Shown here: in pieces, positions 1-64,000 of the stretch | Numbering within the stretch: the first letter of the stretch is position 1 | How the letters are laid out: each line of letters starts with the position of its first letter | DNA from: a virus | Lineage: Duplodnaviria > Heunggongvirae > Uroviricota > Caudoviricetes | Strand: one strand, 5' to 3' | DNA: 64,000 bases | Virus record (IMG/VR): IMGVR_UViG_3300017705_000602 | Program-made: the position numbers and the translations under genes | The notes under the pieces: generated by a model | Told to the model about the DNA's origin: nothing | Databases searched by the model: none | Seen by the model: only the letters and a program-made list of their open reading frames with translations

Positions 1-322
1 CATAACCGAAGCAGAACAGCAAGTGATATTGAACAGACTATCTGACGACGGCATGCAGTATATGCCGACTACATGGAAAGTTAACAATGAACTTTTTTTA
101 AGCTATGTTCTACTAATAATCGACCATGTGTTTGAACACAAGCCGATAACACAAGACACCATTGGCAAAGAAGTTGTGCTGTGCTTTACTGACGGCAAAG
201 ACAACCATTGCTTTGGATTCGGAGTAGTGATCGGGTTTAACAGCACTGAGGTAAGCGTATACGTTGAGGCACTGTTACTAGTGGTAACAGTGAATAAAAA
301 TGCAATTAAAAACATCCTTTAA
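1..322 (+). CDS. hypothetical protein (5'-truncated by window edge)
   Basis: Frame of ORF 23..322 stays open back to the window start. Confidence 0.55.
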   Translation, partial: ITEAEQQVILNRLSDDGMQYMPTTWKVNNELFLSYVLLIIDHVFEHKPITQDTIGKEVVLCFTDGKDNHCFGFGVVIGFNSTEVSVYVEALLLVVTVNKNAIKNIL

Positions 323-479
323 GATACTGATAGCAACTATAATTGTTTTTGCTATTGTAACTGTTTATGCAGTATTTCAAGTTATACACATGCAACAAAA
401 CAACAGGCAGCTTCAAGAAAGGCTGGAAGCAATGATGCAGCCAATTTCTGAAGTTGAAACTTGTAATCAAGAAGAATAA
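300..479 (+). CDS. small membrane protein (59 aa)
   Basis: Manual translation MQLKTSFKILIATIIVFAIVTVYAVFQVIH...; N-terminal TM helix; fills gap between neighbours. Confidence 0.6.
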   Translation: MQLKTSFKILIATIIVFAIVTVYAVFQVIHMQQNNRQLQERLEAMMQPISEVETCNQEE

Positions 480-481
480 TT

Positions 482-1135
482 ATGCCACTAGTAACAGTTT
501 ACGAACATGCTCGCTATAACGATACTTACTATACGCTTGATCAAAAAAATATGTACATTGACGATCTAAAGCACGAAGCATTAAGCAACAAGAGAAGAAA
601 ATTTGCTAATGATTGTTTACCGGCACTGCGAGAAAGAAATGACAACCGTGTTACCAGCATAGCCGATGTTGTGTACTTGCTGAACGAAAACCCCAAAAAC
701 ACATTTAGGTCGTTTGCATTAAACACAAGTGATAACCGAATAATCACAGGGTGGAGACAAACTGATTTTACTCAATGGTTACAGGTATGCAACTACATAC
801 ATTCAGTATCTGTTAGCAATTACGGATCTGATCATCAATGGGCGACGTTTGTGGTTCCGATTCACGACTCTGGATTCCTCGAGTATTTCTGTGGGCACCG
901 AGTTGAGTCTCAAATAGTAGGACTACTAACCGATGTCTCAATACTGTCTCACAATTTCCTAGAACACGGCACATACTTCTTGGAAATTTGCACAGAGAAC
1001 AAATTTCTTGTTGACCAAGCAGTAGAGATTGTTGCATACTTAAACACATACAGAGAAATACAAGGTCTTGAATTATGCACAGACTTTGATAACGAGGATT
1101 TAGCCGAAGCGTATGGAAAAGTCAGAATTTATTAA
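482..1135 (+). CDS. hypothetical protein
   Basis: 217-aa ORF in tightly packed operon. Confidence 0.7.
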   Translation: MPLVTVYEHARYNDTYYTLDQKNMYIDDLKHEALSNKRRKFANDCLPALRERNDNRVTSIADVVYLLNENPKNTFRSFALNTSDNRIITGWRQTDFTQWLQVCNYIHSVSVSNYGSDHQWATFVVPIHDSGFLEYFCGHRVESQIVGLLTDVSILSHNFLEHGTYFLEICTENKFLVDQAVEIVAYLNTYREIQGLELCTDFDNEDLAEAYGKVRIY

Positions 1136-1337
1136 AAGCATTGAACAAGCCGGTGTCAAAACTGTACTAAAAGAAACTACACCCAATTGCTACCCGGGCA
1201 GACTGTATGCTAAAAACAGCATTGGCTTGGTTGGTTATTGGTCGCCTGGTACAGGATATCAAATCTTTAATGCTCCTCTCAAACGTTTCGACACCAACAA
1301 AAGAACGTTTGACAAAATCAAGATCAAGGATTTATAA
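1113..1337 (+). CDS. hypothetical protein
   Basis: 74-aa ORF overlapping upstream stop. Confidence 0.6.
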   Translation: MEKSEFIKSIEQAGVKTVLKETTPNCYPGRLYAKNSIGLVGYWSPGTGYQIFNAPLKRFDTNKRTFDKIKIKDL

Positions 1338-1339
1338 CC

Positions 1340-1933
1340 ATGACTGTAACATCTAGATCGATTGGTGATATGAAGAAACGTATGCAACAGGACGCAAAAG
1401 AATCGCGCTTTGTTCAGGAGAAATTACCGGATATCAAAGCACATGATAACTTTATAGCCGAACGTGACGACATATACAATATGACACTGTCTGAGTTCCT
1501 CGAATGGTTTGACACCAATGCATTACATTTGTTTAAGTCTGCATCGTACAGCAGAATTAAAAATCACAGCTTGTATACTTTTAGAGCTTATGTTGCAGAA
1601 CGAAAAGCACTAAAATTGCAACTTGCCTCCAGCAAGACCAAGGTTGCACTGGTAAGAAGAAATTCCAAGTTAAGAACAAGCTTTACTGTTATTGATGGTC
1701 CGTTAACCATGTTCAACAGTACTACGTTACTAAACAATTCATTAACTATACAACACATGCCGCATGCACTTGACAAGGATCTAAGATTCTGTGTACAGTT
1801 TAGCGGTAAGTTCACCAAAATCGCCGACGAGTTCTGCGAGGACATCAAAAGCGAAGCCGTATACAGAACATTGCAAAATGTTCGCTCGACTGCCATTTAC
1901 CACAAGAAGGTAGACACCGTATTAACTTATTAA
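1340..1933 (+). CDS. hypothetical protein
   Basis: 197-aa ORF, operon packing. Confidence 0.7.
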   Translation: MTVTSRSIGDMKKRMQQDAKESRFVQEKLPDIKAHDNFIAERDDIYNMTLSEFLEWFDTNALHLFKSASYSRIKNHSLYTFRAYVAERKALKLQLASSKTKVALVRRNSKLRTSFTVIDGPLTMFNSTTLLNNSLTIQHMPHALDKDLRFCVQFSGKFTKIADEFCEDIKSEAVYRTLQNVRSTAIYHKKVDTVLTY

Positions 1934-2030
1934 TGAAAAAATTATTATTATTGGTTGACGTATTATCTACGCTTGCTATACTAAATGAGCTTTCACACTA
2001 TAACTAAGTAAATAAACAAGGAGAGATGTC

Positions 2031-3293
2031 ATGTCTCAAGATTTAACAACAGTAGGTGCGGATCGTGCGCAACGATTAATCCGTGTATGTATGAGCAAGA
2101 AACGCCCGGTCTTCCTTTGGGGTCCTCCTGGCATTGGTAAATCAGAACTAGTCGAGCAAATCGGCAAGCAAGAAAAACGTCCTGTAATTGACATGCGTAT
2201 GTTATTGCTTGACCCAACTGACGTAAAAGGTATTCCGTACTACAACGTTTCGAAAAATACAATGGAATGGGCGCCTCCTGGTGAACTACCTGTTGTTACT
2301 ACCGACAACGATGTTAAAACTGCAACTGAATACTTCGACAACCTAAAGTCTCGTTTCGAAGAAAACAGTTTAGACGTTGATAGCTTAACTGCTGAGCGTG
2401 CTATTTCAAATGCCGAAGAGAACTTAAAACAACTTGAAGCCGCGTTTGGCTTACAAAATGCAATTTTGTTTTTGGACGAACTGGTTGCGGCGCCACCAAG
2501 TGTACAGGCAGCGGCATATCAGCTGATCCTGAATCGTCGTGTTGGTCAGTATCAATTGCCAGAAGGCATTGACATGATTGCCGCAGGTAACCGCGAAACA
2601 GATAAAGCGGTAAGCTATAAAATGCCTACTCCGCTTGCTAACCGCTTTATTCACTTAGAGATGGAAGCAGACTTTGATTCATGGCAACGTTGGGCAATTA
2701 ACAACAATGTTCACCCGGACGTTGTAGGTTACTTGTCAGACAAAAAACAAGACTTGATGTCTTTCGATCCTAAGAATGCAGGCAAGGCATTTGCTACTCC
2801 GCGTTCATGGGTGTTTGTAAGCGACTTGCTGTTTGCACAGCGCGAGTTCAACCTTGACAACACTGATTTAGGTATCTTGATTGAAGGTACAATTGGTCCA
2901 GGTACCAAGATTGAATTCATGAACCACTTGAAGTACTCTGCTCGTTTACCGCGTGTTGAAGATGTACTTGCAGGTAAGGTTAAGAAACTTGACCGCGAAG
3001 TTGCTAGCGAGATTTCAGCTCACTACGCCTTAACGGTAGCAATGTGTTATGAGTTGCAACGCCATTACAAACTTGCCGAAGACACCAGCGACGAAGAACA
3101 TGATTCTAAGTCACTGCACGAAGCGGCAGATTACTACTTCGAGTTCATCATGGAGAACTTTAAGCAAGAAATGTGTGTACTTGGTGCGCAGACACTGTTA
3201 CGCGAGTACGGAGTTAAGTTTAAGCCAGGTAAAATGAAGAACTTTAGCAAGTTCCACGACAAGTTTGGCGAGTACATCATCGACAACGACTAG
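2031..3293 (+). CDS. MoxR-like AAA+ ATPase
   Basis: Walker A GPPGIGKS, Walker B LFLDE, AAGNR, PLANRF, TPRSW; strong SD; adjacent VWA gene. Confidence 0.9.
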   Translation: MSQDLTTVGADRAQRLIRVCMSKKRPVFLWGPPGIGKSELVEQIGKQEKRPVIDMRMLLLDPTDVKGIPYYNVSKNTMEWAPPGELPVVTTDNDVKTATEYFDNLKSRFEENSLDVDSLTAERAISNAEENLKQLEAAFGLQNAILFLDELVAAPPSVQAAAYQLILNRRVGQYQLPEGIDMIAAGNRETDKAVSYKMPTPLANRFIHLEMEADFDSWQRWAINNNVHPDVVGYLSDKKQDLMSFDPKNAGKAFATPRSWVFVSDLLFAQREFNLDNTDLGILIEGTIGPGTKIEFMNHLKYSARLPRVEDVLAGKVKKLDREVASEISAHYALTVAMCYELQRHYKLAEDTSDEEHDSKSLHEAADYYFEFIMENFKQEMCVLGAQTLLREYGVKFKPGKMKNFSKFHDKFGEYIIDND

Positions 3294-3309
3294 TTGTTGT
3301 GTGAAGCTA

Positions 3310-3331
3310 GGTAGCGTCTTCGGGCGCTACC
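3310..3331 (+). terminator. cUUCGg hairpin after AAA gene
   Basis: GGTAGCGTC-TTCG-GGCGCTACC; no clear U-tract. Confidence 0.5.
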
Positions 3332-3417
3332 GTCCCACACTTTCCCCGTTATCTTTCAGTTGACCTTGTGTATCTTTTGTTGTATAATACATAAAACTTG
3401 CACTCAAGGAGTAAGAC

Positions 3418-4668
3418 ATGTCTATTAATCAAGACGCCCTAAAGAAGCTACGCAAAGCTAGAACAAAGATGTTACTGCGTTTACCGTTTTTCGGTAAGCT
3501 TGCAACACATCTTAAACTAGTTGAAGCCGATTGGATTCCCACTATTGGTACCGATTCGGTTCGCGTTTACTACAACCCAGAATTCATTAACGCACTTTCC
3601 AAAGACGAAATTGTATTTGTGCTAGCTCACAACGTTATGCACTGTGTTTACAATCATCACGGTCGACGTTCAGGTCGAGATAAAAAGACTTGGGACTCTG
3701 CGTGTGACTACGTTACAAACAACGAACTGATCGATTTGCGCGTTGGTAAAATGCCCAACTTGATCAAGGTACTGCACGACAAAAAATACACTGACATGAC
3801 TGCGGAAGAAGTGTATAACGACTTAATGCAACAGCAACAACAGCAACAAGGCGATGGCAGCGGCGATGGCAGCGGCGATGGCGATGGCAGCGGTTCTGCT
3901 CCTGGATCTTTCGACGAGCACTTTGAGCCTAACAAAGGTGACAAAGACGCTAACGAACAAGGTTCAGAAGAAGAAGATGGTGCCAAGTCGGACGGTCAGG
4001 TTATTATGACTGACCCGGACTATAACGAAGCGCAAGAACAATTCAAGCAAGCTGTGTTGGCAGCGGCCAAGTCTGCAAAAGATGCAGGCGAAGTACCGGC
4101 AGGCATACGCAGAATGATCAAAGAGCTTACTAATCCTAAAATGGATTGGCGTGAGCTGTTAGCGGCACAAATCAAATCTTGTGTTCCTAGCGATTACATG
4201 TGGGAGCGAGGCAATCGTAAAACACGTTCGTTAGGCATACACATGCCTGACATGGATCGCGAGGATCGTGTCGAAGTTTGTGTTGCAATTGATACGTCGG
4301 GTTCGATTAGCGAAAAAATGTTACGTGATTTCTTAAGCGAAATTCAAGGCATCATGGAACAGTTTACCGACTTCGAAATACAAATTTGGACTTTTGACAC
4401 CAAAGTGTACAATAGACAAGTGTTTGGACCTTCGAACATTGATGATCTTGTCGAGTATGATCTGCAAGGTGGTGGCGGTACTGACTTTGACGTTAACTGG
4501 ACGTTCATGAAACATGAAGAGATTGAACCGAATCGATTCATTATGATGACAGATGGTTACCCATGGAATAGCTGGGGCGACGAAGACTACTGCGATACAA
4601 TCTTTTTGATACACGGCAACGATTCGATCATTGCACCATTCGGAATAACTTGTTATTACGAAGAATAA
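3418..4668 (+). CDS. DUF2201-type metallopeptidase-like + VWA domain protein
   Basis: HxxxH (HNVMH) N-domain, acidic/Gly linker, MIDAS DTSGS, GGGGTDF, TDG. Confidence 0.88.
   Translation: MSINQDALKKLRKARTKMLLRLPFFGKLATHLKLVEADWIPTIGTDSVRVYYNPEFINALSKDEIVFVLAHNVMHCVYNHHGRRSGRDKKTWDSACDYVTNNELIDLRVGKMPNLIKVLHDKKYTDMTAEEVYNDLMQQQQQQQGDGSGDGSGDGDGSGSAPGSFDEHFEPNKGDKDANEQGSEEEDGAKSDGQVIMTDPDYNEAQEQFKQAVLAAAKSAKDAGEVPAGIRRMIKELTNPKMDWRELLAAQIKSCVPSDYMWERGNRKTRSLGIHMPDMDREDRVEVCVAIDTSGSISEKMLRDFLSEIQGIMEQFTDFEIQIWTFDTKVYNRQVFGPSNIDDLVEYDLQGGGGTDFDVNWTFMKHEEIEPNRFIMMTDGYPWNSWGDEDYCDTIFLIHGNDSIIAPFGITCYYEE
3829..3891 (+). repeat. poly-Gln plus GGCGATGGCAGC (GDGS) coding repeat
   Basis: CAR run followed by about 3.5 copies of a 12-mer in the VWA-protein linker. 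Confidence 0.8.
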
Positions 4669-4725
4669 TGTAGAGATGGCACAGTTGCTCTAACTGTGCC
4701 ATTAAGTACCGTGATAAATAATAGT

Positions 4726-4998
4726 ATGATGTCACAGCATGCTATTACAAATATCACAGTTGGATATAAATTTTTAAACAAGAACAATAATTACAACCTA
4801 GTTGATCTTATTTTTCGAGATTGGATATACAATCATTGCTCAGCTTCAGTTGATCATAAAAGAAAAGAGATTACTTTACCCGAAGACGAGTATGTTTGGT
4901 TAATTATTGCATATCCAACTAGCACCCTGTCAAAGTATGTTTCAATTGAATTTGACAGCTTTAAGAAAGAGTTCCAGGATGGATACATTAATACTTAA
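4726..4998 (+). CDS. hypothetical protein
   Basis: ORF following TAAATA motif at 4715. Confidence 0.55.
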   Translation: MMSQHAITNITVGYKFLNKNNNYNLVDLIFRDWIYNHCSASVDHKRKEITLPEDEYVWLIIAYPTSTLSKYVSIEFDSFKKEFQDGYINT

Positions 4999-5578
4999 CA
5001 AGGACGGGTCACCACTATCTATGTTGCCGCTATCGGTTGTTAGCTGGAAAGTAGCAATTAGACTTGTCACGCTAGAAAAAGTAATTGTCTTAAAAGATCA
5101 CGACGATTGGGTTGTAAGAAGCCCGCATGCGGAGTGGCCTGTTCCTTCAGTTGTATTAACAACAGAATATGTGAAATGGAGCAAGCAGGTCAAATATAAT
5201 CGCAATAACGTCTTCCTAAGAGATAACTACACATGTCAATACTGCAATACTCAAATGAATAAAATCAATTTGACTATTGACCATGTGCTTCCAAGAAGCT
5301 TAGGCGGTGGTACATCATGGGAAAACGTTACAACAGCTTGCATGAAGTGTAACTCAGCTAAAGGAAACAATAAGAAAATTGTTCCTAAAGTAAAGCCACG
5401 CAAGCCTACTTACTACGAGCTTATCGCAAAGGAACAAGACAAGCTGTTAACAGTAAGAGATCTTAGTTGGTTGAATTATGTTTCATGGCCAGCCAAGAAT
5501 GTTATATATAAACCACACAAAACAAAACGGAGTTTAAATGACACAAGAACAGAAAAGCGAAGCGTCAGCGCAAACTGA
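4979..5578 (+). CDS. HNH endonuclease (McrA-like)
   Basis: RDNYTCQYC, TIDHVLPRSLGG, WENVTTACMKCNSAKGN. Confidence 0.9.
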   Translation: MDTLILNKDGSPLSMLPLSVVSWKVAIRLVTLEKVIVLKDHDDWVVRSPHAEWPVPSVVLTTEYVKWSKQVKYNRNNVFLRDNYTCQYCNTQMNKINLTIDHVLPRSLGGGTSWENVTTACMKCNSAKGNNKKIVPKVKPRKPTYYELIAKEQDKLLTVRDLSWLNYVSWPAKNVIYKPHKTKRSLNDTRTEKRSVSAN

Positions 5579-5801
5579 ACAAATGCAAACTGGAATTGAA
5601 TTTAGCGATTTAGTTTTAGCACGCAATATTATTCAAGTTGCTAGCCAGCGCGGGGCATTTACTGATCCTAAAGAGTTTCAGGAAATTGGCAAACTTTTCC
5701 AAAAGCTTGACACTTTTGTTAAAGCAGTTGAAGCTCAACACAACAAAGAAACGGCCAAGGAAGACGCAGAAGCTCCAGCCACCGAAGAATCGGCAGAATA
5801 A
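5538..5801 (+). CDS. hypothetical protein
   Basis: 87-aa ORF with SD GGAG. Confidence 0.7.
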   Translation: MTQEQKSEASAQTEQMQTGIEFSDLVLARNIIQVASQRGAFTDPKEFQEIGKLFQKLDTFVKAVEAQHNKETAKEDAEAPATEESAE

Positions 5802-5812
5802 AGGAATAGTGT

Positions 5813-6508
5813 ATGAAGAAGCATTTAGGCATTGTTAAGAATACAGGTGTAAGAATTGCAGTTGTATTCCGCGAAATGCCAGACGACCCTGAGAACTGCT
5901 TGGTTGCAGAAATTGATCGTATGCCTGATAAGTATCACGATGCAATGTACGAAATTATCAATTCGTCGGCTGCTCAGAAAGTAAACGACTTGTACACAAT
6001 TTTGCACAAGCGAAACTTTCCAGACGGAAACAATGCGCTTACTGGGTTACATTCAAATAACCTTATGCGCAAAGTGCCAGTAGACGATGTTGAAATGGTT
6101 GTTCGGCCAAACACAAACATTCCGCTACGCATGATCAACGACCAGCTTCGTGAAAATGCGCCGAAGGAAGAAATTAATCCGCTACCGGAAGCTAAAGACG
6201 AAAAGCTTGATCCAAAAGATGAAGCTCGTCGGTTAATGGTAAAAGCTGAGTTGATCCAACAAGAAGCCGAAGAGCTTTTGGAACGTGCAAAAGAACTTGC
6301 GCCAACACTGTTTACCAAAGAGCGTGGACGTCCTAAAAAGACCGAAGCCGAAAAAGCAAAAGCAAAAGCCGATGAAAAAGTTAAGCGTAAAGACCGCGAC
6401 GAAACAAAGAGATCTGCCACACAAGAAGCAGACCTTAATCGTCGTGTTGCTGAAAAGCTTCAACGAGATGCATCAGCTGATGTTAACAAGCCTAACGAGC
6501 TTGCATAA
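5813..6508 (+). CDS. hypothetical protein with basic coiled-coil C-terminus (AT-hook-like RGRP)
   Basis: 231-aa ORF with SD. Confidence 0.75.
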   Translation: MKKHLGIVKNTGVRIAVVFREMPDDPENCLVAEIDRMPDKYHDAMYEIINSSAAQKVNDLYTILHKRNFPDGNNALTGLHSNNLMRKVPVDDVEMVVRPNTNIPLRMINDQLRENAPKEEINPLPEAKDEKLDPKDEARRLMVKAELIQQEAEELLERAKELAPTLFTKERGRPKKTEAEKAKAKADEKVKRKDRDETKRSATQEADLNRRVAEKLQRDASADVNKPNELA

Positions 6509-6523
6509 CTGTTTAGCAACCAC

Positions 6524-6553
6524 AAAAAAAGCGCCTTTTTTGGCGCTTTTTTT
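6524..6553. terminator. bidirectional intrinsic terminator
   Basis: A7-GCGCC-loop-GGCGC-T7 between convergent genes. Confidence 0.85.
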
Positions 6554-7010
6554 ATATGTAACAAACCGAGTATATGTTAGGTCCATATTCCATGCCTTCG
6601 TCGAACCAATCGCCGTATAAAACGAAACCTGACTTTAAGTAAGCATGCTCCGATCCTTTTCTTGGTACAGTCCACACTAGGTGACACCCTTCCGCAGTAG
6701 CACACATCAGCAATTCATTTAGCAACATCTTGGCCAACCCTTGTCCACGATGGTCAGGATCAGTATATAATCCACGCGAGCGAAACTCTGTTGCACTGGT
6801 TTGGTGTCCGCTGTTAACTGCAACAATTTTGTCTTCGTGATACACTGCCCAAAAATACGGAGTGTAATTTTCGTATATGTCCATGTCGTACTCTTTAGAA
6901 AGCGTCATTGACGACATGGGCTTGATAGGCGATTGTCTACCAGGCCACAGTTTGTTTGACCATACAGGTAGTATATCTTCGAATGTTACTTGTTTTAAAT
7001 GGTATCGCAT
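6552..7010 (-). CDS. GNAT-family acetyltransferase
   Basis: Motif A LYTDPDHRGQGLAKMLL; YLKSGF. Confidence 0.88.
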   Translation of the reverse strand: MRYHLKQVTFEDILPVWSNKLWPGRQSPIKPMSSMTLSKEYDMDIYENYTPYFWAVYHEDKIVAVNSGHQTSATEFRSRGLYTDPDHRGQGLAKMLLNELLMCATAEGCHLVWTVPRKGSEHAYLKSGFVLYGDWFDEGMEYGPNIYSVCYI

Positions 7011-7630
7011 ATTATCATGAACCTTGTGTAGTTAGGCATTTCCAATGTTTGTGCTTCAACAATAACAGTGTTAATGCACTGAGAAATAAACTCGTCTATA
7101 TTGTTAACACAGTTTATGTGTTGTTCGCATTCAAAAAAGTCATTGCTTTGTAGCACCAGACGCTTGCCTGAAGGCACATATTTGATCCAAGCTGATAAAT
7201 CTGCTATGTGCTCGCAACTGGTGTTTATAACTGTATCGTGCTTGCTATAGTCATATGCGTACATGTCTTGTGTGTCTGCGTAAAACTCTTGCTTAAAATA
7301 GTGCTCTGCGTTAAACGCATTAGCAATAGAGGCACACGTACTGTCTATATCGATCGAGGTAAATTTGTTACGTTTTTCGTGGTTTTTATGCAATAGAATC
7401 GCAGATAGTAACCCGTACCAACCGCCGCATACTACCACATTGCTATTGTTTACATGCTTGTCAAACATGGTGCTTGCCCACAGCTTTGATGCAAGTTGAC
7501 CCTTAGAAACAAAATCACGTATATCGACATCATCGGATATACGTGATAAGTTGTTGAGTAGGTTGGCATTAACAGTAAAGCCTGATATATAATCACCGAC
7601 TTCCTGCCACGTGTTTAATTTTTGGTTCAT
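6995..7630 (-). CDS. class I SAM-dependent methyltransferase-like protein
   Basis: VVVCGGWYG, SIDID, VINTSCEH; start moved to MNQKL to remove overlap. Confidence 0.65.
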   Translation of the reverse strand: MNQKLNTWQEVGDYISGFTVNANLLNNLSRISDDVDIRDFVSKGQLASKLWASTMFDKHVNNSNVVVCGGWYGLLSAILLHKNHEKRNKFTSIDIDSTCASIANAFNAEHYFKQEFYADTQDMYAYDYSKHDTVINTSCEHIADLSAWIKYVPSGKRLVLQSNDFFECEQHINCVNNIDEFISQCINTVIVEAQTLEMPNYTRFMIICDTI

Positions 7631-7631
7631 G

Positions 7632-8138
7632 TTATATCTCGTTGTAAAAGAAAAGTAACGACTGACGTTCACCCGATGTAACTGGAGTAACGCGGTGCAT
7701 TTCATCAAGCGTGTATATGATAACATCGCCTTTGTGTCCGCGTATGTCGCTGTCTGTGAATTTGAACTCGCCGCCTGTATACGATTCTCTTTCGGAGAGA
7801 AACAGTATAGCAGACATAACCCTACCACCGTTCTTGCTGTCGTAATGCCACACCATATCCTTACCGGGACCGTATATCAATCGCCTAGCTGAATATTTAC
7901 AAGCAACATTAATTTTGAACAGCTTGCTAATAGTCGACACAATGGTATTGTTCAACTGAGCTAGCTTATCGGACGTATAGTATGTTCGTTGTTCTATATT
8001 TTTAGTGGCAGACCACGGATCATGCAAAACATGATACGCGATCTTATTTTCGGGGAACTTGGATTGACTAACAACTTCGTTGCTGAAAAGTGCATTGACC
8101 TCGGTATCGCTAAGTAGGTTACGGAGTTCAAAGTACAT
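7632..8138 (-). CDS. 2OG-Fe(II) oxygenase
   Basis: HxD (WHYD), YTGGEF, HRVTPVTSGER. Confidence 0.88.
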   Translation of the reverse strand: MYFELRNLLSDTEVNALFSNEVVSQSKFPENKIAYHVLHDPWSATKNIEQRTYYTSDKLAQLNNTIVSTISKLFKINVACKYSARRLIYGPGKDMVWHYDSKNGGRVMSAILFLSERESYTGGEFKFTDSDIRGHKGDVIIYTLDEMHRVTPVTSGERQSLLFFYNEI

Positions 8139-8142
8139 GCAT

Positions 8143-9273
8143 CTATTCCTCTTGAAATTGATTAAAGTATCTGTTGTATAATGCTAAACTGCGATTGTAC
8201 CTAAAGTCATCAGTGTATGTTGAATCGAACAGATCTCTTAGCCACTCGTAATTGTTGATGCAATTAAGTGCTTCGACTTGGTGCTTATTCTTCTCACCGT
8301 AAGCTTTGCCTGCTTTAGCACCTTCTGTTGCATACGTACCGAATGACTTGTGCATGCCTGTATTGCACCAAGTGTCTAAACGCTGTTCTGTTTCTTGTTG
8401 TTTGTTGTTTTCTATTACCGAGGATGCTAGCTTTGCACATTCACGAAATGCACTGCGCCACGATTCAAACGCACTGGTATTAAATCTAGACACGTTGCTA
8501 ACATAATCGATTAACTTAACACCTTCGGAAACCGACGTTGTAAAATCAACTTTCCAGAACTCAGCGGCTCTTAGCATCTTGGTTGGAAACAGCTTGATGC
8601 CACCGTAGCCGTATTCGAGTCCGTTTATAGGATTAACTGATCTCCATATATGTGCAAAGCCTCGATCACTTTCGGGTGGCACAAAAGAAAAATCAAAGTC
8701 ATCTTTAATTTCTGCATCAGCATCGACAATATACACCATTGAAGTATCAACTAGCTGAGATGCAAGCTTGTGTGCATTAAATATGCCATTGACTCCATTC
8801 ACGCGCTTTGCATCAGGTACCTTGTCTTTTAGCTTTTCGAAGTTGCCGTCAGCAAAAGTTTCGTAATTGCTCAGGAAAACCACATCAAAGTGTGCGTCTG
8901 AGTGTTTTCCGAAATCGTGGCTTTTAAAGTTTACTTTGCCAGTGTACACTGCATCGTCGGTAAAACTGTCAATGTCTTCGGCAACTTTTTCACGATTGTA
9001 CAGTCTGATATTGGTGTTGTTGTTCCAGATGTGTACATATTGTTCTTCGCCTTCTGCAGGTTCGTATTCGAACTTAAAGAAGTCAAGTCTTATGTTTGGA
9101 TCAACAATTACAAAAAAGTATTTAGTAAGTGTCCGTGACAACATGTCTTTAAGCTTCTCCCTGTCAATTTTACGATCTTGCGTCTTGACAGGGAGAGTCT
9201 TAATTCTTGGAAACTGCTTGGTAAAATACTCGGTTAGGTCGTGTTTCTGTGTGAGTAAAAAAATATCGTGCAT
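8143..9273 (-). CDS. glycosyltransferase-like protein (GT-A)
   Basis: DxD motif IVDADA, YGYGGIKL, AFRECAKL. Confidence 0.65.
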   Translation of the reverse strand: MHDIFLLTQKHDLTEYFTKQFPRIKTLPVKTQDRKIDREKLKDMLSRTLTKYFFVIVDPNIRLDFFKFEYEPAEGEEQYVHIWNNNTNIRLYNREKVAEDIDSFTDDAVYTGKVNFKSHDFGKHSDAHFDVVFLSNYETFADGNFEKLKDKVPDAKRVNGVNGIFNAHKLASQLVDTSMVYIVDADAEIKDDFDFSFVPPESDRGFAHIWRSVNPINGLEYGYGGIKLFPTKMLRAAEFWKVDFTTSVSEGVKLIDYVSNVSRFNTSAFESWRSAFRECAKLASSVIENNKQQETEQRLDTWCNTGMHKSFGTYATEGAKAGKAYGEKNKHQVEALNCINNYEWLRDLFDSTYTDDFRYNRSLALYNRYFNQFQEE

Positions 9274-9281
9274 GTATTCTC

Positions 9282-10559
9282 TTATTTAAGTTGTATCTGA
9301 CCTTGCTGGAATGTTAAGAAGTTAGTAGTCGACAATGACTCGCCGTCTTCGTTGACTTCGGTAAAAAATTCTTTACCGTCTGGTAACTTGCCTTCATTGT
9401 TAAGCACGTCGATATAAAAGCTTTTATTGAATTTATTATCTTTTTGCTTTGCAGACAATATAAACTGATATCTACCCGGCTCAGCATTTTTGTCCGAGTC
9501 AATAACAAGTCGTTTGTTGTCGATTTTTACAAACTGAGGCACGTGAGCATAACCTTCGGACGTTATGTCTTCGACATCTTCTGCTACTGCCAAGTCAATT
9601 TCGTGTGTGCCTGTATCTGCTTGAACTTCTGCAAGCTGACCACGACTCATCCACACTTCGCGATAGTGCTCGTTTTCTTGATATGCAAGTCGATTAGCAT
9701 CTTCGGCATATTTGTCTTCGTCGACAATGTATACAATATCTGGTATTGCAGTTTGATACAGTTTAGCAACAACTTCACTTGCACTAAGTGAATTGTTGGC
9801 ACTTAGGATATTCAAACACAGCCCTGTTACAATTGCCGCACTAGCCGAAGTAGATGTACCTGGCATAACCTTGGCGTATCCGTTAACATCAGCCGAAGTA
9901 ATGTCGACACCTGGTGCAAAAATATTAACGGCAGTACCATGATTAGAAGCAACATGAGGTTTTTCGTTCCACGGATGATCAACGTCAAGCGCACGATCGT
10001 AGTAATCAACTGCACCAACTGTAACTACACGCTCAATGCCTGCTGGCGAATATAAAGATGCATCCAGGCCTTTTTGCCCTGCTGAACAAACCACAACCAA
10101 GTTGCTGTCGATCAGTTCGTTCACTTTGCGATCAATGTTTTCGTTACGCTCAACTATCCAAGGTAAGCAAACAACTTTGGTTTGATCTTTTGTGTGCATA
10201 TGATCTTTTAACACAGCATCAAGGGCATCCAGAACACGTAGTTCGTCTGCGTCATTGTCATCTGTAATGATATCCACAATGCGAATGGTTGCACCAGGTG
10301 CAACACCAAGTTCTTTTGAATTGATAATTGATGCTATTTGTGTTCCATGGCCATGTACGTCTTCAAACGTACCGTCGTGACTGTACAATTTTTCAATGTG
10401 CGAGTCAGACAGCATTTCGTGGTCTGCTTTTATGCCGCTATCGATCTGGTAACAAACTGTGTTTGCTCCAGTATGTAACGGGTCATACTTGTTTCTCAGT
10501 GGCAAATTCTTTGTCACTGTTCTGTACTGGTGCCAGTTCTTGTTAACGGCTCTTGTCAT
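9282..10559 (-). CDS. S8 subtilisin-family protease
   Basis: IDSG, HGHGT, SNHG..IFAPG, GTSTSASAAIVTG. Confidence 0.85.
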   Translation of the reverse strand: MTRAVNKNWHQYRTVTKNLPLRNKYDPLHTGANTVCYQIDSGIKADHEMLSDSHIEKLYSHDGTFEDVHGHGTQIASIINSKELGVAPGATIRIVDIITDDNDADELRVLDALDAVLKDHMHTKDQTKVVCLPWIVERNENIDRKVNELIDSNLVVVCSAGQKGLDASLYSPAGIERVVTVGAVDYYDRALDVDHPWNEKPHVASNHGTAVNIFAPGVDITSADVNGYAKVMPGTSTSASAAIVTGLCLNILSANNSLSASEVVAKLYQTAIPDIVYIVDEDKYAEDANRLAYQENEHYREVWMSRGQLAEVQADTGTHEIDLAVAEDVEDITSEGYAHVPQFVKIDNKRLVIDSDKNAEPGRYQFILSAKQKDNKFNKSFYIDVLNNEGKLPDGKEFFTEVNEDGESLSTTNFLTFQQGQIQLK

Positions 10560-11478
10560 AGTTTTCTCCAAACTCAGCAAAGAGAGTCTTGATCTCTTCG
10601 GTAAGCGTTAAAATTATATTACTCATTGGTGGTATGTTTACAATACGCACTAACGGTTCCCTGTATAGCTCATTGAACTTTCTGCAGGTACCTATTTCTT
10701 TGTATTTATCTGAATAGTAAGCTCTGATTGCTTCGAATCCGGTCAGCTTGTTTTGCTTTGGCAACGATTGAAACCCTGCACGCCTATACAATTCGCACTT
10801 CCACGGATAGTTGTGTTGTTGCATGTTTACTGCACGTTCAACCCATGTTTCGCGTATGTTACCGGTGCGCGACATTTCAATTTGCAAACGCAGATATTTC
10901 ATGAGCAACGAGTAAGAAGCATTTGCCATGTTTCCTATGCCACCAAATTCTTGAGCGGCACGGTTATAACAAAAATGTCCAACATGCGTTGCATAAAAAA
11001 CAAAGCTGTTCACTGTTTTATCGCGACAAAAGAACATTGAGTCGCCGCCAAACACTACATTCGAGCCTACCCTTTCGGCAGCATGCATGTGACATGCCAG
11101 TTGCGGACTTTGTGTTTTATACTTGAGTGCATACTCAACATGATCGTCATTACCAAAGAATCTTTCAAAATCAAGTTCGTGTACTACAGTGTTAGGATCG
11201 TACTGCATTGCATTGTCGTAGTCTTCGCGATTGTAAATCTTACCTTGATTGACCAATGCAAGAAAATGTAAATTGTGAGCAATGTTATATCGCTTGCATG
11301 TTTCGGCAACAATCTCCGAATCGATGCCGCCACTGTACATGATGTTGATTTCGCCATCGATTGCTGACAACAAACGAGCATACTCATGCGGTATAGACTC
11401 GTCGCTTACGCCAGTGTCGTTAATGATTAAACGGTTATCAGCAAGTTGTACAAATTGGTCTACGCCAAATTTTTCCAT
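10543..11478 (-). CDS. PP-loop (N-type ATP pyrophosphatase-like) protein
   Basis: SGGxDS motif (YSGGIDS). Confidence 0.6.
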   Translation of the reverse strand: MEKFGVDQFVQLADNRLIINDTGVSDESIPHEYARLLSAIDGEINIMYSGGIDSEIVAETCKRYNIAHNLHFLALVNQGKIYNREDYDNAMQYDPNTVVHELDFERFFGNDDHVEYALKYKTQSPQLACHMHAAERVGSNVVFGGDSMFFCRDKTVNSFVFYATHVGHFCYNRAAQEFGGIGNMANASYSLLMKYLRLQIEMSRTGNIRETWVERAVNMQQHNYPWKCELYRRAGFQSLPKQNKLTGFEAIRAYYSDKYKEIGTCRKFNELYREPLVRIVNIPPMSNIILTLTEEIKTLFAEFGENYDKSR

Positions 11479-12939
11479 CTAAGAAAGTACCTTCACTCCG
11501 TACATATCCTCGAACGCGATTGCATCTCGTCTGGTGTTCACAATCGGTTGACCTTTGATATTTAAACTGGTATTTAATAACATTGGACAGCCTGTCTTTT
11601 CGTGCATCAGCTTTAGTGTTTCGTACAGCTCAGGATGATTATTCTGATTTACAGTTTGTACACGACTGGTGTTATCTGCATGCACAATTGCAGGAAAGTC
11701 CTGAGGATGCTTACACCGAAACGTGTATTGCATGTACGGGCTTGACTTCATGCCTTGCATGTCGAAGTATTCGTCGGCTAGCTCTTCTAATATAACAGGA
11801 GCAAACGGTCTGAACTCTTGACGTTTCTTGATTGCATTAACCCGATCTTTTATGTCGTTGCCACGTGGATCTGCAAACAACGAACGATTACCAAATGCAC
11901 GTGGTCCAAATTCGGCCTTGCCAGACGCTACTCCGACGATTTTGTCTTTTTGTATTCGTTCCACGATTTCTTCTGTTGGGTACGGTCCTTGTATTTCTGT
12001 CCCACTGTATGGACCACGCCAGTTGATTCGCCGGTTATCAAGAGCGAGACAAGCCCCCAAACTATTCCCAGCGTCACCAGGATTAGGCATAATCCAAGTA
12101 CTCCTGTAATAATCACTGAGCATAGAATTAGCAGTACAGTTGAGAGCAACGCCACCCATGTACACAAGATTATCCGACGGATACACTCTTTTACTATGTT
12201 GAAAAACTTCATGCAATTTCCTTTCTAATACGACTTGTGCCGAAGCTGCCAAGTCGTAGATGTCTGCACCGGGTATATAGTCTAAGCAACCGTGGTGCAA
12301 GTTTATTTTTGATTTTGCTAACTTGCGCGGGTAAAAGAAATCTTCTTCCATTTGGTCAGCATATATAGGCTTGCCATACGCGGCCATGCCCATAAGTATA
12401 TATTCATCTTCGTTAGGTTTCAGCCCAACACGCTGGGTTATTGCAGTATAAAATAATCCTAGGCTGTTTGGGTACTTTTGCGAGTAGAGTTTTTTCAATC
12501 TGCCTTGATTGAATTTCCATATAGTCAAGCAATCCCATTCACCGATTGCATCAATTACAATAACGCAGGCATCGTCGTAACCTGACGTATAAGCACCAGC
12601 TGCCGCATGCGACTCGTGATGAGTAACATACGCAATCGGTACGTCTTTAAAACCAGTCATTGCACGAATGCGTTCTTCAACTGTGATACGGTCAAATGCT
12701 TTGTCCCATTGTCCACTGTACACTTGTCGTGTTCGTTTAAGAAAAGGGTTTTCGTAGTATGCAATTACTTCTGGTTGACCGTGAGCAAGTGCTTCGTCCA
12801 GTATAGCCGGGTTAAGATTTTTGTCGTTTTTAATGCGCGAATATCTTTCAGCATGCGCGCCAAACACAAACTCGTTGCCTTGCACAACCGACACAGCGGC
12901 ATCGTGTGAAAATGCCGATATACCAAGAATATTAGTCAT
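11479..12939 (-). CDS. NodU/CmcH-family carbamoyltransferase
   Basis: HDAA, HHESHAA, MGMAAYG, GGVALN, EFGPRAFGNRS, FRPFAP, LLNTSLN. Confidence 0.93.
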   Translation of the reverse strand: MTNILGISAFSHDAAVSVVQGNEFVFGAHAERYSRIKNDKNLNPAILDEALAHGQPEVIAYYENPFLKRTRQVYSGQWDKAFDRITVEERIRAMTGFKDVPIAYVTHHESHAAAGAYTSGYDDACVIVIDAIGEWDCLTIWKFNQGRLKKLYSQKYPNSLGLFYTAITQRVGLKPNEDEYILMGMAAYGKPIYADQMEEDFFYPRKLAKSKINLHHGCLDYIPGADIYDLAASAQVVLERKLHEVFQHSKRVYPSDNLVYMGGVALNCTANSMLSDYYRSTWIMPNPGDAGNSLGACLALDNRRINWRGPYSGTEIQGPYPTEEIVERIQKDKIVGVASGKAEFGPRAFGNRSLFADPRGNDIKDRVNAIKKRQEFRPFAPVILEELADEYFDMQGMKSSPYMQYTFRCKHPQDFPAIVHADNTSRVQTVNQNNHPELYETLKLMHEKTGCPMLLNTSLNIKGQPIVNTRRDAIAFEDMYGVKVLS

Positions 12940-13036
12940 ACGTGTATGGGTCTCGCTTTTTTGCTTCTTTGGCTTTCTTTTTGTAGTGCCTTTTCATTTT
13001 CCAGTTATGCAATTTTTCTTTGAACCAGTTTATCAT
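12932..13036 (-). CDS. small basic protein (34 aa) upstream of carbamoyltransferase
   Basis: Manual translation MINWFKKKLHNWKMKRHYKKKAKEAKKRDPYTYD; overlaps next start. Confidence 0.6.
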   Translation of the reverse strand: MINWFKEKLHNWKMKRHYKKKAKEAKKRDPYTYD

Positions 13037-13057
13037 TGTGTACCCTTACGGTTTAGT

Positions 13058-13077
13058 TAAATACAGTGTTATTTATA
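13058..13077. promoter_or_regulatory. pair of T4-like late promoter motifs on opposite strands
   Basis: TAAATA on + (13058-13063) and perfect TATAAATA on - (13070-13077); the same hexamer precedes genes at 2009, 4715, 14233, 15641(-), 21275, 23152(-), 36508, 39023. Confidence 0.6.
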
Positions 13078-13095
13078 TTTCACTAGGAAACTTAC

Positions 13096-14235
13096 ATGCT
13101 AAAAAAGAACCAAACCATACATCCCCCAATTGAAAAGATTGCCTTTGCTTTATCGCACGATTTTTGCGATAACGGCAATACGTTAGCAGTAAGAGCACTC
13201 GGTAAGTTCGACAACAAAGAATACTTGTTTGTGTACAAGAAACATAACGGCCAATTTGAACTTGCGGACACCTTCTCGCCGGACTGGTGGCATAACAACT
13301 GGCAATGCAGTATACGCGGAATCAACAACAGCATATATTTTGTTGCAGTTGATACAGACAACAGAACAGGTCATGTGATGTGTTATCGCAACAGCGAATT
13401 TGTCACAGTGTTCACAGTTAACGACTGCGAAAAGACGCTGGGCATGAACGACAAAGGCATCGCAGTTAATCACAACGAAACTGTAATTGCAGTTTCGAAC
13501 ATTGCAGTGAGCCAGCACAAAGACAAAACATTAAGGTACGATAGTAAAATTATACTGTATCGGACCGAAACCGATTGCACATCTTGTGTGACTACCGAAC
13601 ACAGCATTGGCAACAATCGATTGTGGAGTTTTCGCAGTTTAGCATTTGCAAACAATCATTTGATAGCAGGGTCACCTGATCTAACATTTACAGCAAATAC
13701 ATCGGACACCATGTCAAGAGAATATGTTGGCAACCAGTCTCGAGTCGATGTGTTTGATCTTGATGGTAATTTATTACAACAACTATCTGCTAAAGACGCA
13801 TCACGTGGGAATTTCTTCGGAACCGAGATTGAAACTTCATTAGACGGCAACACGCTGATTGTTATGGCGCCTGCACAGGACGACAAAAAAGGCTGTGCAT
13901 ACAAGTTTGAAAACTTAGACAATCACTGGCTACAAACAGGCAAGTACTGCCCAAGAGACATTGCAGTTCACACTGATATCAAGTATTCGTTGTACGGTTG
14001 CTGTGTAAACAACAACGGCAGTAGATTTATTCTGTCTGATGGATTATACGGAGCAATATATGTGTATAATAACGACCAGATAATTCATACTCACAAAGAA
14101 ATAAATAATTACAGCTGGTTCGGATTTGACATTAAAACAGACGAGCAATTTTCTCAGATTGCGGTAGTTGAAAAAGACGTTGAAAACAACCAGGAATCGC
14201 GTGGTGTACTACACCTTTATTCTCTCAACCGATAA
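13096..14235 (+). CDS. beta-propeller protein (FG-GAP-like repeats)
   Basis: Repeats such as FFGTEIETSLDGNTLIVMAP, LIAGSP, WFGFDI. Confidence 0.6.
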   Translation: MLKKNQTIHPPIEKIAFALSHDFCDNGNTLAVRALGKFDNKEYLFVYKKHNGQFELADTFSPDWWHNNWQCSIRGINNSIYFVAVDTDNRTGHVMCYRNSEFVTVFTVNDCEKTLGMNDKGIAVNHNETVIAVSNIAVSQHKDKTLRYDSKIILYRTETDCTSCVTTEHSIGNNRLWSFRSLAFANNHLIAGSPDLTFTANTSDTMSREYVGNQSRVDVFDLDGNLLQQLSAKDASRGNFFGTEIETSLDGNTLIVMAPAQDDKKGCAYKFENLDNHWLQTGKYCPRDIAVHTDIKYSLYGCCVNNNGSRFILSDGLYGAIYVYNNDQIIHTHKEINNYSWFGFDIKTDEQFSQIAVVEKDVENNQESRGVLHLYSLNR

Positions 14236-14264
14236 ATAGTAAAAACAAAACAAACAGGATTATT

Positions 14265-14642
14265 ATGAATAAATCAGTAAATCCAAACGGTATTTTATTA
14301 TCTTTTGTGTGGTTCTTTTGCGGACTAATTACTAGCTTTTTTGCAATCAATACGTGGGTGGTGCAGCCACACACTGTCAAAGCAAACTACATGTTAGATA
14401 CAGTAGTAAAAGATGCACAACGGCTCGAAAACTACGGCGCATTAACAATGGTCTCGCAGTGTCAAGAACTTGGTTATGCATTTGTTGCATACAGCGAGAA
14501 CAACGGATATTTAATTGAGTGTAACAATCAGTCGATTGCTCATTTAACCGGGGATGAGTTTGACAGCAAGCAAGGTCAGTACAAAAAGTTTGCATCCAAA
14601 CTGTCGGACCGACCTTTAGTGTCAGTTGATCAAGAACAGTAG
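14265..14642 (+). CDS. membrane-anchored hypothetical protein
   Basis: N-terminal TM helix. Confidence 0.65.
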   Translation: MNKSVNPNGILLSFVWFFCGLITSFFAINTWVVQPHTVKANYMLDTVVKDAQRLENYGALTMVSQCQELGYAFVAYSENNGYLIECNNQSIAHLTGDEFDSKQGQYKKFASKLSDRPLVSVDQEQ

Positions 14643-15029
14643 CTATTCAATTCCGTGCCATTGATCTCCGGGGTTATAGCCGGAGATCGCTATCCACTTA
14701 TATCCTTCGCTTGTTAGCGAGTCTTTAGTTTCAAGCCCTCGGTAACGATTGTCAAGTATGTACCCTTCGACTTCAAGTACTAAATGCCCTTCGCCTGTTT
14801 CGGTGTAGCACACTACCAATCTCGAATTATCTAAACCTGCTTCACGGCACAAACTGCGACACATCATTGCAAAATCATCACAGTCACCTTTAAAGATCAT
14901 GCCTTCGGAAAACTCTGGTGGCACTGACCATTTTTCACTTTGGCCGTATTGTTTTTTATCTGTGGTGTATCGGAAAGATTCAAACACTTTGCCGTGTATG
15001 TCCGATAACTGTTCTTTAAGATTGCTCAT
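14643..15029 (-). CDS. transglutaminase-like cysteine peptidase (BTLCP/C93)
   Basis: GDCDDFA, GHLVL, ILDN Cys-His-Asp triad. Confidence 0.85.
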   Translation of the reverse strand: MSNLKEQLSDIHGKVFESFRYTTDKKQYGQSEKWSVPPEFSEGMIFKGDCDDFAMMCRSLCREAGLDNSRLVVCYTETGEGHLVLEVEGYILDNRYRGLETKDSLTSEGYKWIAISGYNPGDQWHGIE

Positions 15030-15423
15030 TGTGATACTCCTCGTCTAATCTTATATATTCTTCTTTGTCTAGCTTTTGGTAGCCCGATTCAAACAAGTGT
15101 TCTGCTAAGTCTGTAACTATACCGTCGTTGTTTTCGAACCTCACAACTGCAACATAGCGATACTTGCCTCGCTTTACACTATCTATTAAAACCACTTTGC
15201 CTTCGATAAGTTCTTTTACATGCGCAGTTGCTGATTCACCGTGCCGGCGCTCAGACTCGTACTTTGGTCGCCATGTCTCGGGTGCATCGAAGTCTCGGGT
15301 AGCACCGGTCAATCTAAATCGTGTGTTTAACGATATGCCGAAACCCAAGTCGACCAGTATGTCGAATGTGTCTGCATCAACTACTCGCTCTACTAGGCCT
15401 TGATATATCCATTCTTTGAGCAT
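15016..15423 (-). CDS. thermonuclease (SNase)-family protein
   Basis: RVVDADTFDILVDLGFG, DAPET, GKYRYVA. Confidence 0.85.
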   Translation of the reverse strand: MLKEWIYQGLVERVVDADTFDILVDLGFGISLNTRFRLTGATRDFDAPETWRPKYESERRHGESATAHVKELIEGKVVLIDSVKRGKYRYVAVVRFENNDGIVTDLAEHLFESGYQKLDKEEYIRLDEEYHNEQS

Positions 15424-15623
15424 TAGCAGTCCGCAGTAAGTTGATCGTCAGGATTCTTTTTGTTATGTTCTTGTATTTCGCGTTTGAGTTCTTCGCAACC
15501 TAAAATTTCATAACGTTGCTCAGTTGGAGTAAATTGCGATGGTTTGCTGTCTATTTCGTTTTCTGAATTAGAGCATGCAGATACTAGGAGGGTAGCAAAC
15601 AAAGCAAAAAGTAACTTTTTCAT
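15423..15623 (-). CDS. lipoprotein
   Basis: Signal peptide with lipobox VSAC. Confidence 0.75.
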   Translation of the reverse strand: MKKLLFALFATLLVSACSNSENEIDSKPSQFTPTEQRYEILGCEELKREIQEHNKKNPDDQLTADC

Positions 15624-15657
15624 GGTATTCCTTTTTGCTTTATTTATGCGTATATTT

Positions 15658-15939
15658 TTATTTTCTAACTTTTCTTACCAAGCGTTCTACTTGGCCCCAC
15701 AGTGTCGGATCAATAATGTCCTTGTCGATGTCAATGCCGTATAATGGATTTCCGCCTACGTTGATAGTGTCCGGGAATACCAAAGAGATACACTCATCTT
15801 TGAGATTGCCTTGTACCTCGATTGTACCGTGCTCTATAAGCGAAGAAAACATAGTCCACTGCTCGAATATCTGATCGCGCACATGATCTTCTTCTTCGTA
15901 GTCTTCAGCAATAAACAGCTTGAACATTTCTACTGACAT
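15658..15939 (-). CDS. hypothetical protein
   Basis: 93-aa ORF with SD. Confidence 0.65.
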   Translation of the reverse strand: MSVEMFKLFIAEDYEEEDHVRDQIFEQWTMFSSLIEHGTIEVQGNLKDECISLVFPDTINVGGNPLYGIDIDKDIIDPTLWGQVERLVRKVRK

Positions 15940-15995
15940 GGTAATTACCTTGTATTAATTGTGTGTTGTAAAGATAGCATTGTCGTCGCGCAAAG

Positions 15996-16370
15996 TCAAA
16001 CGGTTTTTTCTTTTAATGCTTTAACCACCATGCGTGTCTCAGGACTGGAGTAAGGCAAAGAAAAACCAATAATCTCGATTGGTCCTTCTTCGTGCTTTTT
16101 TAAATTCATAGACAATACAAAATTGTTCTCGAAATCAACACCACCGGGACTCATGGTAATCATAAAAGGCAATTGATGCATGACATACATCTTGTCGTGT
16201 ACACGTTTAGTGGTTGATGTTAAGTAGTGTTTAAGTGTACTGAAGTTTAACACAAACAGCCATGCATGAAACTGTTCTGCGCTGTTGAATTCAACGGTGT
16301 CCTCTGATAGAATTAACCACGATAGTTCATCGCCAGTCATGCGGTGTACACCAAGGTTGCGCTTTTGCAT
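15996..16370 (-). CDS. hypothetical protein
   Basis: 124-aa ORF with AGGAG SD. Confidence 0.7.
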   Translation of the reverse strand: MQKRNLGVHRMTGDELSWLILSEDTVEFNSAEQFHAWLFVLNFSTLKHYLTSTTKRVHDKMYVMHQLPFMITMSPGGVDFENNFVLSMNLKKHEEGPIEIIGFSLPYSSPETRMVVKALKEKTV

Positions 16371-16579
16371 ACAATATTGTCTCCTTACAAATTATTCTGC
16401 AACATTAACACACCGAGATTATGAAGTCAAATTTTCCAGACCTGATTTGGTTAGATTTTTTGCCGACCTGGTCTAGAAAGCTTGCACACTTATACATGTG
16501 CATTTAACAAAACTTTTTATTGTGCGATTTTATCTTTTATGTTATAACTTACGTTGTCATGAAACAGTTAGAGGATCCC

Positions 16580-17314
16580 ATGGAAAAAACTGTACTATAT
16601 CACGAGAAGCCGAAGGGCTGGTCATATGCGTTAACACTGGCAACAGCAGTATCTTTATTAGTGTCATCGGTGTGCTTGATAACACTGATTGTATCTGGTG
16701 TACTGTTTAACGATCCTGCAAATTTTATTGTGTTTGCAACTGCTCCATTGGCACTAGTACACCTTGTTGTTAGTTCGTCTCTGTATATTAGCATCAGTAA
16801 ACACAGTTCATTAGCGGCAGAAATTCTGTTCGATGCAAAGGCAATTACCAGCGGTGTTAAACTAAAATCGTACAGTTCGGTCACTGTGCTAACAGTGTCA
16901 TTTGTGTTTATGTATTTTTGGTTATTGCCCTACGCATTTTATTTACTGATTAGATACAGAAAAGTATTGACTACCGCACTGGATCCTTTTTATGTTGTTG
17001 AAACGCCGGATCGTAATTTTTGCATAGCTTATGTAATGCACCGGTTATACAAAAAAGCATGGGACAAAGAAATTATCCCTGAAGACGTGCTCAACGAACA
17101 TTTTGTAAACATTGGCAACATCATGTTTATTCGCGATCGTTCTTCGGCTACCTTTTTACAGTTATCGTACACTGAAGAAAAGATATTGGAGGCATTCATG
17201 ATTGACGGAGAGGAGATATTCTCCGCAATGCACGATATAAGGTTAGAAATGTCGGCTGCTATTGACAGCACGCAGACCACAAAAGCAATAAAAAGATCTT
17301 TTAGATTTTGGTAA
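16580..17314 (+). CDS. membrane protein
   Basis: Three hydrophobic segments; C-terminus similar to next gene. Confidence 0.7.
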   Translation: MEKTVLYHEKPKGWSYALTLATAVSLLVSSVCLITLIVSGVLFNDPANFIVFATAPLALVHLVVSSSLYISISKHSSLAAEILFDAKAITSGVKLKSYSSVTVLTVSFVFMYFWLLPYAFYLLIRYRKVLTTALDPFYVVETPDRNFCIAYVMHRLYKKAWDKEIIPEDVLNEHFVNIGNIMFIRDRSSATFLQLSYTEEKILEAFMIDGEEIFSAMHDIRLEMSAAIDSTQTTKAIKRSFRFW

Positions 17315-17326
17315 AGGACCAAGCTC

Positions 17327-18058
17327 ATGGATGTACTAATAACAGTTCGAAATAAACTAATCGTATTCGTTGTCGCATGTGCCAACGTTTGGGTAACATT
17401 CTGCATAGGGTATATATTGTACCATGCGATATTTAAACAAAGCTTTCAACTCCCGTTTGAAAATAATTTTTTACCAACAATGGCAACTTCTGTTGCATGT
17501 GTAGTATGGGTGTTTTCTTTTAAGATTATACCCGACATTACCATTTCCGATGGGGTTGGAAAATACAAATCAATTACACAAGTTAAACACCCTGGCCGAG
17601 CACTGATTGCAATCATGCAAATGATTAGAATGCTGATTATTTTTGTGCCTGTACCAATCGCGTACCTAGCAGTTGGCATCCGAAATCGTAAGTGTTGCTG
17701 TATAATGGCAGATCTGCGTGTAAACAGATACACCATTGAACTGCGCAAGGCCAATCTCAAACACGATAACGACAACTATATTACGCAAGAAGATTTTGAG
17801 GAACACTTTGTATGCGACAACAAAGGTGCGTGCATAATAAAAAACACAGACTCTCTCACATACTTGTTATTAACATATAACAAAGAAAATATATTAAGAT
17901 CATTTGGCTATTTAGAGGAACGCGATTTTAATAATATCCCTCGCTACTTATTATCAATGTTTGATGCTCCGTGTCCAGTTACAAGAAAGATACAGCACGA
18001 GACCGGGCAGGAGGATTTAACAGTTGACCAAGTTCTCAATTATGTCAAATTTATATGA
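17327..18058 (+). CDS. membrane protein (paralog of upstream gene)
   Basis: Hydrophobic segments; EHFV...LLTYNKENIL shared motif. Confidence 0.7.
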   Translation: MDVLITVRNKLIVFVVACANVWVTFCIGYILYHAIFKQSFQLPFENNFLPTMATSVACVVWVFSFKIIPDITISDGVGKYKSITQVKHPGRALIAIMQMIRMLIIFVPVPIAYLAVGIRNRKCCCIMADLRVNRYTIELRKANLKHDNDNYITQEDFEEHFVCDNKGACIIKNTDSLTYLLLTYNKENILRSFGYLEERDFNNIPRYLLSMFDAPCPVTRKIQHETGQEDLTVDQVLNYVKFI

Positions 18059-18165
18059 CCTAAAAATAAAAGGTAAAAAAGAACCAAAAAGGTCTTGACC
18101 TATTTCTATGCTCCTGTATAATTGTTGACAGTTAGGTAATGCACACATGCACAGGAGCACATATT

Positions 18166-19320
18166 ATGTTTGTTAATATTCTTAAAGGTATACACCGCAA
18201 CAACGAAGTATCAGGCGTTTTCCCAGTTATTAAGCCTTTTAACGTTACACCAACTGGCCAAGGCCAAATACAAATACGCACCAGAATTGAGCCACCGTTT
18301 ACTGTTGACTCACCGCGTGTTAAGGTCGATGCCGAATCATTTTTTTACTGTGATGAGAACGGTGAGCAATTGGATGATCAGGCGTTAGCAGTTACGCCTA
18401 TGCTGGCAGCTTCTCCGGTAGCAGGCACAATGGCTGAGCCAATGATCGACTACGAGACTCGTGTACTACAGAACGAGTCGGAAGAAGATGCAATCGAACG
18501 TATCCGTCATACATTTGACATGTACGAAAAGTCTGCAAAGGCAACTATCAATGGCGCTATGCGTGGCTTGATCGTGTCGGGTCCTCCGGGTATTGGTAAG
18601 TCACACGGTGTTATGGAGATGTTGCAACACCCAGAGCGTCAAACATATCAGGCCCTGGCAGGTAACTTTGGCGGCGAGCTTGATTACGAAGTTATTTCGG
18701 GTTCATCGTCAGCAATTGGTTTGTATCAGAAACTGTATCACTTTCGCAAGCCCAACTCGGTGCTAGTGTTTGATGACTGTGACGAGATCTTTGCTAACGA
18801 AGAAAGTCTTAACTTGCTCAAGGCAGCACTTGACAGTTCGGACAAGCGTACTATTTCTTGGAACAAACAATCGCGAGTGCTTGAAGAAGAAGGCATACCA
18901 CGTGTGTTTGACTTTGAAGGCAGTGTTATTGTTCTTACTAACATTGACTTCGAGCGTGCTCGTAACACGTTACGCAAGCATTTAGACGCTATGATTTCAC
19001 GTTGTCACTATGTGAATCTTGAGATTACTACAACACGCGACAAGCTGTTACGTGTTAAACAGATCATACGCGACGGCATGCTTACCAAGTATCGCTTTGA
19101 AGATGGCGAAGAAGAACAGATCATTCAGTACATGAATGATAACGGTGAGTATCTTAACGATATCTCGTTACGTATGGCAACCAAGATTGCCGACTTAGCT
19201 AGCAGTTTCCCACATGATTGGAGAGAGATGGCTGAGACTACATGTATGCATCGTGAAGCACGCTTTAAGCGTTTACACGAACGCCGTGAAGCTGCCAAGC
19301 AAGCAGAACTAGTAGAATAA
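18166..19320 (+). CDS. AAA/P-loop ATPase
   Basis: SGPPGIGKS, LVFDDCD, LLKAALD, SRC. Confidence 0.85.
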   Translation: MFVNILKGIHRNNEVSGVFPVIKPFNVTPTGQGQIQIRTRIEPPFTVDSPRVKVDAESFFYCDENGEQLDDQALAVTPMLAASPVAGTMAEPMIDYETRVLQNESEEDAIERIRHTFDMYEKSAKATINGAMRGLIVSGPPGIGKSHGVMEMLQHPERQTYQALAGNFGGELDYEVISGSSSAIGLYQKLYHFRKPNSVLVFDDCDEIFANEESLNLLKAALDSSDKRTISWNKQSRVLEEEGIPRVFDFEGSVIVLTNIDFERARNTLRKHLDAMISRCHYVNLEITTTRDKLLRVKQIIRDGMLTKYRFEDGEEEQIIQYMNDNGEYLNDISLRMATKIADLASSFPHDWREMAETTCMHREARFKRLHERREAAKQAELVE

Positions 19321-19325
19321 TTAAC

Positions 19326-19344
19326 AGGGCCGCAAGGCCCTTTT
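19326..19344 (+). terminator. intrinsic terminator
   Basis: AGGGCC-GCAA-GGCCCT-TTT. Confidence 0.75.
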
Positions 19345-19503
19345 AACATGCTGTTAACAAAGATAATTTTTTACTGCTTTTTAAAAAAACAGGTTGCACA
19401 AAGTTTATACGGTGCTATAATACACAGACTTAGAAAGTAACTAAGTTACACACAAAACAAGTGAACACAACACATTTTTTCACTACCTAAAAAGGAATTG
19501 ACT

Positions 19504-19707
19504 ATGTCAAATGCAAAAACTTCAAACTTAATCTTTAGTCGTCGTCTAGGCGAAAGTGCTATTGTAGGTGAAGGCGCCAATGCGGTAACAGTTACTGTCG
19601 TTGGTTTTCAAGGCAACCAGGTCAAACTAAGCTTTGCCGCTCCACGAGGCGTTGCAATTGATCGCGAAGAAATTCGCAAAAGAAAACAAGAATCGCCAAT
19701 GTACTAA
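19504..19707 (+). CDS. csrA: carbon storage regulator CsrA/RsmA homolog
   Basis: LIFSRRLGESAIVG...VTVVG..GNQVKLSFAAPRGVAIDREEI. Confidence 0.9.
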   Translation: MSNAKTSNLIFSRRLGESAIVGEGANAVTVTVVGFQGNQVKLSFAAPRGVAIDREEIRKRKQESPMY

Positions 19708-19731
19708 ATTGTACGGCATCTCCAAGTTTCG

Positions 19732-19761
19732 AAACGCACGTATATAACGTGCGTTTTTTTT
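19732..19761 (+). terminator. intrinsic terminator
   Basis: AAACGCACGT-ATATA-ACGTGCGTTT plus T-run. Confidence 0.8.
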
Positions 19762-19831
19762 GACTTAAAATCCTTTTACTTCTGTTTCTCTTGTGTTACT
19801 ATGTATGCATTGTTTATTAAGGACTATGCAC

Positions 19832-21253
19832 ATGAGCACAGAAACCACACACACAGTTCATTTCAGTGTACACGGCGATTTCATAACCGATCACTTTCGC
19901 AGTTTGGTTCGCGAAGGCAACTGGAGAAAAGCACTAGAGGACACCATGGACTCACTCATTGGCATGACCCGCGAATACGCCGAAATGATTCTAACAGGCG
20001 AAGCCAAACTCGAAGGTGTTAACACAGTTGATCTTGTTGAGGATGATATTCATTCTGATAACAACTGGGTTTCAAAACAGTACTATGTGTACACCAGTCG
20101 GTTGTTTGCATACAATAGCAAGTTGTATCTTCCTTATCGCGAAGTCGATGGCCTCGATTCCAACGATGCACAAAAAGCAATGGACTTGTTCGGTTGGTCT
20201 GCTATTCCATGGCAAGAAGATCAGCAGTTACAATTTACACAGGACAGACTCAAAACGTACATGAATGACCCGAGTGATGATATAGCAATATACAACACTG
20301 ACGGATCGTGGATGCTATGCAAAGAATCAATGCCAGACTATCCTAGTTGGCTTACTCGCAAACAATTTTTCGAAATGGTACAGGCAAACACACCCGACGA
20401 TATTGAAGACAGAATCGAATCGGGCTCGGATGTGTTGATTGACAGAGAGTCCCTTGTACACAAAGACACAGGCAGTAACAGCATAGTCGATACGTTTTTA
20501 GAAAACATGGAAAAGTCAGAACATGCACACAACAATATCGATTCGCTGAAACAAAAGATTAAGCAACAGGCAGACAAATTAGGAGGCTGGATAACACTGC
20601 GTGACAAGCGAGCCAAGCAGTCTTACACCATTCCTAAAAATCCATTCTTGCGCTGGTGCCTGTCAGACAATCCGATGTACAACACAATTGAATGGCCTTG
20701 CGTTTCACCGCAGGGCATGAAAATGGGCGGCGATGATCCTAATCACACTGATTGGTGGCTGTTTACTGAGTTGCCAATTGATCAAGCCGAAAATCATGAT
20801 TCTCGTGCATGCAAGTTTTTCTTTCAAGAAAGGCATCGTATGCACGAGGAAATAACTGGCTCGAATATCAAGTGTCTCATTGACAGCGGTCACAAAGGAT
20901 TAAGAGATGGACCGGTAGTATTCTTTAATTGTGCAAACGAGCATCCAGTTCCGCATAACAGTATCATTGTAATACCGAATGCATCTCCTGATTTTGAAAT
21001 GCTAGCAAAGAAAGCGTCCGAGCAGAATTGTATAGTTATAACCGAAACAGGCGGAGCGTTATGTCACTTGGCAACAGTAGGACGCGAATTTGGTTTGCAG
21101 TTGTACCTGTTGCCTGACGCTAGACGTATACTAAAAGGCGCTGTTATTGCGTCTGTAAGCACCAGCACAATGCAACTAACTGTTAGCGATTATAGCGGCC
21201 ACGAGCTAGAGATGTTGTTAAAGCGCAAAATGACAGGCATGCACTACAAATAA
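19832..21253 (+). CDS. protein with C-terminal PEP-utiliser mobile (phosphohistidine swivel) domain
   Basis: IVITETGGALCHLATVGREFG resembles GGxxSHAAIxARExG. Confidence 0.65.
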   Translation: MSTETTHTVHFSVHGDFITDHFRSLVREGNWRKALEDTMDSLIGMTREYAEMILTGEAKLEGVNTVDLVEDDIHSDNNWVSKQYYVYTSRLFAYNSKLYLPYREVDGLDSNDAQKAMDLFGWSAIPWQEDQQLQFTQDRLKTYMNDPSDDIAIYNTDGSWMLCKESMPDYPSWLTRKQFFEMVQANTPDDIEDRIESGSDVLIDRESLVHKDTGSNSIVDTFLENMEKSEHAHNNIDSLKQKIKQQADKLGGWITLRDKRAKQSYTIPKNPFLRWCLSDNPMYNTIEWPCVSPQGMKMGGDDPNHTDWWLFTELPIDQAENHDSRACKFFFQERHRMHEEITGSNIKCLIDSGHKGLRDGPVVFFNCANEHPVPHNSIIVIPNASPDFEMLAKKASEQNCIVITETGGALCHLATVGREFGLQLYLLPDARRILKGAVIASVSTSTMQLTVSDYSGHELEMLLKRKMTGMHYK

Positions 21254-21285
21254 AACAGCATGGTATTCATACGATAAATACATAT

Positions 21286-21621
21286 ATGAATACAAAGCCA
21301 TTACACCCATTGACCACTGTTAAAGATGCACTTCGTGCAATTTCGGAGAACCGAGTAGTACCTGTTTCGAAAATAGGAGAGTTTTACTATCGCCTGTCCG
21401 ACGACGACATTGAACTAGGCAATTTAATCTATACTCAGTTCACACTGGATCGAGTTCCAGTGAAATCATGGAGAGTGCGTTACGCAACTTACCATACTAT
21501 TCATCAGGCTATTGCTAACCCGTTGCCGCGTGGCGAACTCAGTTACTTAGCACACACTGAACTACCACAAGATCTAGACCTAATCATGACGGTTGGTCAA
21601 ATCTTAAAGGGCTACTCCTAG
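21286..21621 (+). CDS. hypothetical protein
   Basis: 111-aa ORF after TAAATA. Confidence 0.65.
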   Translation: MNTKPLHPLTTVKDALRAISENRVVPVSKIGEFYYRLSDDDIELGNLIYTQFTLDRVPVKSWRVRYATYHTIHQAIANPLPRGELSYLAHTELPQDLDLIMTVGQILKGYS

Positions 21622-21682
21622 GTCGTAATGCTTGTTTCTTTGCTGTATACTTCTTGTATATTGTTTAGAGGAATAAGCACAC

Positions 21683-22066
21683 ATGACACCACAAGAAGCA
21701 TACGAAAGTATCAAACAAACCCACCGTGGCACTCACATTCGCGATTGGATTTCTAAATTCAATGTGATCAACGATGCCAGTGTCAAATTGTTATCGACAC
21801 TGACATGGTCGTTCATGCTTGCATCGTTAGTTTCAACCATATTCGGCTTTAATGCGCTGATGGGTTTTTTGCAAGGCGCTTACCAGAAAGAAGTAGATCT
21901 AGGTAGTCTTATTGTTGCATTATTGTGTGCATGGTTGTGCGGCAAGTTTGACAAAGGTCTTCATGTAGTTAGAATTGATGCCAAGTTCAAGCGAGCAGTC
22001 GGCGAAGACAACATCAACAAAAAGTATCTTGAAGTTATTGATGCATTTTCCAAAGACAACACTTAA
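21683..22066 (+). CDS. membrane protein
   Basis: Two hydrophobic segments, SD. Confidence 0.7.
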   Translation: MTPQEAYESIKQTHRGTHIRDWISKFNVINDASVKLLSTLTWSFMLASLVSTIFGFNALMGFLQGAYQKEVDLGSLIVALLCAWLCGKFDKGLHVVRIDAKFKRAVGEDNINKKYLEVIDAFSKDNT

Positions 22067-22128
22067 TCGTTGACAATAGATGCACTTCTGTTATACTTAA
22101 CACAACTAAAAGAAACAAGGCGAAAACT

Positions 22129-22305
22129 ATGGCAAGTTACAAATCGTGCGTTGAAAACTACTGCAAATGGTGCATCTATGATCCGGTAGTCGAAGGTTCT
22201 TGGCGTAAACAAGTTACCGAATGCGGTGCTACAGACTGTCCGTTGTACGAAGTTCGACCAAAGACAATGGCCGAAATCGAAAAAAATCGGAAAACAAAAA
22301 AGTGA
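22129..22305 (+). CDS. small Cys-rich (putative Zn-binding) protein, 58 aa
   Basis: Manual translation with CKWC...CGATDCPL; TTGACA/TATACT promoter upstream. Confidence 0.7.
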   Translation: MASYKSCVENYCKWCIYDPVVEGSWRKQVTECGATDCPLYEVRPKTMAEIEKNRKTKK

Positions 22306-22312
22306 AATCCGA

Positions 22313-23146
22313 TTAATATTCGACACGTCGGTAACCGTTAATTTCAGCTTCGGCATAATTCATAACTGTGCTACGATTTATGCCGAAGTGCCTAGCTATT
22401 TCTGTTGCTCCGGCACCATTTGGAAAACCAGGCGCATAGTATCTCCAGCTCTTTACATTTCTTTTCGATGAGTTCTTCGGGACTTGTTCGTTAGTGTTAG
22501 CATTATGTGCTGTCCAATTTTTAAATTTCGGGTTAGCTGATTTGCATCGAAACATTAATGTATGCTTGTTAATGTTAAACTTTTCTATCGCTTCCTGTAG
22601 TGTAAGATTTTCAGCTTCGGCGATCGTGTAAAGAAAGTTTGTACGAGAAGTAGCCTTTGGTTCTACAATTGCCGGCTTTAGTGGTTGTCCAGTATCTTTA
22701 CAGACTAAAAACCAATTTTTCCACTTTTTTAATCCGCTGGCGCATCGATTATATATTGTCGTAGGATGAACACTGTATAATAAGGCGGCGGTACCCACGA
22801 GCATCTCGCCGGATGGAGTCGATATTAAATAAGTAGCCTTTTCGTATGCGGCACGATAACGAAGTTCTTTATAGATTTCTGCATCTATCTGAATTTCACT
22901 AAAATCGCGACCTGCTGTCATTGCATTCCATGCTTGTGCTAGTTTACCGTTATTCGGATTATCTATTGCGAGATAATAATGTGCTTTGTAATGATCTTCG
23001 GGTGTTAAATGTACTAAGTTGTCCTTGTTGTTGCTACCGCCCATGCATCTTGGGATAATATGATGGATTTCGTATATTTGAAATGGGTTAATTTTAGCTC
23101 GTTTAGCGTTTTCTATTAATTCTAAATATTCGGTTGACTTTTTCAT
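22313..23146 (-). CDS. HNH homing endonuclease (free-standing)
   Basis: EIHHIIPRCMGGSNNKDNLVHLTPEDHYKAH plus repeated HTH-like C-terminal modules; opposite strand to neighbours. Confidence 0.85.
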   Translation of the reverse strand: MKKSTEYLELIENAKRAKINPFQIYEIHHIIPRCMGGSNNKDNLVHLTPEDHYKAHYYLAIDNPNNGKLAQAWNAMTAGRDFSEIQIDAEIYKELRYRAAYEKATYLISTPSGEMLVGTAALLYSVHPTTIYNRCASGLKKWKNWFLVCKDTGQPLKPAIVEPKATSRTNFLYTIAEAENLTLQEAIEKFNINKHTLMFRCKSANPKFKNWTAHNANTNEQVPKNSSKRNVKSWRYYAPGFPNGAGATEIARHFGINRSTVMNYAEAEINGYRRVEY

Positions 23147-23308
23147 GTATTTATTTATCATCAGTAGCGTAAACAAGCCGAACTATGCGGTTTAAAAAAT
23201 ATATAGATTTTTTTAAAATAATGGTTGACGTTGTTTCTGAAAGAATCTAATATATAGACACTGCAAAACACATAGCAGTTTCAATCACACACAGAAAAGG
23301 TATATATT

Positions 23309-23656
23309 ATGTCACAAGCCGAAAAGAAAGATCGAGTTACTCTTATGTCACAAGCCCGTGGTATGTTCAGCAATCAATTAGGTCGCTGGGCTAAAGGTGA
23401 GTTCAAGGAAGAAAAGCGTCCTTATGGCGCATTCCGTAAACAACTGATCAGTCAGTTCAAAGAGGATTTGGAAGTATCTACCGCATCGGCAGCGACTATG
23501 TTTAACAACCTTCGTAAAGAAGCGTTAGCAAACGATCCTGATTTAGTGTTACAACGTGATCCAAAGATTGCTCGAGTCAAGTCTGATCGCAAGCCTGGAC
23601 GTCCTTCGAATGCCGAAAAGCAAAAAGAAGAACAAGGTGAAGCACAGTCTGCATAA
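23309..23656 (+). CDS. putative helical DNA-binding protein
   Basis: FRKQLI...STASAATMFNNLRK, similar to 60691 gene; own promoter and terminator. Confidence 0.65.
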   Translation: MSQAEKKDRVTLMSQARGMFSNQLGRWAKGEFKEEKRPYGAFRKQLISQFKEDLEVSTASAATMFNNLRKEALANDPDLVLQRDPKIARVKSDRKPGRPSNAEKQKEEQGEAQSA

Positions 23657-23677
23657 TCGCAACCTGTACGATCAAAG

Positions 23678-23702
23678 AAAAGGCAACTTCGGTTGCCTTT
23701 TC
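23678..23702 (+). terminator. intrinsic terminator
   Basis: AAAAGGCAAC-TTCG-GTTGCCTTTTT. Confidence 0.85.
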
Positions 23703-23789
23703 TGTTATTTAAAATATCAAAAAACAGTTGACACAGGTGCGCTTCTTTAGTACTATTACACTACACAGACACATACACACAGGTGATTT

Positions 23790-24044
23790 ATGTCAATTGA
23801 GACTTATGTATTTTTAGGAATTGCAATTGTTTTTTGGTTGTTCATGGCGTTGAAACATCCGTGGGCAACACTGGTTTGCGTTGGGCTAGCATTTGTTACA
23901 CCTGACACCCATATCCTGAACGCATTGCTCGGATGGACTGTGTTTGCCGCACTGTTCGTAACCAGTTTCGGTAGGCATGTGTTAGGCGGTTTCATTGTTG
24001 GCTTTGTAGTAAACATGTTCATTACGCACATGAAAAAGTCATAA
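23790..24044 (+). CDS. membrane protein
   Basis: Hydrophobic 84-aa ORF with promoter. Confidence 0.7.
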   Translation: MSIETYVFLGIAIVFWLFMALKHPWATLVCVGLAFVTPDTHILNALLGWTVFAALFVTSFGRHVLGGFIVGFVVNMFITHMKKS

Positions 24045-24089
24045 GTATTTTAAAGCAGAGCAAGGAATTCTCTGCTTGTCATCAAGGAA

Positions 24090-24569
24090 ATGAACATGAA
24101 AAAACTAGTTATAGTACTTGTAACAGCATACATTGTCTTTACTACTGCAATCACATACGATACTATGTTCCGTGGTACTGCACAAGAACAGCCGCAACCA
24201 GACCCACAACCAGTTTCGATCAAGAACTCGCTTTCAACCGATAGTCCCGAGTCAGTAGGAAACGGAATTGCAATTGTTATAGTGGTATCGTCTTGGTGTG
24301 CCGTTGACCAAGACGATCCGTACATAGAAGCAATCAGTACCGAAACACTCAAGAATTTGCTTACCTTATCCGAAAAAATGAATACCGGTTCTGTTAAAGG
24401 TTTCGAAAGCAAACAAATTGCACAAAATGTTAAACAGGGTATCGCACGAATCTCAGTTGCGATTGAAGACAAGCCCGAAATCATGAACAGTGCATGCAAC
24501 CAAGCAACCTTCACTGAAATCAATCGCTTTTTGTCCGAGCTGTCAAGATCAATTGCATACTTCATTTAA
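24090..24569 (+). CDS. exported/membrane-anchored hypothetical protein
   Basis: N-terminal signal-like sequence. Confidence 0.7.
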   Translation: MNMKKLVIVLVTAYIVFTTAITYDTMFRGTAQEQPQPDPQPVSIKNSLSTDSPESVGNGIAIVIVVSSWCAVDQDDPYIEAISTETLKNLLTLSEKMNTGSVKGFESKQIAQNVKQGIARISVAIEDKPEIMNSACNQATFTEINRFLSELSRSIAYFI

Positions 24570-24608
24570 TAGTTGCTTTTTGTGTAAAAGTATAGTAAGC
24601 TTTATGCA

Positions 24609-24878
24609 TTGAAAAACTGGCATAAGGAGCAGCCATTGTCTTACATACACCCGCCGATGTATCAGCGTATTATATCGGCTATTAACACTGCAACAAACAG
24701 CACACAGGAACAGTTGTTAGCACTTGCAAAGCGCCACGAACGATCATCACGTGACATCACTGTGGTTACAGGGCACGCAGTTATTGTGGAATCTGGCACA
24801 GTAAATCTAGAACTAGAATACGAATACTTTGTTGACGAACGTCGGCAATTGGTTAATGTTGTGCTGGTACCATTTTAA
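24609..24878 (+). CDS. hypothetical protein
   Basis: ORF; true start probably TTG after AGGAG. Confidence 0.55.
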   Translation: MKNWHKEQPLSYIHPPMYQRIISAINTATNSTQEQLLALAKRHERSSRDITVVTGHAVIVESGTVNLELEYEYFVDERRQLVNVVLVPF

Positions 24879-24890
24879 AAAGGAAAATAT

Positions 24891-25154
24891 ATGTTTATTG
24901 TTTTACTAACTATTGTGGTTAGCTTGTGTCTGAACTATCTGCTGGTTACCGGGCACGAGCGCCTGCTAACTGAATCAATTGCTCGAGGTTCAGTATCTGC
25001 AAAACTGCTAAAAGACTCTCCGGTTATCATGACCGCATTTTCTATTCTGCTACCTGCTGTATCGGTAGTGTCAACTGTGTGCGTACTTGTATTTTTAAAA
25101 TGCTGGTTACCATACGCAAGAGATCTTTCTTGCGATACAGAAAAAGATAGTTGA
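24891..25154 (+). CDS. membrane protein
   Basis: Two TM segments. Confidence 0.65.
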   Translation: MFIVLLTIVVSLCLNYLLVTGHERLLTESIARGSVSAKLLKDSPVIMTAFSILLPAVSVVSTVCVLVFLKCWLPYARDLSCDTEKDS

Positions 25155-25207
25155 CCTTTAGGTGCATGATGTTATACTTTTAACATGGTTTAGCGAAAGG
25201 TGGCATC

Positions 25208-25525
25208 ATGCAAATAAAAGAATCCATCGAAGTACCAAAAAATTCAAAGCTACATAACTCGATACATCGTGGATACCGGTACGTAGACAAAGCCGACGCA
25301 TGGTTTTATTCTGGCGTGACTCGCCTGAGACTGAACGCGCATGCGACCAAATGCTTTGATCATGCACACCATTTATTTCGCAAACTCATTGCCGAAAACA
25401 AGTTAGAAGACTGGGATCACTGGCGCATTGGCATAGCCGGCGGGAACTGTTCTAACGGAGATTTCTACGCAGGCAGGGTAACCTTTATTTTTACAAAACT
25501 CAACAAGGAGCAAGATAATGAGTAA
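25208..25525 (+). CDS. hypothetical protein
   Basis: 105-aa ORF with SD. Confidence 0.65.
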   Translation: MQIKESIEVPKNSKLHNSIHRGYRYVDKADAWFYSGVTRLRLNAHATKCFDHAHHLFRKLIAENKLEDWDHWRIGIAGGNCSNGDFYAGRVTFIFTKLNKEQDNE

Positions 25526-25781
25526 CAAATGGAAAGTTCTAGCCGGTGTGCTAGTTGTTTTATTATTGTCAGGCTGTGCTGACTCAGTTTCGTTTGAGCA
25601 AGCCGCAGAAATGACCGAGGTTGGTTTCTGGCATGGTTTCTGGCATGGTTTAATTTTACCAATTTCGTGGATTGCATCATTGTTTTCGGACAGTGTGGCA
25701 ATATATGCAATCTATAACTCCGGTGGCTGGTATGACTTTGGATTTTTTCTAGGCATCGGTACTTTATGTGCATCAAGTTAG
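25518..25781 (+). CDS. membrane lipoprotein-like protein
   Basis: Lipobox LSGC; GFWHGFWHG...WYDFGF. Confidence 0.75.
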   Translation: MSNKWKVLAGVLVVLLLSGCADSVSFEQAAEMTEVGFWHGFWHGLILPISWIASLFSDSVAIYAIYNSGGWYDFGFFLGIGTLCASS

Positions 25782-25788
25782 GACAATT

Positions 25789-26820
25789 ATGAAATATTTA
25801 CGCAGAGGCAATGACGTCGACTTTATCGAGACAACCGATTTAGCAGTAACAGATCAGTTGGCAATTGGCACTTATCAGTTGCGATTTTCGGATATGAGAG
25901 GATATTATCTTGAGATAGTTCCGAACTATCAAGTAAAGCAACGTTTGTATGGCAATGCACAAGAAATTGCCGACATGATATTCAATGGTTTTGTTACACG
26001 CAAGGCTTCGACTGGTGCATTGTTGCACGGTTACAAAGGCACTGGCAAAACAAACATTGCAAGATTGATCGCCGAAGCGGCAATTGACAATCACACACCG
26101 GTAGTGGTTATCAGTGAACAGTTCGAAGGCGCGGACTTTATGTCAGTGTTTAACAAGCTGCCTGAATGTGTAATAATTTTCGACGAGTTCGAAAAGACAT
26201 ACGGAAGGCATGAACAGCAAGGTCTGTTGTCTTTGTTTGACGGCATGAACAGCACCAAGTTCTTGTTCTTGCTCACAGTTAACAACTACTTTGCACTGGA
26301 CGAACACTTGATAAACAGACCGGGCAGGTTACTGTATTCAATCGAAATGCACGGACTGACCAAAGAAGTAATTCAAGAATACATCGATATTAACCTGGAG
26401 CATCCGGACTTGGCAGACAGTGTGCTACGTGCATTCTCTGCATTTGGTGGTGTAACATTCGACATGGTCAAAGGTGTAGTGGACGAAGTCAATCGTACGG
26501 CACGACCGGCAACAGAATTACTCGAATATCTTAACATTGACATCACTGGCGACAAGTATGTTCAGTATACTGCAAAAATTGTTAAAGGTACAAAAGATTA
26601 TCCGAACAATGTGTTGCTGGATGACAACCCACTAGGCAAAAAGCGTGTCGATATATGGTTTGAGGAAAAGACAAAAGACGGTTGTGAATATCACGAATTC
26701 ACGCTGGACCTGAGCAACTTTACTGATATCAAAGGTGAGAATATTGTGTTCAACAAAGATGGATACACTGTTTCGTTTTCGCCAGTTATTAGCAAAGCAT
26801 TTCACCCCGACGCAGTATAA
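25789..26820 (+). CDS. AAA ATPase
   Basis: HGYKGTGKT, IIFDEFEK, NRPGR. Confidence 0.88.
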   Translation: MKYLRRGNDVDFIETTDLAVTDQLAIGTYQLRFSDMRGYYLEIVPNYQVKQRLYGNAQEIADMIFNGFVTRKASTGALLHGYKGTGKTNIARLIAEAAIDNHTPVVVISEQFEGADFMSVFNKLPECVIIFDEFEKTYGRHEQQGLLSLFDGMNSTKFLFLLTVNNYFALDEHLINRPGRLLYSIEMHGLTKEVIQEYIDINLEHPDLADSVLRAFSAFGGVTFDMVKGVVDEVNRTARPATELLEYLNIDITGDKYVQYTAKIVKGTKDYPNNVLLDDNPLGKKRVDIWFEEKTKDGCEYHEFTLDLSNFTDIKGENIVFNKDGYTVSFSPVISKAFHPDAV

Positions 26821-26832
26821 CGGAGCCACACC

Positions 26833-27156
26833 ATGAACATCAGTAGCGAACCGACAGATTTTTATTTCTATTCGTTCACCGACCGGCGTTGTATTATTCA
26901 GCGCGAGGAGCGAGAGCAACATGCATGGAAACTTGAATACGTCGGTGACGCTGCCGATCAAGATGGACTGTACGCAAAGGTCACCGATCCTTACGAAACT
27001 ACTCGTTACATTGTGACCACTGCTTTCGGCAAAGAACACGATCGCGAGAAAGTGGAAAGCCGTGAGCTGATCAGTTTGCACAGTGCAATAAGCTGGGCGA
27101 GCTTTGTGCAAAGTCAAAATTCGAAAAAGACTGTATCGGTTTGGAGAATCTGTTGA
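26833..27156 (+). CDS. hypothetical protein
   Basis: 107-aa ORF with SD. Confidence 0.6.
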   Translation: MNISSEPTDFYFYSFTDRRCIIQREEREQHAWKLEYVGDAADQDGLYAKVTDPYETTRYIVTTAFGKEHDREKVESRELISLHSAISWASFVQSQNSKKTVSVWRIC

Positions 27157-27206
27157 CACAGATACTGTTTCTGCTACAATAGTCACAAAGCAAGGTGGTA
27201 TTAATT

Positions 27207-27458
27207 ATGTTCAAGCAACATCATTACAAAGTAATAATTGCTAGTTTAGGTATCCTGGTAGCGTTGTCGGGTTGTGGCAAGCAAGAGCAGAATGACGAAA
27301 AACAAGTTGATACGCGCCCTGTACTGACAGTGACTCATTTTGTAACACCCGAAGGACTTGAGTGCGTGTCTATTAAGCCGCGCTTTAATAGCGATCCCGA
27401 AGGCATCAGTTGCAACTGGGCCGACTGGGTTTGGCGAAGAAATAACGGAAAATTATGA
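27207..27458 (+). CDS. lipoprotein
   Basis: Lipobox LSGC. Confidence 0.7.
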   Translation: MFKQHHYKVIIASLGILVALSGCGKQEQNDEKQVDTRPVLTVTHFVTPEGLECVSIKPRFNSDPEGISCNWADWVWRRNNGKL

Positions 27459-27823
27459 AACACAAAATGTATTGCATTTTCGCAAAAGAAAGTGTAAAAA
27501 AGATGAACGGTATACGCGGTAAAATGTGTACACAGGCAGGGCATGCATACGTGCATACGCTGTTACAAGCACAGCAAGACTGGCCCGAGCATGTGCAAGC
27601 ATACTTAGACAGCGGGCATGCGTACAAAATAACGCTCATTGTTGATACAGTTGCACAGTTAGAAGCATTGCAAAAGGCCTATGTCAACCAATGCGGAACA
27701 AAGCTAGTAACCGACAAAGGCTTTACTGTGTTCACTGAACCAACTACAACCTGCTTGGGCATTGGCCCAATCAGTGAAGATCTTGTTGGTGACGACTTAC
27801 AAAACTTGAAAACTTTTACGTGA
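27455..27823 (+). CDS. pth2: peptidyl-tRNA hydrolase, Pth2 family
   Basis: GKMCTQAGHA, KITL, DKGFTVF..PTTTCLGIGP. Confidence 0.85.
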   Translation: MKHKMYCIFAKESVKKMNGIRGKMCTQAGHAYVHTLLQAQQDWPEHVQAYLDSGHAYKITLIVDTVAQLEALQKAYVNQCGTKLVTDKGFTVFTEPTTTCLGIGPISEDLVGDDLQNLKTFT

Positions 27824-27830
27824 GGTTAAC

Positions 27831-28169
27831 ATGCAACACTCTATTATTTTCACATTTGAATTTGTAAACGAAGAGATAGAAAATAGCGATGGTGATTCGC
27901 AAGTTACAACGTTTTCATTAACTGCAAACTTCCCTAGCCCGATTAGAATCGGTGATATTTCAACTGAAATTGCAAAGTTTGCTGAGAAGTCCGAAGAAAT
28001 GTTTAATGCAGTACATGATTTTTCAGCTTCGGACCCAGCACATATTGGATATACTTCGTACGAAGTTGAGCCCGACGAGTACGACACTCTGTTTCACGGC
28101 TTTGTTGCATGGTTTTATGGCTATGGTGCAGACGAAGTGCATGTTGAAAAAGGTGCGGCGGTCTGCTGA
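27831..28169 (+). CDS. hypothetical protein
   Basis: Acidic 112-aa ORF. Confidence 0.65.
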   Translation: MQHSIIFTFEFVNEEIENSDGDSQVTTFSLTANFPSPIRIGDISTEIAKFAEKSEEMFNAVHDFSASDPAHIGYTSYEVEPDEYDTLFHGFVAWFYGYGADEVHVEKGAAVC

Positions 28170-28235
28170 AATATTTGTTGACAGATAATACGTTTTTGTA
28201 TACACTGTAAGTCAATAAACAAAAGAGAACACGAT

Positions 28236-28727
28236 ATGGATTTTATATTAGGACTGATGCTTACGCCAATCTTTGTTGGCGCATTGTTTTTATTTGCGGT
28301 TATTGCCGATCATACTGAACACGAAGGCTGGGCTTCATTTATACTGCTTTCATCATTTGCAATTCTGTACCACATATTCAAAATTGATTTGGTTACAATT
28401 GCATACGGAGCCGGTGCGTGGATTGTAGCAGGTGTAGTGTACTCATTTGTTAGATGGATGTACCAGTGCAATCGGGCAGCCGGCATGTACGAAGCCAAGT
28501 CAATAGACAAATACCGAGCACTGGAAATGACTGACATTGCCAGGAACAAAGGCACAATCACATACTGGGCATTTGCTTGGCCAATAAGCTTGGTGTCCAC
28601 AGTTCTTACCGATTGCTTGTCGTGGATGGGCAAATGGTTACACTTTGCGTTTGGTAATGCATTTAGATGGGCAAGTGACAAATCACGTATGCGCATTAAC
28701 GATATTGCAAACGACAGAAACGATTGA
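28236..28727 (+). CDS. membrane protein
   Basis: Multiple TM segments; TTGACA promoter. Confidence 0.7.
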   Translation: MDFILGLMLTPIFVGALFLFAVIADHTEHEGWASFILLSSFAILYHIFKIDLVTIAYGAGAWIVAGVVYSFVRWMYQCNRAAGMYEAKSIDKYRALEMTDIARNKGTITYWAFAWPISLVSTVLTDCLSWMGKWLHFAFGNAFRWASDKSRMRINDIANDRND

Positions 28728-28818
28728 GTCCTGGGTCCAACTAGGAACGAAAGCCGCTGATCGGTTACGTTGAATTGTGCTAGACAGTTCGGAAACTTGC
28801 GGTATCTAGCAAACTTTA

Positions 28819-28886
28819 GGACAAAGGTAGTTCCTATCACGATGCTCTAAGCATCAGCCTTTTAAGCTGACCTATACTACCCGTCC
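28819..28886 (+). ncRNA. TCCTAT-family hairpin RNA carrying a tRNA-Lys(UUU)-like anticodon stem-loop
   Basis: GGAC/GTCC and GGTAGT/ACTACC stems, TCCTAT, internal TCAGC-CTTTTAA-GCTGA. Confidence 0.7.
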
Positions 28887-28909
28887 ACCCACTTTTAAAA
28901 GGTAACGAA

Positions 28910-29386
28910 ATGATGATTATTGACGGTGCGCCAGATGACGGATCAGTTACACTGCGTTTACACGAACGCAAAGGATCAAAGTTCTTTACCAGGCATAACG
29001 GTAAGTTTCATTTTAAAATCGACGGTGTTTTCATTTCTTATCGTCGCAAGGTATACAATATATCTACTCGCTCCACAGAATGGTACAACAATTCAACAGT
29101 CGGCAGACACAAAAGCAAAACCAATATCAAGTTTTGTGATATATTTGTGTCCAACGAAGAGCTTTCATTTTATGCATTGCAAAATGTATACTTTATCGAA
29201 GGCCTCACTGTCAAGAAAGCAATACCGTACGGTGTCGATACTGCTATTAAACTCGATGTTGAAGATTTATTCTCAAATCGCCCGAGCACAATAAAAACAA
29301 TCAGTGTATGGGACGGTAAAAATGCACGCGCAATCGAATTGTGCGAAAGCGGAAGATATACAACGGGCACAGTTGACACACGATAA
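28910..29386 (+). CDS. hypothetical protein
   Basis: 158-aa ORF with SD. Confidence 0.65.
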   Translation: MMIIDGAPDDGSVTLRLHERKGSKFFTRHNGKFHFKIDGVFISYRRKVYNISTRSTEWYNNSTVGRHKSKTNIKFCDIFVSNEELSFYALQNVYFIEGLTVKKAIPYGVDTAIKLDVEDLFSNRPSTIKTISVWDGKNARAIELCESGRYTTGTVDTR

Positions 29387-29401
29387 GAGTTAGTGTATCA
29401 T
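29373..29401 (+). promoter_or_regulatory. sigma70-type promoter for tRNA-like RNA cluster
   Basis: TTGACA-17bp-TATCAT. Confidence 0.7.
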
Positions 29402-29424
29402 TGTACTATGTTTTACAAGTTTAT

Positions 29425-29639
29425 GGCCGCTGGCGTATTAGAAAAAAGTGTATAAAGACGTAGCTGGGTGAGTTACGGTAGAAGAAAAAACTTTAACTTT
29501 ATACATCTAAGGACGCCGAATTAGTTGGACTGAAACAGAATGCGGAATGCTTTGAGATACTTGCACACCACAAGTAGCCGGGCAGGAGGCAACTGTGGAA
29601 TAAGACGATTGCTTGGTTCGAATCCTTCAGCGGCTGCCA
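29425..29639 (+). ncRNA. 215-nt tRNA-like RNA
   Basis: GGCCGCT/AGCGGCT acceptor-like stem + G-CCA, GGTTCGAATCC T-loop, long internal helices. Confidence 0.7.
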
Positions 29640-29645
29640 AATTAC

Positions 29646-29823
29646 GGAGAGAGCTGGCTTGTTAGATTTGCAGGTTTAGCTTGCTATGCGGAGCTACACC
29701 AAGGAAAGGCTTTTAATTTGAACATGTCGACACGCTGTTTTCCTGCAAGAGTCAGTAGTAGGCACGGAATGATTTCTAGCCGGAACTTGGTAGTGGATAG
29801 TTCGAATCTGTCCCTCTCCACCA
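29646..29823 (+). ncRNA. 178-nt tRNA-like RNA
   Basis: GGAGAG/CTCTCC + A-CCA, GGATAG-TTCGAAT-CTGTCC T-arm, internal helices. Confidence 0.75.
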
Positions 29824-29829
29824 TTTTAT

Positions 29830-29954
29830 GCGGAACGATTGCACAGCAGAAACTGAGTACTAAGTTTCATTAGCTGGTTTGGTATTTAGCATGAGTTTCT
29901 TCGAATCAGCTAGCGTGAAGAAGAAATGGTAGTTCGAATCTACCGTTCCGCGCC
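29830..29954 (+). ncRNA. 125-nt tRNA-like RNA
   Basis: GCGGAAC/GTTCCGC + G-CC, GGTAG-TTCGAAT-CTACC T-arm, 12-bp internal helix. Confidence 0.75.
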
Positions 29955-29971
29955 TTTTTAAAGGAATAACA

Positions 29972-30259
29972 ATGCCACCGACTTACAAGCACCTTAAAGA
30001 ACCTACTGTGGGGGAAGCAATGCTAGATCATAACTACTGGGAAGAATACGAAATAGAACTCGAACCTGGTACGTTGTACTATCGCATTGAATCAACTTCG
30101 CTGATACGTCCAAACGACATTGTGCGCTCTGAGTTTTCCAGCAACAAGTGGTTTGTTGTACACGAACGGTATACTGCGTGCATTGGATATTCAATTGAAG
30201 ATCTTGCAATTAAGTTTAAGCAGGCACCATTCACAGAAGTGCTAAGGGAGTACTTGTAA
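29972..30259 (+). CDS. hypothetical protein
   Basis: 95-aa ORF with SD. Confidence 0.65.
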   Translation: MPPTYKHLKEPTVGEAMLDHNYWEEYEIELEPGTLYYRIESTSLIRPNDIVRSEFSSNKWFVVHERYTACIGYSIEDLAIKFKQAPFTEVLREYL

Positions 30260-30558
30260 TGAGCTGGATATCAAAAATTAAACAACATCTATCCAGTTCA
30301 GAACCAAGTCAAGATCCTGCACCAATCGAATTGTTACCACACAAATATTTTTACGGTTACTATATTGACTTACACGAAAAAGAAGTTTACTCTATAAAGA
30401 GTGGAAAATTAAAAAAGCTTCAAAAGAAAACATGGAAAGGTGTTACTTCAGTTACCCTTTCGCATCAAGGTAAATCAAAAACACAAGTGATTGACAAGCT
30501 AGGAAAATTTGTCGATCGTAAACCGACTAACACAATATTGCTACATGTTAGCATGTAA
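30259..30558 (+). CDS. hypothetical protein
   Basis: Basic 99-aa ORF coupled to upstream stop. Confidence 0.65.
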   Translation: MSWISKIKQHLSSSEPSQDPAPIELLPHKYFYGYYIDLHEKEVYSIKSGKLKKLQKKTWKGVTSVTLSHQGKSKTQVIDKLGKFVDRKPTNTILLHVSM

Positions 30559-30647
30559 GGAGTTTTACACTTTGTAAGTCTTGTGCAGTTGTGCAAGCGG
30601 ATAAGCCGGATAAGCATTGTGATGGTGGAGTGCCGGCACTTTTTATT

Positions 30648-31364
30648 ATGAAATATAAAACAGTAAACAGCGTGCAGGCACAGTTCAAGGACTTGACAGC
30701 CGATCTTGAAACTCAGCTTGTCGGTCATGCTAAAAAATGGAATAGAAAATCTGGACTATTGTCGTTCGGGCCAATGGCATACTGTCATGTTACATTTCAG
30801 AATGGCTCGCCAGCTTTTGAGATTAACTTGCTGAGTGATCAGTTTGGTGAACTCGACGAAGAGGTACAGCTTGACATTCCGTATTCGTATAAAATAAAAG
30901 CCACTTACGATCGCAAGCAGAAAGTGTTTGTGCTCAGCACAGTTGAAATCGATTATATAGCGTACTACCAAGACGAACGTTCAAGGTGCAAGTTATCGAC
31001 ACCCGAAACTACAACTAACCCACGTTTGATCGCTATCATTGAAAAGAAGTTCAACAACAACTTTAACTTATCAAGCGATCAAGAAAAAACTTACATGTTG
31101 TTAAATGGTCACCGGTGTCGTGGTGAACTGATGAAAGGTGTGCTTGAAGATGTGTTCGAATGTTTTCAAAAGTTTGTAGATCTTGATGCGCGTCGAGCAA
31201 AAAGAAATCGTGTGTTTGCTTGTACTTTTGGGTTCTGGATACACCCTAGCATGATCGACACTAAAAGTCAGTTCCAGATTGTAATAAGCTCGATGTTTAA
31301 TGGCATGGTTTCGTTCAGCATGTTCAAGATATATCTCGGGCTGTTGATAATGTGGCTGGTATGA
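30648..31364 (+). CDS. hypothetical protein
   Basis: Long ORF, C-terminal hydrophobic segment. Confidence 0.65.
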   Translation: MKYKTVNSVQAQFKDLTADLETQLVGHAKKWNRKSGLLSFGPMAYCHVTFQNGSPAFEINLLSDQFGELDEEVQLDIPYSYKIKATYDRKQKVFVLSTVEIDYIAYYQDERSRCKLSTPETTTNPRLIAIIEKKFNNNFNLSSDQEKTYMLLNGHRCRGELMKGVLEDVFECFQKFVDLDARRAKRNRVFACTFGFWIHPSMIDTKSQFQIVISSMFNGMVSFSMFKIYLGLLIMWLV

Positions 31365-32215
31365 ATATATTAATCGACTCATTGTTTACATCATCCGGCA
31401 TACAAAAAGACTCGTTTGTGTCCTGTGTAGAGGACACTCGCTGTAAGGTGTTTGTGTCAAACTATGTTCGTCACCGAGGTCAATTTGATGTTAGCGTTCC
31501 GTCGACAGAACCTTTATTGGTGTATGGATCAATTCAGTTTGTCGAAGACGCCTTAAAGTACTTTACAAATGCAGTTGCATTTTATCATCCTTCTCGATTT
31601 TCTGTTTCGTATGCAATGTCAAACCTTCCAGTTGACATGTTTGTTAACAACGATGCTTATTTTTTTCCGGTCAGTGTACTGCAACAACGATATGCATTAC
31701 GAAAACATAAAGGAATAAGAAACACTGCTGATCAGGACAAATATTTCATAAGGTCGGACAGCGGCAAAAAGCTGTTTGCCGGTAAATGTATTCCACACAA
31801 CGAATTGCACTGCTTCGATAGAGAAGGATTGTCTCCGCATAGCATAGTGGTGTTCAACCAAGCTAAAGATATCCGCATGGAAGTACGATGCTTTATTTAC
31901 GGTGACCAGGTTGTTAGTTGGTCGGTTACACATCTACACGGCAACCCAGTAACAGAATATACCGGCCCGGACAAGATTGCATTCTCTTTGGTTACGTTTG
32001 CAGAAGAAGTTGCCCAAACTGTCGATCAGCTAGGATTTCTAGACACTGTGTATGTGTGCGATGTTGCGCTTTATCGGGATATCGGAAACGGAAGAATGCA
32101 CATTGGTATTATGGAATTTAATGCTGCCTCTACATCCGATTTACACAACTGCGATATAACAGCAGTGTTCACAGCAATGGTCGACTGTATCAACAAAGAA
32201 AACGGTTGCATTTGA
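31361..32215 (+). CDS. ATP-grasp domain protein (DUF4343-like)
   Basis: FIRSDSGKKLFAG, EVRCFI, VYVCDVA, IMEFN. Confidence 0.7.
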   Translation: MNILIDSLFTSSGIQKDSFVSCVEDTRCKVFVSNYVRHRGQFDVSVPSTEPLLVYGSIQFVEDALKYFTNAVAFYHPSRFSVSYAMSNLPVDMFVNNDAYFFPVSVLQQRYALRKHKGIRNTADQDKYFIRSDSGKKLFAGKCIPHNELHCFDREGLSPHSIVVFNQAKDIRMEVRCFIYGDQVVSWSVTHLHGNPVTEYTGPDKIAFSLVTFAEEVAQTVDQLGFLDTVYVCDVALYRDIGNGRMHIGIMEFNAASTSDLHNCDITAVFTAMVDCINKENGCI

Positions 32216-32234
32216 TTACAAGGTGTGTAACAAT

Positions 32235-32558
32235 ATGAGCATGAAAAAATTTAAGCCCGAAACAGTTGTTCGAAGACTTGCCAAGATTGAGCAAAACAAA
32301 GTCGACGAACAGGCAAGGTACAGTAAAGCCATGTACCAGTATGCCGCTGATATCGAAGCTGTGCAGGACAGATGTCCGCATCCGGATATCAAGTGCAATT
32401 GGAACAACACCTGGGACGGGTGGGACCAACACGACGACCTAAAAGGGCACTACGACTATATCTGTACTACATGCAAGAAACGGTTACGCAAGGATGTAGT
32501 CAAAAGCGAGCACGAAAAGTTGCGTCACAATATCAGACAAGCTTGCGGACTCGAATAA
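32235..32558 (+). CDS. hypothetical protein with CPH...CxxC
   Basis: ORF with putative Zn ligands. Confidence 0.65.
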   Translation: MSMKKFKPETVVRRLAKIEQNKVDEQARYSKAMYQYAADIEAVQDRCPHPDIKCNWNNTWDGWDQHDDLKGHYDYICTTCKKRLRKDVVKSEHEKLRHNIRQACGLE

Positions 32559-32562
32559 CAAT

Positions 32563-32632
32563 TTCCCTGGTAGGTTACAGGCAGTGTCTTTAAAACCCGC
32601 GCCTTGGAGTTCAACTCTCCACAGGGAAACCA
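32563..32632 (+). tRNA. atypical tRNA-like gene with UUA (ochre-reading) anticodon
   Basis: TTCCCTG/CAGGGAA + A-CCA, TGGAG-TTCAACT-CTCCA T-arm, loop CT-TTA-AA, very short D-arm. Confidence 0.6.
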
Positions 32633-32649
32633 TTTTACAAGGAAAGTAA

Positions 32650-33552
32650 ATGCTTAAAATATATCCTCAACTGTGGTACGTCACACGATCAACCTCCCAA
32701 GGGCAACCATCTGTACTTGCCTACATGACCCATTACGAAGACAATGCCGCATGTCGCAAAAGACAACATACAGGAAAGAGTTGGAGTGGTAACACAAACA
32801 ACACAGGCACCATCTGCGATAATGAACCGACAACCGGATTTAAAATTACCGACAGTGTATCGCGCTGGAGTACACAAAACAAACTGTTTCGCGTTATGGA
32901 TCCTCGTGGCTTTGAAGTTGAAATCCCGACTGGAAACCTGAATCAGTTGCTACAGTGCTCTACTGTGGTTAACGGAGAGATACAAGGCGAATGCGTGTGG
33001 GGTCGTGATGATAGCTCTCACATACTGATACCCACTGCCTCGGTGCTGTACCAAGAAGCAACCATGACCATGGAAAAGCTAAACAAAACTATCAAGATGT
33101 CGGACATTCAAGTTGGAGAGATAATCGAAGCTAGTGCGTGGGGATCAATGTCCAAAATGATCTACCTGGGCAAAGTAAAAGCTACTCACACTGGCACACT
33201 CGAAGAAAGATCTTACTCATGGCATCGTACTGGAAGCGCCAGCGATAAAATCAAAGCACAGCTCGGCGAGCATACCGATACTAAATGGTGGCTGGGGTTT
33301 GCACACGAACGTGATCTAAAGCGTCTGAGCCAAGATACAAATTATTTTAGTATCGAACAGCGTCGAACTTTAAAAGTTACCAATCGCACAGGACAAAAGC
33401 TCGATAAGGACATTGTAGAACAACTGCGCGAAAAGATTTCATATTGCGATCGTTCAGAAGCAATACGCGCATTTCACAAAGAACGCGATGCAGTGTGCCC
33501 GAATATAAGCGGACAAGTTCAAGTACAGTTAAAAGAAACAGTGTGGCAATGA
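32650..33552 (+). CDS. hypothetical phage protein
   Basis: 300-aa ORF; NEPTTGF, DPRGFEVEI, CVWGR. Confidence 0.75.
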   Translation: MLKIYPQLWYVTRSTSQGQPSVLAYMTHYEDNAACRKRQHTGKSWSGNTNNTGTICDNEPTTGFKITDSVSRWSTQNKLFRVMDPRGFEVEIPTGNLNQLLQCSTVVNGEIQGECVWGRDDSSHILIPTASVLYQEATMTMEKLNKTIKMSDIQVGEIIEASAWGSMSKMIYLGKVKATHTGTLEERSYSWHRTGSASDKIKAQLGEHTDTKWWLGFAHERDLKRLSQDTNYFSIEQRRTLKVTNRTGQKLDKDIVEQLREKISYCDRSEAIRAFHKERDAVCPNISGQVQVQLKETVWQ

Positions 33553-33677
33553 CACCGTACTGGAAAGGAAGAAGAATAGGCTTTTACCACGGGCTGGCAT
33601 ATGGTGTGGTGATAACACTGGTGCTCGGGTTCTTGTTTATTCTCTTCTGGACTGGTGCGCATCAGTATTTTTATTAA
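33549..33677 (+). CDS. small membrane protein
   Basis: 42 aa, one TM, ATGA overlap. Confidence 0.55.
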   Translation: MTPYWKGRRIGFYHGLAYGVVITLVLGFLFILFWTGAHQYFY

Positions 33678-33686
33678 AGGATTAAA

Positions 33687-34004
33687 ATGAATACATATTT
33701 AAAAACTCAAGCAAAACTGCTCGCAGTGCTAATGGTCAAGGAAGTTCTTGCTAAAGGCATTGTGTCAATTGAATTCTACAAAGCCGACGACACAGTTAGG
33801 CCCATGCGTGCTACACTAGATCCGAATCTTTTGCCTGCAAGCGAAAAGAAAGATGAATACGATTCTGCAATTGATCTTAACGTTGTAAAAGTTTTCGACG
33901 TTGAAGCAACAGCATGGCGTTCATTTCGCATGGACAGACTAAAGTCAATCGACGGACTTGACTACAAATTGTACTTTAACAATTTTTTCGAGTCAGCAAT
34001 TTAA
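33687..34004 (+). CDS. WYL-like SH3-fold protein (DUF2693-like)
   Basis: FYKADDTVRPMRATL...VFDVEATAWRSFR. Confidence 0.75.
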   Translation: MNTYLKTQAKLLAVLMVKEVLAKGIVSIEFYKADDTVRPMRATLDPNLLPASEKKDEYDSAIDLNVVKVFDVEATAWRSFRMDRLKSIDGLDYKLYFNNFFESAI

Positions 34005-34017
34005 TTGTAAAAAGCAG

Positions 34018-34046
34018 TTGACAAAGATACTGGCCTACCATATAAT
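34018..34046 (+). promoter_or_regulatory. consensus sigma70 promoter
   Basis: TTGACA-17bp-TATAAT. Confidence 0.85.
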
Positions 34047-34075
34047 GTGGCTATATTAACAACAAGGAACACAAG

Positions 34076-35869
34076 ATGTCATTAGTTAAATTATCACTTG
34101 CATTGTTCAACGTAGTGCCAGAAAGCACAAAACCGCCAGCAAAGTCTGCGCATGTAGACCTTGACAATGGCATAGTAATTTCAAAAGAAGCAAGATATGC
34201 TAAGGCTGATATCGTTGCGTTCCTGAAACAAAAGAAACTGTCGGGCGAAGATCTAAACAAGACATGGCACAAAACATGGGCCGAAGTCAAGTCAAGAGAA
34301 AACTCGCACGATGTTGTCCAAGCAGTCATGGGGTTCATTAACGGACTCGGTGCAAAGCTGGACAAAGAAATTCGTTTACCGAACGAAACAATCGGCATTG
34401 ATGATCTAGATTTGCGATTGCAGACTGTGGTTGCAGTGCCAGTTGATGAAATCAACGACCGTGCTTTGCAAATGTTACAATCTGGCATGGCACTAAAAAC
34501 ACAAACAATACACGATTTGTTTGAGATATTGTCTGCTACAGGTTATCAGTTTACTGGCGACGAAGATATACGCAACAAAGAAGCCGTTGTTATACTTGCT
34601 GATACTCATGGTATCTATCCAAAAGAGCCAGTTGAGGCTCTACGCTATGCAGTATACAAAGCTACCGATTCGGCCATGCTGATCAAGAGTGCGGGTGCAG
34701 TAGAAGCAATCAAGGCGTCTTCATTTGATGCAACAGATGTATTCAAAGACGTAGGCGAGACTCGAATGTCCGAAGTGTTCAATCGCTTCAAGCCATTGTT
34801 TCTTGCATTCAAAGGCAAGTCTGCTAAGTCACGTTCGTCAGTTAACCGTATTGCAAAGCTGAGCAAAACACATCACAAGCCAATGCCTGTGAATGCCTTG
34901 CAAGAAGTTACTGCTCGTAGACTGGTGGACACTGAATTACACTGGCTGTCCAATGCAACTGTGTTTGCACTGTTCAAGGCATTGTCTGCTTGTCATACAC
35001 GCATGAATGGTCGCACAGTGTTTGCATACCACATACGTAACGGTAAAGGCTGGTACAAGACAGAATCGTGCAAAGCGTCTTCGGATGACTTACAGCACAA
35101 CTTTGATCTAATAGTGAATGAACTAAAAGGTCGTGTGAACACCGAAGGTAAAAAGATCTTTATACCGGAAGGTATTGAATTTGCCCTGCCTACATCCGAA
35201 AAGATGTTTGTTGGCAATATTCCAACTGGTACCAAGTTCACATCCGATGGTATTGCCGCTGGCATATATTGGAGAAACGAATGGGGTGCAACCGATCTCG
35301 ATTTGTCTACTCTGGACGTCCGTGGTACAAAAACTGGCTGGAACTCTTTTTATACCAGCCAACACGGCGAAATTGCATACTCGGGTGATATAACCGATGC
35401 ATACAACGGCGCAGTCGAATACATGAATATTCAGTCAGGTATAACCGAACCGGTGTTGTTGCTTAACAATGTGTACTCAGGTAACGAAGATTGCGAATAC
35501 AAGGTTGTTGTGGGTCAAGGTACCGATATTACAAAATCGTACATGATGGATCCTAATAGTGTATGGGTAGAAGCAATGTCCGCATCGGTGAAACGCGAAA
35601 CCATAGTCGGATTGTTTTTACCGGAGACTGGTAACCGAGCTTCGTTTGTGATGCTTAACACTGCTATCGGCAATGCGAATGCGTCTGCAGGCAATATACA
35701 CTCTACTCAATTCAACCGTGCGTTGGTTGAGCAGTACAGCAATCAATTTTCGTTAAATGAATTGTTAGAATATGTAGGTTTTGAGTTGACACCATCGCAG
35801 GATGATGCTACAATAGACTTATCGTTAGACAACTTGGATCGTGATACATTTGTATCGTTATTCAGTTAA
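34076..35869 (+). CDS. 597-aa protein with helical N-terminus and TerD-like C-terminal domain
   Basis: GIYW...DLDLS...GWN...YSGDITDA..GAVEY resembles the TerD core. Confidence 0.6.
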   Translation: MSLVKLSLALFNVVPESTKPPAKSAHVDLDNGIVISKEARYAKADIVAFLKQKKLSGEDLNKTWHKTWAEVKSRENSHDVVQAVMGFINGLGAKLDKEIRLPNETIGIDDLDLRLQTVVAVPVDEINDRALQMLQSGMALKTQTIHDLFEILSATGYQFTGDEDIRNKEAVVILADTHGIYPKEPVEALRYAVYKATDSAMLIKSAGAVEAIKASSFDATDVFKDVGETRMSEVFNRFKPLFLAFKGKSAKSRSSVNRIAKLSKTHHKPMPVNALQEVTARRLVDTELHWLSNATVFALFKALSACHTRMNGRTVFAYHIRNGKGWYKTESCKASSDDLQHNFDLIVNELKGRVNTEGKKIFIPEGIEFALPTSEKMFVGNIPTGTKFTSDGIAAGIYWRNEWGATDLDLSTLDVRGTKTGWNSFYTSQHGEIAYSGDITDAYNGAVEYMNIQSGITEPVLLLNNVYSGNEDCEYKVVVGQGTDITKSYMMDPNSVWVEAMSASVKRETIVGLFLPETGNRASFVMLNTAIGNANASAGNIHSTQFNRALVEQYSNQFSLNELLEYVGFELTPSQDDATIDLSLDNLDRDTFVSLFS

Positions 35870-35875
35870 TAGTTA

Positions 35876-35966
35876 TGCGGTGAAAGCGCCGGGCTGATAA
35901 ACCGGAGAAGCTGAAAGGAATAATACAAGAACAAATGCTTGTACCTTGCGCATGTCGCACACCGCA
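35876..35966 (+). ncRNA. structured RNA with tRNA-Ile(GAU)-like anticodon loop
   Basis: TGCGGTG/CACCGCA closing stem, CCGG-G-CTGATAA-A-CCGG, TACAAG/CTTGTA. Confidence 0.6.
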
Positions 35967-35984
35967 GTTGTTAGGAAGTATGCA

Positions 35985-36206
35985 ATGACAAAGCCGTTCA
36001 AAGTAAAAGTTAAAGATCAAGACGAGTTCGAATCATGCGTGTTTGGTGCCGACGATTTACTCGAACAGTGGCCAGCACTGCTTACCGAAGGCGCAGAAGT
36101 AATACAAAGCGGAAGCATGTATTACTTGTGCGATGCGAAACAAGGTATCATATCCGACTCGGCTTTCTTTAGCAAAAACGAAATGCAATACTTAGAAAAG
36201 ATTTAA
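35985..36206 (+). CDS. hypothetical protein
   Basis: 73-aa ORF with SD. Confidence 0.6.
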   Translation: MTKPFKVKVKDQDEFESCVFGADDLLEQWPALLTEGAEVIQSGSMYYLCDAKQGIISDSAFFSKNEMQYLEKI

Positions 36207-36212
36207 AAGTTT

Positions 36213-36464
36213 TGGGCAAAAGTGGTTCCTATAAAAAATTATTGGAAATGAATACTACTCGCCCACCCAGTTTTGACATAGAGTGTTCCTATAAAAAATC
36301 ATTCGGGCTAAAAACCCGAAACCAGCAAAATACACTCCGTCAACTATTTTTAGGCACAAGCAGTTCCTATAACATACTACGAATATATATACTGCTCGCC
36401 TACTTATTTGGGCACATAAGGTTCCTATTACAGTCTTGAAAACTACTATCATACCTTTCGCCCA
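36213..36464 (+). ncRNA. tandem array of four TCCTAT-family hairpin RNAs
   Basis: Units 36213-36265, 36273-36343, 36351-36402, 36409-36464 with covarying stems. Confidence 0.8.
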
Positions 36465-36514
36465 CCCAACTCAGAAATGCTAGCTTTCGCTAGCTTGAAA
36501 CACTAAGTAAATAC

Positions 36515-36751
36515 AAAGGTTGTCTCGCTTATATTTTTGGTTGATGTGTAACGTTATATACCAGTATCTCTGTAACGTTAATCAGTTTTGTAGCATCTGT
36601 AAAGCCGAATTAAGCTACTGTTACAAGAGGAGCTCCCAGGTAACAGATAATTGGCTTAAACCTGCGAGTTAGGATAGAATTAAGTTTCACGGCGTGCTCC
36701 CTGCCTAGACAGTCGCTTATACAGGCGTGATACTGTTATGAGACAACCTTT
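36515..36751 (+). ncRNA. 237-nt structured RNA
   Basis: 12-bp terminal stem AAAGGTTGTCTC/GAGACAACCTTT, nested helices, TAAATA just upstream, T-run downstream. Confidence 0.65.
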
Positions 36752-36783
36752 TTATTTTTTTGGTAATACTATACGGAGATAAA

Positions 36784-37068
36784 ATGACCATTAAACCTTT
36801 ACACGATTACGTAGTAGTCGAAGCAAAACAAAAACAAGTTTCGAAAGTTATCCATGTTGCTGGCGATAGCAAAGGTGACACAGGAACAGTTATCGCAGTT
36901 GGCCCCGGTGAGTTGTTACCATCAGGTGAACGCGGAGAGATGTCTCTTAAAGCAGGAGACGAGATTATCTTTGCAAACGATGTTATTCGTGAAGATAAAC
37001 AAGACGACGGTTCTATCCAATACTGGATGAGAATTGTTAATGTTATGGGTATCCTAAGAGAATCGTAA
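36784..37068 (+). CDS. groES: co-chaperonin GroES
   Basis: IKPLHDYVVV, GTVIAVGPG, LKAGDEIIF, VMGIL. Confidence 0.88.
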   Translation: MTIKPLHDYVVVEAKQKQVSKVIHVAGDSKGDTGTVIAVGPGELLPSGERGEMSLKAGDEIIFANDVIREDKQDDGSIQYWMRIVNVMGILRES

Positions 37069-37069
37069 A

Positions 37070-37711
37070 ATGATAGAGCTCGGTAAGCTAGCGTCGGAAC
37101 TTGAAGAGATTGGCGACACAATTAGAACGATGTCCAGGCAGGACATCGTTCAGTTGTCGCAAAAAGTAAAATCAATAACTGATCGTCACCAGTTCGAAAA
37201 CTCTTACCGGGCCAATTCTTTGTCGCTATCATACAACCAGTATGCCGGGATTACGCCTTGCGATGATATATTCAATGCCTCCAACAGTATAATCGATATA
37301 ACGCTGGAACGCACAAATCGCATTAACTGCCGGGAAGGACTAATTGTTATTGTTCGCGCACGCACGCGGCACAATATTGGCGTAATGTCGTTTACCGTTG
37401 CATTAAAGCAAACGTACAGCAAGCTTAATATCGACCAGATCTACTTTACATATGGTGGTGACAATGAATATAGCGTTACAGCACTTGGATCCTCATTTCA
37501 ATTAAACCCAGACAAACATCCTGAATGGTTTCTTTCGAAAGAAAACTTGTCATACGCTATTCTGCTTGACAATAACATAATAACACATCTCCCGCGTGCC
37601 ACGCTTGCACTCGGTCCTATTGTAAATTTAATTTATACAGTAGACAGAATGACGTGCCCGAAAGAACTTAACTTCCATGCGCTAAATGATTTTTACGACA
37701 CAATAAAATAA
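37070..37711 (+). CDS. hypothetical protein
   Basis: 213-aa ORF. Confidence 0.65.
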   Translation: MIELGKLASELEEIGDTIRTMSRQDIVQLSQKVKSITDRHQFENSYRANSLSLSYNQYAGITPCDDIFNASNSIIDITLERTNRINCREGLIVIVRARTRHNIGVMSFTVALKQTYSKLNIDQIYFTYGGDNEYSVTALGSSFQLNPDKHPEWFLSKENLSYAILLDNNIITHLPRATLALGPIVNLIYTVDRMTCPKELNFHALNDFYDTIK

Positions 37712-37783
37712 AAGTCTTGCTCTGAAGCCTATCTCTTGTTATATTAACAATACACAAACAGGCACACAGAGATAGAGGTCGTT

Positions 37784-38320
37784 ATGAAAAAGCAATATCT
37801 TTTAGCAACAGCAGTTTTAGGCACATTGGCTTTAGGCGGATGTAGCTCAGTTACAAATCCTTTAAACACTACCGATGTCGATCAAGACATCTACGATGAG
37901 TATGCTGCCGAATGTACATTCAAAGACGGCAAGACTCCTGCACCGAAATGGATATGCGGTTACAAGTTACCGGACTACCCAGTTAGCGAAGTAGGCTATT
38001 CTCATTCAGCAAGCGAAATGGAAGGACTAGCAAACGCCAAAACCAAACTGGCGGCACGCATCAGAACAGATGTTGAAAGTGTACAAGAAGTTCGTACCAA
38101 AACATATGGTCGCCAAGAGCGCAAAGAGTTCTCAGCAGTTGACAGACACTTAGTCGACGAAAAGCTTGTGAACACTCGTGTCTTACTGCGCCAAATTGAT
38201 CCGACAACACAAGGTCTTTATGTTCTTGTTGTTGCAGACCAAGATGCATACGAACGTTCAATGCGCGAGTCACAGCAAAGACAAGAGCCAATTGCTAACA
38301 CAGACACTTCGGTGGAGTAG
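37784..38320 (+). CDS. LPP20-like lipoprotein
   Basis: Lipobox LGGC; APKWIC...AKTKLAARI...LYVLV. Confidence 0.75.
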   Translation: MKKQYLLATAVLGTLALGGCSSVTNPLNTTDVDQDIYDEYAAECTFKDGKTPAPKWICGYKLPDYPVSEVGYSHSASEMEGLANAKTKLAARIRTDVESVQEVRTKTYGRQERKEFSAVDRHLVDEKLVNTRVLLRQIDPTTQGLYVLVVADQDAYERSMRESQQRQEPIANTDTSVE

Positions 38321-38325
38321 TCAAA

Positions 38326-38961
38326 ATGAAAGCATTGTTAATATTATTTTCAATTGTATTAACCGGGTGTGTTTCGACTGGTAGCGGTGATCACCGCTAC
38401 TGCTCGGCTGCTGATGTTAATGACCCTTTTTGGTACACCAAGGTCAAGAACGATCATGTTGTAGCAAAATTCGGAGTCGAGTACAGCCGTGAAGCAGAAC
38501 GAGATATTAACCGTGTTGCACAGCTCATGTTGGCACAACAGCTTCACAGTCGTGTAGCCAGTTCAGTTACACTGATAAACGGTACCATCGACGATGCTTC
38601 ACAGCGTAGCATGGTTGCAAGCAATGTATATCTTAACTCCGCTAAGGTCGAGTGGATCAAGCAAGGCAACTGTTTGATTGCATGGTCGGGTATATCAAAG
38701 CAGGATGCCGATCTGTCGCTTGATAAAAGTTTAGCAATCAATCAGCAAGAAAGAAAAGCATGGTTGCAGGTGCATAATACATTTTCGGTGGCACTACTAG
38801 AGCGACACATCAGACAATATCCATTAGGTATATATCGCGAGGCAGCACAACAGCGAATACACGAGCTTTACAATAAGTCAAGACGAGAAGAAATAAGAGA
38901 CTCTCAATTGATGCCAGGTGCTAAATTATTGTTAAACGGTTTAGGAAGTATATTTGGGTAA
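38326..38961 (+). CDS. lipoprotein (LPP20-like)
   Basis: Lipobox LTGC; PFW...LAQQLHSRV; YPLGIY. Confidence 0.7.
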   Translation: MKALLILFSIVLTGCVSTGSGDHRYCSAADVNDPFWYTKVKNDHVVAKFGVEYSREAERDINRVAQLMLAQQLHSRVASSVTLINGTIDDASQRSMVASNVYLNSAKVEWIKQGNCLIAWSGISKQDADLSLDKSLAINQQERKAWLQVHNTFSVALLERHIRQYPLGIYREAAQQRIHELYNKSRREEIRDSQLMPGAKLLLNGLGSIFG

Positions 38962-39042
38962 ATCGGATTTACCCATACAGCTAAAAATCGTGCTTAGTGC
39001 TTTTGCAAGCAAGTAAAATCACTAAATACAATAAAAAACACT

Positions 39043-39387
39043 ATGGACATAAAAGACTTTACAGCACCTTACGGACAAGAAGAATTTTTATATTTTGTTT
39101 TGTCGACACCATTTTCAGTTGAGTCGGTTGTAAACCGAGTATCTCCTAATCGCCGTGTTGATATATTTTCAAGCGAAGCTTTATCGAACTGGACAATCGC
39201 CAACTGGTACTGGGCAGTCGATGGCATAGCGGTGGCATCCGAGCATATCACTGTCACTTACGCACACAACAGAATACTTAACTCCGAGCACGAGCCAAGC
39301 GGAATATACAGCATGGCACACTTTCATAAACGCTTGCCTATCTACCAATACTATCAAGAAGTACAAAGTCTTTATCAACCATTGTAA
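39043..39387 (+). CDS. LPxT-family paralog
   Basis: APYGQEEFLYFVL. Confidence 0.6.
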   Translation: MDIKDFTAPYGQEEFLYFVLSTPFSVESVVNRVSPNRRVDIFSSEALSNWTIANWYWAVDGIAVASEHITVTYAHNRILNSEHEPSGIYSMAHFHKRLPIYQYYQEVQSLYQPL

Positions 39388-39443
39388 CGCACTGTAAAGC
39401 ACGCTATAATGAAATAATACTAAACACTAACATCGAGCATTGT

Positions 39444-39785
39444 ATGTCAGCACCTCTTGTAAATTTGCCCAACAGTCGCGAGGCTTATTTATTGTATCGT
39501 TTAGAAGATAATCGGTTCAAGTCAATGGTCGCCCTTATGCGCTGGGTATATCAACGTTCAAACTACAACAATTCAAACGAAGTGGTGTTCAAACGCCTGG
39601 CTGTTTGGATCAGGAACAACTGGTCGTGGGCAGTGAAAAGTTACACATTTAATGATCGACGACTAATAATTGAATTTTCAGTTACAGGTATTGTTAGTAG
39701 TGACCAATGGGGCGTAGACCTCGATACAGTAATCGGCGAAGAAAAGCAGTTGATTGAGTTTGCGAGAAGTAAAGATGTTTTTTGA
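39444..39785 (+). CDS. LPxT-family paralog
   Basis: LPNSREAYLLYRL. Confidence 0.65.
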   Translation: MSAPLVNLPNSREAYLLYRLEDNRFKSMVALMRWVYQRSNYNNSNEVVFKRLAVWIRNNWSWAVKSYTFNDRRLIIEFSVTGIVSSDQWGVDLDTVIGEEKQLIEFARSKDVF

Positions 39786-40359
39786 TTTAACTGATGTTTC
39801 CGAGAAAATCAAAGATATCGATCATGACATCATTAAGAAAATCATGCATTCGATTAACTATCACAAACCATTCCCGGATGTTGGCAGTACAATAGATCAC
39901 ATAGTAATAAACAAAGACCGCAATGCAGTCATAATAGTTGGCGACATATACATACGCATTGAGTTTTCTCACAGTGACGTAGTTTCACTGGAGCACAAAA
40001 ATCTCTTGTTGCAATTGTACAAAGACTTTGTTGCAGTTTGTCCAAGCGTATTTCCTATTGGTCTTGCCGACAGTATGTATTGTGGATTGGTAGCAACCGA
40101 CCTCATATCTGACAAAAAGTGCAGTGTCAAATTTAGAAATTTTCACGACAGTCATATCGATATGACGCAAGCCGCTTTAAACGGCGACCAGGTCGGCTTA
40201 TTGAATGCAGAGCGTGCAATTGGAGCAATGTCGTTGATTGCTAAATCTTTGCCGGCAGTGTACATGCCTTATTATAACTTTTCATACAGAAAATACTTTA
40301 TGCGAAGAATATTTCACGGTAGATTCGGCAAGGAAAAAAGGATAATACTGAATGTATGA
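39775..40359 (+). CDS. hypothetical protein
   Basis: About 194-aa ORF. Confidence 0.65.
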   Translation: MFFDLTDVSEKIKDIDHDIIKKIMHSINYHKPFPDVGSTIDHIVINKDRNAVIIVGDIYIRIEFSHSDVVSLEHKNLLLQLYKDFVAVCPSVFPIGLADSMYCGLVATDLISDKKCSVKFRNFHDSHIDMTQAALNGDQVGLLNAERAIGAMSLIAKSLPAVYMPYYNFSYRKYFMRRIFHGRFGKEKRIILNV

Positions 40360-40717
40360 GTTACCTGAATCACTGGAAGAACTTTCGGCATTTTATTTGT
40401 CAACCGGAATGACAGTGTTCGAATACATTGACTTTCATGATATCAATGAAGAAATCAAACACACCTGGATTGCGAATAGCAAAGACTGGGCAGTAGAACA
40501 AGTCACACTAAAAGTTCTGAACATCGAACATGTGCCGGTACTGGTTATTAGATTCAAAGCGCGTGCAATAATACACAACAAGGTTATTCTTGCTTCATTT
40601 CGCACAAATTGGGCAAGAGAGATCATTTTCGAAGCGTTTGGACTAACAGGCACACAAGAAGAGATAAGACAGCAAGCAATCAATCATATTCAAGGCACAG
40701 TAATATTTGAGAATTAG
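40352..40717 (+). CDS. LPxT-family paralog
   Basis: LPESLEELSAFYL. Confidence 0.7.
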   Translation: MYELPESLEELSAFYLSTGMTVFEYIDFHDINEEIKHTWIANSKDWAVEQVTLKVLNIEHVPVLVIRFKARAIIHNKVILASFRTNWAREIIFEAFGLTGTQEEIRQQAINHIQGTVIFEN

Positions 40718-40799
40718 GTAGTATTGCAGTTTTTCTTGTGCTATAATGTTAATAATAACTTAGAATAGCGATTTTAACTAAAAAGTGGTCCTTTTAACT

Positions 40800-41156
40800 A
40801 TGCAAAAATTCTCAGGGTTCGAACTACCGGAAACGCCACAGTAACTTACTCTATTGGAATTGCAAAACCAAGAAGGAGCAAAAGAAACTGCGCTCGGAGT
40901 TTTAGCTACACTTCGTGTACAGTCACCGTATTCGAGTACAGTTCTAAAGTTGTGTAAGTGGGCAACGATTGCATCAGATAATCTTGTACCGCATGTGTAT
41001 GCATACACTGTGCATCAGCAAGGCCAACACAAACTGGTAATAAACATGTTCGGTAATATAGTAAACGTTGATATTGCAGACGACAACACCACTTTACAGC
41101 GTATTGCCAGCCAAGCAAATAACCATACTCACGATCATTTTATACTGGCCTGTTAA
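40800..41156 (+). pseudogene. LPxT-family paralog interrupted by in-frame TAA
   Basis: MQKFSGFELPETPQ*LTLLELQ; TAA at 40842-40844 replaces the conserved Glu. Confidence 0.7.
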
Positions 41157-41167
41157 GGAGTAACACA

Positions 41168-41509
41168 ATGCAAGATATATACGGAATTGTTGAGTTTCCG
41201 GTGTCGCATGAAGAATTTACAGTTGATGTACTGGGCGCTCATTTAGATGACAAGATTACTAAACTGGTACATTTTGTAGACGAACATCCGAATCTTCGCG
41301 ACACTGTGGTAATGATGTACTCAGAGTGGGTAATGGATAACATCGACACAATCAAAGAATTCGGAATGCTGTCGACCGAAAACTGTATCGAGTATATCAA
41401 TATCATTGTAGGAATCAGCGCAGAGTACTGCATAAAAATAAGCTGGCCTTGTGCAACAGCAACCGAGCAAAGGTTGTATGATTTAACGGTAGGCACAGAC
41501 AATGGTTAA
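41168..41509 (+). CDS. LPxT-family paralog
   Basis: FPVSHEEFTVDVL. Confidence 0.7.
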   Translation: MQDIYGIVEFPVSHEEFTVDVLGAHLDDKITKLVHFVDEHPNLRDTVVMMYSEWVMDNIDTIKEFGMLSTENCIEYINIIVGISAEYCIKISWPCATATEQRLYDLTVGTDNG

Positions 41510-41816
41510 ATTACCGGAATCCGAGCAAGAATTCTTGCTGTGGAAATTAGAAAAGCAGGACTACGAAGCACCTTTTTCACAGCAAGAGTTAGAATGTACA
41601 TGGCAGTGGTTGATAAGAAACCACGCTCGTTTCCAGGATCGTATGCTTTACATCCTGGAAACAGATGCAGGACTCGGCTATCAGACTTATGTTTACCTGT
41701 TTGACAATACTTGCGTCTTTTATGCATGCGATGCGGCTGTGCATCACGAATACACATTTGATCACTTCGAGCAAGCGATTGGCAAAGTGATCGAATTCGA
41801 ACACAGGTTGATTTGA
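41502..41816 (+). CDS. LPxT-family paralog
   Basis: LPESEQEFLLWKL. Confidence 0.7.
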   Translation: MVKLPESEQEFLLWKLEKQDYEAPFSQQELECTWQWLIRNHARFQDRMLYILETDAGLGYQTYVYLFDNTCVFYACDAAVHHEYTFDHFEQAIGKVIEFEHRLI

Positions 41817-41817
41817 A

Positions 41818-42150
41818 ATGATTACAATAAACGGTATCAACATACCAGAAACTCCAGAAGAAATGCTCATGGTGCATCTCGAAACATCGGGCGAGACTGG
41901 CACCATGCTGGCAGGTTTATTTTCGATAACTTCTAGAATAAGCCGGCACGAGGAATGCGAAATAATATCCAATTGGTTGTGCGAGCAGACACTTATTGAG
42001 TTCGATTACAAGTATTCCCGCTCCAACGGGAACCTACACATGAAGCCTGTGAACAGTACCCACTGGCATATTATAAGCAAAAGACACCACGACTGGTTTT
42101 ACAAACTTTCGAGTTTTGTGACTACAAAGATGACATACGAATATGTTTAA
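41818..42150 (+). CDS. LPxT-family paralog
   Basis: IPETPEEMLMVHL. Confidence 0.7.
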   Translation: MITINGINIPETPEEMLMVHLETSGETGTMLAGLFSITSRISRHEECEIISNWLCEQTLIEFDYKYSRSNGNLHMKPVNSTHWHIISKRHHDWFYKLSSFVTTKMTYEYV

Positions 42151-42487
42151 AGTTGATGCAATAAGCGAAACATACGAACTGCCGTTATCGGATCACGAAT
42201 GGACTGTGTTTATGTTACAAGGCAGTGACGATATTAATTGCCTGGTAGATACAATGGACAGTGGCGCCTTAACACCACAACAGCGCGATGCTCTTATACG
42301 TCGATTTAACACATGGGTTGCTCAGAATCTGGACAAGTTCGACGTAGACTTTAGCAAATCTGACGACACGGAACTTTGTGCAGTAATGAGATGCAAGCAG
42401 GTTCCTGATTTTCGATACCATGTTTACGACGAACCATTCGACCGAAAATTGTGGGAGTTAATTGTTCAATATGCAGACAACAAGTAA
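42143..42487 (+). CDS. LPxT-family paralog
   Basis: LPLSDHEWTVFML. Confidence 0.7.
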   Translation: MFKVDAISETYELPLSDHEWTVFMLQGSDDINCLVDTMDSGALTPQQRDALIRRFNTWVAQNLDKFDVDFSKSDDTELCAVMRCKQVPDFRYHVYDEPFDRKLWELIVQYADNK

Positions 42488-42803
42488 CACACAGAATATC
42501 GAGTTACCAGAAAGTAAGCAGGATCTATTAATGTGGGCCATGCTGTATTCTGACATAGGACGAAATTTTCAAAACTATTACTACCAGCATCACGCGCAAC
42601 GAGATACCTTGCCACGAAGTGCCGCGGTGAAAGACATTACCGAATGGATTTTCAGAGTGTGTGAATTTGCACCCGAATCAGTGGTTTTAGTTTCTGATAC
42701 CCGTCCGTTTGATGTTCTCAAGATTAACGGAATTACTATCTGCAGAATGATGCACGACACAAAAAAATACAGAGCAATAAAACGACTGCTCAAAAAAGCG
42801 TAG
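42471..42803 (+). CDS. LPxT-family paralog
   Basis: LPESKQDLLMWAM...INGITI. Confidence 0.7.
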   Translation: MQTTSNTQNIELPESKQDLLMWAMLYSDIGRNFQNYYYQHHAQRDTLPRSAAVKDITEWIFRVCEFAPESVVLVSDTRPFDVLKINGITICRMMHDTKKYRAIKRLLKKA

Positions 42804-42807
42804 CGCC

Positions 42808-43176
42808 GTGAACAGTGTTGTACTAAATAACTGCATGTATGCAAAAGACCTTCCGGTAACCGAACAAGAAGTTTCAGCTTGGGCTCTCGACTATTCACCA
42901 TCTTTTACGTGGAAAGATATAGATGACCACGAAGACATAGTGCTGAATACCAATCTCATCATCGACTGGATATGCAATGTTGTTACTATAAATTACCCGC
43001 ATCTGATCACACTAGATTTCAGAGAACATAAAGTACCACGAATAAACATTGCAGGCGTGAGAGTAGCAGGTGGCTTAATTCCGATGATACTTGTAAAGCG
43101 ACACATTGACAAACACAACGTTGATGTTCAAACTGTAGGAGAATTTAAACAAATGATAGAGCTAAAGTTTGACTAA
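42808..43176 (+). CDS. LPxT-family paralog
   Basis: LPVTEQEVSAWAL...YPHLI...IAGV. Confidence 0.7.
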   Translation: MNSVVLNNCMYAKDLPVTEQEVSAWALDYSPSFTWKDIDDHEDIVLNTNLIIDWICNVVTINYPHLITLDFREHKVPRINIAGVRVAGGLIPMILVKRHIDKHNVDVQTVGEFKQMIELKFD

Positions 43177-43513
43177 CCGATTACCAGAAACCAGAGAAGA
43201 ATACACTGCATGGTCGCTTGAGTGGAACGGAAGGTTTCGCACAACATATCAGATGTATCTTACTATAAGAACAGAAATGCTAGATGTTCTCAAGCAATGG
43301 ATTATGTTTACAGTAGAACAATACCCCGATTTGGTCACAGTTGAAAGGTCTAAGGCCGGAACAAACTACAAAGTATGGATAGCTGGTGTTGAGCTATTAC
43401 AGTTTTCGTGCCTGCAACATGCCGATTTATTTCGTGTGTTACAGGATTCCCCGGGCGTTACGCACAAGGTAAAATCTTATGCAATACAAACCAACACTAC
43501 CTTCCGATTCTAA
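43169..43513 (+). CDS. LPxT-family paralog
   Basis: LPETREEYTAWSL...YPDLV...IAGV. Confidence 0.7.
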   Translation: MTNRLPETREEYTAWSLEWNGRFRTTYQMYLTIRTEMLDVLKQWIMFTVEQYPDLVTVERSKAGTNYKVWIAGVELLQFSCLQHADLFRVLQDSPGVTHKVKSYAIQTNTTFRF

Positions 43514-43787
43514 AGAATACGCAGTGTGGATTTTAAGTGGCCGCACTGCAACCGAGTTAGTAAGCCACAATGAAGTCGACGGTTTTTGGATACTGGATAA
43601 CTTTGTTTGGTTACACGAATGTAAAGTTATTTCAAACGTCACATACGAAAACAGCGATCAGTTAGGCTGGCATGTGTCTGTTTACATTGATCACGCATAC
43701 GCCCAATACAGCATGTTTTCTGGCACTGTTTTCTCTCGTGCAGTTGAACTTGCCAGGCAATATTACCCCCACTTGTTTGCTTCGTAG
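43479..43787 (+). CDS. LPxT-family paralog
   Basis: LPSDSKEYAVWIL. Confidence 0.7.
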   Translation: MQYKPTLPSDSKEYAVWILSGRTATELVSHNEVDGFWILDNFVWLHECKVISNVTYENSDQLGWHVSVYIDHAYAQYSMFSGTVFSRAVELARQYYPHLFAS

Positions 43788-43844
43788 GTTGACGTGTGGC
43801 TTCTATGTGTTATACTTTAGTATACATACACAGGGGCACACAGC

Positions 43845-44153
43845 ATGAACCAGTTACCAAAAACAATCGAAGAAGTTACTGCATGGAAGCTCACAATTCA
43901 AGACCCAAACCAGTCTGTTGAAAAAATACTTTGCCAGGGAGTTAGCATTGATCGTATCCATTCAGTAAGATCTGCTATTATCGGTTGGGTATCATTTGTG
44001 ATAAATGAATGGCCAGGACAAGTCGAATTAAAAGAAACTTCAAGTTCTTTTAAGGTTTACTGTTTCGGCGTGTTCATGGGTTACTACGAAAGCGATGACA
44101 TCATTCGCATGCTGTGCAGATACAGCCATGTTAAGCTAGAGACAATATTTTAA
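43845..44153 (+). CDS. LPxT-family paralog
   Basis: LPKTIEEVTAWKL. Confidence 0.7.
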   Translation: MNQLPKTIEEVTAWKLTIQDPNQSVEKILCQGVSIDRIHSVRSAIIGWVSFVINEWPGQVELKETSSSFKVYCFGVFMGYYESDDIIRMLCRYSHVKLETIF

Positions 44154-44419
44154 TGTTACCAACTACCCAGCATGAGTTAAGCATGTGGTGCCTGGCACCG
44201 GAATCGGATCTCGAAAACTTTGACACATGGCTTAAAACAGAAGCGCCGAAGTTTGCCGAGCATGTGCATATTGATCAAGATCCGAACCAAAACATGTTCA
44301 AATTTTATTTGTGTGGACACTTGGTCGCTAGAATTCCTGTGAACGGAATTATCAAGTTTACACTTGCTTGTGTGCATGCCGGAACAGCCGAAGATTTCAC
44401 ATGCGATATTTCAATTTGA
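44153..44419 (+). CDS. LPxT-family paralog
   Basis: LPTTQHELSMWCL. Confidence 0.7.
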   Translation: MLPTTQHELSMWCLAPESDLENFDTWLKTEAPKFAEHVHIDQDPNQNMFKFYLCGHLVARIPVNGIIKFTLACVHAGTAEDFTCDISI

Positions 44420-44451
44420 TAAGTACGTAGTTAATCAACTACGGAGATAAA

Positions 44452-45204
44452 ATGCGAAACACAATTACCGAAACTGTTACACATGTACACCACTGGAACG
44501 ATACTCTGTTTTCGTTCCGTACCACTCGTCGGGATTCTTTTCGATTTGAGAACGGACAGTTTGTAATGATCGGTCTTGAAATTGAAGGCAAGCCTGTGAT
44601 GCGAGCATATTCTGTTGCTAGTGCAAATTGGGAACCCGAACTTGAATTCTTTTCCATTAAGGTCCCAGATGGTAAACTGACCAAGCACTTGCAAAAAATC
44701 AAAGTCGGAGACACAGTTACGCTGTCTTGTAAGCCTGCAGGAACATTAGTTGCTGGACAACTGTTACCAGGCAAAAACTTGTATTTGCTAGCAACTGGCA
44801 CAGGGCTTGCACCCTTTATGAGCATAATAAAAGATCCAGACATCTACGACCGTTTTGAAAAGGTAGTGCTGGTCCATTCTGTGCGCTACTGTTCCGAACT
44901 TGCATACCAGGATGAGATACTGAATGTGTTGCCACAGAACGAATTTATTGGCGACACAGTAAAACAAAAGCTCGAATACTTTCCTATTGTTACACGCGAA
45001 CCTTTTCATACACAACAGCGAATCACACGACTTTTGCAAGACGACCACTGGCATACAAAACCGTCGCAGGACCGATTTATGCTGTGCGGAAATGATGCAA
45101 TGCTCAAGGACACCATGCAAATACTTGATGCACAAGGATACGAAAAGGCCACGTCACGTTCACAAGGACATTATGTTATCGAGCATGCATTTGTAGAGAA
45201 ATAA
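44452..45204 (+). CDS. fpr: ferredoxin--NADP+ reductase
   Basis: RAYSVAS, GKLT, ATGTGLAPF, MLCG, AFVEK C-terminus (bacterial subclass I). Confidence 0.95.
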   Translation: MRNTITETVTHVHHWNDTLFSFRTTRRDSFRFENGQFVMIGLEIEGKPVMRAYSVASANWEPELEFFSIKVPDGKLTKHLQKIKVGDTVTLSCKPAGTLVAGQLLPGKNLYLLATGTGLAPFMSIIKDPDIYDRFEKVVLVHSVRYCSELAYQDEILNVLPQNEFIGDTVKQKLEYFPIVTREPFHTQQRITRLLQDDHWHTKPSQDRFMLCGNDAMLKDTMQILDAQGYEKATSRSQGHYVIEHAFVEK

Positions 45205-45205
45205 C

Positions 45206-45448
45206 ATGACCGTTGCTAAATTAGAATACATTCAAACAGAACAAGAACTTACAGCTTGGTCAATTGAGCACCAAGGCCAACAGTTGCCGTACCTGATTCG
45301 TGTTGCTGAACACTACGGGTTCTGTGGTGAAATAATGTCCGAATCGATATTATGGTTCAGGTATATGTTGCGAACCTTCCCTGATCATGTTCAGCACAAA
45401 GAGCACGGAATATACATTGCTGGTGTTCATTGCAGTGCGAAAACCTAG
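45206..45448 (+). CDS. LPxT-family paralog
   Basis: QTEQELTAWSI...FPDHV...IAGV. Confidence 0.7.
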   Translation: MTVAKLEYIQTEQELTAWSIEHQGQQLPYLIRVAEHYGFCGEIMSESILWFRYMLRTFPDHVQHKEHGIYIAGVHCSAKT

Positions 45449-45749
45449 TTTGGTCGAATGCATAGAAAAGGTTTATGCACACAATGCCGCAATTGATGGT
45501 GCGGCCGTGTTACACACTGCGCAAGACCTTACTGCGTTTACTATCACTTACTCGAGCTATGTTGTGCTCACATTCGGTGCAAATGAGTCAGTGACCGAAT
45601 GGTTTTTACACACACGCCAAGCATTACCCAACTCAATCGAATATCAATTCAAAGGTGCCTGTGACCATGCTTGTTATTATGTGGCATGTGTTGCAGGCAT
45701 ACCAATTATAGATTTTTCAGTATTGCATAAAACAGCATCAGTGCTATAA
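45387..45749 (+). CDS. LPxT-family paralog (start uncertain, perhaps GTG 45435)
   Basis: LHTAQDLTAFTI...LPNSI...VAGI. Confidence 0.6.
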   Translation: MFSTKSTEYTLLVFIAVRKPSLVECIEKVYAHNAAIDGAAVLHTAQDLTAFTITYSSYVVLTFGANESVTEWFLHTRQALPNSIEYQFKGACDHACYYVACVAGIPIIDFSVLHKTASVL

Positions 45750-45779
45750 TAATGTTTTATCACAAAAGATGCAATACAC

Positions 45780-46091
45780 ATGGAATCTTACACCTTTCCT
45801 GAAACCCGCGATGAAATTCTTTTGTGGGCACTTGCTACCAGTGTCCCGGTTGATTCTACCTGGTTCGACGAACATGAACTGGCAATTGGACCACATCTAA
45901 AGCTGGCAAACGACACTTTAAAGTGGATTGACTACGTGTGCGAAACTTACCCAGACTTGATCAAGTGGCGGTGGGTCGAAGGCGACGAAGACAAAATAAT
46001 ACCCCGTGTTGCTGGAATACCTATAGGCAAAATAAACATCCATCGCGAACTTGGTCAAACTGTGGTAGAAACTGCTCGGTCTAACACTTGA
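45780..46091 (+). CDS. LPxT-family paralog
   Basis: FPETRDEILLWAL...YPDLI...VAGI. Confidence 0.7.
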   Translation: MESYTFPETRDEILLWALATSVPVDSTWFDEHELAIGPHLKLANDTLKWIDYVCETYPDLIKWRWVEGDEDKIIPRVAGIPIGKINIHRELGQTVVETARSNT

Positions 46092-46144
46092 CTTCTTTTG
46101 TGCCTAGTGTATACTGATAGTATGTAGATTGCAGGAATCACAGT

Positions 46145-46372
46145 ATGAGACTAATGATATCTTTGTGCTTGTATGTTATCACAATTGCGCTGACAGGTGC
46201 TTTTGCAATGATAGCGGCAAATGCGGCACCGAACCCAAACGCACCACTGTGGATACTAATGGTGCTGATGGCTAACGTTTTGGCTTTTTGTACACTGTTT
46301 TCGGGTGCATTAAACTACCGAATGCGCATGTACGAATTGGAAGATCGTGATGATACCATTACCAAAAACTGA
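46145..46372 (+). CDS. small membrane protein
   Basis: Two TM helices, own promoter. Confidence 0.65.
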   Translation: MRLMISLCLYVITIALTGAFAMIAANAAPNPNAPLWILMVLMANVLAFCTLFSGALNYRMRMYELEDRDDTITKN

Positions 46373-46742
46373 TCTAGAGTTCACACAGTTTGCGTTACAG
46401 TACTCGGGCAAAAGCGACACAGATTGGGCGCTAATCGAAGAATACGAATACACTGACTGTGACCAAGAATGGAAACAGATACAACAAGAACTGCATCGCT
46501 GGATAGACTGGACAGTTGCCAATCGTGCAGACCTTGTGCAATATCGTATTGCTGTAAACTCGCACCTTTGGTTGAAAACAAATAATCGTTGCATGCGTAT
46601 CTGGATAGCAGACATTGCCATAGATAATCTTGTGTTTGATGAAAAGTTTTATTATCATTACAAGAACATGCCAACCAAAGCAAAATCAAAATGGGGTGCC
46701 AGGCACGATGACATTGTTGAACGTTGTCGGCGCAAAGACTAA
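46347..46742 (+). CDS. LPxT-family paralog
   Basis: LPKTDLEFTQFAL. Confidence 0.7.
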   Translation: MMIPLPKTDLEFTQFALQYSGKSDTDWALIEEYEYTDCDQEWKQIQQELHRWIDWTVANRADLVQYRIAVNSHLWLKTNNRCMRIWIADIAIDNLVFDEKFYYHYKNMPTKAKSKWGARHDDIVERCRRKD

Positions 46743-46754
46743 CAAGGAATCGCC

Positions 46755-47156
46755 ATGAACAAACTGCAAAAATACTTTCCGGCTAGCAAGCAAGATTTGC
46801 TGATGTGGAAATTGACGTTGGACATATCTTATCCTGACTGTTACTACACTTTGTTAGGAGACCACTTGTCGGAACATGGCCGCGAAGCATTCCAGCAAGA
46901 TTTTGTCAACTGGAACACCCATGCGCTCGAAGACGAGAAAGCTTTACAACGAACATGCATGCAGTGGATAGAACATGTGTGCCGGTATGCTCCGAGCACT
47001 TTGTCGTGGGCATACACAGACGACAAGCGATCAATTGTGATCATGGTTTGCGATGTGTGCATTGGCAGCATGGAGGACGACTGTAACGAACGTGACTTTG
47101 CTGTTCGTGAACAAGTGATTTTAACCGGAAGGCACTGCAAGGAGTTTGTATGGTAA
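46755..47156 (+). CDS. LPxT-family paralog
   Basis: FPASKQDLLMWKL. Confidence 0.7.
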   Translation: MNKLQKYFPASKQDLLMWKLTLDISYPDCYYTLLGDHLSEHGREAFQQDFVNWNTHALEDEKALQRTCMQWIEHVCRYAPSTLSWAYTDDKRSIVIMVCDVCIGSMEDDCNERDFAVREQVILTGRHCKEFVW

Positions 47157-47476
47157 TCGAAATACCCGACCTGCCCAGTGAATGCTGTTTGCCTTGCAAT
47201 GAACAAGACCGATTGGTTTGGGCCATGACACATGCTAATCGCACAGAATGTCAGCACATGTGGATCGCCAAGCACATGCCTAATTCAGACGTATTGGGCA
47301 CCTGGATCTTGGTAAACGAATATCTCATGAGCTGGCTGGATCTTGTGCAAGAACAATGGCCCGGTTCTATCAAGCACGACAATTACTGGTTGTTGGTCGA
47401 CGGTGTTCGCATAACATCAAGTTCGGTTGTTTCTTCGAGCTCGATAGTGCAACACATAAAACAAACAAGGGGTTAA
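47150..47476 (+). CDS. LPxT-family paralog
   Basis: LPCNEQDRLVWAM...WPGSI...VDGV. Confidence 0.7.
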   Translation: MVIEIPDLPSECCLPCNEQDRLVWAMTHANRTECQHMWIAKHMPNSDVLGTWILVNEYLMSWLDLVQEQWPGSIKHDNYWLLVDGVRITSSSVVSSSSIVQHIKQTRG

Positions 47477-47478
47477 CC

Positions 47479-47877
47479 ATGCTTCCTGACTTGCCACGCA
47501 CACGTGAAGAATTCACCCAATTGGCGCTTGTGTACAACTTTGACTTTAAAGAAAACGGCTTGTACGGACACTTGTGTACACAGCTCGCAGAACACGATGA
47601 ATTTCAACTCAGCATGTACATGGTAAGCTGGTTGTTGGAATCCGTAGAAAAATTCCCAGACTTGATCACATACCAAATAGTAGAAGATCGTTCATGTGGC
47701 GAAAAGCTGGTGCTGTATGCTGCCACAGTGTTTGTGTTTGTGTTGGTTGCTGACAAAGCTGAACACGCCTTGCAAGAACTGCAAGACAAACCCGATGCTG
47801 AACAAGCTCGCAACTGCATATATGCCATACAACGTCTGGATCATGTGGTTCGATCTTGTTGTCGCAAGCGTGATTAA
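47479..47877 (+). CDS. LPxT-family paralog
   Basis: LPRTREEFTQLAL...FPDLI. Confidence 0.7.
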   Translation: MLPDLPRTREEFTQLALVYNFDFKENGLYGHLCTQLAEHDEFQLSMYMVSWLLESVEKFPDLITYQIVEDRSCGEKLVLYAATVFVFVLVADKAEHALQELQDKPDAEQARNCIYAIQRLDHVVRSCCRKRD

Positions 47878-47878
47878 C

Positions 47879-48181
47879 ATGAAGCTGAGTGATTGGGTAC
47901 ACATGCCCACAAACTCGCAAGAAGTCACACAGTTTGCGATGGCGCACAGTGGACATTACAGCTTGTGTTTGCACATTGCACAATTGGCAACTGCGGCAAC
48001 ACCCATACAAGATCGAAACCGGTGGACCATGTTGCGCATGATCGCGCAGGCACATCTGGCCTTGCAACAATGGCAACAGCACACACCATTGCAACAGTAC
48101 GTGCAACGCACCACAACCCAAGTTGTGTTTGCAGGTGTTGTGTTATACCCAATACCACAAAGGAGAACTCGTGATGTATAA
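47879..48181 (+). CDS. LPxT-family paralog
   Basis: MPTNSQEVTQFAM...FAGV. Confidence 0.7.
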   Translation: MKLSDWVHMPTNSQEVTQFAMAHSGHYSLCLHIAQLATAATPIQDRNRWTMLRMIAQAHLALQQWQQHTPLQQYVQRTTTQVVFAGVVLYPIPQRRTRDV

Positions 48182-48470
48182 CTTGCCCACAACTGATCTT
48201 GAATTCACACAGTTTGCGATGGAGCACAGTGGACACTCACAGTCGTTTTATGCGCGTGTGCTGGATCGTGCAGTGCCTGTAGACAAAATGAAAGTGCGTG
48301 CATGGGTAAAACAAACATGCCGAGACAGACCCAAACAGTGCCGAACACAGCCAGTTGTGCGTCGAGAGCGCACTTGCACTGAGTTGTACATAGCCGGCGT
48401 CCTGATCTTGACTTCCAATCACGAACGCACAGTGCAACAGTTTGCTGACTGGGAAAAGCTTGATGCATAA
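48174..48470 (+). CDS. LPxT-family paralog
   Basis: LPTTDLEFTQFAM...IAGV. Confidence 0.7.
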   Translation: MYNLPTTDLEFTQFAMEHSGHSQSFYARVLDRAVPVDKMKVRAWVKQTCRDRPKQCRTQPVVRRERTCTELYIAGVLILTSNHERTVQQFADWEKLDA

Positions 48471-48813
48471 ACCAGACCCATTGCCGCGCACACGTGAAGA
48501 ATTTATGGTGTGGTACTTGCAACATCATGACTGGCACCGGCGCTCCACCATCGCAGAAGAGTCTTGGGGTACCTGGTACAAGAACGAAACAGTGTGTTAC
48601 CAACTGCAATGCACACGCGAACACATCATGCACATGAGCTTTCGAGAACATGAAGCAGTCGACAGCGTGCTCACGACGGTCAACCATGCAATCAAGTCAT
48701 GGCTTGCCCACACACAACAACACTTTCCTGACCTGGTTGAATCAGAACACACCGGTTGCGTTGAACACACTCGTTTCATGGGCATCACAGTGTACAGCAG
48801 TATAGTGTTATGA
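48463..48813 (+). CDS. LPxT-family paralog
   Basis: LPRTREEFMVWYL...FPDLV. Confidence 0.7.
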   Translation: MHKPDPLPRTREEFMVWYLQHHDWHRRSTIAEESWGTWYKNETVCYQLQCTREHIMHMSFREHEAVDSVLTTVNHAIKSWLAHTQQHFPDLVESEHTGCVEHTRFMGITVYSSIVL

Positions 48814-49094
48814 AGTTGCCCGACTTGCCTCACACACGTGAACAATGCACACAGTTTGCATTAACATACAGCGGCCTTGCGCTGCCTGTGTTCAACCATT
48901 TTCTTGAACAGTTTGCACATCTGCGTCACGATCCTGACTGCAATGCACGCGCAATCCGGCGTCACATAAATGTGTGGCTGATGCAGATTGAACATGAACT
49001 TCCCGACTTGTTGTACACAGACACAGACACCATAGAATCCGCTCGCTTGATACGTGTGGCCGGCGTCACTGTGTTCTCCAGTTACCGAACCTGA
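48810..49094 (+). CDS. LPxT-family paralog
   Basis: LPHTREQCTQFAL...LPDLL...VAGV. Confidence 0.7.
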   Translation: MKLPDLPHTREQCTQFALTYSGLALPVFNHFLEQFAHLRHDPDCNARAIRRHINVWLMQIEHELPDLLYTDTDTIESARLIRVAGVTVFSSYRT

Positions 49095-49109
49095 CAGCGG
49101 TATCACGTC

Positions 49110-49406
49110 TTGAAGTTGCCACACACAGCACCGGAGTTCACACTGTTCGCATTAACATACAGTAACAGCAACGAACCCTGGATCAACCTGGTGTACAACC
49201 GCCCCAGATCACGCACAACCGATCGAGGCACTTATCTGGGCATTGCATTAGCATACCAATACACTGCAATCATGCCCGAACTTGTCCGCTGGCTTGAACA
49301 CGTAGAACACAACTTTCCTGACTTACTGCGCACAGACAACTGCGATCTTGAACGAGCACTGTATATTGCAGTAGCAGGTGTTTGCATATACGACAGTCGT
49401 CCTTGA
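49110..49406 (+). CDS. LPxT-family paralog
   Basis: LPHTAPEFTLFAL...FPDLL...VAGV. Confidence 0.7.
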   Translation: MKLPHTAPEFTLFALTYSNSNEPWINLVYNRPRSRTTDRGTYLGIALAYQYTAIMPELVRWLEHVEHNFPDLLRTDNCDLERALYIAVAGVCIYDSRP

Positions 49407-49887
49407 TTGTACATAAAAGAAAACAAAAATCACTGTTACAGTACACAGTACAAATAAAAGCACAAAAGACCCATGTGTACACGTAGTAGTCGAGACACTG
49501 TACAGTGACAAAATCAGCCAAATACCATGCAATTTTAAGCCCTGTAACACACAAAACAACCACGCTCAAGCCCGCATAAACACTAGCATGCACACAGCCT
49601 AAACACACCGTGAATGTGCAAATGATAGTGAAAAACACCACATAGTAGCGAAAAGCACTATTTTTTACAACATAAATAAAAGCTTAAAACGCTTGTGTCT
49701 CTACGCGAATGATAGTAGTATAAAATGATACAGTATAACAGTAGTAGACAAGAATGAACGCCAAGAACCAAGCAAAACTTTACGCAATTTGGATAGCAGC
49801 CGCAGTAGGAGCCTGCACAGTGAGCACAGCCATTGCAGTCTTGATTTGGGTAGCAGTACGCTAGTGAACACTCAGGAACAGGATACC

Positions 49888-50106
49888 ATGCCCGTGAAGG
49901 ATTTAGAAATCACCATTGCTGTTAGCCCAGCAGACATTGACGCAATAGTCGCAATGATAAACCGTGATCGTGCGCCCTGCAATCACATTACTGCACAACA
50001 GTTCCGCAAGAACGAAAACTTGAAAACACCGTATGTTTGGCTAACAGAACTCAGCCAAGACGATCCACTGGAATTGGATATGACATTCAGTGTACGGTTG
50101 CCATGA
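49888..50106 (+). CDS. hypothetical protein
   Basis: 72 aa after AGGA SD. Confidence 0.5.
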   Translation: MPVKDLEITIAVSPADIDAIVAMINRDRAPCNHITAQQFRKNENLKTPYVWLTELSQDDPLELDMTFSVRLP

Positions 50107-50377
50107 ACATGCATGACGCACATGTACAGTTAAAGCGCAGGCTAGACATCTGTTTCTACTTGTGCTTTCCACCGTACCTAGCACACTGCGTTGAACGCTG
50201 GGATTGAATATATGTATTGGCCAAATACCTATCTCAGATTCGGAATCTTGAATAGCAATCTCGGTCTAGGTCATGTGGTCAGATTCGGTACACAACTTGC
50301 GCGGGTGTGTGCCATTCTTGCGTGCCGATCTTGTGTGGCATTCTTGCGTCAAGATCCTGAATACCACAGTGGAGAAC

Positions 50378-50890
50378 ATGCACATGCGTAACACCACACT
50401 CGGAACAACTGTTTATGTTCAAGGACGTCCACATGACGTGATACATGCACGTGAAAACGATTGTAGTCAGTATGATATACACTACTTGTTAGACCATGAA
50501 CATGATCGACTTTTACACGTTAACCGCACCCACAGCACCACGTTCTTGACGCAGTGCATAGACTGGCCACGCACAAACATGAGTCGTGAGCAACGTGTTC
50601 AATACATGCTGGATCCTACAGGTCATGTACATGCTCGGGATTCGCAATGTTTTCACTGTGTGTATCGTGACCAGGCACAAGTGTTCTATCTTGATCGTGC
50701 GCATCAAGTCTTGACACATTACGTACATACAGCGGCAACTGGACATATACGTGTTCAAGAATGGAGTACCGATTACACTGTGCATGATACTGCACAAACT
50801 GTGTATGATCGTGCTCGCTGGTTTGCACAAACAATACTACAACAAGACTACAACGCGCAACCTCGTAGACCTTTTCCTCTGTTTCAATAA
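50378..50890 (+). CDS. hypothetical protein with internal duplication
   Basis: Two HAR...Y.LD..H..L.H...W units; GGAG SD. Confidence 0.6.
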   Translation: MHMRNTTLGTTVYVQGRPHDVIHARENDCSQYDIHYLLDHEHDRLLHVNRTHSTTFLTQCIDWPRTNMSREQRVQYMLDPTGHVHARDSQCFHCVYRDQAQVFYLDRAHQVLTHYVHTAATGHIRVQEWSTDYTVHDTAQTVYDRARWFAQTILQQDYNAQPRRPFPLFQ

Positions 50891-50959
50891 CACTACTAGT
50901 GCGGCAACCGATCGCGCGAACATGTTCGACCTGAACATGATATTCGAATACCTCAACGC

Positions 50960-51021
50960 GGAGATCTTCTATTCAGAATAGGAAATTTTCTATCCAGGAT
51001 AGGAGATCTTCTATCCGAATA
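50960..51021 (+). repeat. three 20-21-bp direct repeats (DUE/iteron-like)
   Basis: GGAGATCTTCTATTCAGAATA / GGAAATTTTCTATCCAGGATA / GGAGATCTTCTATCCGAATA. Confidence 0.8.
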
Positions 51022-51025
51022 CCCC

Positions 51026-51190
51026 TGTGGATAAAGTTATCCACACCCTGTGGAAAAGCTGTGGATATCATTGTGGATAAGCTGTGGATAACTTTATTCA
51101 CACCCTGTGGATAACGGTGTGGAAAACCTGTGGATAACCTTGGGGTCAGGGCTGTGGATAAGGCTGTGGATAAGTCAAAAGTTATCCACA
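51026..51190. promoter_or_regulatory. dense DnaA-box cluster (oriC-like)
   Basis: Nine perfect TTATCCACA (either strand) plus four one-mismatch boxes in 165 bp. Confidence 0.92.
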
Positions 51191-51207
51191 AGGAATTTTG
51201 ATCAGGG

Positions 51208-51294
51208 TTCGGCCGGCTATAGCCCAGTCGCTTCCCACTTCACTGTGGTGTTGCTTTATGTGTACATAATAACACAGCTAGAGAAAAGGTCAAC
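51208..51294 (-). ncRNA. promoter plus putative sRNA, copy 1
   Basis: TTGACC-16-TATTAT on minus strand followed by about 55 nt similar to 58558-58645. Confidence 0.55.
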
Positions 51295-51493
51295 AGAAAA
51301 AATGCAAAAAAAAGATAAAAAAATTCTGAATTAATGGGTTGACTTCGGTAATGGGATTTCGTACTATACACACACGCACATAAACATATAAATGTGTCAC
51401 CCAAAATAAATGCAAAAAAGATACACAAACAGGTAGACACAAGAATCCAAAACCGTTATTATGTACGCAACAGTTAGGAAATAGGAGAGCAAC

Positions 51494-52291
51494 ATGTCAC
51501 AACAGAAACTAGAACAGTTTAAAGCAGAAGTCCGCAAGTGCCTGGACCGGGCAGGCAAGATGTACGGACTTGAAAAGCAAATGAAGAATGTCGACATCCG
51601 CTTAGACATACGTGGATATCGTGTAGCGGGCATGGCATGTAGAAAAGGATTTGTCAACTTCTCATTGCGCTTTCATCCAGACGCTATCCTAAAGCACTGG
51701 GACGAAATGGTTGACAACACCATTCCACATGAAGTTGCGCACACCGTATGCCAGATGAACCCTACACTGGGCAAGAACCACGATGCGGGTTGGAAGCGTG
51801 TGTGTCGCGCACTGGGCGGTGATGACAGTCGTACGCATACACTGGAGTTTGGTGAAAAGCCTAAGCGCACAGAGTGCTGGTACCGCACTACAACAGGTGA
51901 ATTGGTTGACTTAGGTCCTATCCGTCATGCTAAGGTGCAGAAGGGTGCCAGATACAATGCGCGTGGTAAGGGCAAGATACAGGCAGATGGTTATGTTGGA
52001 AACACAAAACCGGGTGCAAGTCAACCAGAGCCGCAACTTGAACAGGCAGCAAGAACACAGGCACCCAAGCAGAAAACAGTTTCAAAGTCAACCCCGAAGA
52101 CACAATCTGGTAGCAAGGCTGAACTGGCACGTGGTTACATCCAGAACTTGATTGACGCTGGACAGTCACAAGAACAGTTGTTGACAGACAAAGGCATTCA
52201 TGCTAAACACCTGCATGTCGCATTAGGGTTCGGAACGCTAGGGGCAGCTCGTTCTTGCTTTGTTGCTAACACCAACAAACTTTTCAAATAA
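51494..52291 (+). CDS. SprT-like metalloprotease with C-terminal helical domain
   Basis: AGMA, TIPHEVAH, HDAGWKRVC. Confidence 0.88.
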   Translation: MSQQKLEQFKAEVRKCLDRAGKMYGLEKQMKNVDIRLDIRGYRVAGMACRKGFVNFSLRFHPDAILKHWDEMVDNTIPHEVAHTVCQMNPTLGKNHDAGWKRVCRALGGDDSRTHTLEFGEKPKRTECWYRTTTGELVDLGPIRHAKVQKGARYNARGKGKIQADGYVGNTKPGASQPEPQLEQAARTQAPKQKTVSKSTPKTQSGSKAELARGYIQNLIDAGQSQEQLLTDKGIHAKHLHVALGFGTLGAARSCFVANTNKLFK

Positions 52292-52366
52292 AACTCCAAA
52301 AAGTGGTAGACATCATCTACCACTTGCTCTATACTGTACACACAGTTAGGAAATAGGAGCAACACA

Positions 52367-52564
52367 ATGTCACTAGTAAACGAGATCAAAGCTTTTTGCG
52401 TGGACAATTACGAAGCCGGTTATGACGCTTGCGTAGAGTGCTGGGACACTGCAGATTACGAAGAGTGGATACGCGATTACAAAATTACTTCAGTAGAAGG
52501 TTTTGCCAAGTCGTATCAGTTCATGATTGATCATGCAAACGATATTCGTTCCACAGCATTTTAA
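52367..52564 (+). CDS. hypothetical cassette protein
   Basis: Follows leader module. Confidence 0.75.
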   Translation: MSLVNEIKAFCVDNYEAGYDACVECWDTADYEEWIRDYKITSVEGFAKSYQFMIDHANDIRSTAF

Positions 52565-52628
52565 AATAGGTTGACTTCCTTTCTGTGTGTGCTAACATGT
52601 ACACACAGTTAGGAAACAGGAGTAAACC

Positions 52629-52835
52629 ATGCGCTACTACGTTGAAGCATACGATAAGAACGATAACCGTATATTCGGTAACCTGGACGGGCAAGGTGTG
52701 ATTGTAGCACAAGACTTTCGTCGCACCAAGCACTATAAGTCGCTGAGCACGTTCAAGACGCTGGACAACCGTGTTGCATACTACAAGATAACCAGTGGTG
52801 ACACCACGTTTGATGTGGTACAGAATCAAGCATAA
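52629..52835 (+). CDS. hypothetical cassette protein
   Basis: Follows leader module. Confidence 0.75.
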   Translation: MRYYVEAYDKNDNRIFGNLDGQGVIVAQDFRRTKHYKSLSTFKTLDNRVAYYKITSGDTTFDVVQNQA

Positions 52836-52909
52836 AATTAGCAAAAAGGAGTTGACACCGGTTGGCTCCTTTGTTACTATAAACACACGTTAACACACAG
52901 GCACGCACA

Positions 52910-53275
52910 ATGGATATGAAAAAGATTACGTTCGAGCACAACCTTAACACCGCGGGCGATGGCTTGTGGTCTGATCAGGCTCGCAAGGTTGCAACCACGT
53001 ACATGGAGACAGTAGTGTACTGTCCCGAGAGCAGTTACGGTGAACTGCGAGTTTACTTTGACACTGACACGTGGAAAGTGAACAAGCATGGGCTGATTTA
53101 CACTGACGAACGCTTTATTGCAGAACTCAGGCATGCGCTGACTCAGCACGGGCTGGCAGGTCACGATGCTTATTACAGTGAGCAAGGCATGCAAGGCAAC
53201 GACTATGTGAGCCTGGACATCAATGCTGAGTTTGTTGCAAGCTGGCAAGCATTAGGATACGAATCTTTAAAATAA
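52910..53275 (+). CDS. hypothetical cassette protein
   Basis: GLIYTD, YSEQGMQG..YVSLD; follows promoter. Confidence 0.75.
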   Translation: MDMKKITFEHNLNTAGDGLWSDQARKVATTYMETVVYCPESSYGELRVYFDTDTWKVNKHGLIYTDERFIAELRHALTQHGLAGHDAYYSEQGMQGNDYVSLDINAEFVASWQALGYESLK

Positions 53276-53337
53276 TGGTAGACTTCTTATCTGTGTGTGC
53301 TATTATGTACACACAGTTAGGAAACAGGAGCAACAAA

Positions 53338-53610
53338 ATGGCAAAGTTTACATTATCAAATCACGGGCTAATGGCCCTGGGCATCTACATCGGACACAAG
53401 GCAGCATTTCGTCGCAAAGAAATGGAATCGTTTGGTGTTGATTACGAAAAGGCACTGGAAGAGTTCCACAAGGTCGGACTGATGAAAAGTCGTAAAATGG
53501 ATATGACTCAGGCACGTGCCGCATTCAAAGAGCGTATCCCATCTGGCTTGGGTTCGCAGACTCATCAGTACTGTAAACAGCTTGGTTACGAGCGCTTGTC
53601 TTATTATTAA
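53338..53610 (+). CDS. hypothetical cassette protein
   Basis: Start placed after leader SD. Confidence 0.75.
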   Translation: MAKFTLSNHGLMALGIYIGHKAAFRRKEMESFGVDYEKALEEFHKVGLMKSRKMDMTQARAAFKERIPSGLGSQTHQYCKQLGYERLSYY

Positions 53611-53687
53611 AAAAATGCAAAAAGTGGTAGACATTGTTTGCCACTTGTTCTATAATGTACACACAGTTAGGAAATAGGAATAATATT

Positions 53688-54131
53688 ATGTTTAACTTAA
53701 ACGAAAAGCTTAACGGTGTAGTCGAAACAAAATTAATTAAACGTATCGAGCACGAACTTAAAACAACGAAAGTGAATTCGAAAATTGGCGCCGATTCGCA
53801 TATTGCTACATGCATTTTAAAAGCGTTGCTAAAACTCGGTGAGGACACGCCGAAGTGGAAACGAAACGGATACGAAACACTGTATCGCGATTTACGAAAA
53901 GGCAACAGCTATATAAGCGGGCGACAGTTAAAATTCCACTCGGTAAATGGCGACACTTGCGATGAAATTGCCGAGCAAGCTAACAACGTGTTTAAGGCAC
54001 TTAAAATTAACGCTAGTGCGGAAGCATCGTTTAGCGAGGGCTGGCCCGGCTTTTTTTCGATAGCAGTACACAAGCGCGATAACACTATAACATCCGAAAC
54101 CGGTGCTGACATGTTAGAGCTAATCGAATAA
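53688..54131 (+). CDS. hypothetical cassette protein (paralog of 54209)
   Basis: DSHIATCILKALL...GYETLYR...GRQLKF. Confidence 0.75.
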   Translation: MFNLNEKLNGVVETKLIKRIEHELKTTKVNSKIGADSHIATCILKALLKLGEDTPKWKRNGYETLYRDLRKGNSYISGRQLKFHSVNGDTCDEIAEQANNVFKALKINASAEASFSEGWPGFFSIAVHKRDNTITSETGADMLELIE

Positions 54132-54208
54132 TTTATTATTTAAAAGTGGTAGACATTGTTTGCCACTTGTTCTATAATGTACACACAGTTAGGAAATAGG
54201 AGTAACAC

Positions 54209-54601
54209 ATGACAGATTTAAGTTTATTAGACAGTTCGTACACTAAGAAGAACATTGCGCGTATACAGGCAGCACTGGATACACATTCGCAACATGTTAT
54301 ACACGGCGACACCCATATTGCAACCTCAATTGTAAAGGGCTTGTTGGCGCACGAGGAAACAGCCCAGCCAGCCAGTAGCGGGTACATGACACTGTATCGC
54401 GAAACTCGCAAGGGCAAACAATTTGTGGGCGGACGCCAAATCAAGTTTTTTGGTTGTAGTGTACCGGGCATACCGCTAGACACCGTTGTAAGGCAGATTA
54501 ACCGGTCATACGACTCGCTGGGTATTAATGCGCAAGCTCGCTTGATAGACCCGGACAGCTGGAGCATTCCTAGTATCGCAGTGACAAAAAAGGAATATTA
54601 A
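54209..54601 (+). CDS. hypothetical cassette protein (paralog of 53688)
   Basis: DTHIATSIVKGLL...GYMTLYR...GRQIKF. Confidence 0.75.
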   Translation: MTDLSLLDSSYTKKNIARIQAALDTHSQHVIHGDTHIATSIVKGLLAHEETAQPASSGYMTLYRETRKGKQFVGGRQIKFFGCSVPGIPLDTVVRQINRSYDSLGINAQARLIDPDSWSIPSIAVTKKEY

Positions 54602-54674
54602 TTGCAAAAAGTGGTAGACATTGTTTGCCACTTCTTCTATAATGTACATAACAGTTAGGAGATAGGAGAAAACA

Positions 54675-55328
54675 ATGAAAACACTTACAATTGCAAATCA
54701 AACATTTACGCCAGCAGACATCGTGACTCGCTTTACGGCAGCTCAGGACTCACCGGAGACCATGGGTATACAGTTAGCTGGCGACATTGGCAACTTGCTA
54801 CGCAATACAGTGACCACCTTTGCTCACGTAGTGCAAGCAACACCAGTCAAGCTTGCGGCCAAGAACAAGGCACGCAACATCTTGAAACTTAGCACAACCA
54901 ACGTGATGCTGTCAAGTTCACATGCTACGTACCAGAACGCTGTGAAAAACTCAGCTACCAAACAAGGTTCGGACCAGCAAAAGGTTGAAGACTTCAAACC
55001 ACAAGAAACATGGTTTACACGTGACGAAAAGTGTGCTGCCTTAGCAGTATCTAAAAAGAACGGGCTGCCTGTACTAGTGTACATGATATTCCCAAACCCT
55101 GTTAACACAGGCAAGCGTTATTACATAGACGCAGACACTGATCAAATTATGTCAATCGAAGACGTTACTGCGCTAATGACGCCCAGTGAAGCTAAAAAGG
55201 TGCTAGAACCAAGCACTGTACACCACAACAAAAAGCACGATATCGAACACACTGTGAGCACTCGTGCGGTGTACTTGCACAATGTAATCAAAGTGATTGC
55301 AAACAAACAAACGGTTGACAACTATTAA
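54675..55328 (+). CDS. hypothetical cassette protein
   Basis: 217 aa after leader. Confidence 0.8.
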   Translation: MKTLTIANQTFTPADIVTRFTAAQDSPETMGIQLAGDIGNLLRNTVTTFAHVVQATPVKLAAKNKARNILKLSTTNVMLSSSHATYQNAVKNSATKQGSDQQKVEDFKPQETWFTRDEKCAALAVSKKNGLPVLVYMIFPNPVNTGKRYYIDADTDQIMSIEDVTALMTPSEAKKVLEPSTVHHNKKHDIEHTVSTRAVYLHNVIKVIANKQTVDNY

Positions 55329-55348
55329 CCCTCTCCTAACTGTGAGGT

Positions 55349-55376
55349 AAAAGCGTCCTACGGGACGCTTTTTTTT
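55349..55376 (+). terminator. intrinsic terminator
   Basis: AAAAGCGTCC-TACG-GGACGCTTTTTTTT. Confidence 0.85.
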
Positions 55377-55454
55377 GAATAAAATAAACAAAAAGGTAGA
55401 CACACGATCTAGCTATGCTATTATATACACACAGTTAGGAAATAGGAGTAACAC

Positions 55455-55841
55455 ATGTTTACACAAGCTTTACACCCAGATTTTATTCAAGCAATGGGTC
55501 AGTCAGGATTAGGTCTGATCGTGAGCGCACTTAGCAAGCATCCTGAAGCAGTAGCGCAAGTCAATCAACTTGCAGACGATGCAAACACAGGGTCAGTTGA
55601 ATATGTCTCACTGCCTGAGTACGATTTGATTAGTACAGCATTGCAAGTCAGTTCAGCAGAAGCAGAGCACGACAACAAACCCGACTGGATGAATCTGGAA
55701 GAAAATGATTCGATCACATACTTGTGGGATCTTCCAACCGGTGAGATTGCAGGGTTTAACAGCAGAACTGATAAGTCAAGTGAAATTCGTTTGTTGTTTG
55801 AAAACAATGTAATTGTTGTACTTGATTCACATCTTAAATAA
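55455..55841 (+). CDS. hypothetical cassette protein
   Basis: Follows leader. Confidence 0.75.
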   Translation: MFTQALHPDFIQAMGQSGLGLIVSALSKHPEAVAQVNQLADDANTGSVEYVSLPEYDLISTALQVSSAEAEHDNKPDWMNLEENDSITYLWDLPTGEIAGFNSRTDKSSEIRLLFENNVIVVLDSHLK

Positions 55842-55906
55842 AAAGGTTGCATTCAGATCTGTGTGTGCTATTATGTACACACAGTTAGGAAATAGGAAGA
55901 AAAGAT

Positions 55907-56215
55907 ATGTACTTACCAGTAACAGTTTACAACCCATCATTCGGGAATTGCTCTAACAACGGTGTGACAGTAACACATCAAGACAAGCTTGTAGTACCTT
56001 GTCCAGACGGGCATGTCACGCAAGCGGACGTTGACGATCATGGTTACGTAGTGCTTGACATTGAGCACAAGGCACCCGGGTACACCAGTTTCAAACCACG
56101 CGGTGATAAGCGTTGGTTAATGATGGGCGGTGCGTTTGTGTACAGTTCGGACAGTCGCTTTGGTAGACACTATTCGCGACACCCGATACCAGTACATGAT
56201 CGCTACGAGGGGTAG
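55907..56215 (+). CDS. hypothetical cassette protein
   Basis: CSNNGVT...MMGGAFVYSSDSRF...HDRYE. Confidence 0.75.
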   Translation: MYLPVTVYNPSFGNCSNNGVTVTHQDKLVVPCPDGHVTQADVDDHGYVVLDIEHKAPGYTSFKPRGDKRWLMMGGAFVYSSDSRFGRHYSRHPIPVHDRYEG

Positions 56216-56217
56216 TC

Positions 56218-56352
56218 ATGTACTCAGTCATAACCAATTTTGGAAACTTCCCAGGGTTTGGCAGCTATGATGCTGCCAGACGCTTTGCTGTAAATTTGGC
56301 ACCCGGTTACATCTGGGGCATAGACCATCCGTCATACAGGAACATACCATGA
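56218..56352 (+). CDS. small hypothetical protein (44 aa)
   Basis: Manual translation; coupled to both neighbours. Confidence 0.5.
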   Translation: MYSVITNFGNFPGFGSYDAARRFAVNLAPGYIWGIDHPSYRNIP

Positions 56353-56747
56353 TACTCGAAGTCAGTCATCGCACAAGAAAGATCTTGATCAGAATCTTGA
56401 TCGCAACTTTGATTTTAACAGGAATGTATTCATTTGTCAAGTGGGCGAACTATGCCGCTGAAGACTTTCGTCACGCGCACAAGCTAACAGTGGACCGCAT
56501 AATCGAATGCTTCAACACAGATCACGAGATACAGTGTCGCGTTGACGCAAGCGACGGTGAAGAATACGTGCTGGACGGTTTAGTCAACCGGGGTCGTACA
56601 GTGTACAAGGAATGCTGGATCAAAGATCCGCGCACAAAAGACGCTAATCAAGAATGGTGTTACACAAATCTGCGCACCAGTTCACGTTATCGTGACGTGA
56701 CACACGAACAAGCTTGGAAAAAACAAGAACAGGAATTATCAGAATAA
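56349..56747 (+). CDS. membrane-anchored hypothetical protein
   Basis: N-terminal TM. Confidence 0.7.
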   Translation: MILEVSHRTRKILIRILIATLILTGMYSFVKWANYAAEDFRHAHKLTVDRIIECFNTDHEIQCRVDASDGEEYVLDGLVNRGRTVYKECWIKDPRTKDANQEWCYTNLRTSSRYRDVTHEQAWKKQEQELSE

Positions 56748-56810
56748 AAAGGTTGCATTCCGATCTGTGTGTGCTATTATGTACACACAGTTAGCAAACA
56801 GGAGCAACAC

Positions 56811-57101
56811 ATGAAACTTTCAAAGCGTAATCTTAAAATTGTAGAGCAGTTACAGGAACAGATCGAGCACCATGCGCTGATCATTGCACGCATCAAAGCT
56901 GACTGTCCGTACTTGCCGGACTGGTTCAAGAAAAAGCCTGTAGCATGGTACCAGGGCGCACAAGAGGCAGCGGCAGGCACACTCAATTCAATACTGATGG
57001 AGCACGGTTGTTACCAGGGCTTTCGTACCACATACGCAAAGAACAAGCAATTCAAAGTTGAATATCGATACGATTATTACTTCTTGAGTTCAGCAAAATA
57101 A
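56811..57101 (+). CDS. hypothetical cassette protein
   Basis: Start after leader SD. Confidence 0.75.
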   Translation: MKLSKRNLKIVEQLQEQIEHHALIIARIKADCPYLPDWFKKKPVAWYQGAQEAAAGTLNSILMEHGCYQGFRTTYAKNKQFKVEYRYDYYFLSSAK

Positions 57102-57175
57102 TTCCAAATAAAGGTTGCCCTGGGCAACCTTTCCTCTTATAATGTACACAACAGTTAGGAACGAGGAAACGCAAA

Positions 57176-57400
57176 ATGGTTTTAAATGGTTTTTGGTTTG
57201 ACGAGAAAGTTGAGCAACTGGTACTCGACTTGCAGGCTGCGCACAAGGCAACCGCAGGTGACTTTCAAAAGGCACTCAAGCTTTTATATCCCGAACATCG
57301 TCAAATCACGTGCGAGCAAGACTTTCGTGACTTTGTAGAAGCTTACACCGACTACGTGGACAATCAGGAAGCCTTGGCCCACTACGGTAGCAACTATTAA
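57176..57400 (+). CDS. hypothetical cassette protein
   Basis: Follows leader. Confidence 0.75.
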   Translation: MVLNGFWFDEKVEQLVLDLQAAHKATAGDFQKALKLLYPEHRQITCEQDFRDFVEAYTDYVDNQEALAHYGSNY

Positions 57401-57475
57401 TTGAAAAAAAGGTGTTGACAACAGTTGGCACCTTTGCTATTATGTACACAACAGTTAGGCACTAGGAGAAACAAA

Positions 57476-57970
57476 ATGGCATACGTATCACAAGAAGACA
57501 AAAAAGCATTAGCACCTGCAATCAAGGCAGTTCTCAAAAAGTACGGCATGAAGGGCACCATTGCCGTACGCCATCACTCAACGCTTGTGGTCAACATCAA
57601 GTCGGGTGACTTGGATGTAATGGGCGCTTGGAAAAAGGCAGCTCTTGAAAAGAACATTCACAAATACGACCTGTATAGCCCTGCAGACGTTGACAATCTC
57701 AATCGCTGTTTGGATGCCACTTACATAGATGTCAACACGTACTGGATAGACACAAACTACGCAGACGAACGTGTGGTTGCATTCTTGAACGAGCTCAAGT
57801 CAGCAATGGAAGGTCCGGACTTCTTTGACGAATCCGATGCAATGACTGACTATTTCCATCGCTCGCACTACATTGACATCAACATTGGGCAGTGGAATAA
57901 GCCATACGTGTGCAACAAAGAGGTTGCCAAGTTTGAGCCTGTTCAAGTTCGAGTTGCAGATCCTGTTTAA
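57476..57970 (+). CDS. LPD29-like domain protein
   Basis: IKAVLKKY...DESDAMTDYFH..Y.DINIG. Confidence 0.6.
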   Translation: MAYVSQEDKKALAPAIKAVLKKYGMKGTIAVRHHSTLVVNIKSGDLDVMGAWKKAALEKNIHKYDLYSPADVDNLNRCLDATYIDVNTYWIDTNYADERVVAFLNELKSAMEGPDFFDESDAMTDYFHRSHYIDINIGQWNKPYVCNKEVAKFEPVQVRVADPV

Positions 57971-58047
57971 AATAATTGCACAAAAAGGTAGACTTCTTAT
58001 CTGTGTGTGCTATTATGTACACACAGTTAGGAACGAGGAGCAACAAA

Positions 58048-58497
58048 ATGGCAACACAAGCAACAATTGCACGTCACAACACAGATGGCACGTTTGACAC
58101 AATCTATTTACACTTCGATGGCTACCTTGATCACACGTTTCGCATACTGCGCGAGCACTATGCAACACAAGCAAGCGTAGACGAACTGATTGAGTTGGGC
58201 GACCTCAGCGTAATTGCTGAGCATGCTGACCCAGGCCCAGGGCAAGATTATCACAGCTTTGAAACGCCTGCACAAGACGTCTGTATAGCATATCATCGCG
58301 ACAGAGGCGAGTCGTATGCAAAGACCAAAGCACAGCGAGTTCCGTTGCTTACAAGCGACGACACAGCGTTTTATACATACGTGTGGAGCAACGGACAATG
58401 GTACGCTTTTGCAGGTGGCAAGCCAGTTGAAGACCAAGAGCTGGGCACAATGGCATTGGCTGACAAACTGCACCAAATTGAACACATCACTTCCTGA
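58048..58497 (+). CDS. hypothetical cassette protein
   Basis: IYLHFDGY, LIELGDLS, AYHRDRGE. Confidence 0.75.
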   Translation: MATQATIARHNTDGTFDTIYLHFDGYLDHTFRILREHYATQASVDELIELGDLSVIAEHADPGPGQDYHSFETPAQDVCIAYHRDRGESYAKTKAQRVPLLTSDDTAFYTYVWSNGQWYAFAGGKPVEDQELGTMALADKLHQIEHITS

Positions 58498-58557
58498 CTG
58501 TACTGGCCCTCCGGGGCCTTTTTTAGCGGTGGTCCACGCTATTTTTTATAGATAGAT

Positions 58558-58645
58558 TTCGGCAGGCCGTGGCCTAGTCGCGTCCCATATCCTCATGGTG
58601 TAGCTTTATGTTTCTTATAATAGCATAACGCACACACAAGTCAAC
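58558..58645 (-). ncRNA. promoter plus putative sRNA, copy 2
   Basis: TTGACT-16-TATTAT on minus strand; similar to 51208-51294; hairpins at 58505-58546 downstream. Confidence 0.55.
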
Positions 58646-58737
58646 CCTAAATAAAATAAAATATCTTGCAGAAAAAGGTTGCACTCTATTCTAGTCGTGC
58701 TATTATGTACACACAGTTAGGAAATAGGAGTTACACA

Positions 58738-59022
58738 ATGTCAGTAAAACAAATTAACAATTGCGCAGACAGGCTAGAACAGATCGTGGAAGAAATGCAA
58801 GAACTGCTTGACGAAGCCGGGACTTTAATCACCGAGATTGATACGCACGGTGAACTCGCAGGGTCAGATTTGAACTTGGAATTCAAGAACTACATTCGCC
58901 CTCACTTACAGATACGCATAGGCGAGGATGGCGGTGGGTACATGTCAAATGAAAAGGGCCTTGGTGACATGGTCAATCGTGCGCGTGAAGTTGCAGATGA
59001 AATGGAACACATGCAAGATTAA
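58738..59022 (+). CDS. acidic hypothetical cassette protein
   Basis: Start after leader SD. Confidence 0.75.
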   Translation: MSVKQINNCADRLEQIVEEMQELLDEAGTLITEIDTHGELAGSDLNLEFKNYIRPHLQIRIGEDGGGYMSNEKGLGDMVNRAREVADEMEHMQD

Positions 59023-59094
59023 TTGAAAAAATAGGTTGCACTCTATTCTGTGTGTGCTATTATGTACACACAGTTAGCAAACAGGAGTTACACA

Positions 59095-59337
59095 ATGTCA
59101 CAATTATTTCAGCACAACAACATCGAACGTTCAACTTCACGCATCTGGAAAAAGCGCGAGCTCAACAAAATTGTCAAGGCATGCGCCGAAGCTGAGTACG
59201 ATGTGGTTGACACAGGTACACAGATTATAGTTGGTCTCAAAGACACAGATCAAATATTTCTGAAAGCACTCAAAGGCAACGGCTCTTGGTTGGTGCGTTA
59301 CGACAAGGGCTTGTTTGACGAGTCACTGGTAAATTAA
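59095..59337 (+). CDS. hypothetical cassette protein
   Basis: Start after leader SD. Confidence 0.75.
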   Translation: MSQLFQHNNIERSTSRIWKKRELNKIVKACAEAEYDVVDTGTQIIVGLKDTDQIFLKALKGNGSWLVRYDKGLFDESLVN

Positions 59338-59409
59338 TTGCAAAATGGAGTTGACTGATGTCAACTCCTACTCTATACTGTACACACAGTTAGGAAATAG
59401 GAGACAGTT

Positions 59410-59601
59410 ATGCAAGAAGTTTTAGGTTACGATGTACGCGAGTTGTTCGACCCGGTTCAGACACATGCCGCTTACCGTGTTCCCAGTGATCAGATTGATC
59501 ACTTAAAGCAACACCTCAAGTCCGAGCACAATGCAACCCGCTTTCGTCGAGTTAAAACCATGATATCTGGTATCGAAATTTTGTGTTTTAAATTGAAATA
59601 A
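59410..59601 (+). CDS. hypothetical cassette protein
   Basis: Follows leader. Confidence 0.7.
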   Translation: MQEVLGYDVRELFDPVQTHAAYRVPSDQIDHLKQHLKSEHNATRFRRVKTMISGIEILCFKLK

Positions 59602-59664
59602 AAGGTTGCATTCTTTTCTAGTCGTGCTATTATGTACACACAGTTAGGAAATAGGAGTTACACA

Positions 59665-59901
59665 ATGTCAAACAAAACTTTAATGCTAGGCTTGATCGGA
59701 ACCACCAAAAACGGCACTACCAAGACCGAAATTCATTTTGCGCAGGACAAGCGTTTTCTTGAGTTGCATCAGGAGTCCGGGTACGTGGTAGCAAGCTTGC
59801 CAGTTGGCACAGCACGCGCATTGGCACAAGCAGACAACCGCTGGGAAGTGGCAATTGCACTGTATGATCTGCATGTTGGCACTGGCAAATTAATTGCATA
59901 A
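59665..59901 (+). CDS. hypothetical cassette protein
   Basis: Start after leader SD. Confidence 0.7.
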   Translation: MSNKTLMLGLIGTTKNGTTKTEIHFAQDKRFLELHQESGYVVASLPVGTARALAQADNRWEVAIALYDLHVGTGKLIA

Positions 59902-59964
59902 AAAGGTTGCATTCGTTTCTGTGTGTGCTATTATGTACACACAGTTAGGAAACGGAGATACAAA

Positions 59965-60210
59965 ATGAAATTTGTTGAGATTGAATTTGAAAACGCAGGC
60001 GCAGCCACCACAGAAACTATTGTGGGTGAGCTGTTGAACAACGTTGCATACGATCACGTCACTGGTTGTGCTGGTTGCTTGATTGGTGCAACTGCTCAAG
60101 ACATTAGCAAATTTACCAGCGAAGTGCAAGACATTGTTTGGAAACATAACGGTGGCATGCTTTGTGAAGTGACGGTAAAGACCGAAGCTGAAGTTGAGCA
60201 TTTGCTTTAA
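59965..60210 (+). CDS. hypothetical cassette protein
   Basis: Start after leader SD. Confidence 0.7.
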   Translation: MKFVEIEFENAGAATTETIVGELLNNVAYDHVTGCAGCLIGATAQDISKFTSEVQDIVWKHNGGMLCEVTVKTEAEVEHLL

Positions 60211-60274
60211 AAAAAGGTTGCATTCAGATCTGTGTGTGCTATTATGTACACACAGTTAGCAAACGGAGAACAAC

Positions 60275-60412
60275 ATGAGACAGTCCAGTTTAGATACACA
60301 GATTCAGGACCTCAACGACCAGATCGAAGAGGCACAGGCAGCAGGGCGCCAAGGTGAAGCCGAAGAGCTTTACATGGAACTCGAAGAACTTTGTAGAGAA
60401 GAAGACCTATAA
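60275..60412 (+). CDS. small acidic cassette protein (45 aa)
   Basis: Manual translation MRQSSLDTQIQDLNDQIEEA...; follows leader. Confidence 0.65.
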   Translation: MRQSSLDTQIQDLNDQIEEAQAAGRQGEAEELYMELEELCREEDL

Positions 60413-60690
60413 AAAGGTTGCATTCGTTTCTAGCTGTGTTAGTATAAGCACAGTTAGGAACGAAAGTGTTAACAAGTTTTTTATTTTACGAAATTAAAAA
60501 AAAGATAAAAAACTTATTGACACTACTTGTAGAGTAGGTTATAATAGCTACACACAGTTAGGGCAAAGAACAAAACTTTGCACTACACAAAAAAAATTAA
60601 AAAATTGGTAGACACACAGGTTAGAAAGTGTATAATACACACAAGTTAAACAAACTTAGTTCATAAACACACAGTCCAGGAGACACTATT

Positions 60691-61164
60691 ATGACAAACG
60701 CAACTGTAAACGCAACAAACACAAACACAGCAACTGAAGCAACTGTAGAGCAGCCAGTATTCCGCCCAGGCACAAGCCGCGCAACTGCACTTGATATCTT
60801 TACGCAAATGCTACCACAGCGTGCTGAGTTAGGTAACACAGAGTTCCGTAAGGGTGTTATCGCTAAGATGATGGAAGAGCAGGGCATGACGCTAGCAAGT
60901 GCGGCAGCAACGTACAACATCATCAAGAAGTACGCAGTAAACAATCAGATCGTTGACGACTTTGGACGCACACCGGCAGAGCCAAAGCCAGCTAAGGCAG
61001 CAAAGAAAGCGCCTAAGCCAGAAGCTAAGCCAGAAGTAAAGACAGTGAACGTAGCACGAGCTAAAGACGGCGAAGTCGTAGCAGAAGGCGTTACAGAAGC
61101 TGAAGCGCAAGAGCTTATCGCTAAGGCAGTCAAGCAAAAGAAAGCCAAGCTAGTAATTGCTTAA
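60691..61164 (+). CDS. putative helical DNA-binding protein with Lys/Ala/Pro-rich tail
   Basis: FRKGVI...MTLASAAATYNIIKK; three tandem promoters upstream. Confidence 0.75.
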   Translation: MTNATVNATNTNTATEATVEQPVFRPGTSRATALDIFTQMLPQRAELGNTEFRKGVIAKMMEEQGMTLASAAATYNIIKKYAVNNQIVDDFGRTPAEPKPAKAAKKAPKPEAKPEVKTVNVARAKDGEVVAEGVTEAEAQELIAKAVKQKKAKLVIA

Positions 61165-61177
61165 ACTGACAACAAGA

Positions 61178-61202
61178 AAGCGTCCTAAGGGGCGCTTTTT
61201 TT
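61178..61202 (+). terminator. intrinsic terminator
   Basis: AAGCGTCC-TAAG-GGGCGCTT plus T-run. Confidence 0.8.
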
Positions 61203-61286
61203 GTGACTTTTATTTCAAAAAGAGGTAGACTTCTTTTCTAGCTATGCTATTATGTACACACAGTTAGGAAATAGGAGTAACACAAT

Positions 61287-61571
61287 ATGTCAGTACAATT
61301 TGCAACCAAAAGACTTATCGACTCAGTTTGGACTGTAGCGTTTAAGTGGGTAGACGGTAAAGTAGAGATTGTTAGCTACGATCGCGAGAACACAGTTGGC
61401 TACCAATACGAAAAGGACTTGCCACAGTGTACGCTGATTGAACAAGACGATCGCACTGTAACAGCTATTAGGCTACGCAAGCATCGCTCATTTGACTACC
61501 AGTGGGCCGAAGACGCAGGCGAAGTGTTCGAAGTTGTCAACCCACAGCACGTTTTTAGCTACTCGGATTAA
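61287..61571 (+). CDS. hypothetical cassette protein
   Basis: Follows leader. Confidence 0.75.
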   Translation: MSVQFATKRLIDSVWTVAFKWVDGKVEIVSYDRENTVGYQYEKDLPQCTLIEQDDRTVTAIRLRKHRSFDYQWAEDAGEVFEVVNPQHVFSYSD

Positions 61572-61643
61572 TTAGCAAAAAGGAGTTGACATCAGTCAAC
61601 TCCTACTCTATACTGTACACACAGTTAGAAAACGGAGTACAAC

Positions 61644-61946
61644 ATGCAACAACCAATTTTAACACCACTTACTACCAGCGCATTCATCAAGCGTGTGCGC
61701 AAGGCAGGCTTTATTGAGCGCAACGAAAACTATCCTGTGGTAGCAGAAGTGCCAGACGGATATGTGTTTGTGTGCTTCAACGACAACGACGGCACATGGT
61801 TCGTGAACAAGTTCTGGCTCAACACAAATGACTGGAACTGTCAACCGATATTCGAATGTGACACTTATTCGGGTGCGTTTGCTTACTTTCAGTTAGAGTA
61901 TGTGAGACAGCTTGAGCAACGTAAAATTAAATTGTCTTTGTTTTAA
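61644..61946 (+). CDS. hypothetical cassette protein
   Basis: Follows leader. Confidence 0.75.
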   Translation: MQQPILTPLTTSAFIKRVRKAGFIERNENYPVVAEVPDGYVFVCFNDNDGTWFVNKFWLNTNDWNCQPIFECDTYSGAFAYFQLEYVRQLEQRKIKLSLF

Positions 61947-62011
61947 TTAATGGTAGACTTCTTATCTGTGTGTGCTATTATGTACACACAGTTAGGAAAC
62001 GGAGATACAAT

Positions 62012-62458
62012 ATGTCACAACTAGAACAGCTACAAGATTTAATCAAGCAAGCCAAGCAACAGAACTGGCCAGGCAGTACCTTGTCATTTTCACGAGGTGT
62101 GTTCTCAAGCAACATCATGTTCGCAAGCGTAACGCTAGGCGCAACAATGGACGAGATGCCAAACCGCATTTTACAGAATGATCCGCTTCGTGTCAAGTTT
62201 TATATTGAACAGAAACTTAGCGGTGAGATCTCAGTAGAGCCGACCATGATCATTGGCAGACTCAAGCCGGAAAGTGCAATGTACGCAATGTCAAGTGAAA
62301 AGGTACGCACACGCAAGGTCACTGGCTCTGCAGAAAAAGTTGCACAGTCAATCGGTAAAATGCTTGACAAGTTGCGTGTTAGGATTGAACAGCTGGACAA
62401 CGAAGATCGTTTCCTGGACGGACTAACGTATTCAATTTCAGAAAAAGTTTGCAAATAA
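62012..62458 (+). CDS. hypothetical cassette protein
   Basis: Start after leader SD. Confidence 0.75.
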   Translation: MSQLEQLQDLIKQAKQQNWPGSTLSFSRGVFSSNIMFASVTLGATMDEMPNRILQNDPLRVKFYIEQKLSGEISVEPTMIIGRLKPESAMYAMSSEKVRTRKVTGSAEKVAQSIGKMLDKLRVRIEQLDNEDRFLDGLTYSISEKVCK

Positions 62459-62522
62459 AAGGTTGCATTCAGATCTGTGTGTGCTATTATGTACACACAG
62501 TTAGGAAATAGGAAGAAACGAA

Positions 62523-62768
62523 ATGAACGAATTAACAATTGCAGAACTTGAAGAATTGATTGCAGATGCCAAAGCTTGTGGTGCAACAGAAGACACGCCT
62601 GTACACTTTAGCTACAACTACGGCGACCACTGGCGTACTACAGTTGCACCAAGCGCAAGCAATGCAGAGCTATTGTACGTAGAGCGCAGTGACTACCACC
62701 GCATGGACAAGTTAACCGAAGACGAAGGTGAACAAGAAAGCGATCGTCAAGTGTTTGTAATCTCATAA
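62523..62768 (+). CDS. hypothetical cassette protein
   Basis: YNYGDHWRT motif; follows leader. Confidence 0.75.
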   Translation: MNELTIAELEELIADAKACGATEDTPVHFSYNYGDHWRTTVAPSASNAELLYVERSDYHRMDKLTEDEGEQESDRQVFVIS

Positions 62769-62845
62769 AAAATAAAACAAAAGGGTTGACACCAGTTAAC
62801 CCTTTTCGTATAATGTACACACAGTTAGGAAATAGGAGCAACAAA

Positions 62846-63109
62846 ATGAACAACGTAGAAATTTATGCACAAGCCATAGCAGACTCAATTGCTGGATCTT
62901 CAGCACAAGGCGTAACCAGCTGGGACGATCCTGAGTTTGGTCGAGTTGCTTGCAAAATTGTCGAGCCTGTTATTGGCAACGCAGAGGCAAGCGAAGAGTA
63001 CTTCGAGTACATGGAAACAGACGCTGACAACTGGGCCAACTGGATTGCGCAGACGTTTGGTGAGGACTGGGGTCGAGTTGCACGAGTAGTAGCTGAAGAA
63101 GGATACTAG
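62846..63109 (+). CDS. acidic hypothetical cassette protein
   Basis: Start after leader SD. Confidence 0.75.
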   Translation: MNNVEIYAQAIADSIAGSSAQGVTSWDDPEFGRVACKIVEPVIGNAEASEEYFEYMETDADNWANWIAQTFGEDWGRVARVVAEEGY

Positions 63110-63180
63110 CGCACAAAAAGGAGTTGACATCAGTTGGCTCCTTTGTTATCATGTACACAGTTAGGAAACAGGAGCAACAC

Positions 63181-63558
63181 ATGCGCACAGAACAAAAGAA
63201 ACGTTTAATAAAAATGATTAAGGTAGACGCAGTCTATCTTGCGGCAGCATCATTGATGTTGATTGATCACTGGATAGGCACAGCGGCAGCAATCGTGTTC
63301 ACTGTTTACATTGCTGTCATATGGGCCACGCTCATGCTCAAATGGGACAGTATTGTGATTGAAATGGATCGCCAGTATCGGCACTCGGGCTCACCGCAAC
63401 TGTTCGTGCTCAATTGTGCAGTTGCTGTCGTGATGTCGTGTATCATATTCTTTTCGCCCATTGATGCAGTGTGGTCAGGTGTCATATTCGGATTGTACAT
63501 GATCACCTCCTTGTTGTCAGCAAAAATATATCAAGACATAATGAAAAATAATCTTTAA
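63181..63558 (+). CDS. membrane cassette protein
   Basis: About four TM segments. Confidence 0.75.
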   Translation: MRTEQKKRLIKMIKVDAVYLAAASLMLIDHWIGTAAAIVFTVYIAVIWATLMLKWDSIVIEMDRQYRHSGSPQLFVLNCAVAVVMSCIIFFSPIDAVWSGVIFGLYMITSLLSAKIYQDIMKNNL

Positions 63559-63697
63559 AAAGGTAGACTTCTTATCTGTGTGTGCTATTATGTACACAGT
63601 TAGGAAGCAAAGGAACAGCTTTTAAAACCACAAGGAGTGTGCGTACAGCACGCTCCTTTTTTATATTGTACACAACACTAAACGAGAGGTACAACAC

Positions 63698-64000
63698 ATG
63701 CGACACACACAACTAATCGCAACCGCACTCGCAACAGTTATCTTGACCGCATGTGGAGGTGGAGGTGGCTCAGAGACCACAGTAGCACAAACACAGGCAG
63801 TGGCACCACCTCCTGCACCACCAACACCACCTCCTGCACCAGTTGCAACAGACGATCGTGAAACTGTGTGGACATTTGCAGTTGGCACCGAAGTTGTAGC
63901 AACAACAATCGGCGGTGAGTATCCAGCTCGCATCGGAGACTTTTTTGTCGACGACTTTGACGGAGATGGCATCAACGACATACTGATAGGCGGCGCAACC
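63698..64000 (+). CDS. lipoprotein with Pro-rich linker and FG-GAP/VCBS-like repeat (3'-truncated)
   Basis: Manual translation: lipobox LTAC-GGGGG, PPPAPPTPPPAP, DFDGDGINDILIG. Confidence 0.75.
   Translation, partial: MRHTQLIATALATVILTACGGGGGSETTVAQTQAVAPPPAPPTPPPAPVATDDRETVWTFAVGTEVVATTIGGEYPARIGDFFVDDFDGDGINDILIGGAT

Follow-up and report, generated by a model that had tools for sequence, protein, structure and literature searches.

A predicted 68-nt RNA at positions 28819-28886 (+) of a 64,000-nt phage sequence (the window, meaning the whole stretch analysed) belongs to a family of scaffolded small RNAs that is uncatalogued and Y-RNA-like, has a protein partner different from that of the Y RNAs, and is present in phages and Bacteroidota. 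This RNA, copy 5 of the scaffold in the window, carries an arm shaped like the anticodon arm of tRNA-Lys(UUU), and the arm is very probably a selected anticodon mimic. The window comes from a large phage-like genome whose AAA ATPase is closest to those of Pseudomonas PA5oct-like phages (47%); no DNA-level relative of the window was found among annotated phages, and matching sequence was found in marine metagenomes. The features are listed with the evidence on which each rests.

28819..28886 (+): copy 5 of the scaffolded small-RNA family, two-hairpin subtype, a predicted 68-nt RNA (sequence, fold, covariance model, 67/68 bases in L213/L211)
28819..28837 (+): 5' strand of the handle, with P1 GGAC, AAA loop, P2 GGUAGU and the conserved UCCUAU (family-wide covariation)
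28841..28855 (+): hairpin 1, GAUGC-UCUAA-GCAUC (stem covaries, loop varies; 2-nt overlap with the anticodon arm)
28854..28870 (+): tRNA-Lys(UUU)-like anticodon arm, loop 28859-28865, UUU 28861-28863 (loop and stem searches, alignment)
28876..28886 (+): 3' strand of the handle, with P2 ACUACC, bulged C and P1 GUCC (fold, covariation)
34076..35869 (+): predicted partner protein of 597 aa, with a TerD fold at the C terminus and a helical domain without recognised fold at the N terminus (co-location, predicted fold)
36214..36264 (+): array unit 1, loop with UUGGAAA (covariance model, fold)
36274..36342 (+): array unit 2, 6-bp stem, 7-nt loop CUAAAAA (insert arm scan, fold)
36352..36401 (+): array unit 3, weak stem, loop CUACGAA, Arg ACG-like (insert arm scan, fold)
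36410..36463 (+): array unit 4, 3-bp stem, loop CUUGAAA, Ser UGA-like (insert arm scan, fold)

Copy 5 and its surroundings

Copy 5 stands between a stop codon at 28727 and a start codon at 28910, and begins 7,395 nt before array unit 1 (36214). A long stem interrupted by an asymmetric loop joins its two ends, as in Y RNAs: GGAC (28819-28822) pairs with GTCC (28883-28886) to form P1, with the AAA loop on the 5' side, and GGTAGT (28826-28831) pairs with ACTACC (28876-28881) to form P2, followed by a bulged C at 28882, while TCCTAT occupies 28832-28837. The fold has a z of -3.6. A reading made earlier from the sequence alone had described this segment as a fifth scaffold copy away from the array, and its coordinates agree with ours. 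A covariance model, the alignment of which includes copy 5 itself, recovers all five units of the window (E 1e-19 to 1e-3) and nothing further below E 0.069. The word GTTCCTAT occurs five times in the window, each time within one of the five units, where 1.39 occurrences are expected. Contigs of three runs (X4, X6, X9) cover copy 5 without difference, thus excluding an assembly error, and no strain variants in the Lys loop were found in these three runs. Over 28500-29200 run X20 yielded no contig, nor did X8 over 28600-29100, which is uninformative as to expression, and no RNA dataset was listed among those containing the sequence. The ACCCA reported directly after copy 5 is there as described, and was rejected as a CCA end because it is not conserved (ACCTA in L213).

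The arm, TCAGC-CTTTTAA-GCTGA at 28854-28870, has a loop that reads C32 U33 UUU A37 A38. It had been presented as a perfect 5-bp stem with a 7-nt loop, which the sequence allows, but the bases TC at 28854-28855 are common to hairpin 1 and the arm, and since the two hairpins compete for them, stability is predicted only for the three arm pairs nearest the loop (RNAfold pair probabilities, from the loop outward, of 0.88, 0.91, 0.72, 0.20 and 0.09). Hairpin 1 itself had been read as GATG-CTCTAAG-CATC with a 7-nt CUA loop, a description that does not hold, as the C and G of CTCTAAG pair and leave 5 or 3 nt and the loop is not conserved; the corresponding amber or pyrrolysine (CUA) interpretation was rejected on the same grounds, the loops differing among relatives. 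Hairpin 1 would occupy the position of a D arm. No cloverleaf with D and T loops and an acceptor end was found in copy 5 by ARAGORN or Rfam, Rfam gives copy 5 no family, and YrlA (RF02553) has no match in the window.

Several other elements lie in the window. Directly before copy 5, a structured element (28727-28812, +) that is kept in L213 and G001 has a varying hairpin and then GAAAC; it has no Rfam match and an MFE z of only -1.1, and a hammerhead reading was rejected by eye because no CUGANGA stands beside stem II. Three tandem tRNA-like elements of ~126-178 nt (29513-29955, +) have T arms (GTTCGAATC) and expanded middles, with paired acceptor stems in two of them; they lack the TTCCTAT handle, are missed by both ARAGORN and Rfam, and are 68% conserved in L211 with compensatory changes in the T stem. 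A non-coding element of ~240 nt after the array (36515-36755, +), with a long terminal stem and no Rfam match, is conserved in G001/L027 (12390-12630). Genes near the copies encode a PTH2 peptidyl-tRNA hydrolase (27455-27823), a WYL_2 protein (33687-34004) and GroES (36760-37068). Further along, 39000-49400 is a run of short paralogous ORFs with an initial 'LP-T/S-xxE' motif, and 51425-63674 holds ~20 promoter-like repeats (…TATTATGTACACACAGTTAGGAAATAGGAG), each before a short gene. The repeats TGTGGATAA / TTATCCACA that cluster at 51025-51141 are ones we take to resemble DnaA boxes, and the cluster is a possible origin or DnaA-titrating site.

The family and its protein partner

The scaffold, a handle resembling that of Y RNAs, goes together with one particular family of protein genes, which also lies in bacterial RNA-repair neighbourhoods, a connection absent from the sequence-only reading. 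Scanning viral contigs with the pattern alone yielded 26 loci; 21 were dropped as chance matches, leaving five with fully paired units (L002, L007, L016, L017 and L021). In L002, L017 and L021 the units stand directly before a homolog of the 597-aa ORF of the window; L007 carries the same units as L002, and L016 has a lone unit and no partner-gene homolog among its ORFs. Around homologs of the 597-aa ORF, a sense-strand scaffold was found near the partner gene in 71 of the best 79 of 110 viral candidates and 76 of the best 80 of 203 bacterial ones, as against opposite-strand scaffolds in 7 and 5 of these respectively; as Chryseobacterium and other Bacteroidota make up most of the bacterial set, its counts cannot be taken as independent events. 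The majority of units sit immediately upstream of the partner gene, with downstream units in the window, G001, L069, L080 and L086 and units inside tRNA arrays in L232, L301 and L309. At least three tRNA genes occur within 5 kb in 27 of the 79 viral loci (best 79 of 110). When units were defined by fixed letters only, the seven variable handle pairs were paired in 84-98% of 160 distinct stem sets, compared with 47-82% after shuffling, and the excess of G-U over A-C cells (61 vs 19) favours this strand as the RNA.

Three further observations concern units near the partner gene. Units of a variant type, having GGU/ACU in P1, often occupy the final position ahead of the partner start codon (L045, L050, L056, L122 and others). 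The CACTTTTAAAA tail of copy 5 also follows the last units in L021, L028, L050 and L056, which hints that copy 5 formerly stood before a partner gene. GOLLD-like RNAs adjoin the partner gene in L191 (1620-2099) and L139 (5439-5916), at 136 bits against a cut-off of 150.

The AlphaFold2 model of the 597-aa protein has a pLDDT of 86.8, and residues 389-550 of this predicted model match TerD (Z 10.3, rmsd 3.6, 141 aligned; Foldseek E 5e-5), so the C-terminal domain has a TerD fold where Ro60 has a vWA domain. The protein has no Pfam family; ESM Atlas returned just a viral cluster without a name (0.85), and NCBIfam gave a weak partial match to NF041916 in two of four proteins, far under the cut-off. 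Homology of the partner to Ro60 was unsupported by Pfam, PDB sequence search, hhalign, Foldseek and VIA-align. TROVE was absent among the families listed for 53 partner homologs at E<=1, and hhalign against 14 TROVE proteins, from which only a shallow profile could be built, gave probabilities of 0.7% and 0.2%. Ro60 is not among the fold lists for the whole and N-terminal models (best N-terminal Z 5.7), an absence that does not exclude homology. The invariant basic residues R190, R237, K239, H267 and R321 would suit RNA binding, and by analogy with Y RNAs the copy 5 RNA is probably bound by this protein.

Among 22 bacterial loci picked for variety from the 80 (best 80 of 203), neighbouring genes encode RtcB (9), PNKP ligase (1), T4 Rnl1-like ligase (2), RlaP (4), RF-1-domain proteins (3) and WYL proteins (4). 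Because bacteria carry the system beside RtcB and other repair genes, the family is not phage counter-defence alone. Mutual exclusion of the partner and Ro60 was not seen, a TROVE match being found also in 21 of 40 genomes; GTTCCTA is present in only 2 of 15 loci of this kind.

The family resembles the Y RNA/Ro60 pair in layout but is not a member of it. YrlA (RF02553), YrlB and Yrn1, which occur with Ro60/Rsr, likewise have a stem formed by their 5' and 3' ends, an asymmetric loop and several copies per locus, and, as the available text of the sources describes them, adjoin one same-strand protein gene near RtcB and consist of two modules, a handle and an effector part, with YUAY after the 5' strand (PMC4201824; bioRxiv 10.1101/312249). 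The Y RNA stem binds Ro60 and the second module an effector (same sources); YrlA is a substrate of tRNA enzymes (PMC4201824), and Rsr/Y RNAs have been proposed as RtcB cofactors (bioRxiv 10.1101/312249). Some family members share the T arm, closed acceptor stem and D arm of YrlA, whereas YrlA has no anticodon loop and copy 5 has an anticodon loop and no T or D loop. We know of no effector for YrlA. The 5' motif of the family is GRC-AWA-R, while that of Y RNAs and YrlA is GNCGAAN0-1G, which is absent from copy 5 (GACAAAG); the base after the motif C is A in 272 of 279 units, a position at which the collecting scan favoured A/T. The Ro60 partner has vWA and TROVE domains, in contrast to a TerD fold and no detectable TROVE in the family partner. 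As it differs in both motif and partner, we do not count the family as part of the Y RNA/Ro60 system. The literature searched holds no account of the RNA family or of scaffolded anticodon decoys; the architecture of the partner is perhaps included in surveys of Ter systems or in the supplements of PMC4201824 and PMC7824862.

Anticodon arms on the scaffold

The inserts carried by the handle are often parts of tRNAs. In L002, L017, L029 and L058 they have a T arm, a closed acceptor stem and a D arm as in YrlA, and the Rfam YrlA model (RF02553) scores 28-41 bits on L017, L029 and L058, below its cut-off of 69. In 59 of 159 loci (best 79 of 110 viral and 80 of 203 bacterial) a member was found to be an ordinary tRNA body into which the handle is set behind the D arm, so that inserts can be inherited tRNA remnants; permuted members exist as well. 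Rfam scores the tRNA-bodied members at L122 2704-2813, L139 2582-2694, L191 2487-2599, L207 3865-3983 and others as long tRNAs.

Earlier proposed from copy 5, mimicry of anticodon arms is supported by the inserts of the family. Of 252 distinct inserts, 23 contain a hairpin with a CT-NNN-A[AC] loop, where 1.95 are expected (about 12-fold; 300 dinucleotide shuffles, maximum 6), those with 5-bp stems number 8 against 0.22 expected, and three control loop patterns gave 0, 1 and 0. Several anticodons recur (Ser UGA 5, Asn GUU 4, Lys UUU 3, Asp GUC 2), and others are seen once (Lys CUU, Tyr GUA, Ile GAU, Cys GCA, Arg ACG), along with non-standard triplets. Such an arm is present in 21 of the 158 inserts from viruses and in 2 of the 94 from bacteria. 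Four of the five window copies have a CT-NNN-A[AC] loop, and the array loops differ between the window and its relative G001.

The identification of CUUUUAA as the tRNA-Lys(UUU) anticodon loop is upheld by the Lys(ttt) tRNA genes of the fetched loci, all 13 of which carry it. There are 22 CTTTTAA heptamers on the two strands of the window, and only the one at 28854-28870 is closed by a stem of at least 3 bp; generic CT-NNN-A[AC] arms with 5-bp stems number seven on both strands of the 64 kb, two of them in scaffold units. Loop and stem were then compared in two kinds of search, the loci of which are not phylogenetically independent. A loop-blind search of metagenomes (handle and TCAG..CTGA fixed, loop free) gave 21 loci, one of which, at a contig end, could not be scored; 12 are full scaffold units and 9 were dropped as chance. 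CTTTTAA is present in 9 of the 12 (5 distinct inserts), although the search pattern, modelled on the stems of the window, L050 and L056, is biased towards relatives of these. The other three units have CTCTTAA, CTGTTAA and TTGCTAA, two of them being loci from which the pattern was drawn, and hairpin 1 varies in both stem and loop among the 12. A loop-blind search of viral contigs gave eight loci, three of which are scaffold units already in the set and five of which were dropped as chance. In the stem-blind viral search (loop fixed, stem free), 10 of 90 loci are full scaffold units; a stem of 3-6 bp closes the loop in 9 of these 10, compared with a stem of at least 3 bp in 8 of the 80 other matches. 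The partner genes adjoining the stem-blind units in L259/L296, L273 and L287 are only ~29% identical to that of the window.

In 16 selected aligned units 94.9% of cells are paired, with two-sided change at four of the five arm pairs; the comparison of pairing probabilities leaves out the rows of L225, L259, L273 and L287, for which a different unit of the locus was folded. In the contrast of loop with stems that the sequence-only reading had named as a possible refutation, the outcome is favourable to mimicry: CTTTTAA is kept while the stems covary, and the Lys loop is apparently under selection. The syntenic phage L211/L213 retains 67 of 68 copy 5 bases at the same site, beside an upstream gene that is 69% identical in DNA; in L213 the inner arm pair is weak (probability 0.26) because hairpin 1 competes. 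G001, with a partner gene 63% identical and a three-unit array, has no copy at the site syntenic with copy 5, where it keeps a 41-nt upstream element, so the copy is dispensable there. Non-canonical loops on the copy 5 frame occur in L139 and L045.

Possible readers of the Lys arm

The sequence-only reading had named PrrC and the PARIS nuclease AriB as targets, and the two fare differently. Lys(UUU) and Asn(GUU), both among the commonest family arms, are AriB targets, but the one E. coli enzyme characterised cuts at U36AAUC|A41, needs U39 and distal contacts, loses cleavage with U39A and also contacts the D loop (PMC12409363, available text). Copy 5 reads U36AAGCU, with G39 and no D loop, and on this sequence AriB is an unlikely target. 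For PrrC, isolated stem-loops of tRNA-Lys can serve as substrates, with the modifications of the wobble base (U34) and A37 taken as cues (PMC1950546, available text), modifications that the 68-nt RNA may lack. With the arms phage-enriched, varied and canonical-looped, a PrrC-type nuclease is the candidate we rank first, and a possible reader of copy 5.

Two phage systems offer partial parallels, as far as the available text of their sources goes. Thermus phage phiLo also combines a protein with several short Y-like RNAs (Yrl1/Yrl2) without a tRNA body, a system proposed to act on a host enzyme; unlike copy 5, these RNAs have a canonical Ro60, the CGAA motif and a host partner, PNPase, and the word 'anticodon' is absent from the main text (PMC12135203). 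T5 tRNA-Lys, like copy 5, is a phage RNA with a Lys(UUU) anticodon arm in a tRNA conflict, that with PARIS; it is however a full decoding tRNA altered to evade cleavage (PMC12409363, PMC10264068), whereas copy 5 retains the canonical loop and can neither be charged nor take part in decoding.

We suggest that copy 5 would probably be transcribed within its operon from a sigma-70-like site at 28178 and be released as a ~68-nt RNA. Its handle likely docks on the phage TerD-fold protein (34076-35869), by analogy with Y RNA and Ro60, and the insert, shaped like the tRNA-Lys(UUU) anticodon arm, likely engages a protein that reads the Lys loop. This reader may be a host anticodon nuclease of the PrrC kind, to which the arm would be displayed as bait so that the real tRNA-Lys is spared. 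Taken as a whole, a handle on the TerD-fold protein with a Lys arm as bait for a PrrC-type nuclease is the best explanation we can offer, and a tentative one; nuclease bait as the role of copy 5 is likewise put forward with reserve. More speculative, and somewhat doubtful, is the extension to the family, in which phages would use a non-Ro60 RNP platform to show a changeable library of bare anticodon arms, a sponge against tRNA-cutting immunity, with copy 5 as the Lys(UUU) member in a separate operon and the displayed anticodons mapping the tRNAs that hosts attack.

The main rival to the bait, unlikely as we judge it, is a repair tether or damage sentinel, in which the protein-bound arm would recruit an RNA ligase (RtcB, Rnl1/PNK) or, once cut, signal damage to tRNAs to a regulator, for instance one of the neighbouring WYL-domain proteins. 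It draws on the repair and WYL genes counted above at the 22 bacterial loci, on the WYL_2 gene that immediately precedes the partner gene in the window, and on the proposed role of Rsr/Y RNA as RtcB cofactors (bioRxiv 10.1101/312249); against it, anticodon arms are commoner in viral than in bacterial inserts, and no ligase was found among 45 scanned ORFs of the window, which covers part of the genome. A conserved loop on varied stems would suit any anticodon reader, and YrlA is a substrate of tRNA enzymes (PMC4201824), so that the arm could also tune host translation by tethering or titrating a protein that reads the Lys anticodon and is not a nuclease (lysyl-tRNA synthetase, t6A or s2U enzymes). 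Such a reader gives no reason for the fast anticodon turnover seen between the arrays of the window and G001, and this role is quite improbable. Most synthetases and modification enzymes need the whole tRNA body, which also counts against it.

The remaining explanations give the loop no reader. If it were a remnant of a tRNA ancestral to the family, only the handle and two generic hairpins would matter; tRNA-bodied and permuted members exist, other loops sit on the same frame (3 of the 12 loop-blind loci, L139 and L045) and CTTTTAA is a common AT-rich word. Yet the loop is kept across partner genes ~29% identical while stems change, 67 of 68 bases are kept beside a gene 69% identical, and the replacement loops are mostly other real anticodon loops, which makes a remnant improbable. 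Least probable, and hardly to be expected, is an action in cis, with copy 5 serving the gene at 28910 as leader or processing signal and units elsewhere acting as sites of autoregulation in the partner mRNA. Copy 5 does end 23 nt before an ATG and the majority of units directly precede the partner gene, but units also occur downstream of it, within tRNA arrays and as tRNA-bodied genes, and a leader does not need an anticodon loop.

If the arm does serve as nuclease bait, it would constitute a third phage route against tRNA-cutting defences, besides repair enzymes and resistant tRNAs. This locus contributes a test of the Lys arm from both sides, loop and stem, as well as a dispersed copy that a syntenic phage retains, and with a conserved Lys loop on an RNA of 68 nt the question of the Y-RNA-type effector becomes testable. 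Even if the role should be one in repair, this is an uncatalogued Y-RNA-like family in which the effector module is legible from sequence.

Follow-up and report, generated by a model that had tools for sequence, protein, structure and literature searches.

What purpose might be served by three consecutive phage genes whose RNAs would begin and end like tRNAs, and yet hold no normal D and anticodon arms between those ends? The question arises in a 64-kb stretch of DNA—hereafter the window, meaning the whole of the sequence that was analysed—in which those genes occupy positions 29425..29639 (R1, 215 nt), 29646..29823 (R2, 178 nt), and 29830..29954 (R3, 125 nt) of the plus strand with spacers of 6 nt, just as the original prediction had placed them. 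Because the window encodes a MoxR-type ATPase with 46.7% identity to those of the Pseudomonas phages PA5oct, MIJ3, and Paride, we assign it to a marine jumbo phage with PA5oct among its relatives; the window or a part of it occurs in 20 listed sequencing runs, every one a marine or seawater metagenome. A contig of 319,623 bases carries a 90%-cluster member of the 95-aa open reading frame (ORF) downstream of R3, and the window therefore probably covers about one fifth of the phage genome. Contigs of four out of the four other runs compared reproduce the R1–R3 region in part at a level of at least 99%, with no listed piece covering the entire stretch and with T29712C as one listed variant, and the region is for that reason not an assembly artefact.

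The three RNAs share those elements by which a tRNA is recognised from the outside. Each has paired 5' and 3' ends, a TTCGAAT T-loop, and a CCA or CC end, and in each the stretch from T-loop to discriminator comprises 12 bases, as in tRNA; the acceptor stem, the T-loop, and the NCCA end of the canonical molecule are present throughout, with the qualifications that the T-stem of R1 has only 2 bp and that R3 ends in CC. A pattern composed of T-loop, acceptor, and CC, defined after R1–R3 had been seen, matched three times in the window, always at adjacent sites, as against one match in 200 shuffled windows. The tRNA-like ends and T-loops of R1–R3 are beyond chance. The decoding half, by contrast, is missing as had been claimed: no cloverleaf of 70–95 nt with a normal D arm and a 7-nt anticodon loop carrying U33 was found, and the interiors (the cargoes) are unrelated to one another. 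Of the three helices proposed for those interiors, GTGTATAAAG/CTTTATACAT and TAGCTGGTTTG/CGAATCAGCTA were recovered with a mean pair probability of 0.91, whereas TTGCAGG/CCTGCAA, assigned to R2, is complementary on paper but reached a pair probability of at most 0.003 and would cost 5.3 kcal/mol.

Standard tools pass over the locus. ARAGORN called no gene in the window, in keeping with the expectation of no or pseudo calls, and R1–R3 matched no Rfam family at the gathering score, a search at E values of up to 10 yielding only three chance-level matches. An 86-aa ORF over the RNA genes (29613-29873) was rejected as spurious, with no counterpart in the related record G001 described below. Ahead of R1 stands the sigma-70-type promoter that had been predicted (29373..29401, plus strand; −35 box TTGACA at 29373, a 17-nt spacer, and −10 box TATCAT at 29401), matching the consensus at 11 of 12 positions; the window is not enriched in promoter sites of this class (14 found versus 16.6 expected). 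Directly downstream of R3, a 95-aa ORF (29972..30259, plus strand) without a Pfam or PHROG family is probably part of the same transcript; three further relatives of it are known as proteins (P0003-P0005). A 158-aa ORF of no known family (28910-29386, plus strand), absent from G001, overlaps the −35 box with its last codons.

Among 28 phage loci that hold a relative of the peptidyl-tRNA hydrolase PTH2 of the window, one (L005, in the 104-kb record G001) is syntenic with it: 13 of the 19 window ORFs tested match that record in the same order, and the MoxR ATPases of the two phages are 86% identical. The relative keeps the promoter, at a similar distance from the first RNA (21 nt versus 23 nt in the window), two oversized tRNA-shaped genes, and an ORF after the RNAs that is 45% identical to the 95-aa one. 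Two further loci, L031 and L032, are identical in sequence to L005 and were left out of all counts. Protein-led searches for additional relatives returned only the L005 phage or nothing, and a blastn search with the L005 cassette against phages gave no match. No gene for a CCA-adding enzyme was found in G001. Apart from the two oversized genes, the one T-arm element of that record whose ends resemble those of a tRNA is R4, a small gene to which we return below.

R1 offers the best view of how such an RNA would be built. It is predicted to consist of an acceptor, a long arm that starts at position 8 and ends in a three-way junction, a second hairpin, a weak T-arm, and G-CCA; the acceptor has 7 bp, an eighth pair being in competition with the pair that opens the long arm, and is followed by discriminator G73 and an encoded CCA. 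The weakness of the T-stem, which the original prediction had remarked upon, amounts to 2 bp and two U-U juxtapositions, and in both phages that stem is irregular, with 2–3 bp. Domain 1 (29432..29517, plus strand) comprises, in order, a 5-bp basal helix, an internal loop in which A29437 (A13 of R1) faces G29511-G29512, a 4-bp helix, an A-rich bulge, a 10-bp helix, and the junction with two hairpins.

The folding z-scores of R1 (−1.91) and of its ortholog, of 214 nt (+0.19), are weak. A model built from the R1 sequence alone found L005:8870-9083 from end to end (43.5 bits, rough E of 2e-11). Aligned in this way, the two RNAs have 86 of 88 cells paired and show change on both sides in 21 of 45 pairs, whereas sliding the partners lowers the pairing to 35–44%; since that alignment had been fitted to the structure, and only two distinct R1 sequences exist, we also tested a fixed template of 19 domain-1 pairs. 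In L005 the template found 18 pairs at the expected register, with (0, −2) scoring best among 1650 offsets, a score that 1 of 500 shuffles attained, although no more than 19 of the 46 stem and bulge bases of the domain are identical between the two RNAs. The same template reaches 16–17 pairs in R2, in R3, and in the second L005 RNA at unrelated offsets, so that any long helix will score high. The segment lengths are constant across R1 and its ortholog, the unpaired loop bases GAAGA, TTGCACAC, and GGAA-AAG are kept, and no reading frame is shared. The compensatory changes show selection on the R1 fold in two phages, as read from two sequences only.

A search with the R1-end pattern gave eight matches, namely the ortholog and seven canonical tRNAs, all seven being phage tRNA-Gln with the same acceptor and G73, a pattern that was built from R1 itself; among the PTH2 loci no tRNA-Gln with the first three pairs of R1 was found. 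The R1 pattern had no match in bacterial genomes, the R1 model applied to 37 loci and 44 whole records found only L005 and weak tRNA-end matches, blastn with R1 found nothing among plasmids, and blastn with the R1–R3 cassette against 97 phage records yielded T-arm matches alone.

R3 combines a 7-bp acceptor with two small hairpins, a 13-bp helix, a purine-rich linker, a 5-bp T-stem, G73, and a CC end whose final A is not encoded, and its folding z-score is −3.67. The second L005 RNA (L005:9092-9244; z-score −2.78, no encoded CCA) is probably its ortholog, to judge from 12 of 14 bases shared before the T-arm, which agreement 7 of 300 shuffles attained. A search with the R3 motif pattern gave two matches, one being L005 and the other a chance match without tRNA ends. 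In R2 a 6-bp acceptor, a long irregular arm (29698-29791), a 6-bp T-stem, A73, and CCA can be discerned; its folding z-score is weak (−1.49), an exact 29-nt R2 pattern had no match in viral contigs, and no counterpart was found in L005. The set of RNA genes is labile, in that the second L005 RNA is without CCA and R2 is missing there. A descent of the genes from tRNAs is likely in view of the R1 acceptor and G73, which are of the tRNA-Gln type, and of the first three pairs of R2, which are of the Ser type.

The PTH2 gene of the window (27455..27823, plus strand; PF01981, E of 4e-15) lies 1.6 kb upstream of R1, and PTH2 is a marker of phage tRNA arrays: 26 of the 28 loci with a relative hold at least two tRNA genes, the two others being L002 and L005. 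Short spacers of 5–8 nt, into which those of R1–R3 fit, account for 71 of 121 in the tRNA arrays of the PTH2 loci. R1 begins 27 kb downstream of MoxR, and the tRNAs of PA5oct begin 33 kb downstream of the PA5oct MoxR, so that the RNAs occupy the site at which relatives keep tRNA arrays. No decoding tRNA or tmRNA was found, either in the window or in the 104 kb recorded for the relative. The simplest reading is that the locus was formerly a tRNA array of which only the non-decoding members survive, with the reservation that tRNAs may lie elsewhere, since both records are partial: the window covers 64 kb, as against about 320 kb for the longest contig that matches its genome, and G001 is 29% complete. 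The locus also suggests that such RNAs can persist after all the decoding tRNAs of an array have gone, in which case they would be retained for something other than translation.

Several other elements near the locus deserve mention in their own right. R4 (32563..32632, plus strand) is a tRNA-shaped gene of 70 nt that has no D arm and is kept at L005:13435-13504. Its T-arm is perfect, it ends in A-CCA, and its extended stem is bulged and carries a loop with the sequence Y-U-UUA-A-A in either phage; if displayed, that loop would be an ochre-reading anticodon. A conserved intergenic element with three hairpins (28727-28800, plus strand; L005:8720-8793) shows double-sided change in 4 of 17 pairs, and a second one (30556-30654, plus strand; L005:11411-11521) has a GGATAAGCCGGATAAGC core and shows none in 26 predicted pairs; neither matches Rfam. 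An ATP-grasp protein of the R2K clade (31352-32215) and a WYL_2 protein (33687-34004) are encoded on the plus strand within 4.5 kb of the RNA genes. Elsewhere among the PTH2 loci, oversized tRNA-shaped genes that had escaped calling stand within phage tRNA arrays (L007:5586-5706, about 118 nt; L027:1654-1761, about 108 nt), and in a tRNA-shaped element of 61 nt (L024:9436-9496) the acceptor, D arm, and T arm are present and the anticodon arm is cut to a few bases.

Taken together, the best overall explanation in our view, to which we would give a probability of roughly one half, is that R1–R3 are non-decoding RNAs of the kind of T4 RNA C, matured by RNase P, that act as decoys for a host tRNA-binding protein. 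The parts of this proposal are of unequal strength: R1–R3 are very probably maintained non-decoding RNA genes, they are probably processed like tRNAs, and the decoy function is a guess that we put forward tentatively. According to the proposal, the upstream promoter would yield one precursor carrying all three RNAs, which host RNase P would cut at the first G of each and host 3'-end enzymes would trim or complete to CCA; RNase P, RNase Z, and the CCA-adding enzymes are described as recognising the tRNA elbow (PMC4810234). The products would be stable RNAs whose shape may occupy a host protein that reads the elbow or the CCA end. The original prediction, a tRNA-derived chassis that carries cargo, gains from the ends, the T-loop, and the promoter retained in L005, from the compensatory changes in the R1 interior, and from the precedent of T4 RNA C, and loses the R2 helix. 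As to the target, phage tRNA regions counter tRNA-directed defences, as set out in one report, whose anti-defence tRNA required its anticodon (PMC11555353), and a second attributes anti-defence functions to such regions and names a decoy role as possible (PMC13096335). Anticodon nucleases would be the least likely targets, because R1–R3 have no anticodon loop.

If, alternatively, the tRNA half were only a tag for maturation and stability, the R1 cargo with its three-way junction would bind a phage protein or another RNA, and no mimicry of tRNA would be involved. This reading, which is the chief competitor and which we nevertheless hold to be rather unlikely, would accord with the cargo being the best-conserved structure and the T-stem a weak one in either phage, with the retention of the unpaired loop bases of R1, and with the small ORF of unknown family that follows the RNAs in either phage. 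It would leave unexplained why three unrelated cargoes should all be provided with an amino-acid-type acceptor, which in R1 equals, together with G73, that of phage tRNA-Gln; nor was any antisense match longer than 13 perfect bases found in the window.

A further possibility, which we consider improbable, is that the RNAs are aminoacylated without decoding and serve as amino-acid donors or as sinks for EF-Tu, R2 being charged by seryl-tRNA synthetase, an enzyme that ignores the anticodon. The first three acceptor pairs of R2 speak for it, inasmuch as GGA/TCC denotes Ser in 23 of the 31 distinct phage tRNAs with those pairs, and a relaxed ARAGORN run called a Ser(gga)-like 3' half in R2, with the PTH2 gene nearby. 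The discriminator of R2 is A73, however, versus G73 in 20 of those 23 Ser tRNAs; its anticodon-like GGA arm has C33 and a pair probability of 0; R2 is missing in L005; and no aminoacyl-transferase was detected among the 42 window proteins scanned.

That the genes are functionless relics of a lost tRNA array, decaying and swollen by insertions, seems to us quite improbable. The position of the locus at a site of tRNA arrays, the lability of the gene set, and the weak folding z-scores of R1, R2, and the R1 ortholog would all be expected of decay; the double-sided pair changes across R1, the constant segment lengths, and the retained promoter would not, and a fold kept despite such sequence turnover argues against it, though only two sequences exist. 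For R2, which has no ortholog, decay may still hold. Finally, it is highly improbable that the genes are precursors spliced to ordinary tRNAs, or minimal tmRNAs, for although they are oversized and have tRNA ends, as does an intron-bearing tRNA of about 321 nt in the related locus L025, the extra sequence, in contrast to that of L025, is not flanked in the folds by an intact D arm and anticodon stem, the 50–140 nt concerned are below the size of a group I intron, no Rfam intron matched, and the tmRNA hallmarks considered next are missing. The L025 gene itself (L025:3021-3341, also in L026) encodes a tRNA with a CAT anticodon, and the roughly 245 nt that interrupt its anticodon loop are probably a group I intron.

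Both tmRNA and bacterial Y RNA join a tRNA-like top half to a larger body that is not tRNA. The G3-U70 pair of tmRNA is absent, pair 3-70 being C-G, A-U, and G-C in R1, R2, and R3, respectively; with no ARAGORN or Rfam call for a tmRNA, and with R1 and its ortholog sharing no frame that might encode a tag, we rejected that identity. Bacterial Y RNA (YrlA) was rejected as well, there being no match to RF02553 and no Ro60/TROVE gene in G001 or among 23 window proteins by Pfam. A neighbouring 597-aa protein (34076-35869, plus strand; 61% identity over 341 aa in the relative) has no Pfam or PHROG family; its nearest Atlas clusters are viral hypothetical proteins, and TerD and Prok-RING_4 appear on about one fifth of the members only in more distant clusters. 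From canonical phage tRNAs (RF00005), above all tRNA-Gln(UUG) for R1 and tRNA-Ser for R2, our RNAs differ in having neither a normal-size D arm nor a canonical anticodon arm and in their length of 125–215 nt, whereas the acceptor pairs, the discriminator of R1, the T-loop, the CCA, and the spacers are alike.

The closest cultured relative, PA5oct, is reported to produce two abundant phage non-coding RNAs, ncRNA001 and ncRNA002 (PMC7318152), which unlike R1–R3 are without T-loop or CCA ends. The R1 model matched neither the PA5oct genome nor the other named phages among the 44 records, and the PA5oct tRNA region held no uncalled tRNA-shaped gene. Our literature search on such phage RNAs found none, older and subscription papers being mostly out of its reach, so that absence from print is not implied.

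The best precedent is the one that the original prediction had named, the stable RNAs C and D in the tRNA cluster of T4, described in two papers as expressed and of unknown function (PMC9697503, PMC3014915). It stands for RNA C, whose top half is like that of R1–R3, and is weaker for RNA D (species 2 RNA, rnaD), a stable RNA with an encoded CCA end, but with no TTCGA T-loop in the sequence and neither a T-arm nor a 5'/3' acceptor in the folds run. The gap between RNA D and RNA C is 6 nt, equal to the spacers of R1–R3. RNA C (species 1 RNA, rnaC; NC_000866.4 70908-71046, 139 nt) shares with R1 the paired ends, the TTCGAAT T-loop, the second hairpin, and an oversized non-decoding interior. R1 differs in its length of 215 nt, its three-way junction, the full pairing of its acceptor, the encoded CCA, and the weak T-stem, and the present locus in comprising three genes with no decoding tRNA beside them. 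The R1 models had no match in the T4 genome, nor sequence homology to rnaC; our verdict, drawn from sequence and predicted folds, is that R1–R3 would be of the RNA C kind by build and not its sequence homologs. A C in place of U at the first T-loop base is found both in the second L005 RNA and in one RNA C homolog.

The likeness extends to one detail: in RNA C, as in R1, a long arm follows the acceptor immediately and has an A/GG internal loop at its base, the A opposite GG coming after a basal 3-bp helix in RNA C. The loop is present in all six of the T4-family RNA C sequences aligned, that is, T4 and five homologs chosen for divergence out of 806 matching records; in R1 its conservation concerns three bases in two sequences, against a background identity of 41%, and it was not seen in R2 or R3. 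In our model this loop is likely a remnant of the D-loop: the basal helix of R1 would correspond to the D-stem and the A and GG to A14 and G18-G19, the long arm's basal GG bulge might form an elbow with the T-loop, and R1 would look as if a domain of 73 nt had been inserted into the D-loop.

The locus adds to the plan of T4 RNA C an unrelated family whose fold is defined by compensatory change, and it brings out that ARAGORN and Rfam miss all of these RNAs, T4 RNA C included, there being no Rfam family for RNA C or RNA D. A bolder proposal, which at present we would call doubtful, is that R1 and RNA C form one structural class in which the D-loop has been opened between A14 and G18-G19 with the elbow kept, and that a jumbo phage shedding its decoders retained these mimics against host defences that bind the elbow or the CCA end. 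The shared A/GG loop provides a testable feature linking the two RNAs; were the proposal true, they would represent a class of RNA anti-defence factors, and the question of what T4 RNA C does would have its answer.

Follow-up and report, generated by a model that had tools for sequence, protein, structure and literature searches.

In the rsr-yrlBA-rtcBA operon, several small RNAs, among them YrlA and YrlB, stand beside the one gene of the Ro60 (Rsr) protein and on its strand. The ends of a Y RNA pair into a long bulged stem, from which a tRNA-like domain in the order T-acceptor-D extends in YrlA, and the C-terminus of Ro60 is a vWA domain. Anticodon nucleases are among the chief defences against phages. 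According to the accessible text of earlier reports, RtcB-type RNA-repair neighbourhoods are the place of Ro60 and Y RNAs in other species (PMC7790460, 10.1101/312249, PMC7824862), the Ro60-binding motif of YrlA is GNCGAAN0-1G (PMC4201824), and competitive inhibition of an anticodon nuclease has been proposed for YrlA (PMC7790460). As far as the accessible part of PMC11464382 describes them, tRNA-Lys is the target of PARIS and the RNA counter-measure to anticodon nucleases is a cleavage-resistant tRNA.

We analysed a 64,000-nt stretch of Caudoviricetes DNA (IMG/VR record IMGVR_UViG_3300017705_000602), referred to as the window, in which an array of small RNA units lies near the gene of a 597-aa protein. 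Across its family, the arrangement is like that of Ro60 and the Yrl RNAs in that several small RNAs accompany one protein gene on the same strand, the two ends of a unit form a long stem with bulges, genes for RtcB and a divergent regulator are neighbours, and the module occurs in bacteria and phages; in units of some relatives, a T-acceptor-D domain extends from the bulged stem as in YrlA. It differs in that the units carry GUUCCU with a 3x1 internal loop instead of GNCGAAN0-1G, which was found anywhere in just 3 of 190 unique units, that the 597-aa protein ends in a TerD fold and has no TROVE match, and that the regulator beside the units is of the WYL type, not RtcR. The units can also show an anticodon loop, which YrlA lacks in the accessible description of 10.1101/312249. 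The best reading is likely a ribonucleoprotein of the Y RNA type, but without Ro60, in which mimics of tRNAs are presented.

Structured RNA units in the window

Five units were found in the window:
Unit 1, 36213..36265, + strand: scaffold and a weak stem-loop with loop UU-GGA-AA (Ser GGA-like, 36242-36248).
Unit 2, 36273..36343, + strand: scaffold and a strong 6-bp hairpin with loop CUAAAAA (36308-36314).
Unit 3, 36351..36402, + strand: scaffold and a 3-bp stem-loop, CU-ACG-AA (Arg ACG-like, 36377-36383).
Unit 4, 36409..36464, + strand: scaffold and a stem-loop, CU-UGA-AA (Ser UGA-like, 36435-36441).
Unit 5, lone copy, 28819..28886, + strand: scaffold, a first hairpin, then a 5-bp stem-loop, CU-UUU-AA (Lys UUU-like, 28859-28865).

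A first-pass annotation of this DNA had proposed four units with a two-stem scaffold at 36213-36464, and all four were present, their folds having z = -3.3, -4.4, -3.8 and -2.3 for units 1 to 4 against dinucleotide shuffles (-3.5 for unit 5). Each window unit has an outer stem, a bulge of 3-4 nt and an inner stem of 5-6 bp ending in GU/AC; UCCUAU, the variable region and a bulged C complete it. We trained a covariance model on 70 homologous units from outside the window, and it recovered exactly these five units in the 64 kb at 33-55 bits (54.8, 44.8, 52.9, 33.3 and 35.7 for units 1 to 5) and nothing more to E=1. Contigs of the independent runs X5, X7 and X9 matched pieces of the array with 0 differences, and no single contig spanned the whole array. 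ARAGORN found 0 tRNA genes in the window.

The scaffold and its distribution

On sequence evidence, the units belong to a widespread structured-RNA family that is apparently undescribed. The family scaffold comprises an outer stem, a 3-nt bulge, a 6-bp stem, GUUCCU(A/U) and a bulged C, with the 5' strand consensus RRC-ANA-RRNR-GUUCCUA in 190 unique units; the TCCTAT that had been called invariant holds in the window units but not across the family, where GUUCCU is followed by A or U. The results showed that 9 of the 11 scaffold pairs change on both sides, with a covariation score of 0.75 against 0.26 when shuffled, in rows selected for pairing. At viral sites chosen by the invariant letters alone, all 7 free positions pair in 121 of 159, compared with 4.8% of strand swaps, and bacterial sites chosen in the same way pair fully in 50 of 116, compared with 8.6%; loci were taken without kinship correction, and the bacterial counts are not independent since that set is mostly Chryseobacterium. 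These results bear out the earlier proposal that the scaffold is constant and covaries while the payload varies. Reading the array as protein-coding (75-aa ORF, 36212-36439) was rejected because the stems covary and the unit number varies, and a reading as DNA operators or promoter repeats was rejected because the stems are strand-specific with G-U pairs and tRNA-fused forms exist.

Comparison with Rfam, including Y RNA and YrlA, gave no match to a described family: the window had no gathering-level match and none to the Y/Yrl models, and 12 related loci returned tRNA and tmRNA matches only. Weak matches by E-value (rliB, c4-a1b1, isrK and snoR144; scans at E<=10) were judged to be chance. A DNA-level search against cultured phages gave no match, and a full-text literature search, with most subscription papers outside its reach, turned up no account of the RNA or of the protein. 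The cultured carriers are the cyanophages S-CRM01 and S-CBWM1 and many Bacteroidota; both protein and RNA are present in these two cyanophages and in the GenBank phage Phass-1. The T4 species 1 and 2 RNAs (rnaC, rnaD) are likewise small phage RNAs in a tRNA cluster, and those of T4 are stable; unlike the units, they have no GUUCCU motif and no model match, and the 5 phage records in which the 597-aa protein was found do not include T4. The E. coli 6S RNA also gave no match to the covariance model.

Coupling of the units to the gene of the 597-aa protein

The genes and promoter candidates considered with the units are as follows:
R2K-clade ATP-grasp protein, 31352..32215, + strand: context gene, upstream in the window.
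WYL_2 domain protein, 33687..34004, + strand: Pfam PF10902 (E 5e-14), directly 5' of the protein gene; putative functional link.
Sigma70-type promoter consensus, 34018..34046, + strand: 12/12 match, upstream of the protein gene; consensus match only.
597-aa protein, predicted RNA-binding partner, 34076..35869, + strand: helical N-terminal region (1-357) and TerD-fold C-terminal domain (389-550).
Sigma70-type promoter consensus, 35786..35814, + strand: 11/12 match with extended -10, inside the end of the 597-aa gene; candidate promoter of the RNA cluster, consensus match only.

The first pattern scan, made with the RNA alone, returned 31 loci, mostly chance, with clear paired units in L005/L011, L024 and L029; in L005/L011 and L029 the arrays lay directly 5' of homologues of the 597-aa protein. 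A link to this gene had been suggested from the window, and the wider loci agree with it: scaffold units lie within 4 kb of a gene of the family at 68 of 80 viral and 80 of 80 bacterial loci, compared with 2 of 160 when shuffled. (Here and in every count over 80 or 160, the protein-selected loci are the best 80 of 235 viral and the best 80 of 221 bacterial ones.) Among the 12 viral misses, 5 have units under a relaxed motif and 5 start at or inside the gene; the other two (L041 and L053) had no scaffold unit, relaxed motif included. In a second scan from the RNA alone (at least 120 loci), in which many contigs were already known through the protein search, the protein was found at 61 of the 76 loci with two or more paired units and at 4 of the 36 without a paired unit, and 12 of the 15 protein-less loci among the 76 are shorter than 900 nt. 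Across 121 Bacteroidia genomes, protein and RNA co-occur side by side in the same 2, one of which is the centre around which the sample was drawn. The module of non-coding RNA and protein is real and apparently undescribed.

The 597-aa protein has no Pfam, PHROG or NCBIfam match, and its family comprises 1329 representatives at 50% identity clustering. In the AF2 model (pLDDT 84.9), the C-terminal domain matched TerD with Z 11.1 (second 10.6), rmsd 3.2 and 141 aligned residues, the next unrelated row having 6.6, and with a Foldseek probability of 1.00. The N-terminal model (pLDDT 84.9) had a best Z of 5.8, no Foldseek match at E<=0.001, and no Ro60 among the matches listed; matches to botulinum toxin and ryanodine receptor folds (TM about 0.1, rmsd >20) were taken as noise. 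Several Arg, Lys, His and aromatic positions are invariant, and these basic and aromatic residues would fit RNA binding by the protein. No longer fused form was found among proteins of 1106-3155 aa, which is weak evidence.

Ro60 itself was rejected as the identity of the protein, with no PDB sequence match, no Pfam match, and no Ro60 in the fold searches of the whole protein or the N-terminal region; its absence from the fold lists may still leave room for a remote relation. TROVE gave no match in 49 members of the protein family at E<=1. The true TROVE loci L219-L222 have no scaffold unit, and in genomes G002 and G125, where a true TROVE gene is present at another place, it is not accompanied by such an RNA; in G002 the covariance model matched the locus of the TerD protein alone. 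Atlas feature neighbours of the 597-aa protein contain TerD (0.91) and Prok-RING_4 (0.88, 0.83), and the Pfam text on Prok-RING_4/SCO0854-type proteins presumably refers to 'ROT/TROVE-like repeats plus TerD'. NF041916 was weakly matched by 5 of 7 scanned proteins, all relatives, at 13-25 bits against a cut-off of 600 and over just ~80 residues where the TerD region begins; neither NF041916 nor a RING family was matched by the window protein. A search for Prok-RING_4 in 301 Bacteroidota genomes gave nothing over the cut-off, and no RNA partner was seen for that family.

tRNA parts displayed by the units

Payloads took four forms: an anticodon stem-loop, a T arm, a T-acceptor-D domain in YrlA order and a whole tRNA. 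In the window, a YT-NNN-AA hairpin of at least 3 bp was found in 5 of 5 units against 0.1 expected in shuffles, a contrast that is inflated on its own because the pattern was picked with the units already in view. A small hairpin had been described in every variable loop, but at minimum energy units 1 and 3 fold without the short anticodon hairpin. A tRNA anticodon loop has 7 nt of the form Y32-U33-NNN-R37-N38 and sits on a stem. Loops identical to those of real tRNAs were found in four of the five window units; among 415 real tRNAs in the fetched loci, those of units 1, 3 and 4 had 3, 8 and 6 matches, respectively. The loop of unit 2, CUAAAAA, had none, and its counterparts in relatives have loops of 4, 6, 7, 7 and 8 nt; the loop is not conserved. 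Because of this absence and the varying loop lengths, unit 2 is doubtful as an anticodon mimic and probably is not one.

Comparison with relatives showed that the loop of unit 1 is kept in L001 and L345 despite changed scaffold stems, while no counterpart of unit 3 was seen in either. L345, 71% identical and with six units, keeps both Ser loops, one with a compensated stem: the loop of unit 4 is identical and its closing pair changed from U-A to A-U. L001, the closest relative, keeps only the loop of unit 1 and scored 0 of 3 on the 3-bp hairpin test. The two-hairpin design of unit 5 recurs with CUU, GCU, UUU and UGG loops in L042, L051, L161 and L132.

T-arm units were removed ahead of all loop counts, and L020 and L025 were left out as chance, both here and in the comparisons of two-hairpin designs and whole-tRNA forms. 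An exact real anticodon loop capping a hairpin was found in 13 of 129 viral units (0.9 in dinucleotide shuffles) and in 30 of 136 bacterial units (0.7), a real enrichment among homologues; among 105 units new at a later stage the count was 17 against 1.1. CU and UU loops were counted apart because UU...AA loops are self-complementary. Of 265 phage or metagenome units, 39 have CU-NNN-A(A/C/U) hairpins, compared with 4 antisense and 4.5 shuffled, whereas UU-type loops (21, compared with 28 antisense) have no support as a class.

Taken as anticodons, the CU loops correspond to Lys, Asn, Ser, Tyr, Leu, Cys, Ile, Glu, Val, Phe, Trp and Arg, with 0 stop-reading anticodons among the 39 and a non-natural A34 in 6; Lys UUU and Asn GUU, tied at 6 of 39 each, are the commonest phage payloads. 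Residue-specific flanks were seen, as in CUGUCAC (Asp), CUGUAAA (Tyr), CUGUUAA (Asn) and CUUUUAA/CUCUUAA (Lys), as well as a UGG/CGG wobble swap for Pro. Most payloads, however, are short AU-rich strands in which no loop could be recognised: even when the stem is ignored, any real loop is missing from 100 of 129 viral units, and many payload stems have just 3 bp. It had been claimed that each unit displays an anticodon mimic, which does not hold for most homologues; the scaffold is commonly kept without any anticodon pattern, yet the CU-type enrichment stands, and the anticodon-loop idea appears from these sequences to hold for a subset of units. Since most units have no loop, the scaffold must have an additional role that is independent of it.

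T arms were found in 17 unique units, 4 of them in the full YrlA order T-acceptor-D; a T-arm unit is present in L345, and the five window units have none. The whole-tRNA form, in which the scaffold is circularly permuted into the anticodon arm, occurs at 13 of 80 viral and 53 of 80 bacterial loci and matches RF00005, with an insert, over 112-113 nt; L024 and L161 retain an anticodon loop behind the scaffold (Thr UGU and Met CAU, respectively). This form could overlap with b7a-tRNA, the Band-7-associated tRNA-like RNA predicted by Burroughs and Aravind in 2016 as a non-coding RNA of RtcB neighbourhoods, a comparison that rests on the second-hand description in the accessible text of 10.1101/312249. 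There, b7a-tRNA is described with Band-7 proteins, which were found at just 4 of 160 loci here. Parts of the present system may be touched on both by b7a-tRNA and by the proteins described as 'ROT/TROVE-like plus TerD'. The tRNA-like genes of 112-113 nt lie in L024 (3876-3988, - strand), L161 (765-877), L158 (3685-3797), L036 (1523-1634) and L043 (940-1052); they score as tRNA in Rfam and could be catalogued as odd or pseudo tRNAs. In Phass-1 (L217, W02:C1 ~105745-105850, - strand), a phage classed in a code-15 clade, a whole tRNA with a CUA anticodon is enclosed by a scaffold unit.

A predicted protein-RNA particle and its possible decoy role

We consider the existence of a protein-RNA particle, as predicted here, well probable. 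The explanation that we prefer, and to which we give an even chance, is a structured-RNA family whose constant stem likely binds the 597-aa protein and whose variable tRNA look-alikes likely lure tRNA-cutting enzymes as decoys or baits; taken by itself, such a role of the particle is just as evenly poised. Tentatively, and at somewhat less than even weight, the module may be a second Y-RNA-type system without Ro60, with one protein and a programmable set of RNA baits that each present another tRNA part or anticodon, the phage form being a multi-specific decoy array against tRNA-cutting immunity whose anticodons are swapped to track host nucleases.

Under the decoy reading, the array would be transcribed from the candidate promoter at 35786-35814 and then cleaved at the short linkers, which would release single RNAs of about 55-75 nt. 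The protein would grip the bulge, GUUCCU and the bulged-C site and stabilise each RNA, as Ro60 does with Y RNAs. Host anticodon nucleases would then mistake the displayed loops for tRNA anticodon arms and be soaked up, so that real tRNAs would be spared in infection; in bacteria, the same particle would act with RtcB and RlaP under WYL control on tRNA damage. Such a role would be like that of T5 tRNA-Lys against PARIS, a counter-defence against host tRNA cleavage; the T5 tRNAs are working and cleavage-resistant as described in the accessible part of PMC11464382, whereas the units are non-decoding fragments on a scaffold.

The decoy reading is favoured because of the covariation, the coupling to the protein, the RNA-repair and tRNA-cluster context, the enrichment of CU loops and the commonness of Lys UUU. 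It is weakened above all because most units are loopless, and also because the loop of unit 2 is not conserved, the UU type is not enriched, some loops carry A34, many stems have 3 bp and the units are mostly upstream of the gene. If it is true, a protein-stabilised array of exchangeable anticodon loops would be a readable code predicting, host by host, which tRNAs are attacked. A protein, a bulged-stem RNA, a tRNA mimic and an RtcB operon make up the Ro60/Y RNA design, which has a parallel here with an unannotated protein family of >1,300 clusters, and this family offers a direct test of the function of tRNA-like RNAs in bacterial RNA-repair operons, a question raised in the accessible text of PMC7790460.

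RNA-repair neighbourhood and a possible tethering role

At the bacterial loci (best 80 of 221), RtcB was found at 67 of 80, WYL at 59 and RlaP at 35 (39 of 160 overall), and WYL, RtcB, the RNAs, the protein and often RlaP form an RNA-repair operon. The module is not phage-specific but a component of a bacterial RNA-repair operon too. A PNKP gene occurs at 8 viral loci and 1 bacterial locus, a PHA02142 OB-fold gene at 6 viral loci, and Rnl1, Thg1, Band-7 and R2K genes at further loci, an R2K gene adjoining the protein at 10 of 80 bacterial loci. In S-CRM01 and S-CBWM1 the protein gene is located inside tRNA clusters.

This context also suits a tether or adaptor like the Deinococcus Y RNA, in which the tRNA-like end would recruit RtcB, Rnl ligases, RlaP, exonucleases or tRNA-modifying enzymes, and tethering is the role shown for Y RNA in the accessible text of PMC4201824. 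Besides the RtcB, RlaP, PNKP and Rnl genes, the YrlA-order domains in 4 of 17 T-loop units and the tRNA-with-insert form argue for it. Against it, a ligase seldom adjoins the viral loci, with no RtcB within 4 kb in the 80 examined (best 80 of 235), and tethering leaves the several codon-specific anticodon loops per genome, five in the window, unexplained. We regard a tether as possible but rather unlikely.

Position of the units and other readings

All 374 units detected share the strand of the protein gene, and they are located upstream of it at 142 of 147 loci (350 of 366 units), the last often just ahead of the start codon. This position fits a cis-regulatory leader as well, in which the repeats would be binding sites of the protein on its own mRNA (autogenous control) and the anticodon loops cleavage sensors activating a repair operon. 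A WYL regulator is close by, and Salmonella RtcR senses cut tRNAs according to the accessible text of PMC7790460. However, the window array lies downstream of the gene, past another ORF, with unit 5 some 5 kb off; in the complete 416-kb phage G003 (L207, L213-L216), six units are scattered over ~180 kb, four of them among tRNA genes; and the whole-tRNA forms resemble free RNAs. We consider a cis leader unlikely.

Units are located among tRNA genes in several phages, which would also be expected if the scaffold were functional and the loops were roleless, decayed remains of captured tRNA-cluster genes, most units being loopless and some loops non-canonical. We hold this to be less likely again: the loop of unit 4 is kept in L345 with a compensated stem change, the two-hairpin design recurs with exchanged anticodons, and the window has four real loops yet no tRNA gene. 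A ribosome-directed mimic, in which protein and anticodon loop would enter a stalled A site codon-specifically for rescue or shut-off, agrees with loops that read sense codons only and with the PTH2 gene 1 kb from unit 5, but the 68-kDa protein lacks a release-factor or EF-Tu-like fold and the stems are very short, which makes it highly improbable beside the decoy reading.

Further conserved elements in the window

The window resembles a fragment of a marine jumbo phage genome: the AAA ATPase encoded in it has 46.7% identity to that of PA5oct-like phages, and the runs containing window sequence are marine or seawater metagenomes. A pair of genes for an AAA ATPase and a DUF2201 vWA/metallopeptidase (2031-4668, + strand) is followed by an HNH nuclease gene (4907-5578). 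The peptidyl-tRNA hydrolase PTH2 gene is at 27455-27823 (+ strand), 1 kb 5' of unit 5. A 73-aa ORF (35985-36206, + strand; phrog_25670) separates the array from the protein gene; it resembles proteins of Xanthomonas and Escherichia jumbo phages and is also found in L001 but is absent at this place in L345. A GroES-like co-chaperonin gene (36784-37068, + strand) is directly 3' of the RNA cluster, likewise in L001 and L345.

A second conserved structured RNA of ~245 nt was found between the array and groES (36510-36755, + strand; L001 8385-8640, L345 2375-2625). Its fold is multibranched; across three sequences, 21 of the 77 pairs predicted differ on both sides, and Rfam gave no match. A 13-nt stretch is common with E. 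coli 6S RNA, the local score being weak (p 0.13, 0.03). A third conserved structured element (35876-35966, + strand; L001 7806-7884, L345 ~1820-1895) is located directly 3' of the 597-aa gene. It has the terminal stem GCGGUG/CACCGC and, in the window and L345, a hairpin loop with CU-GAU-AA, like that of tRNA-Ile(GAU); in L001 the hairpin loop contains CC-GAU-AA.
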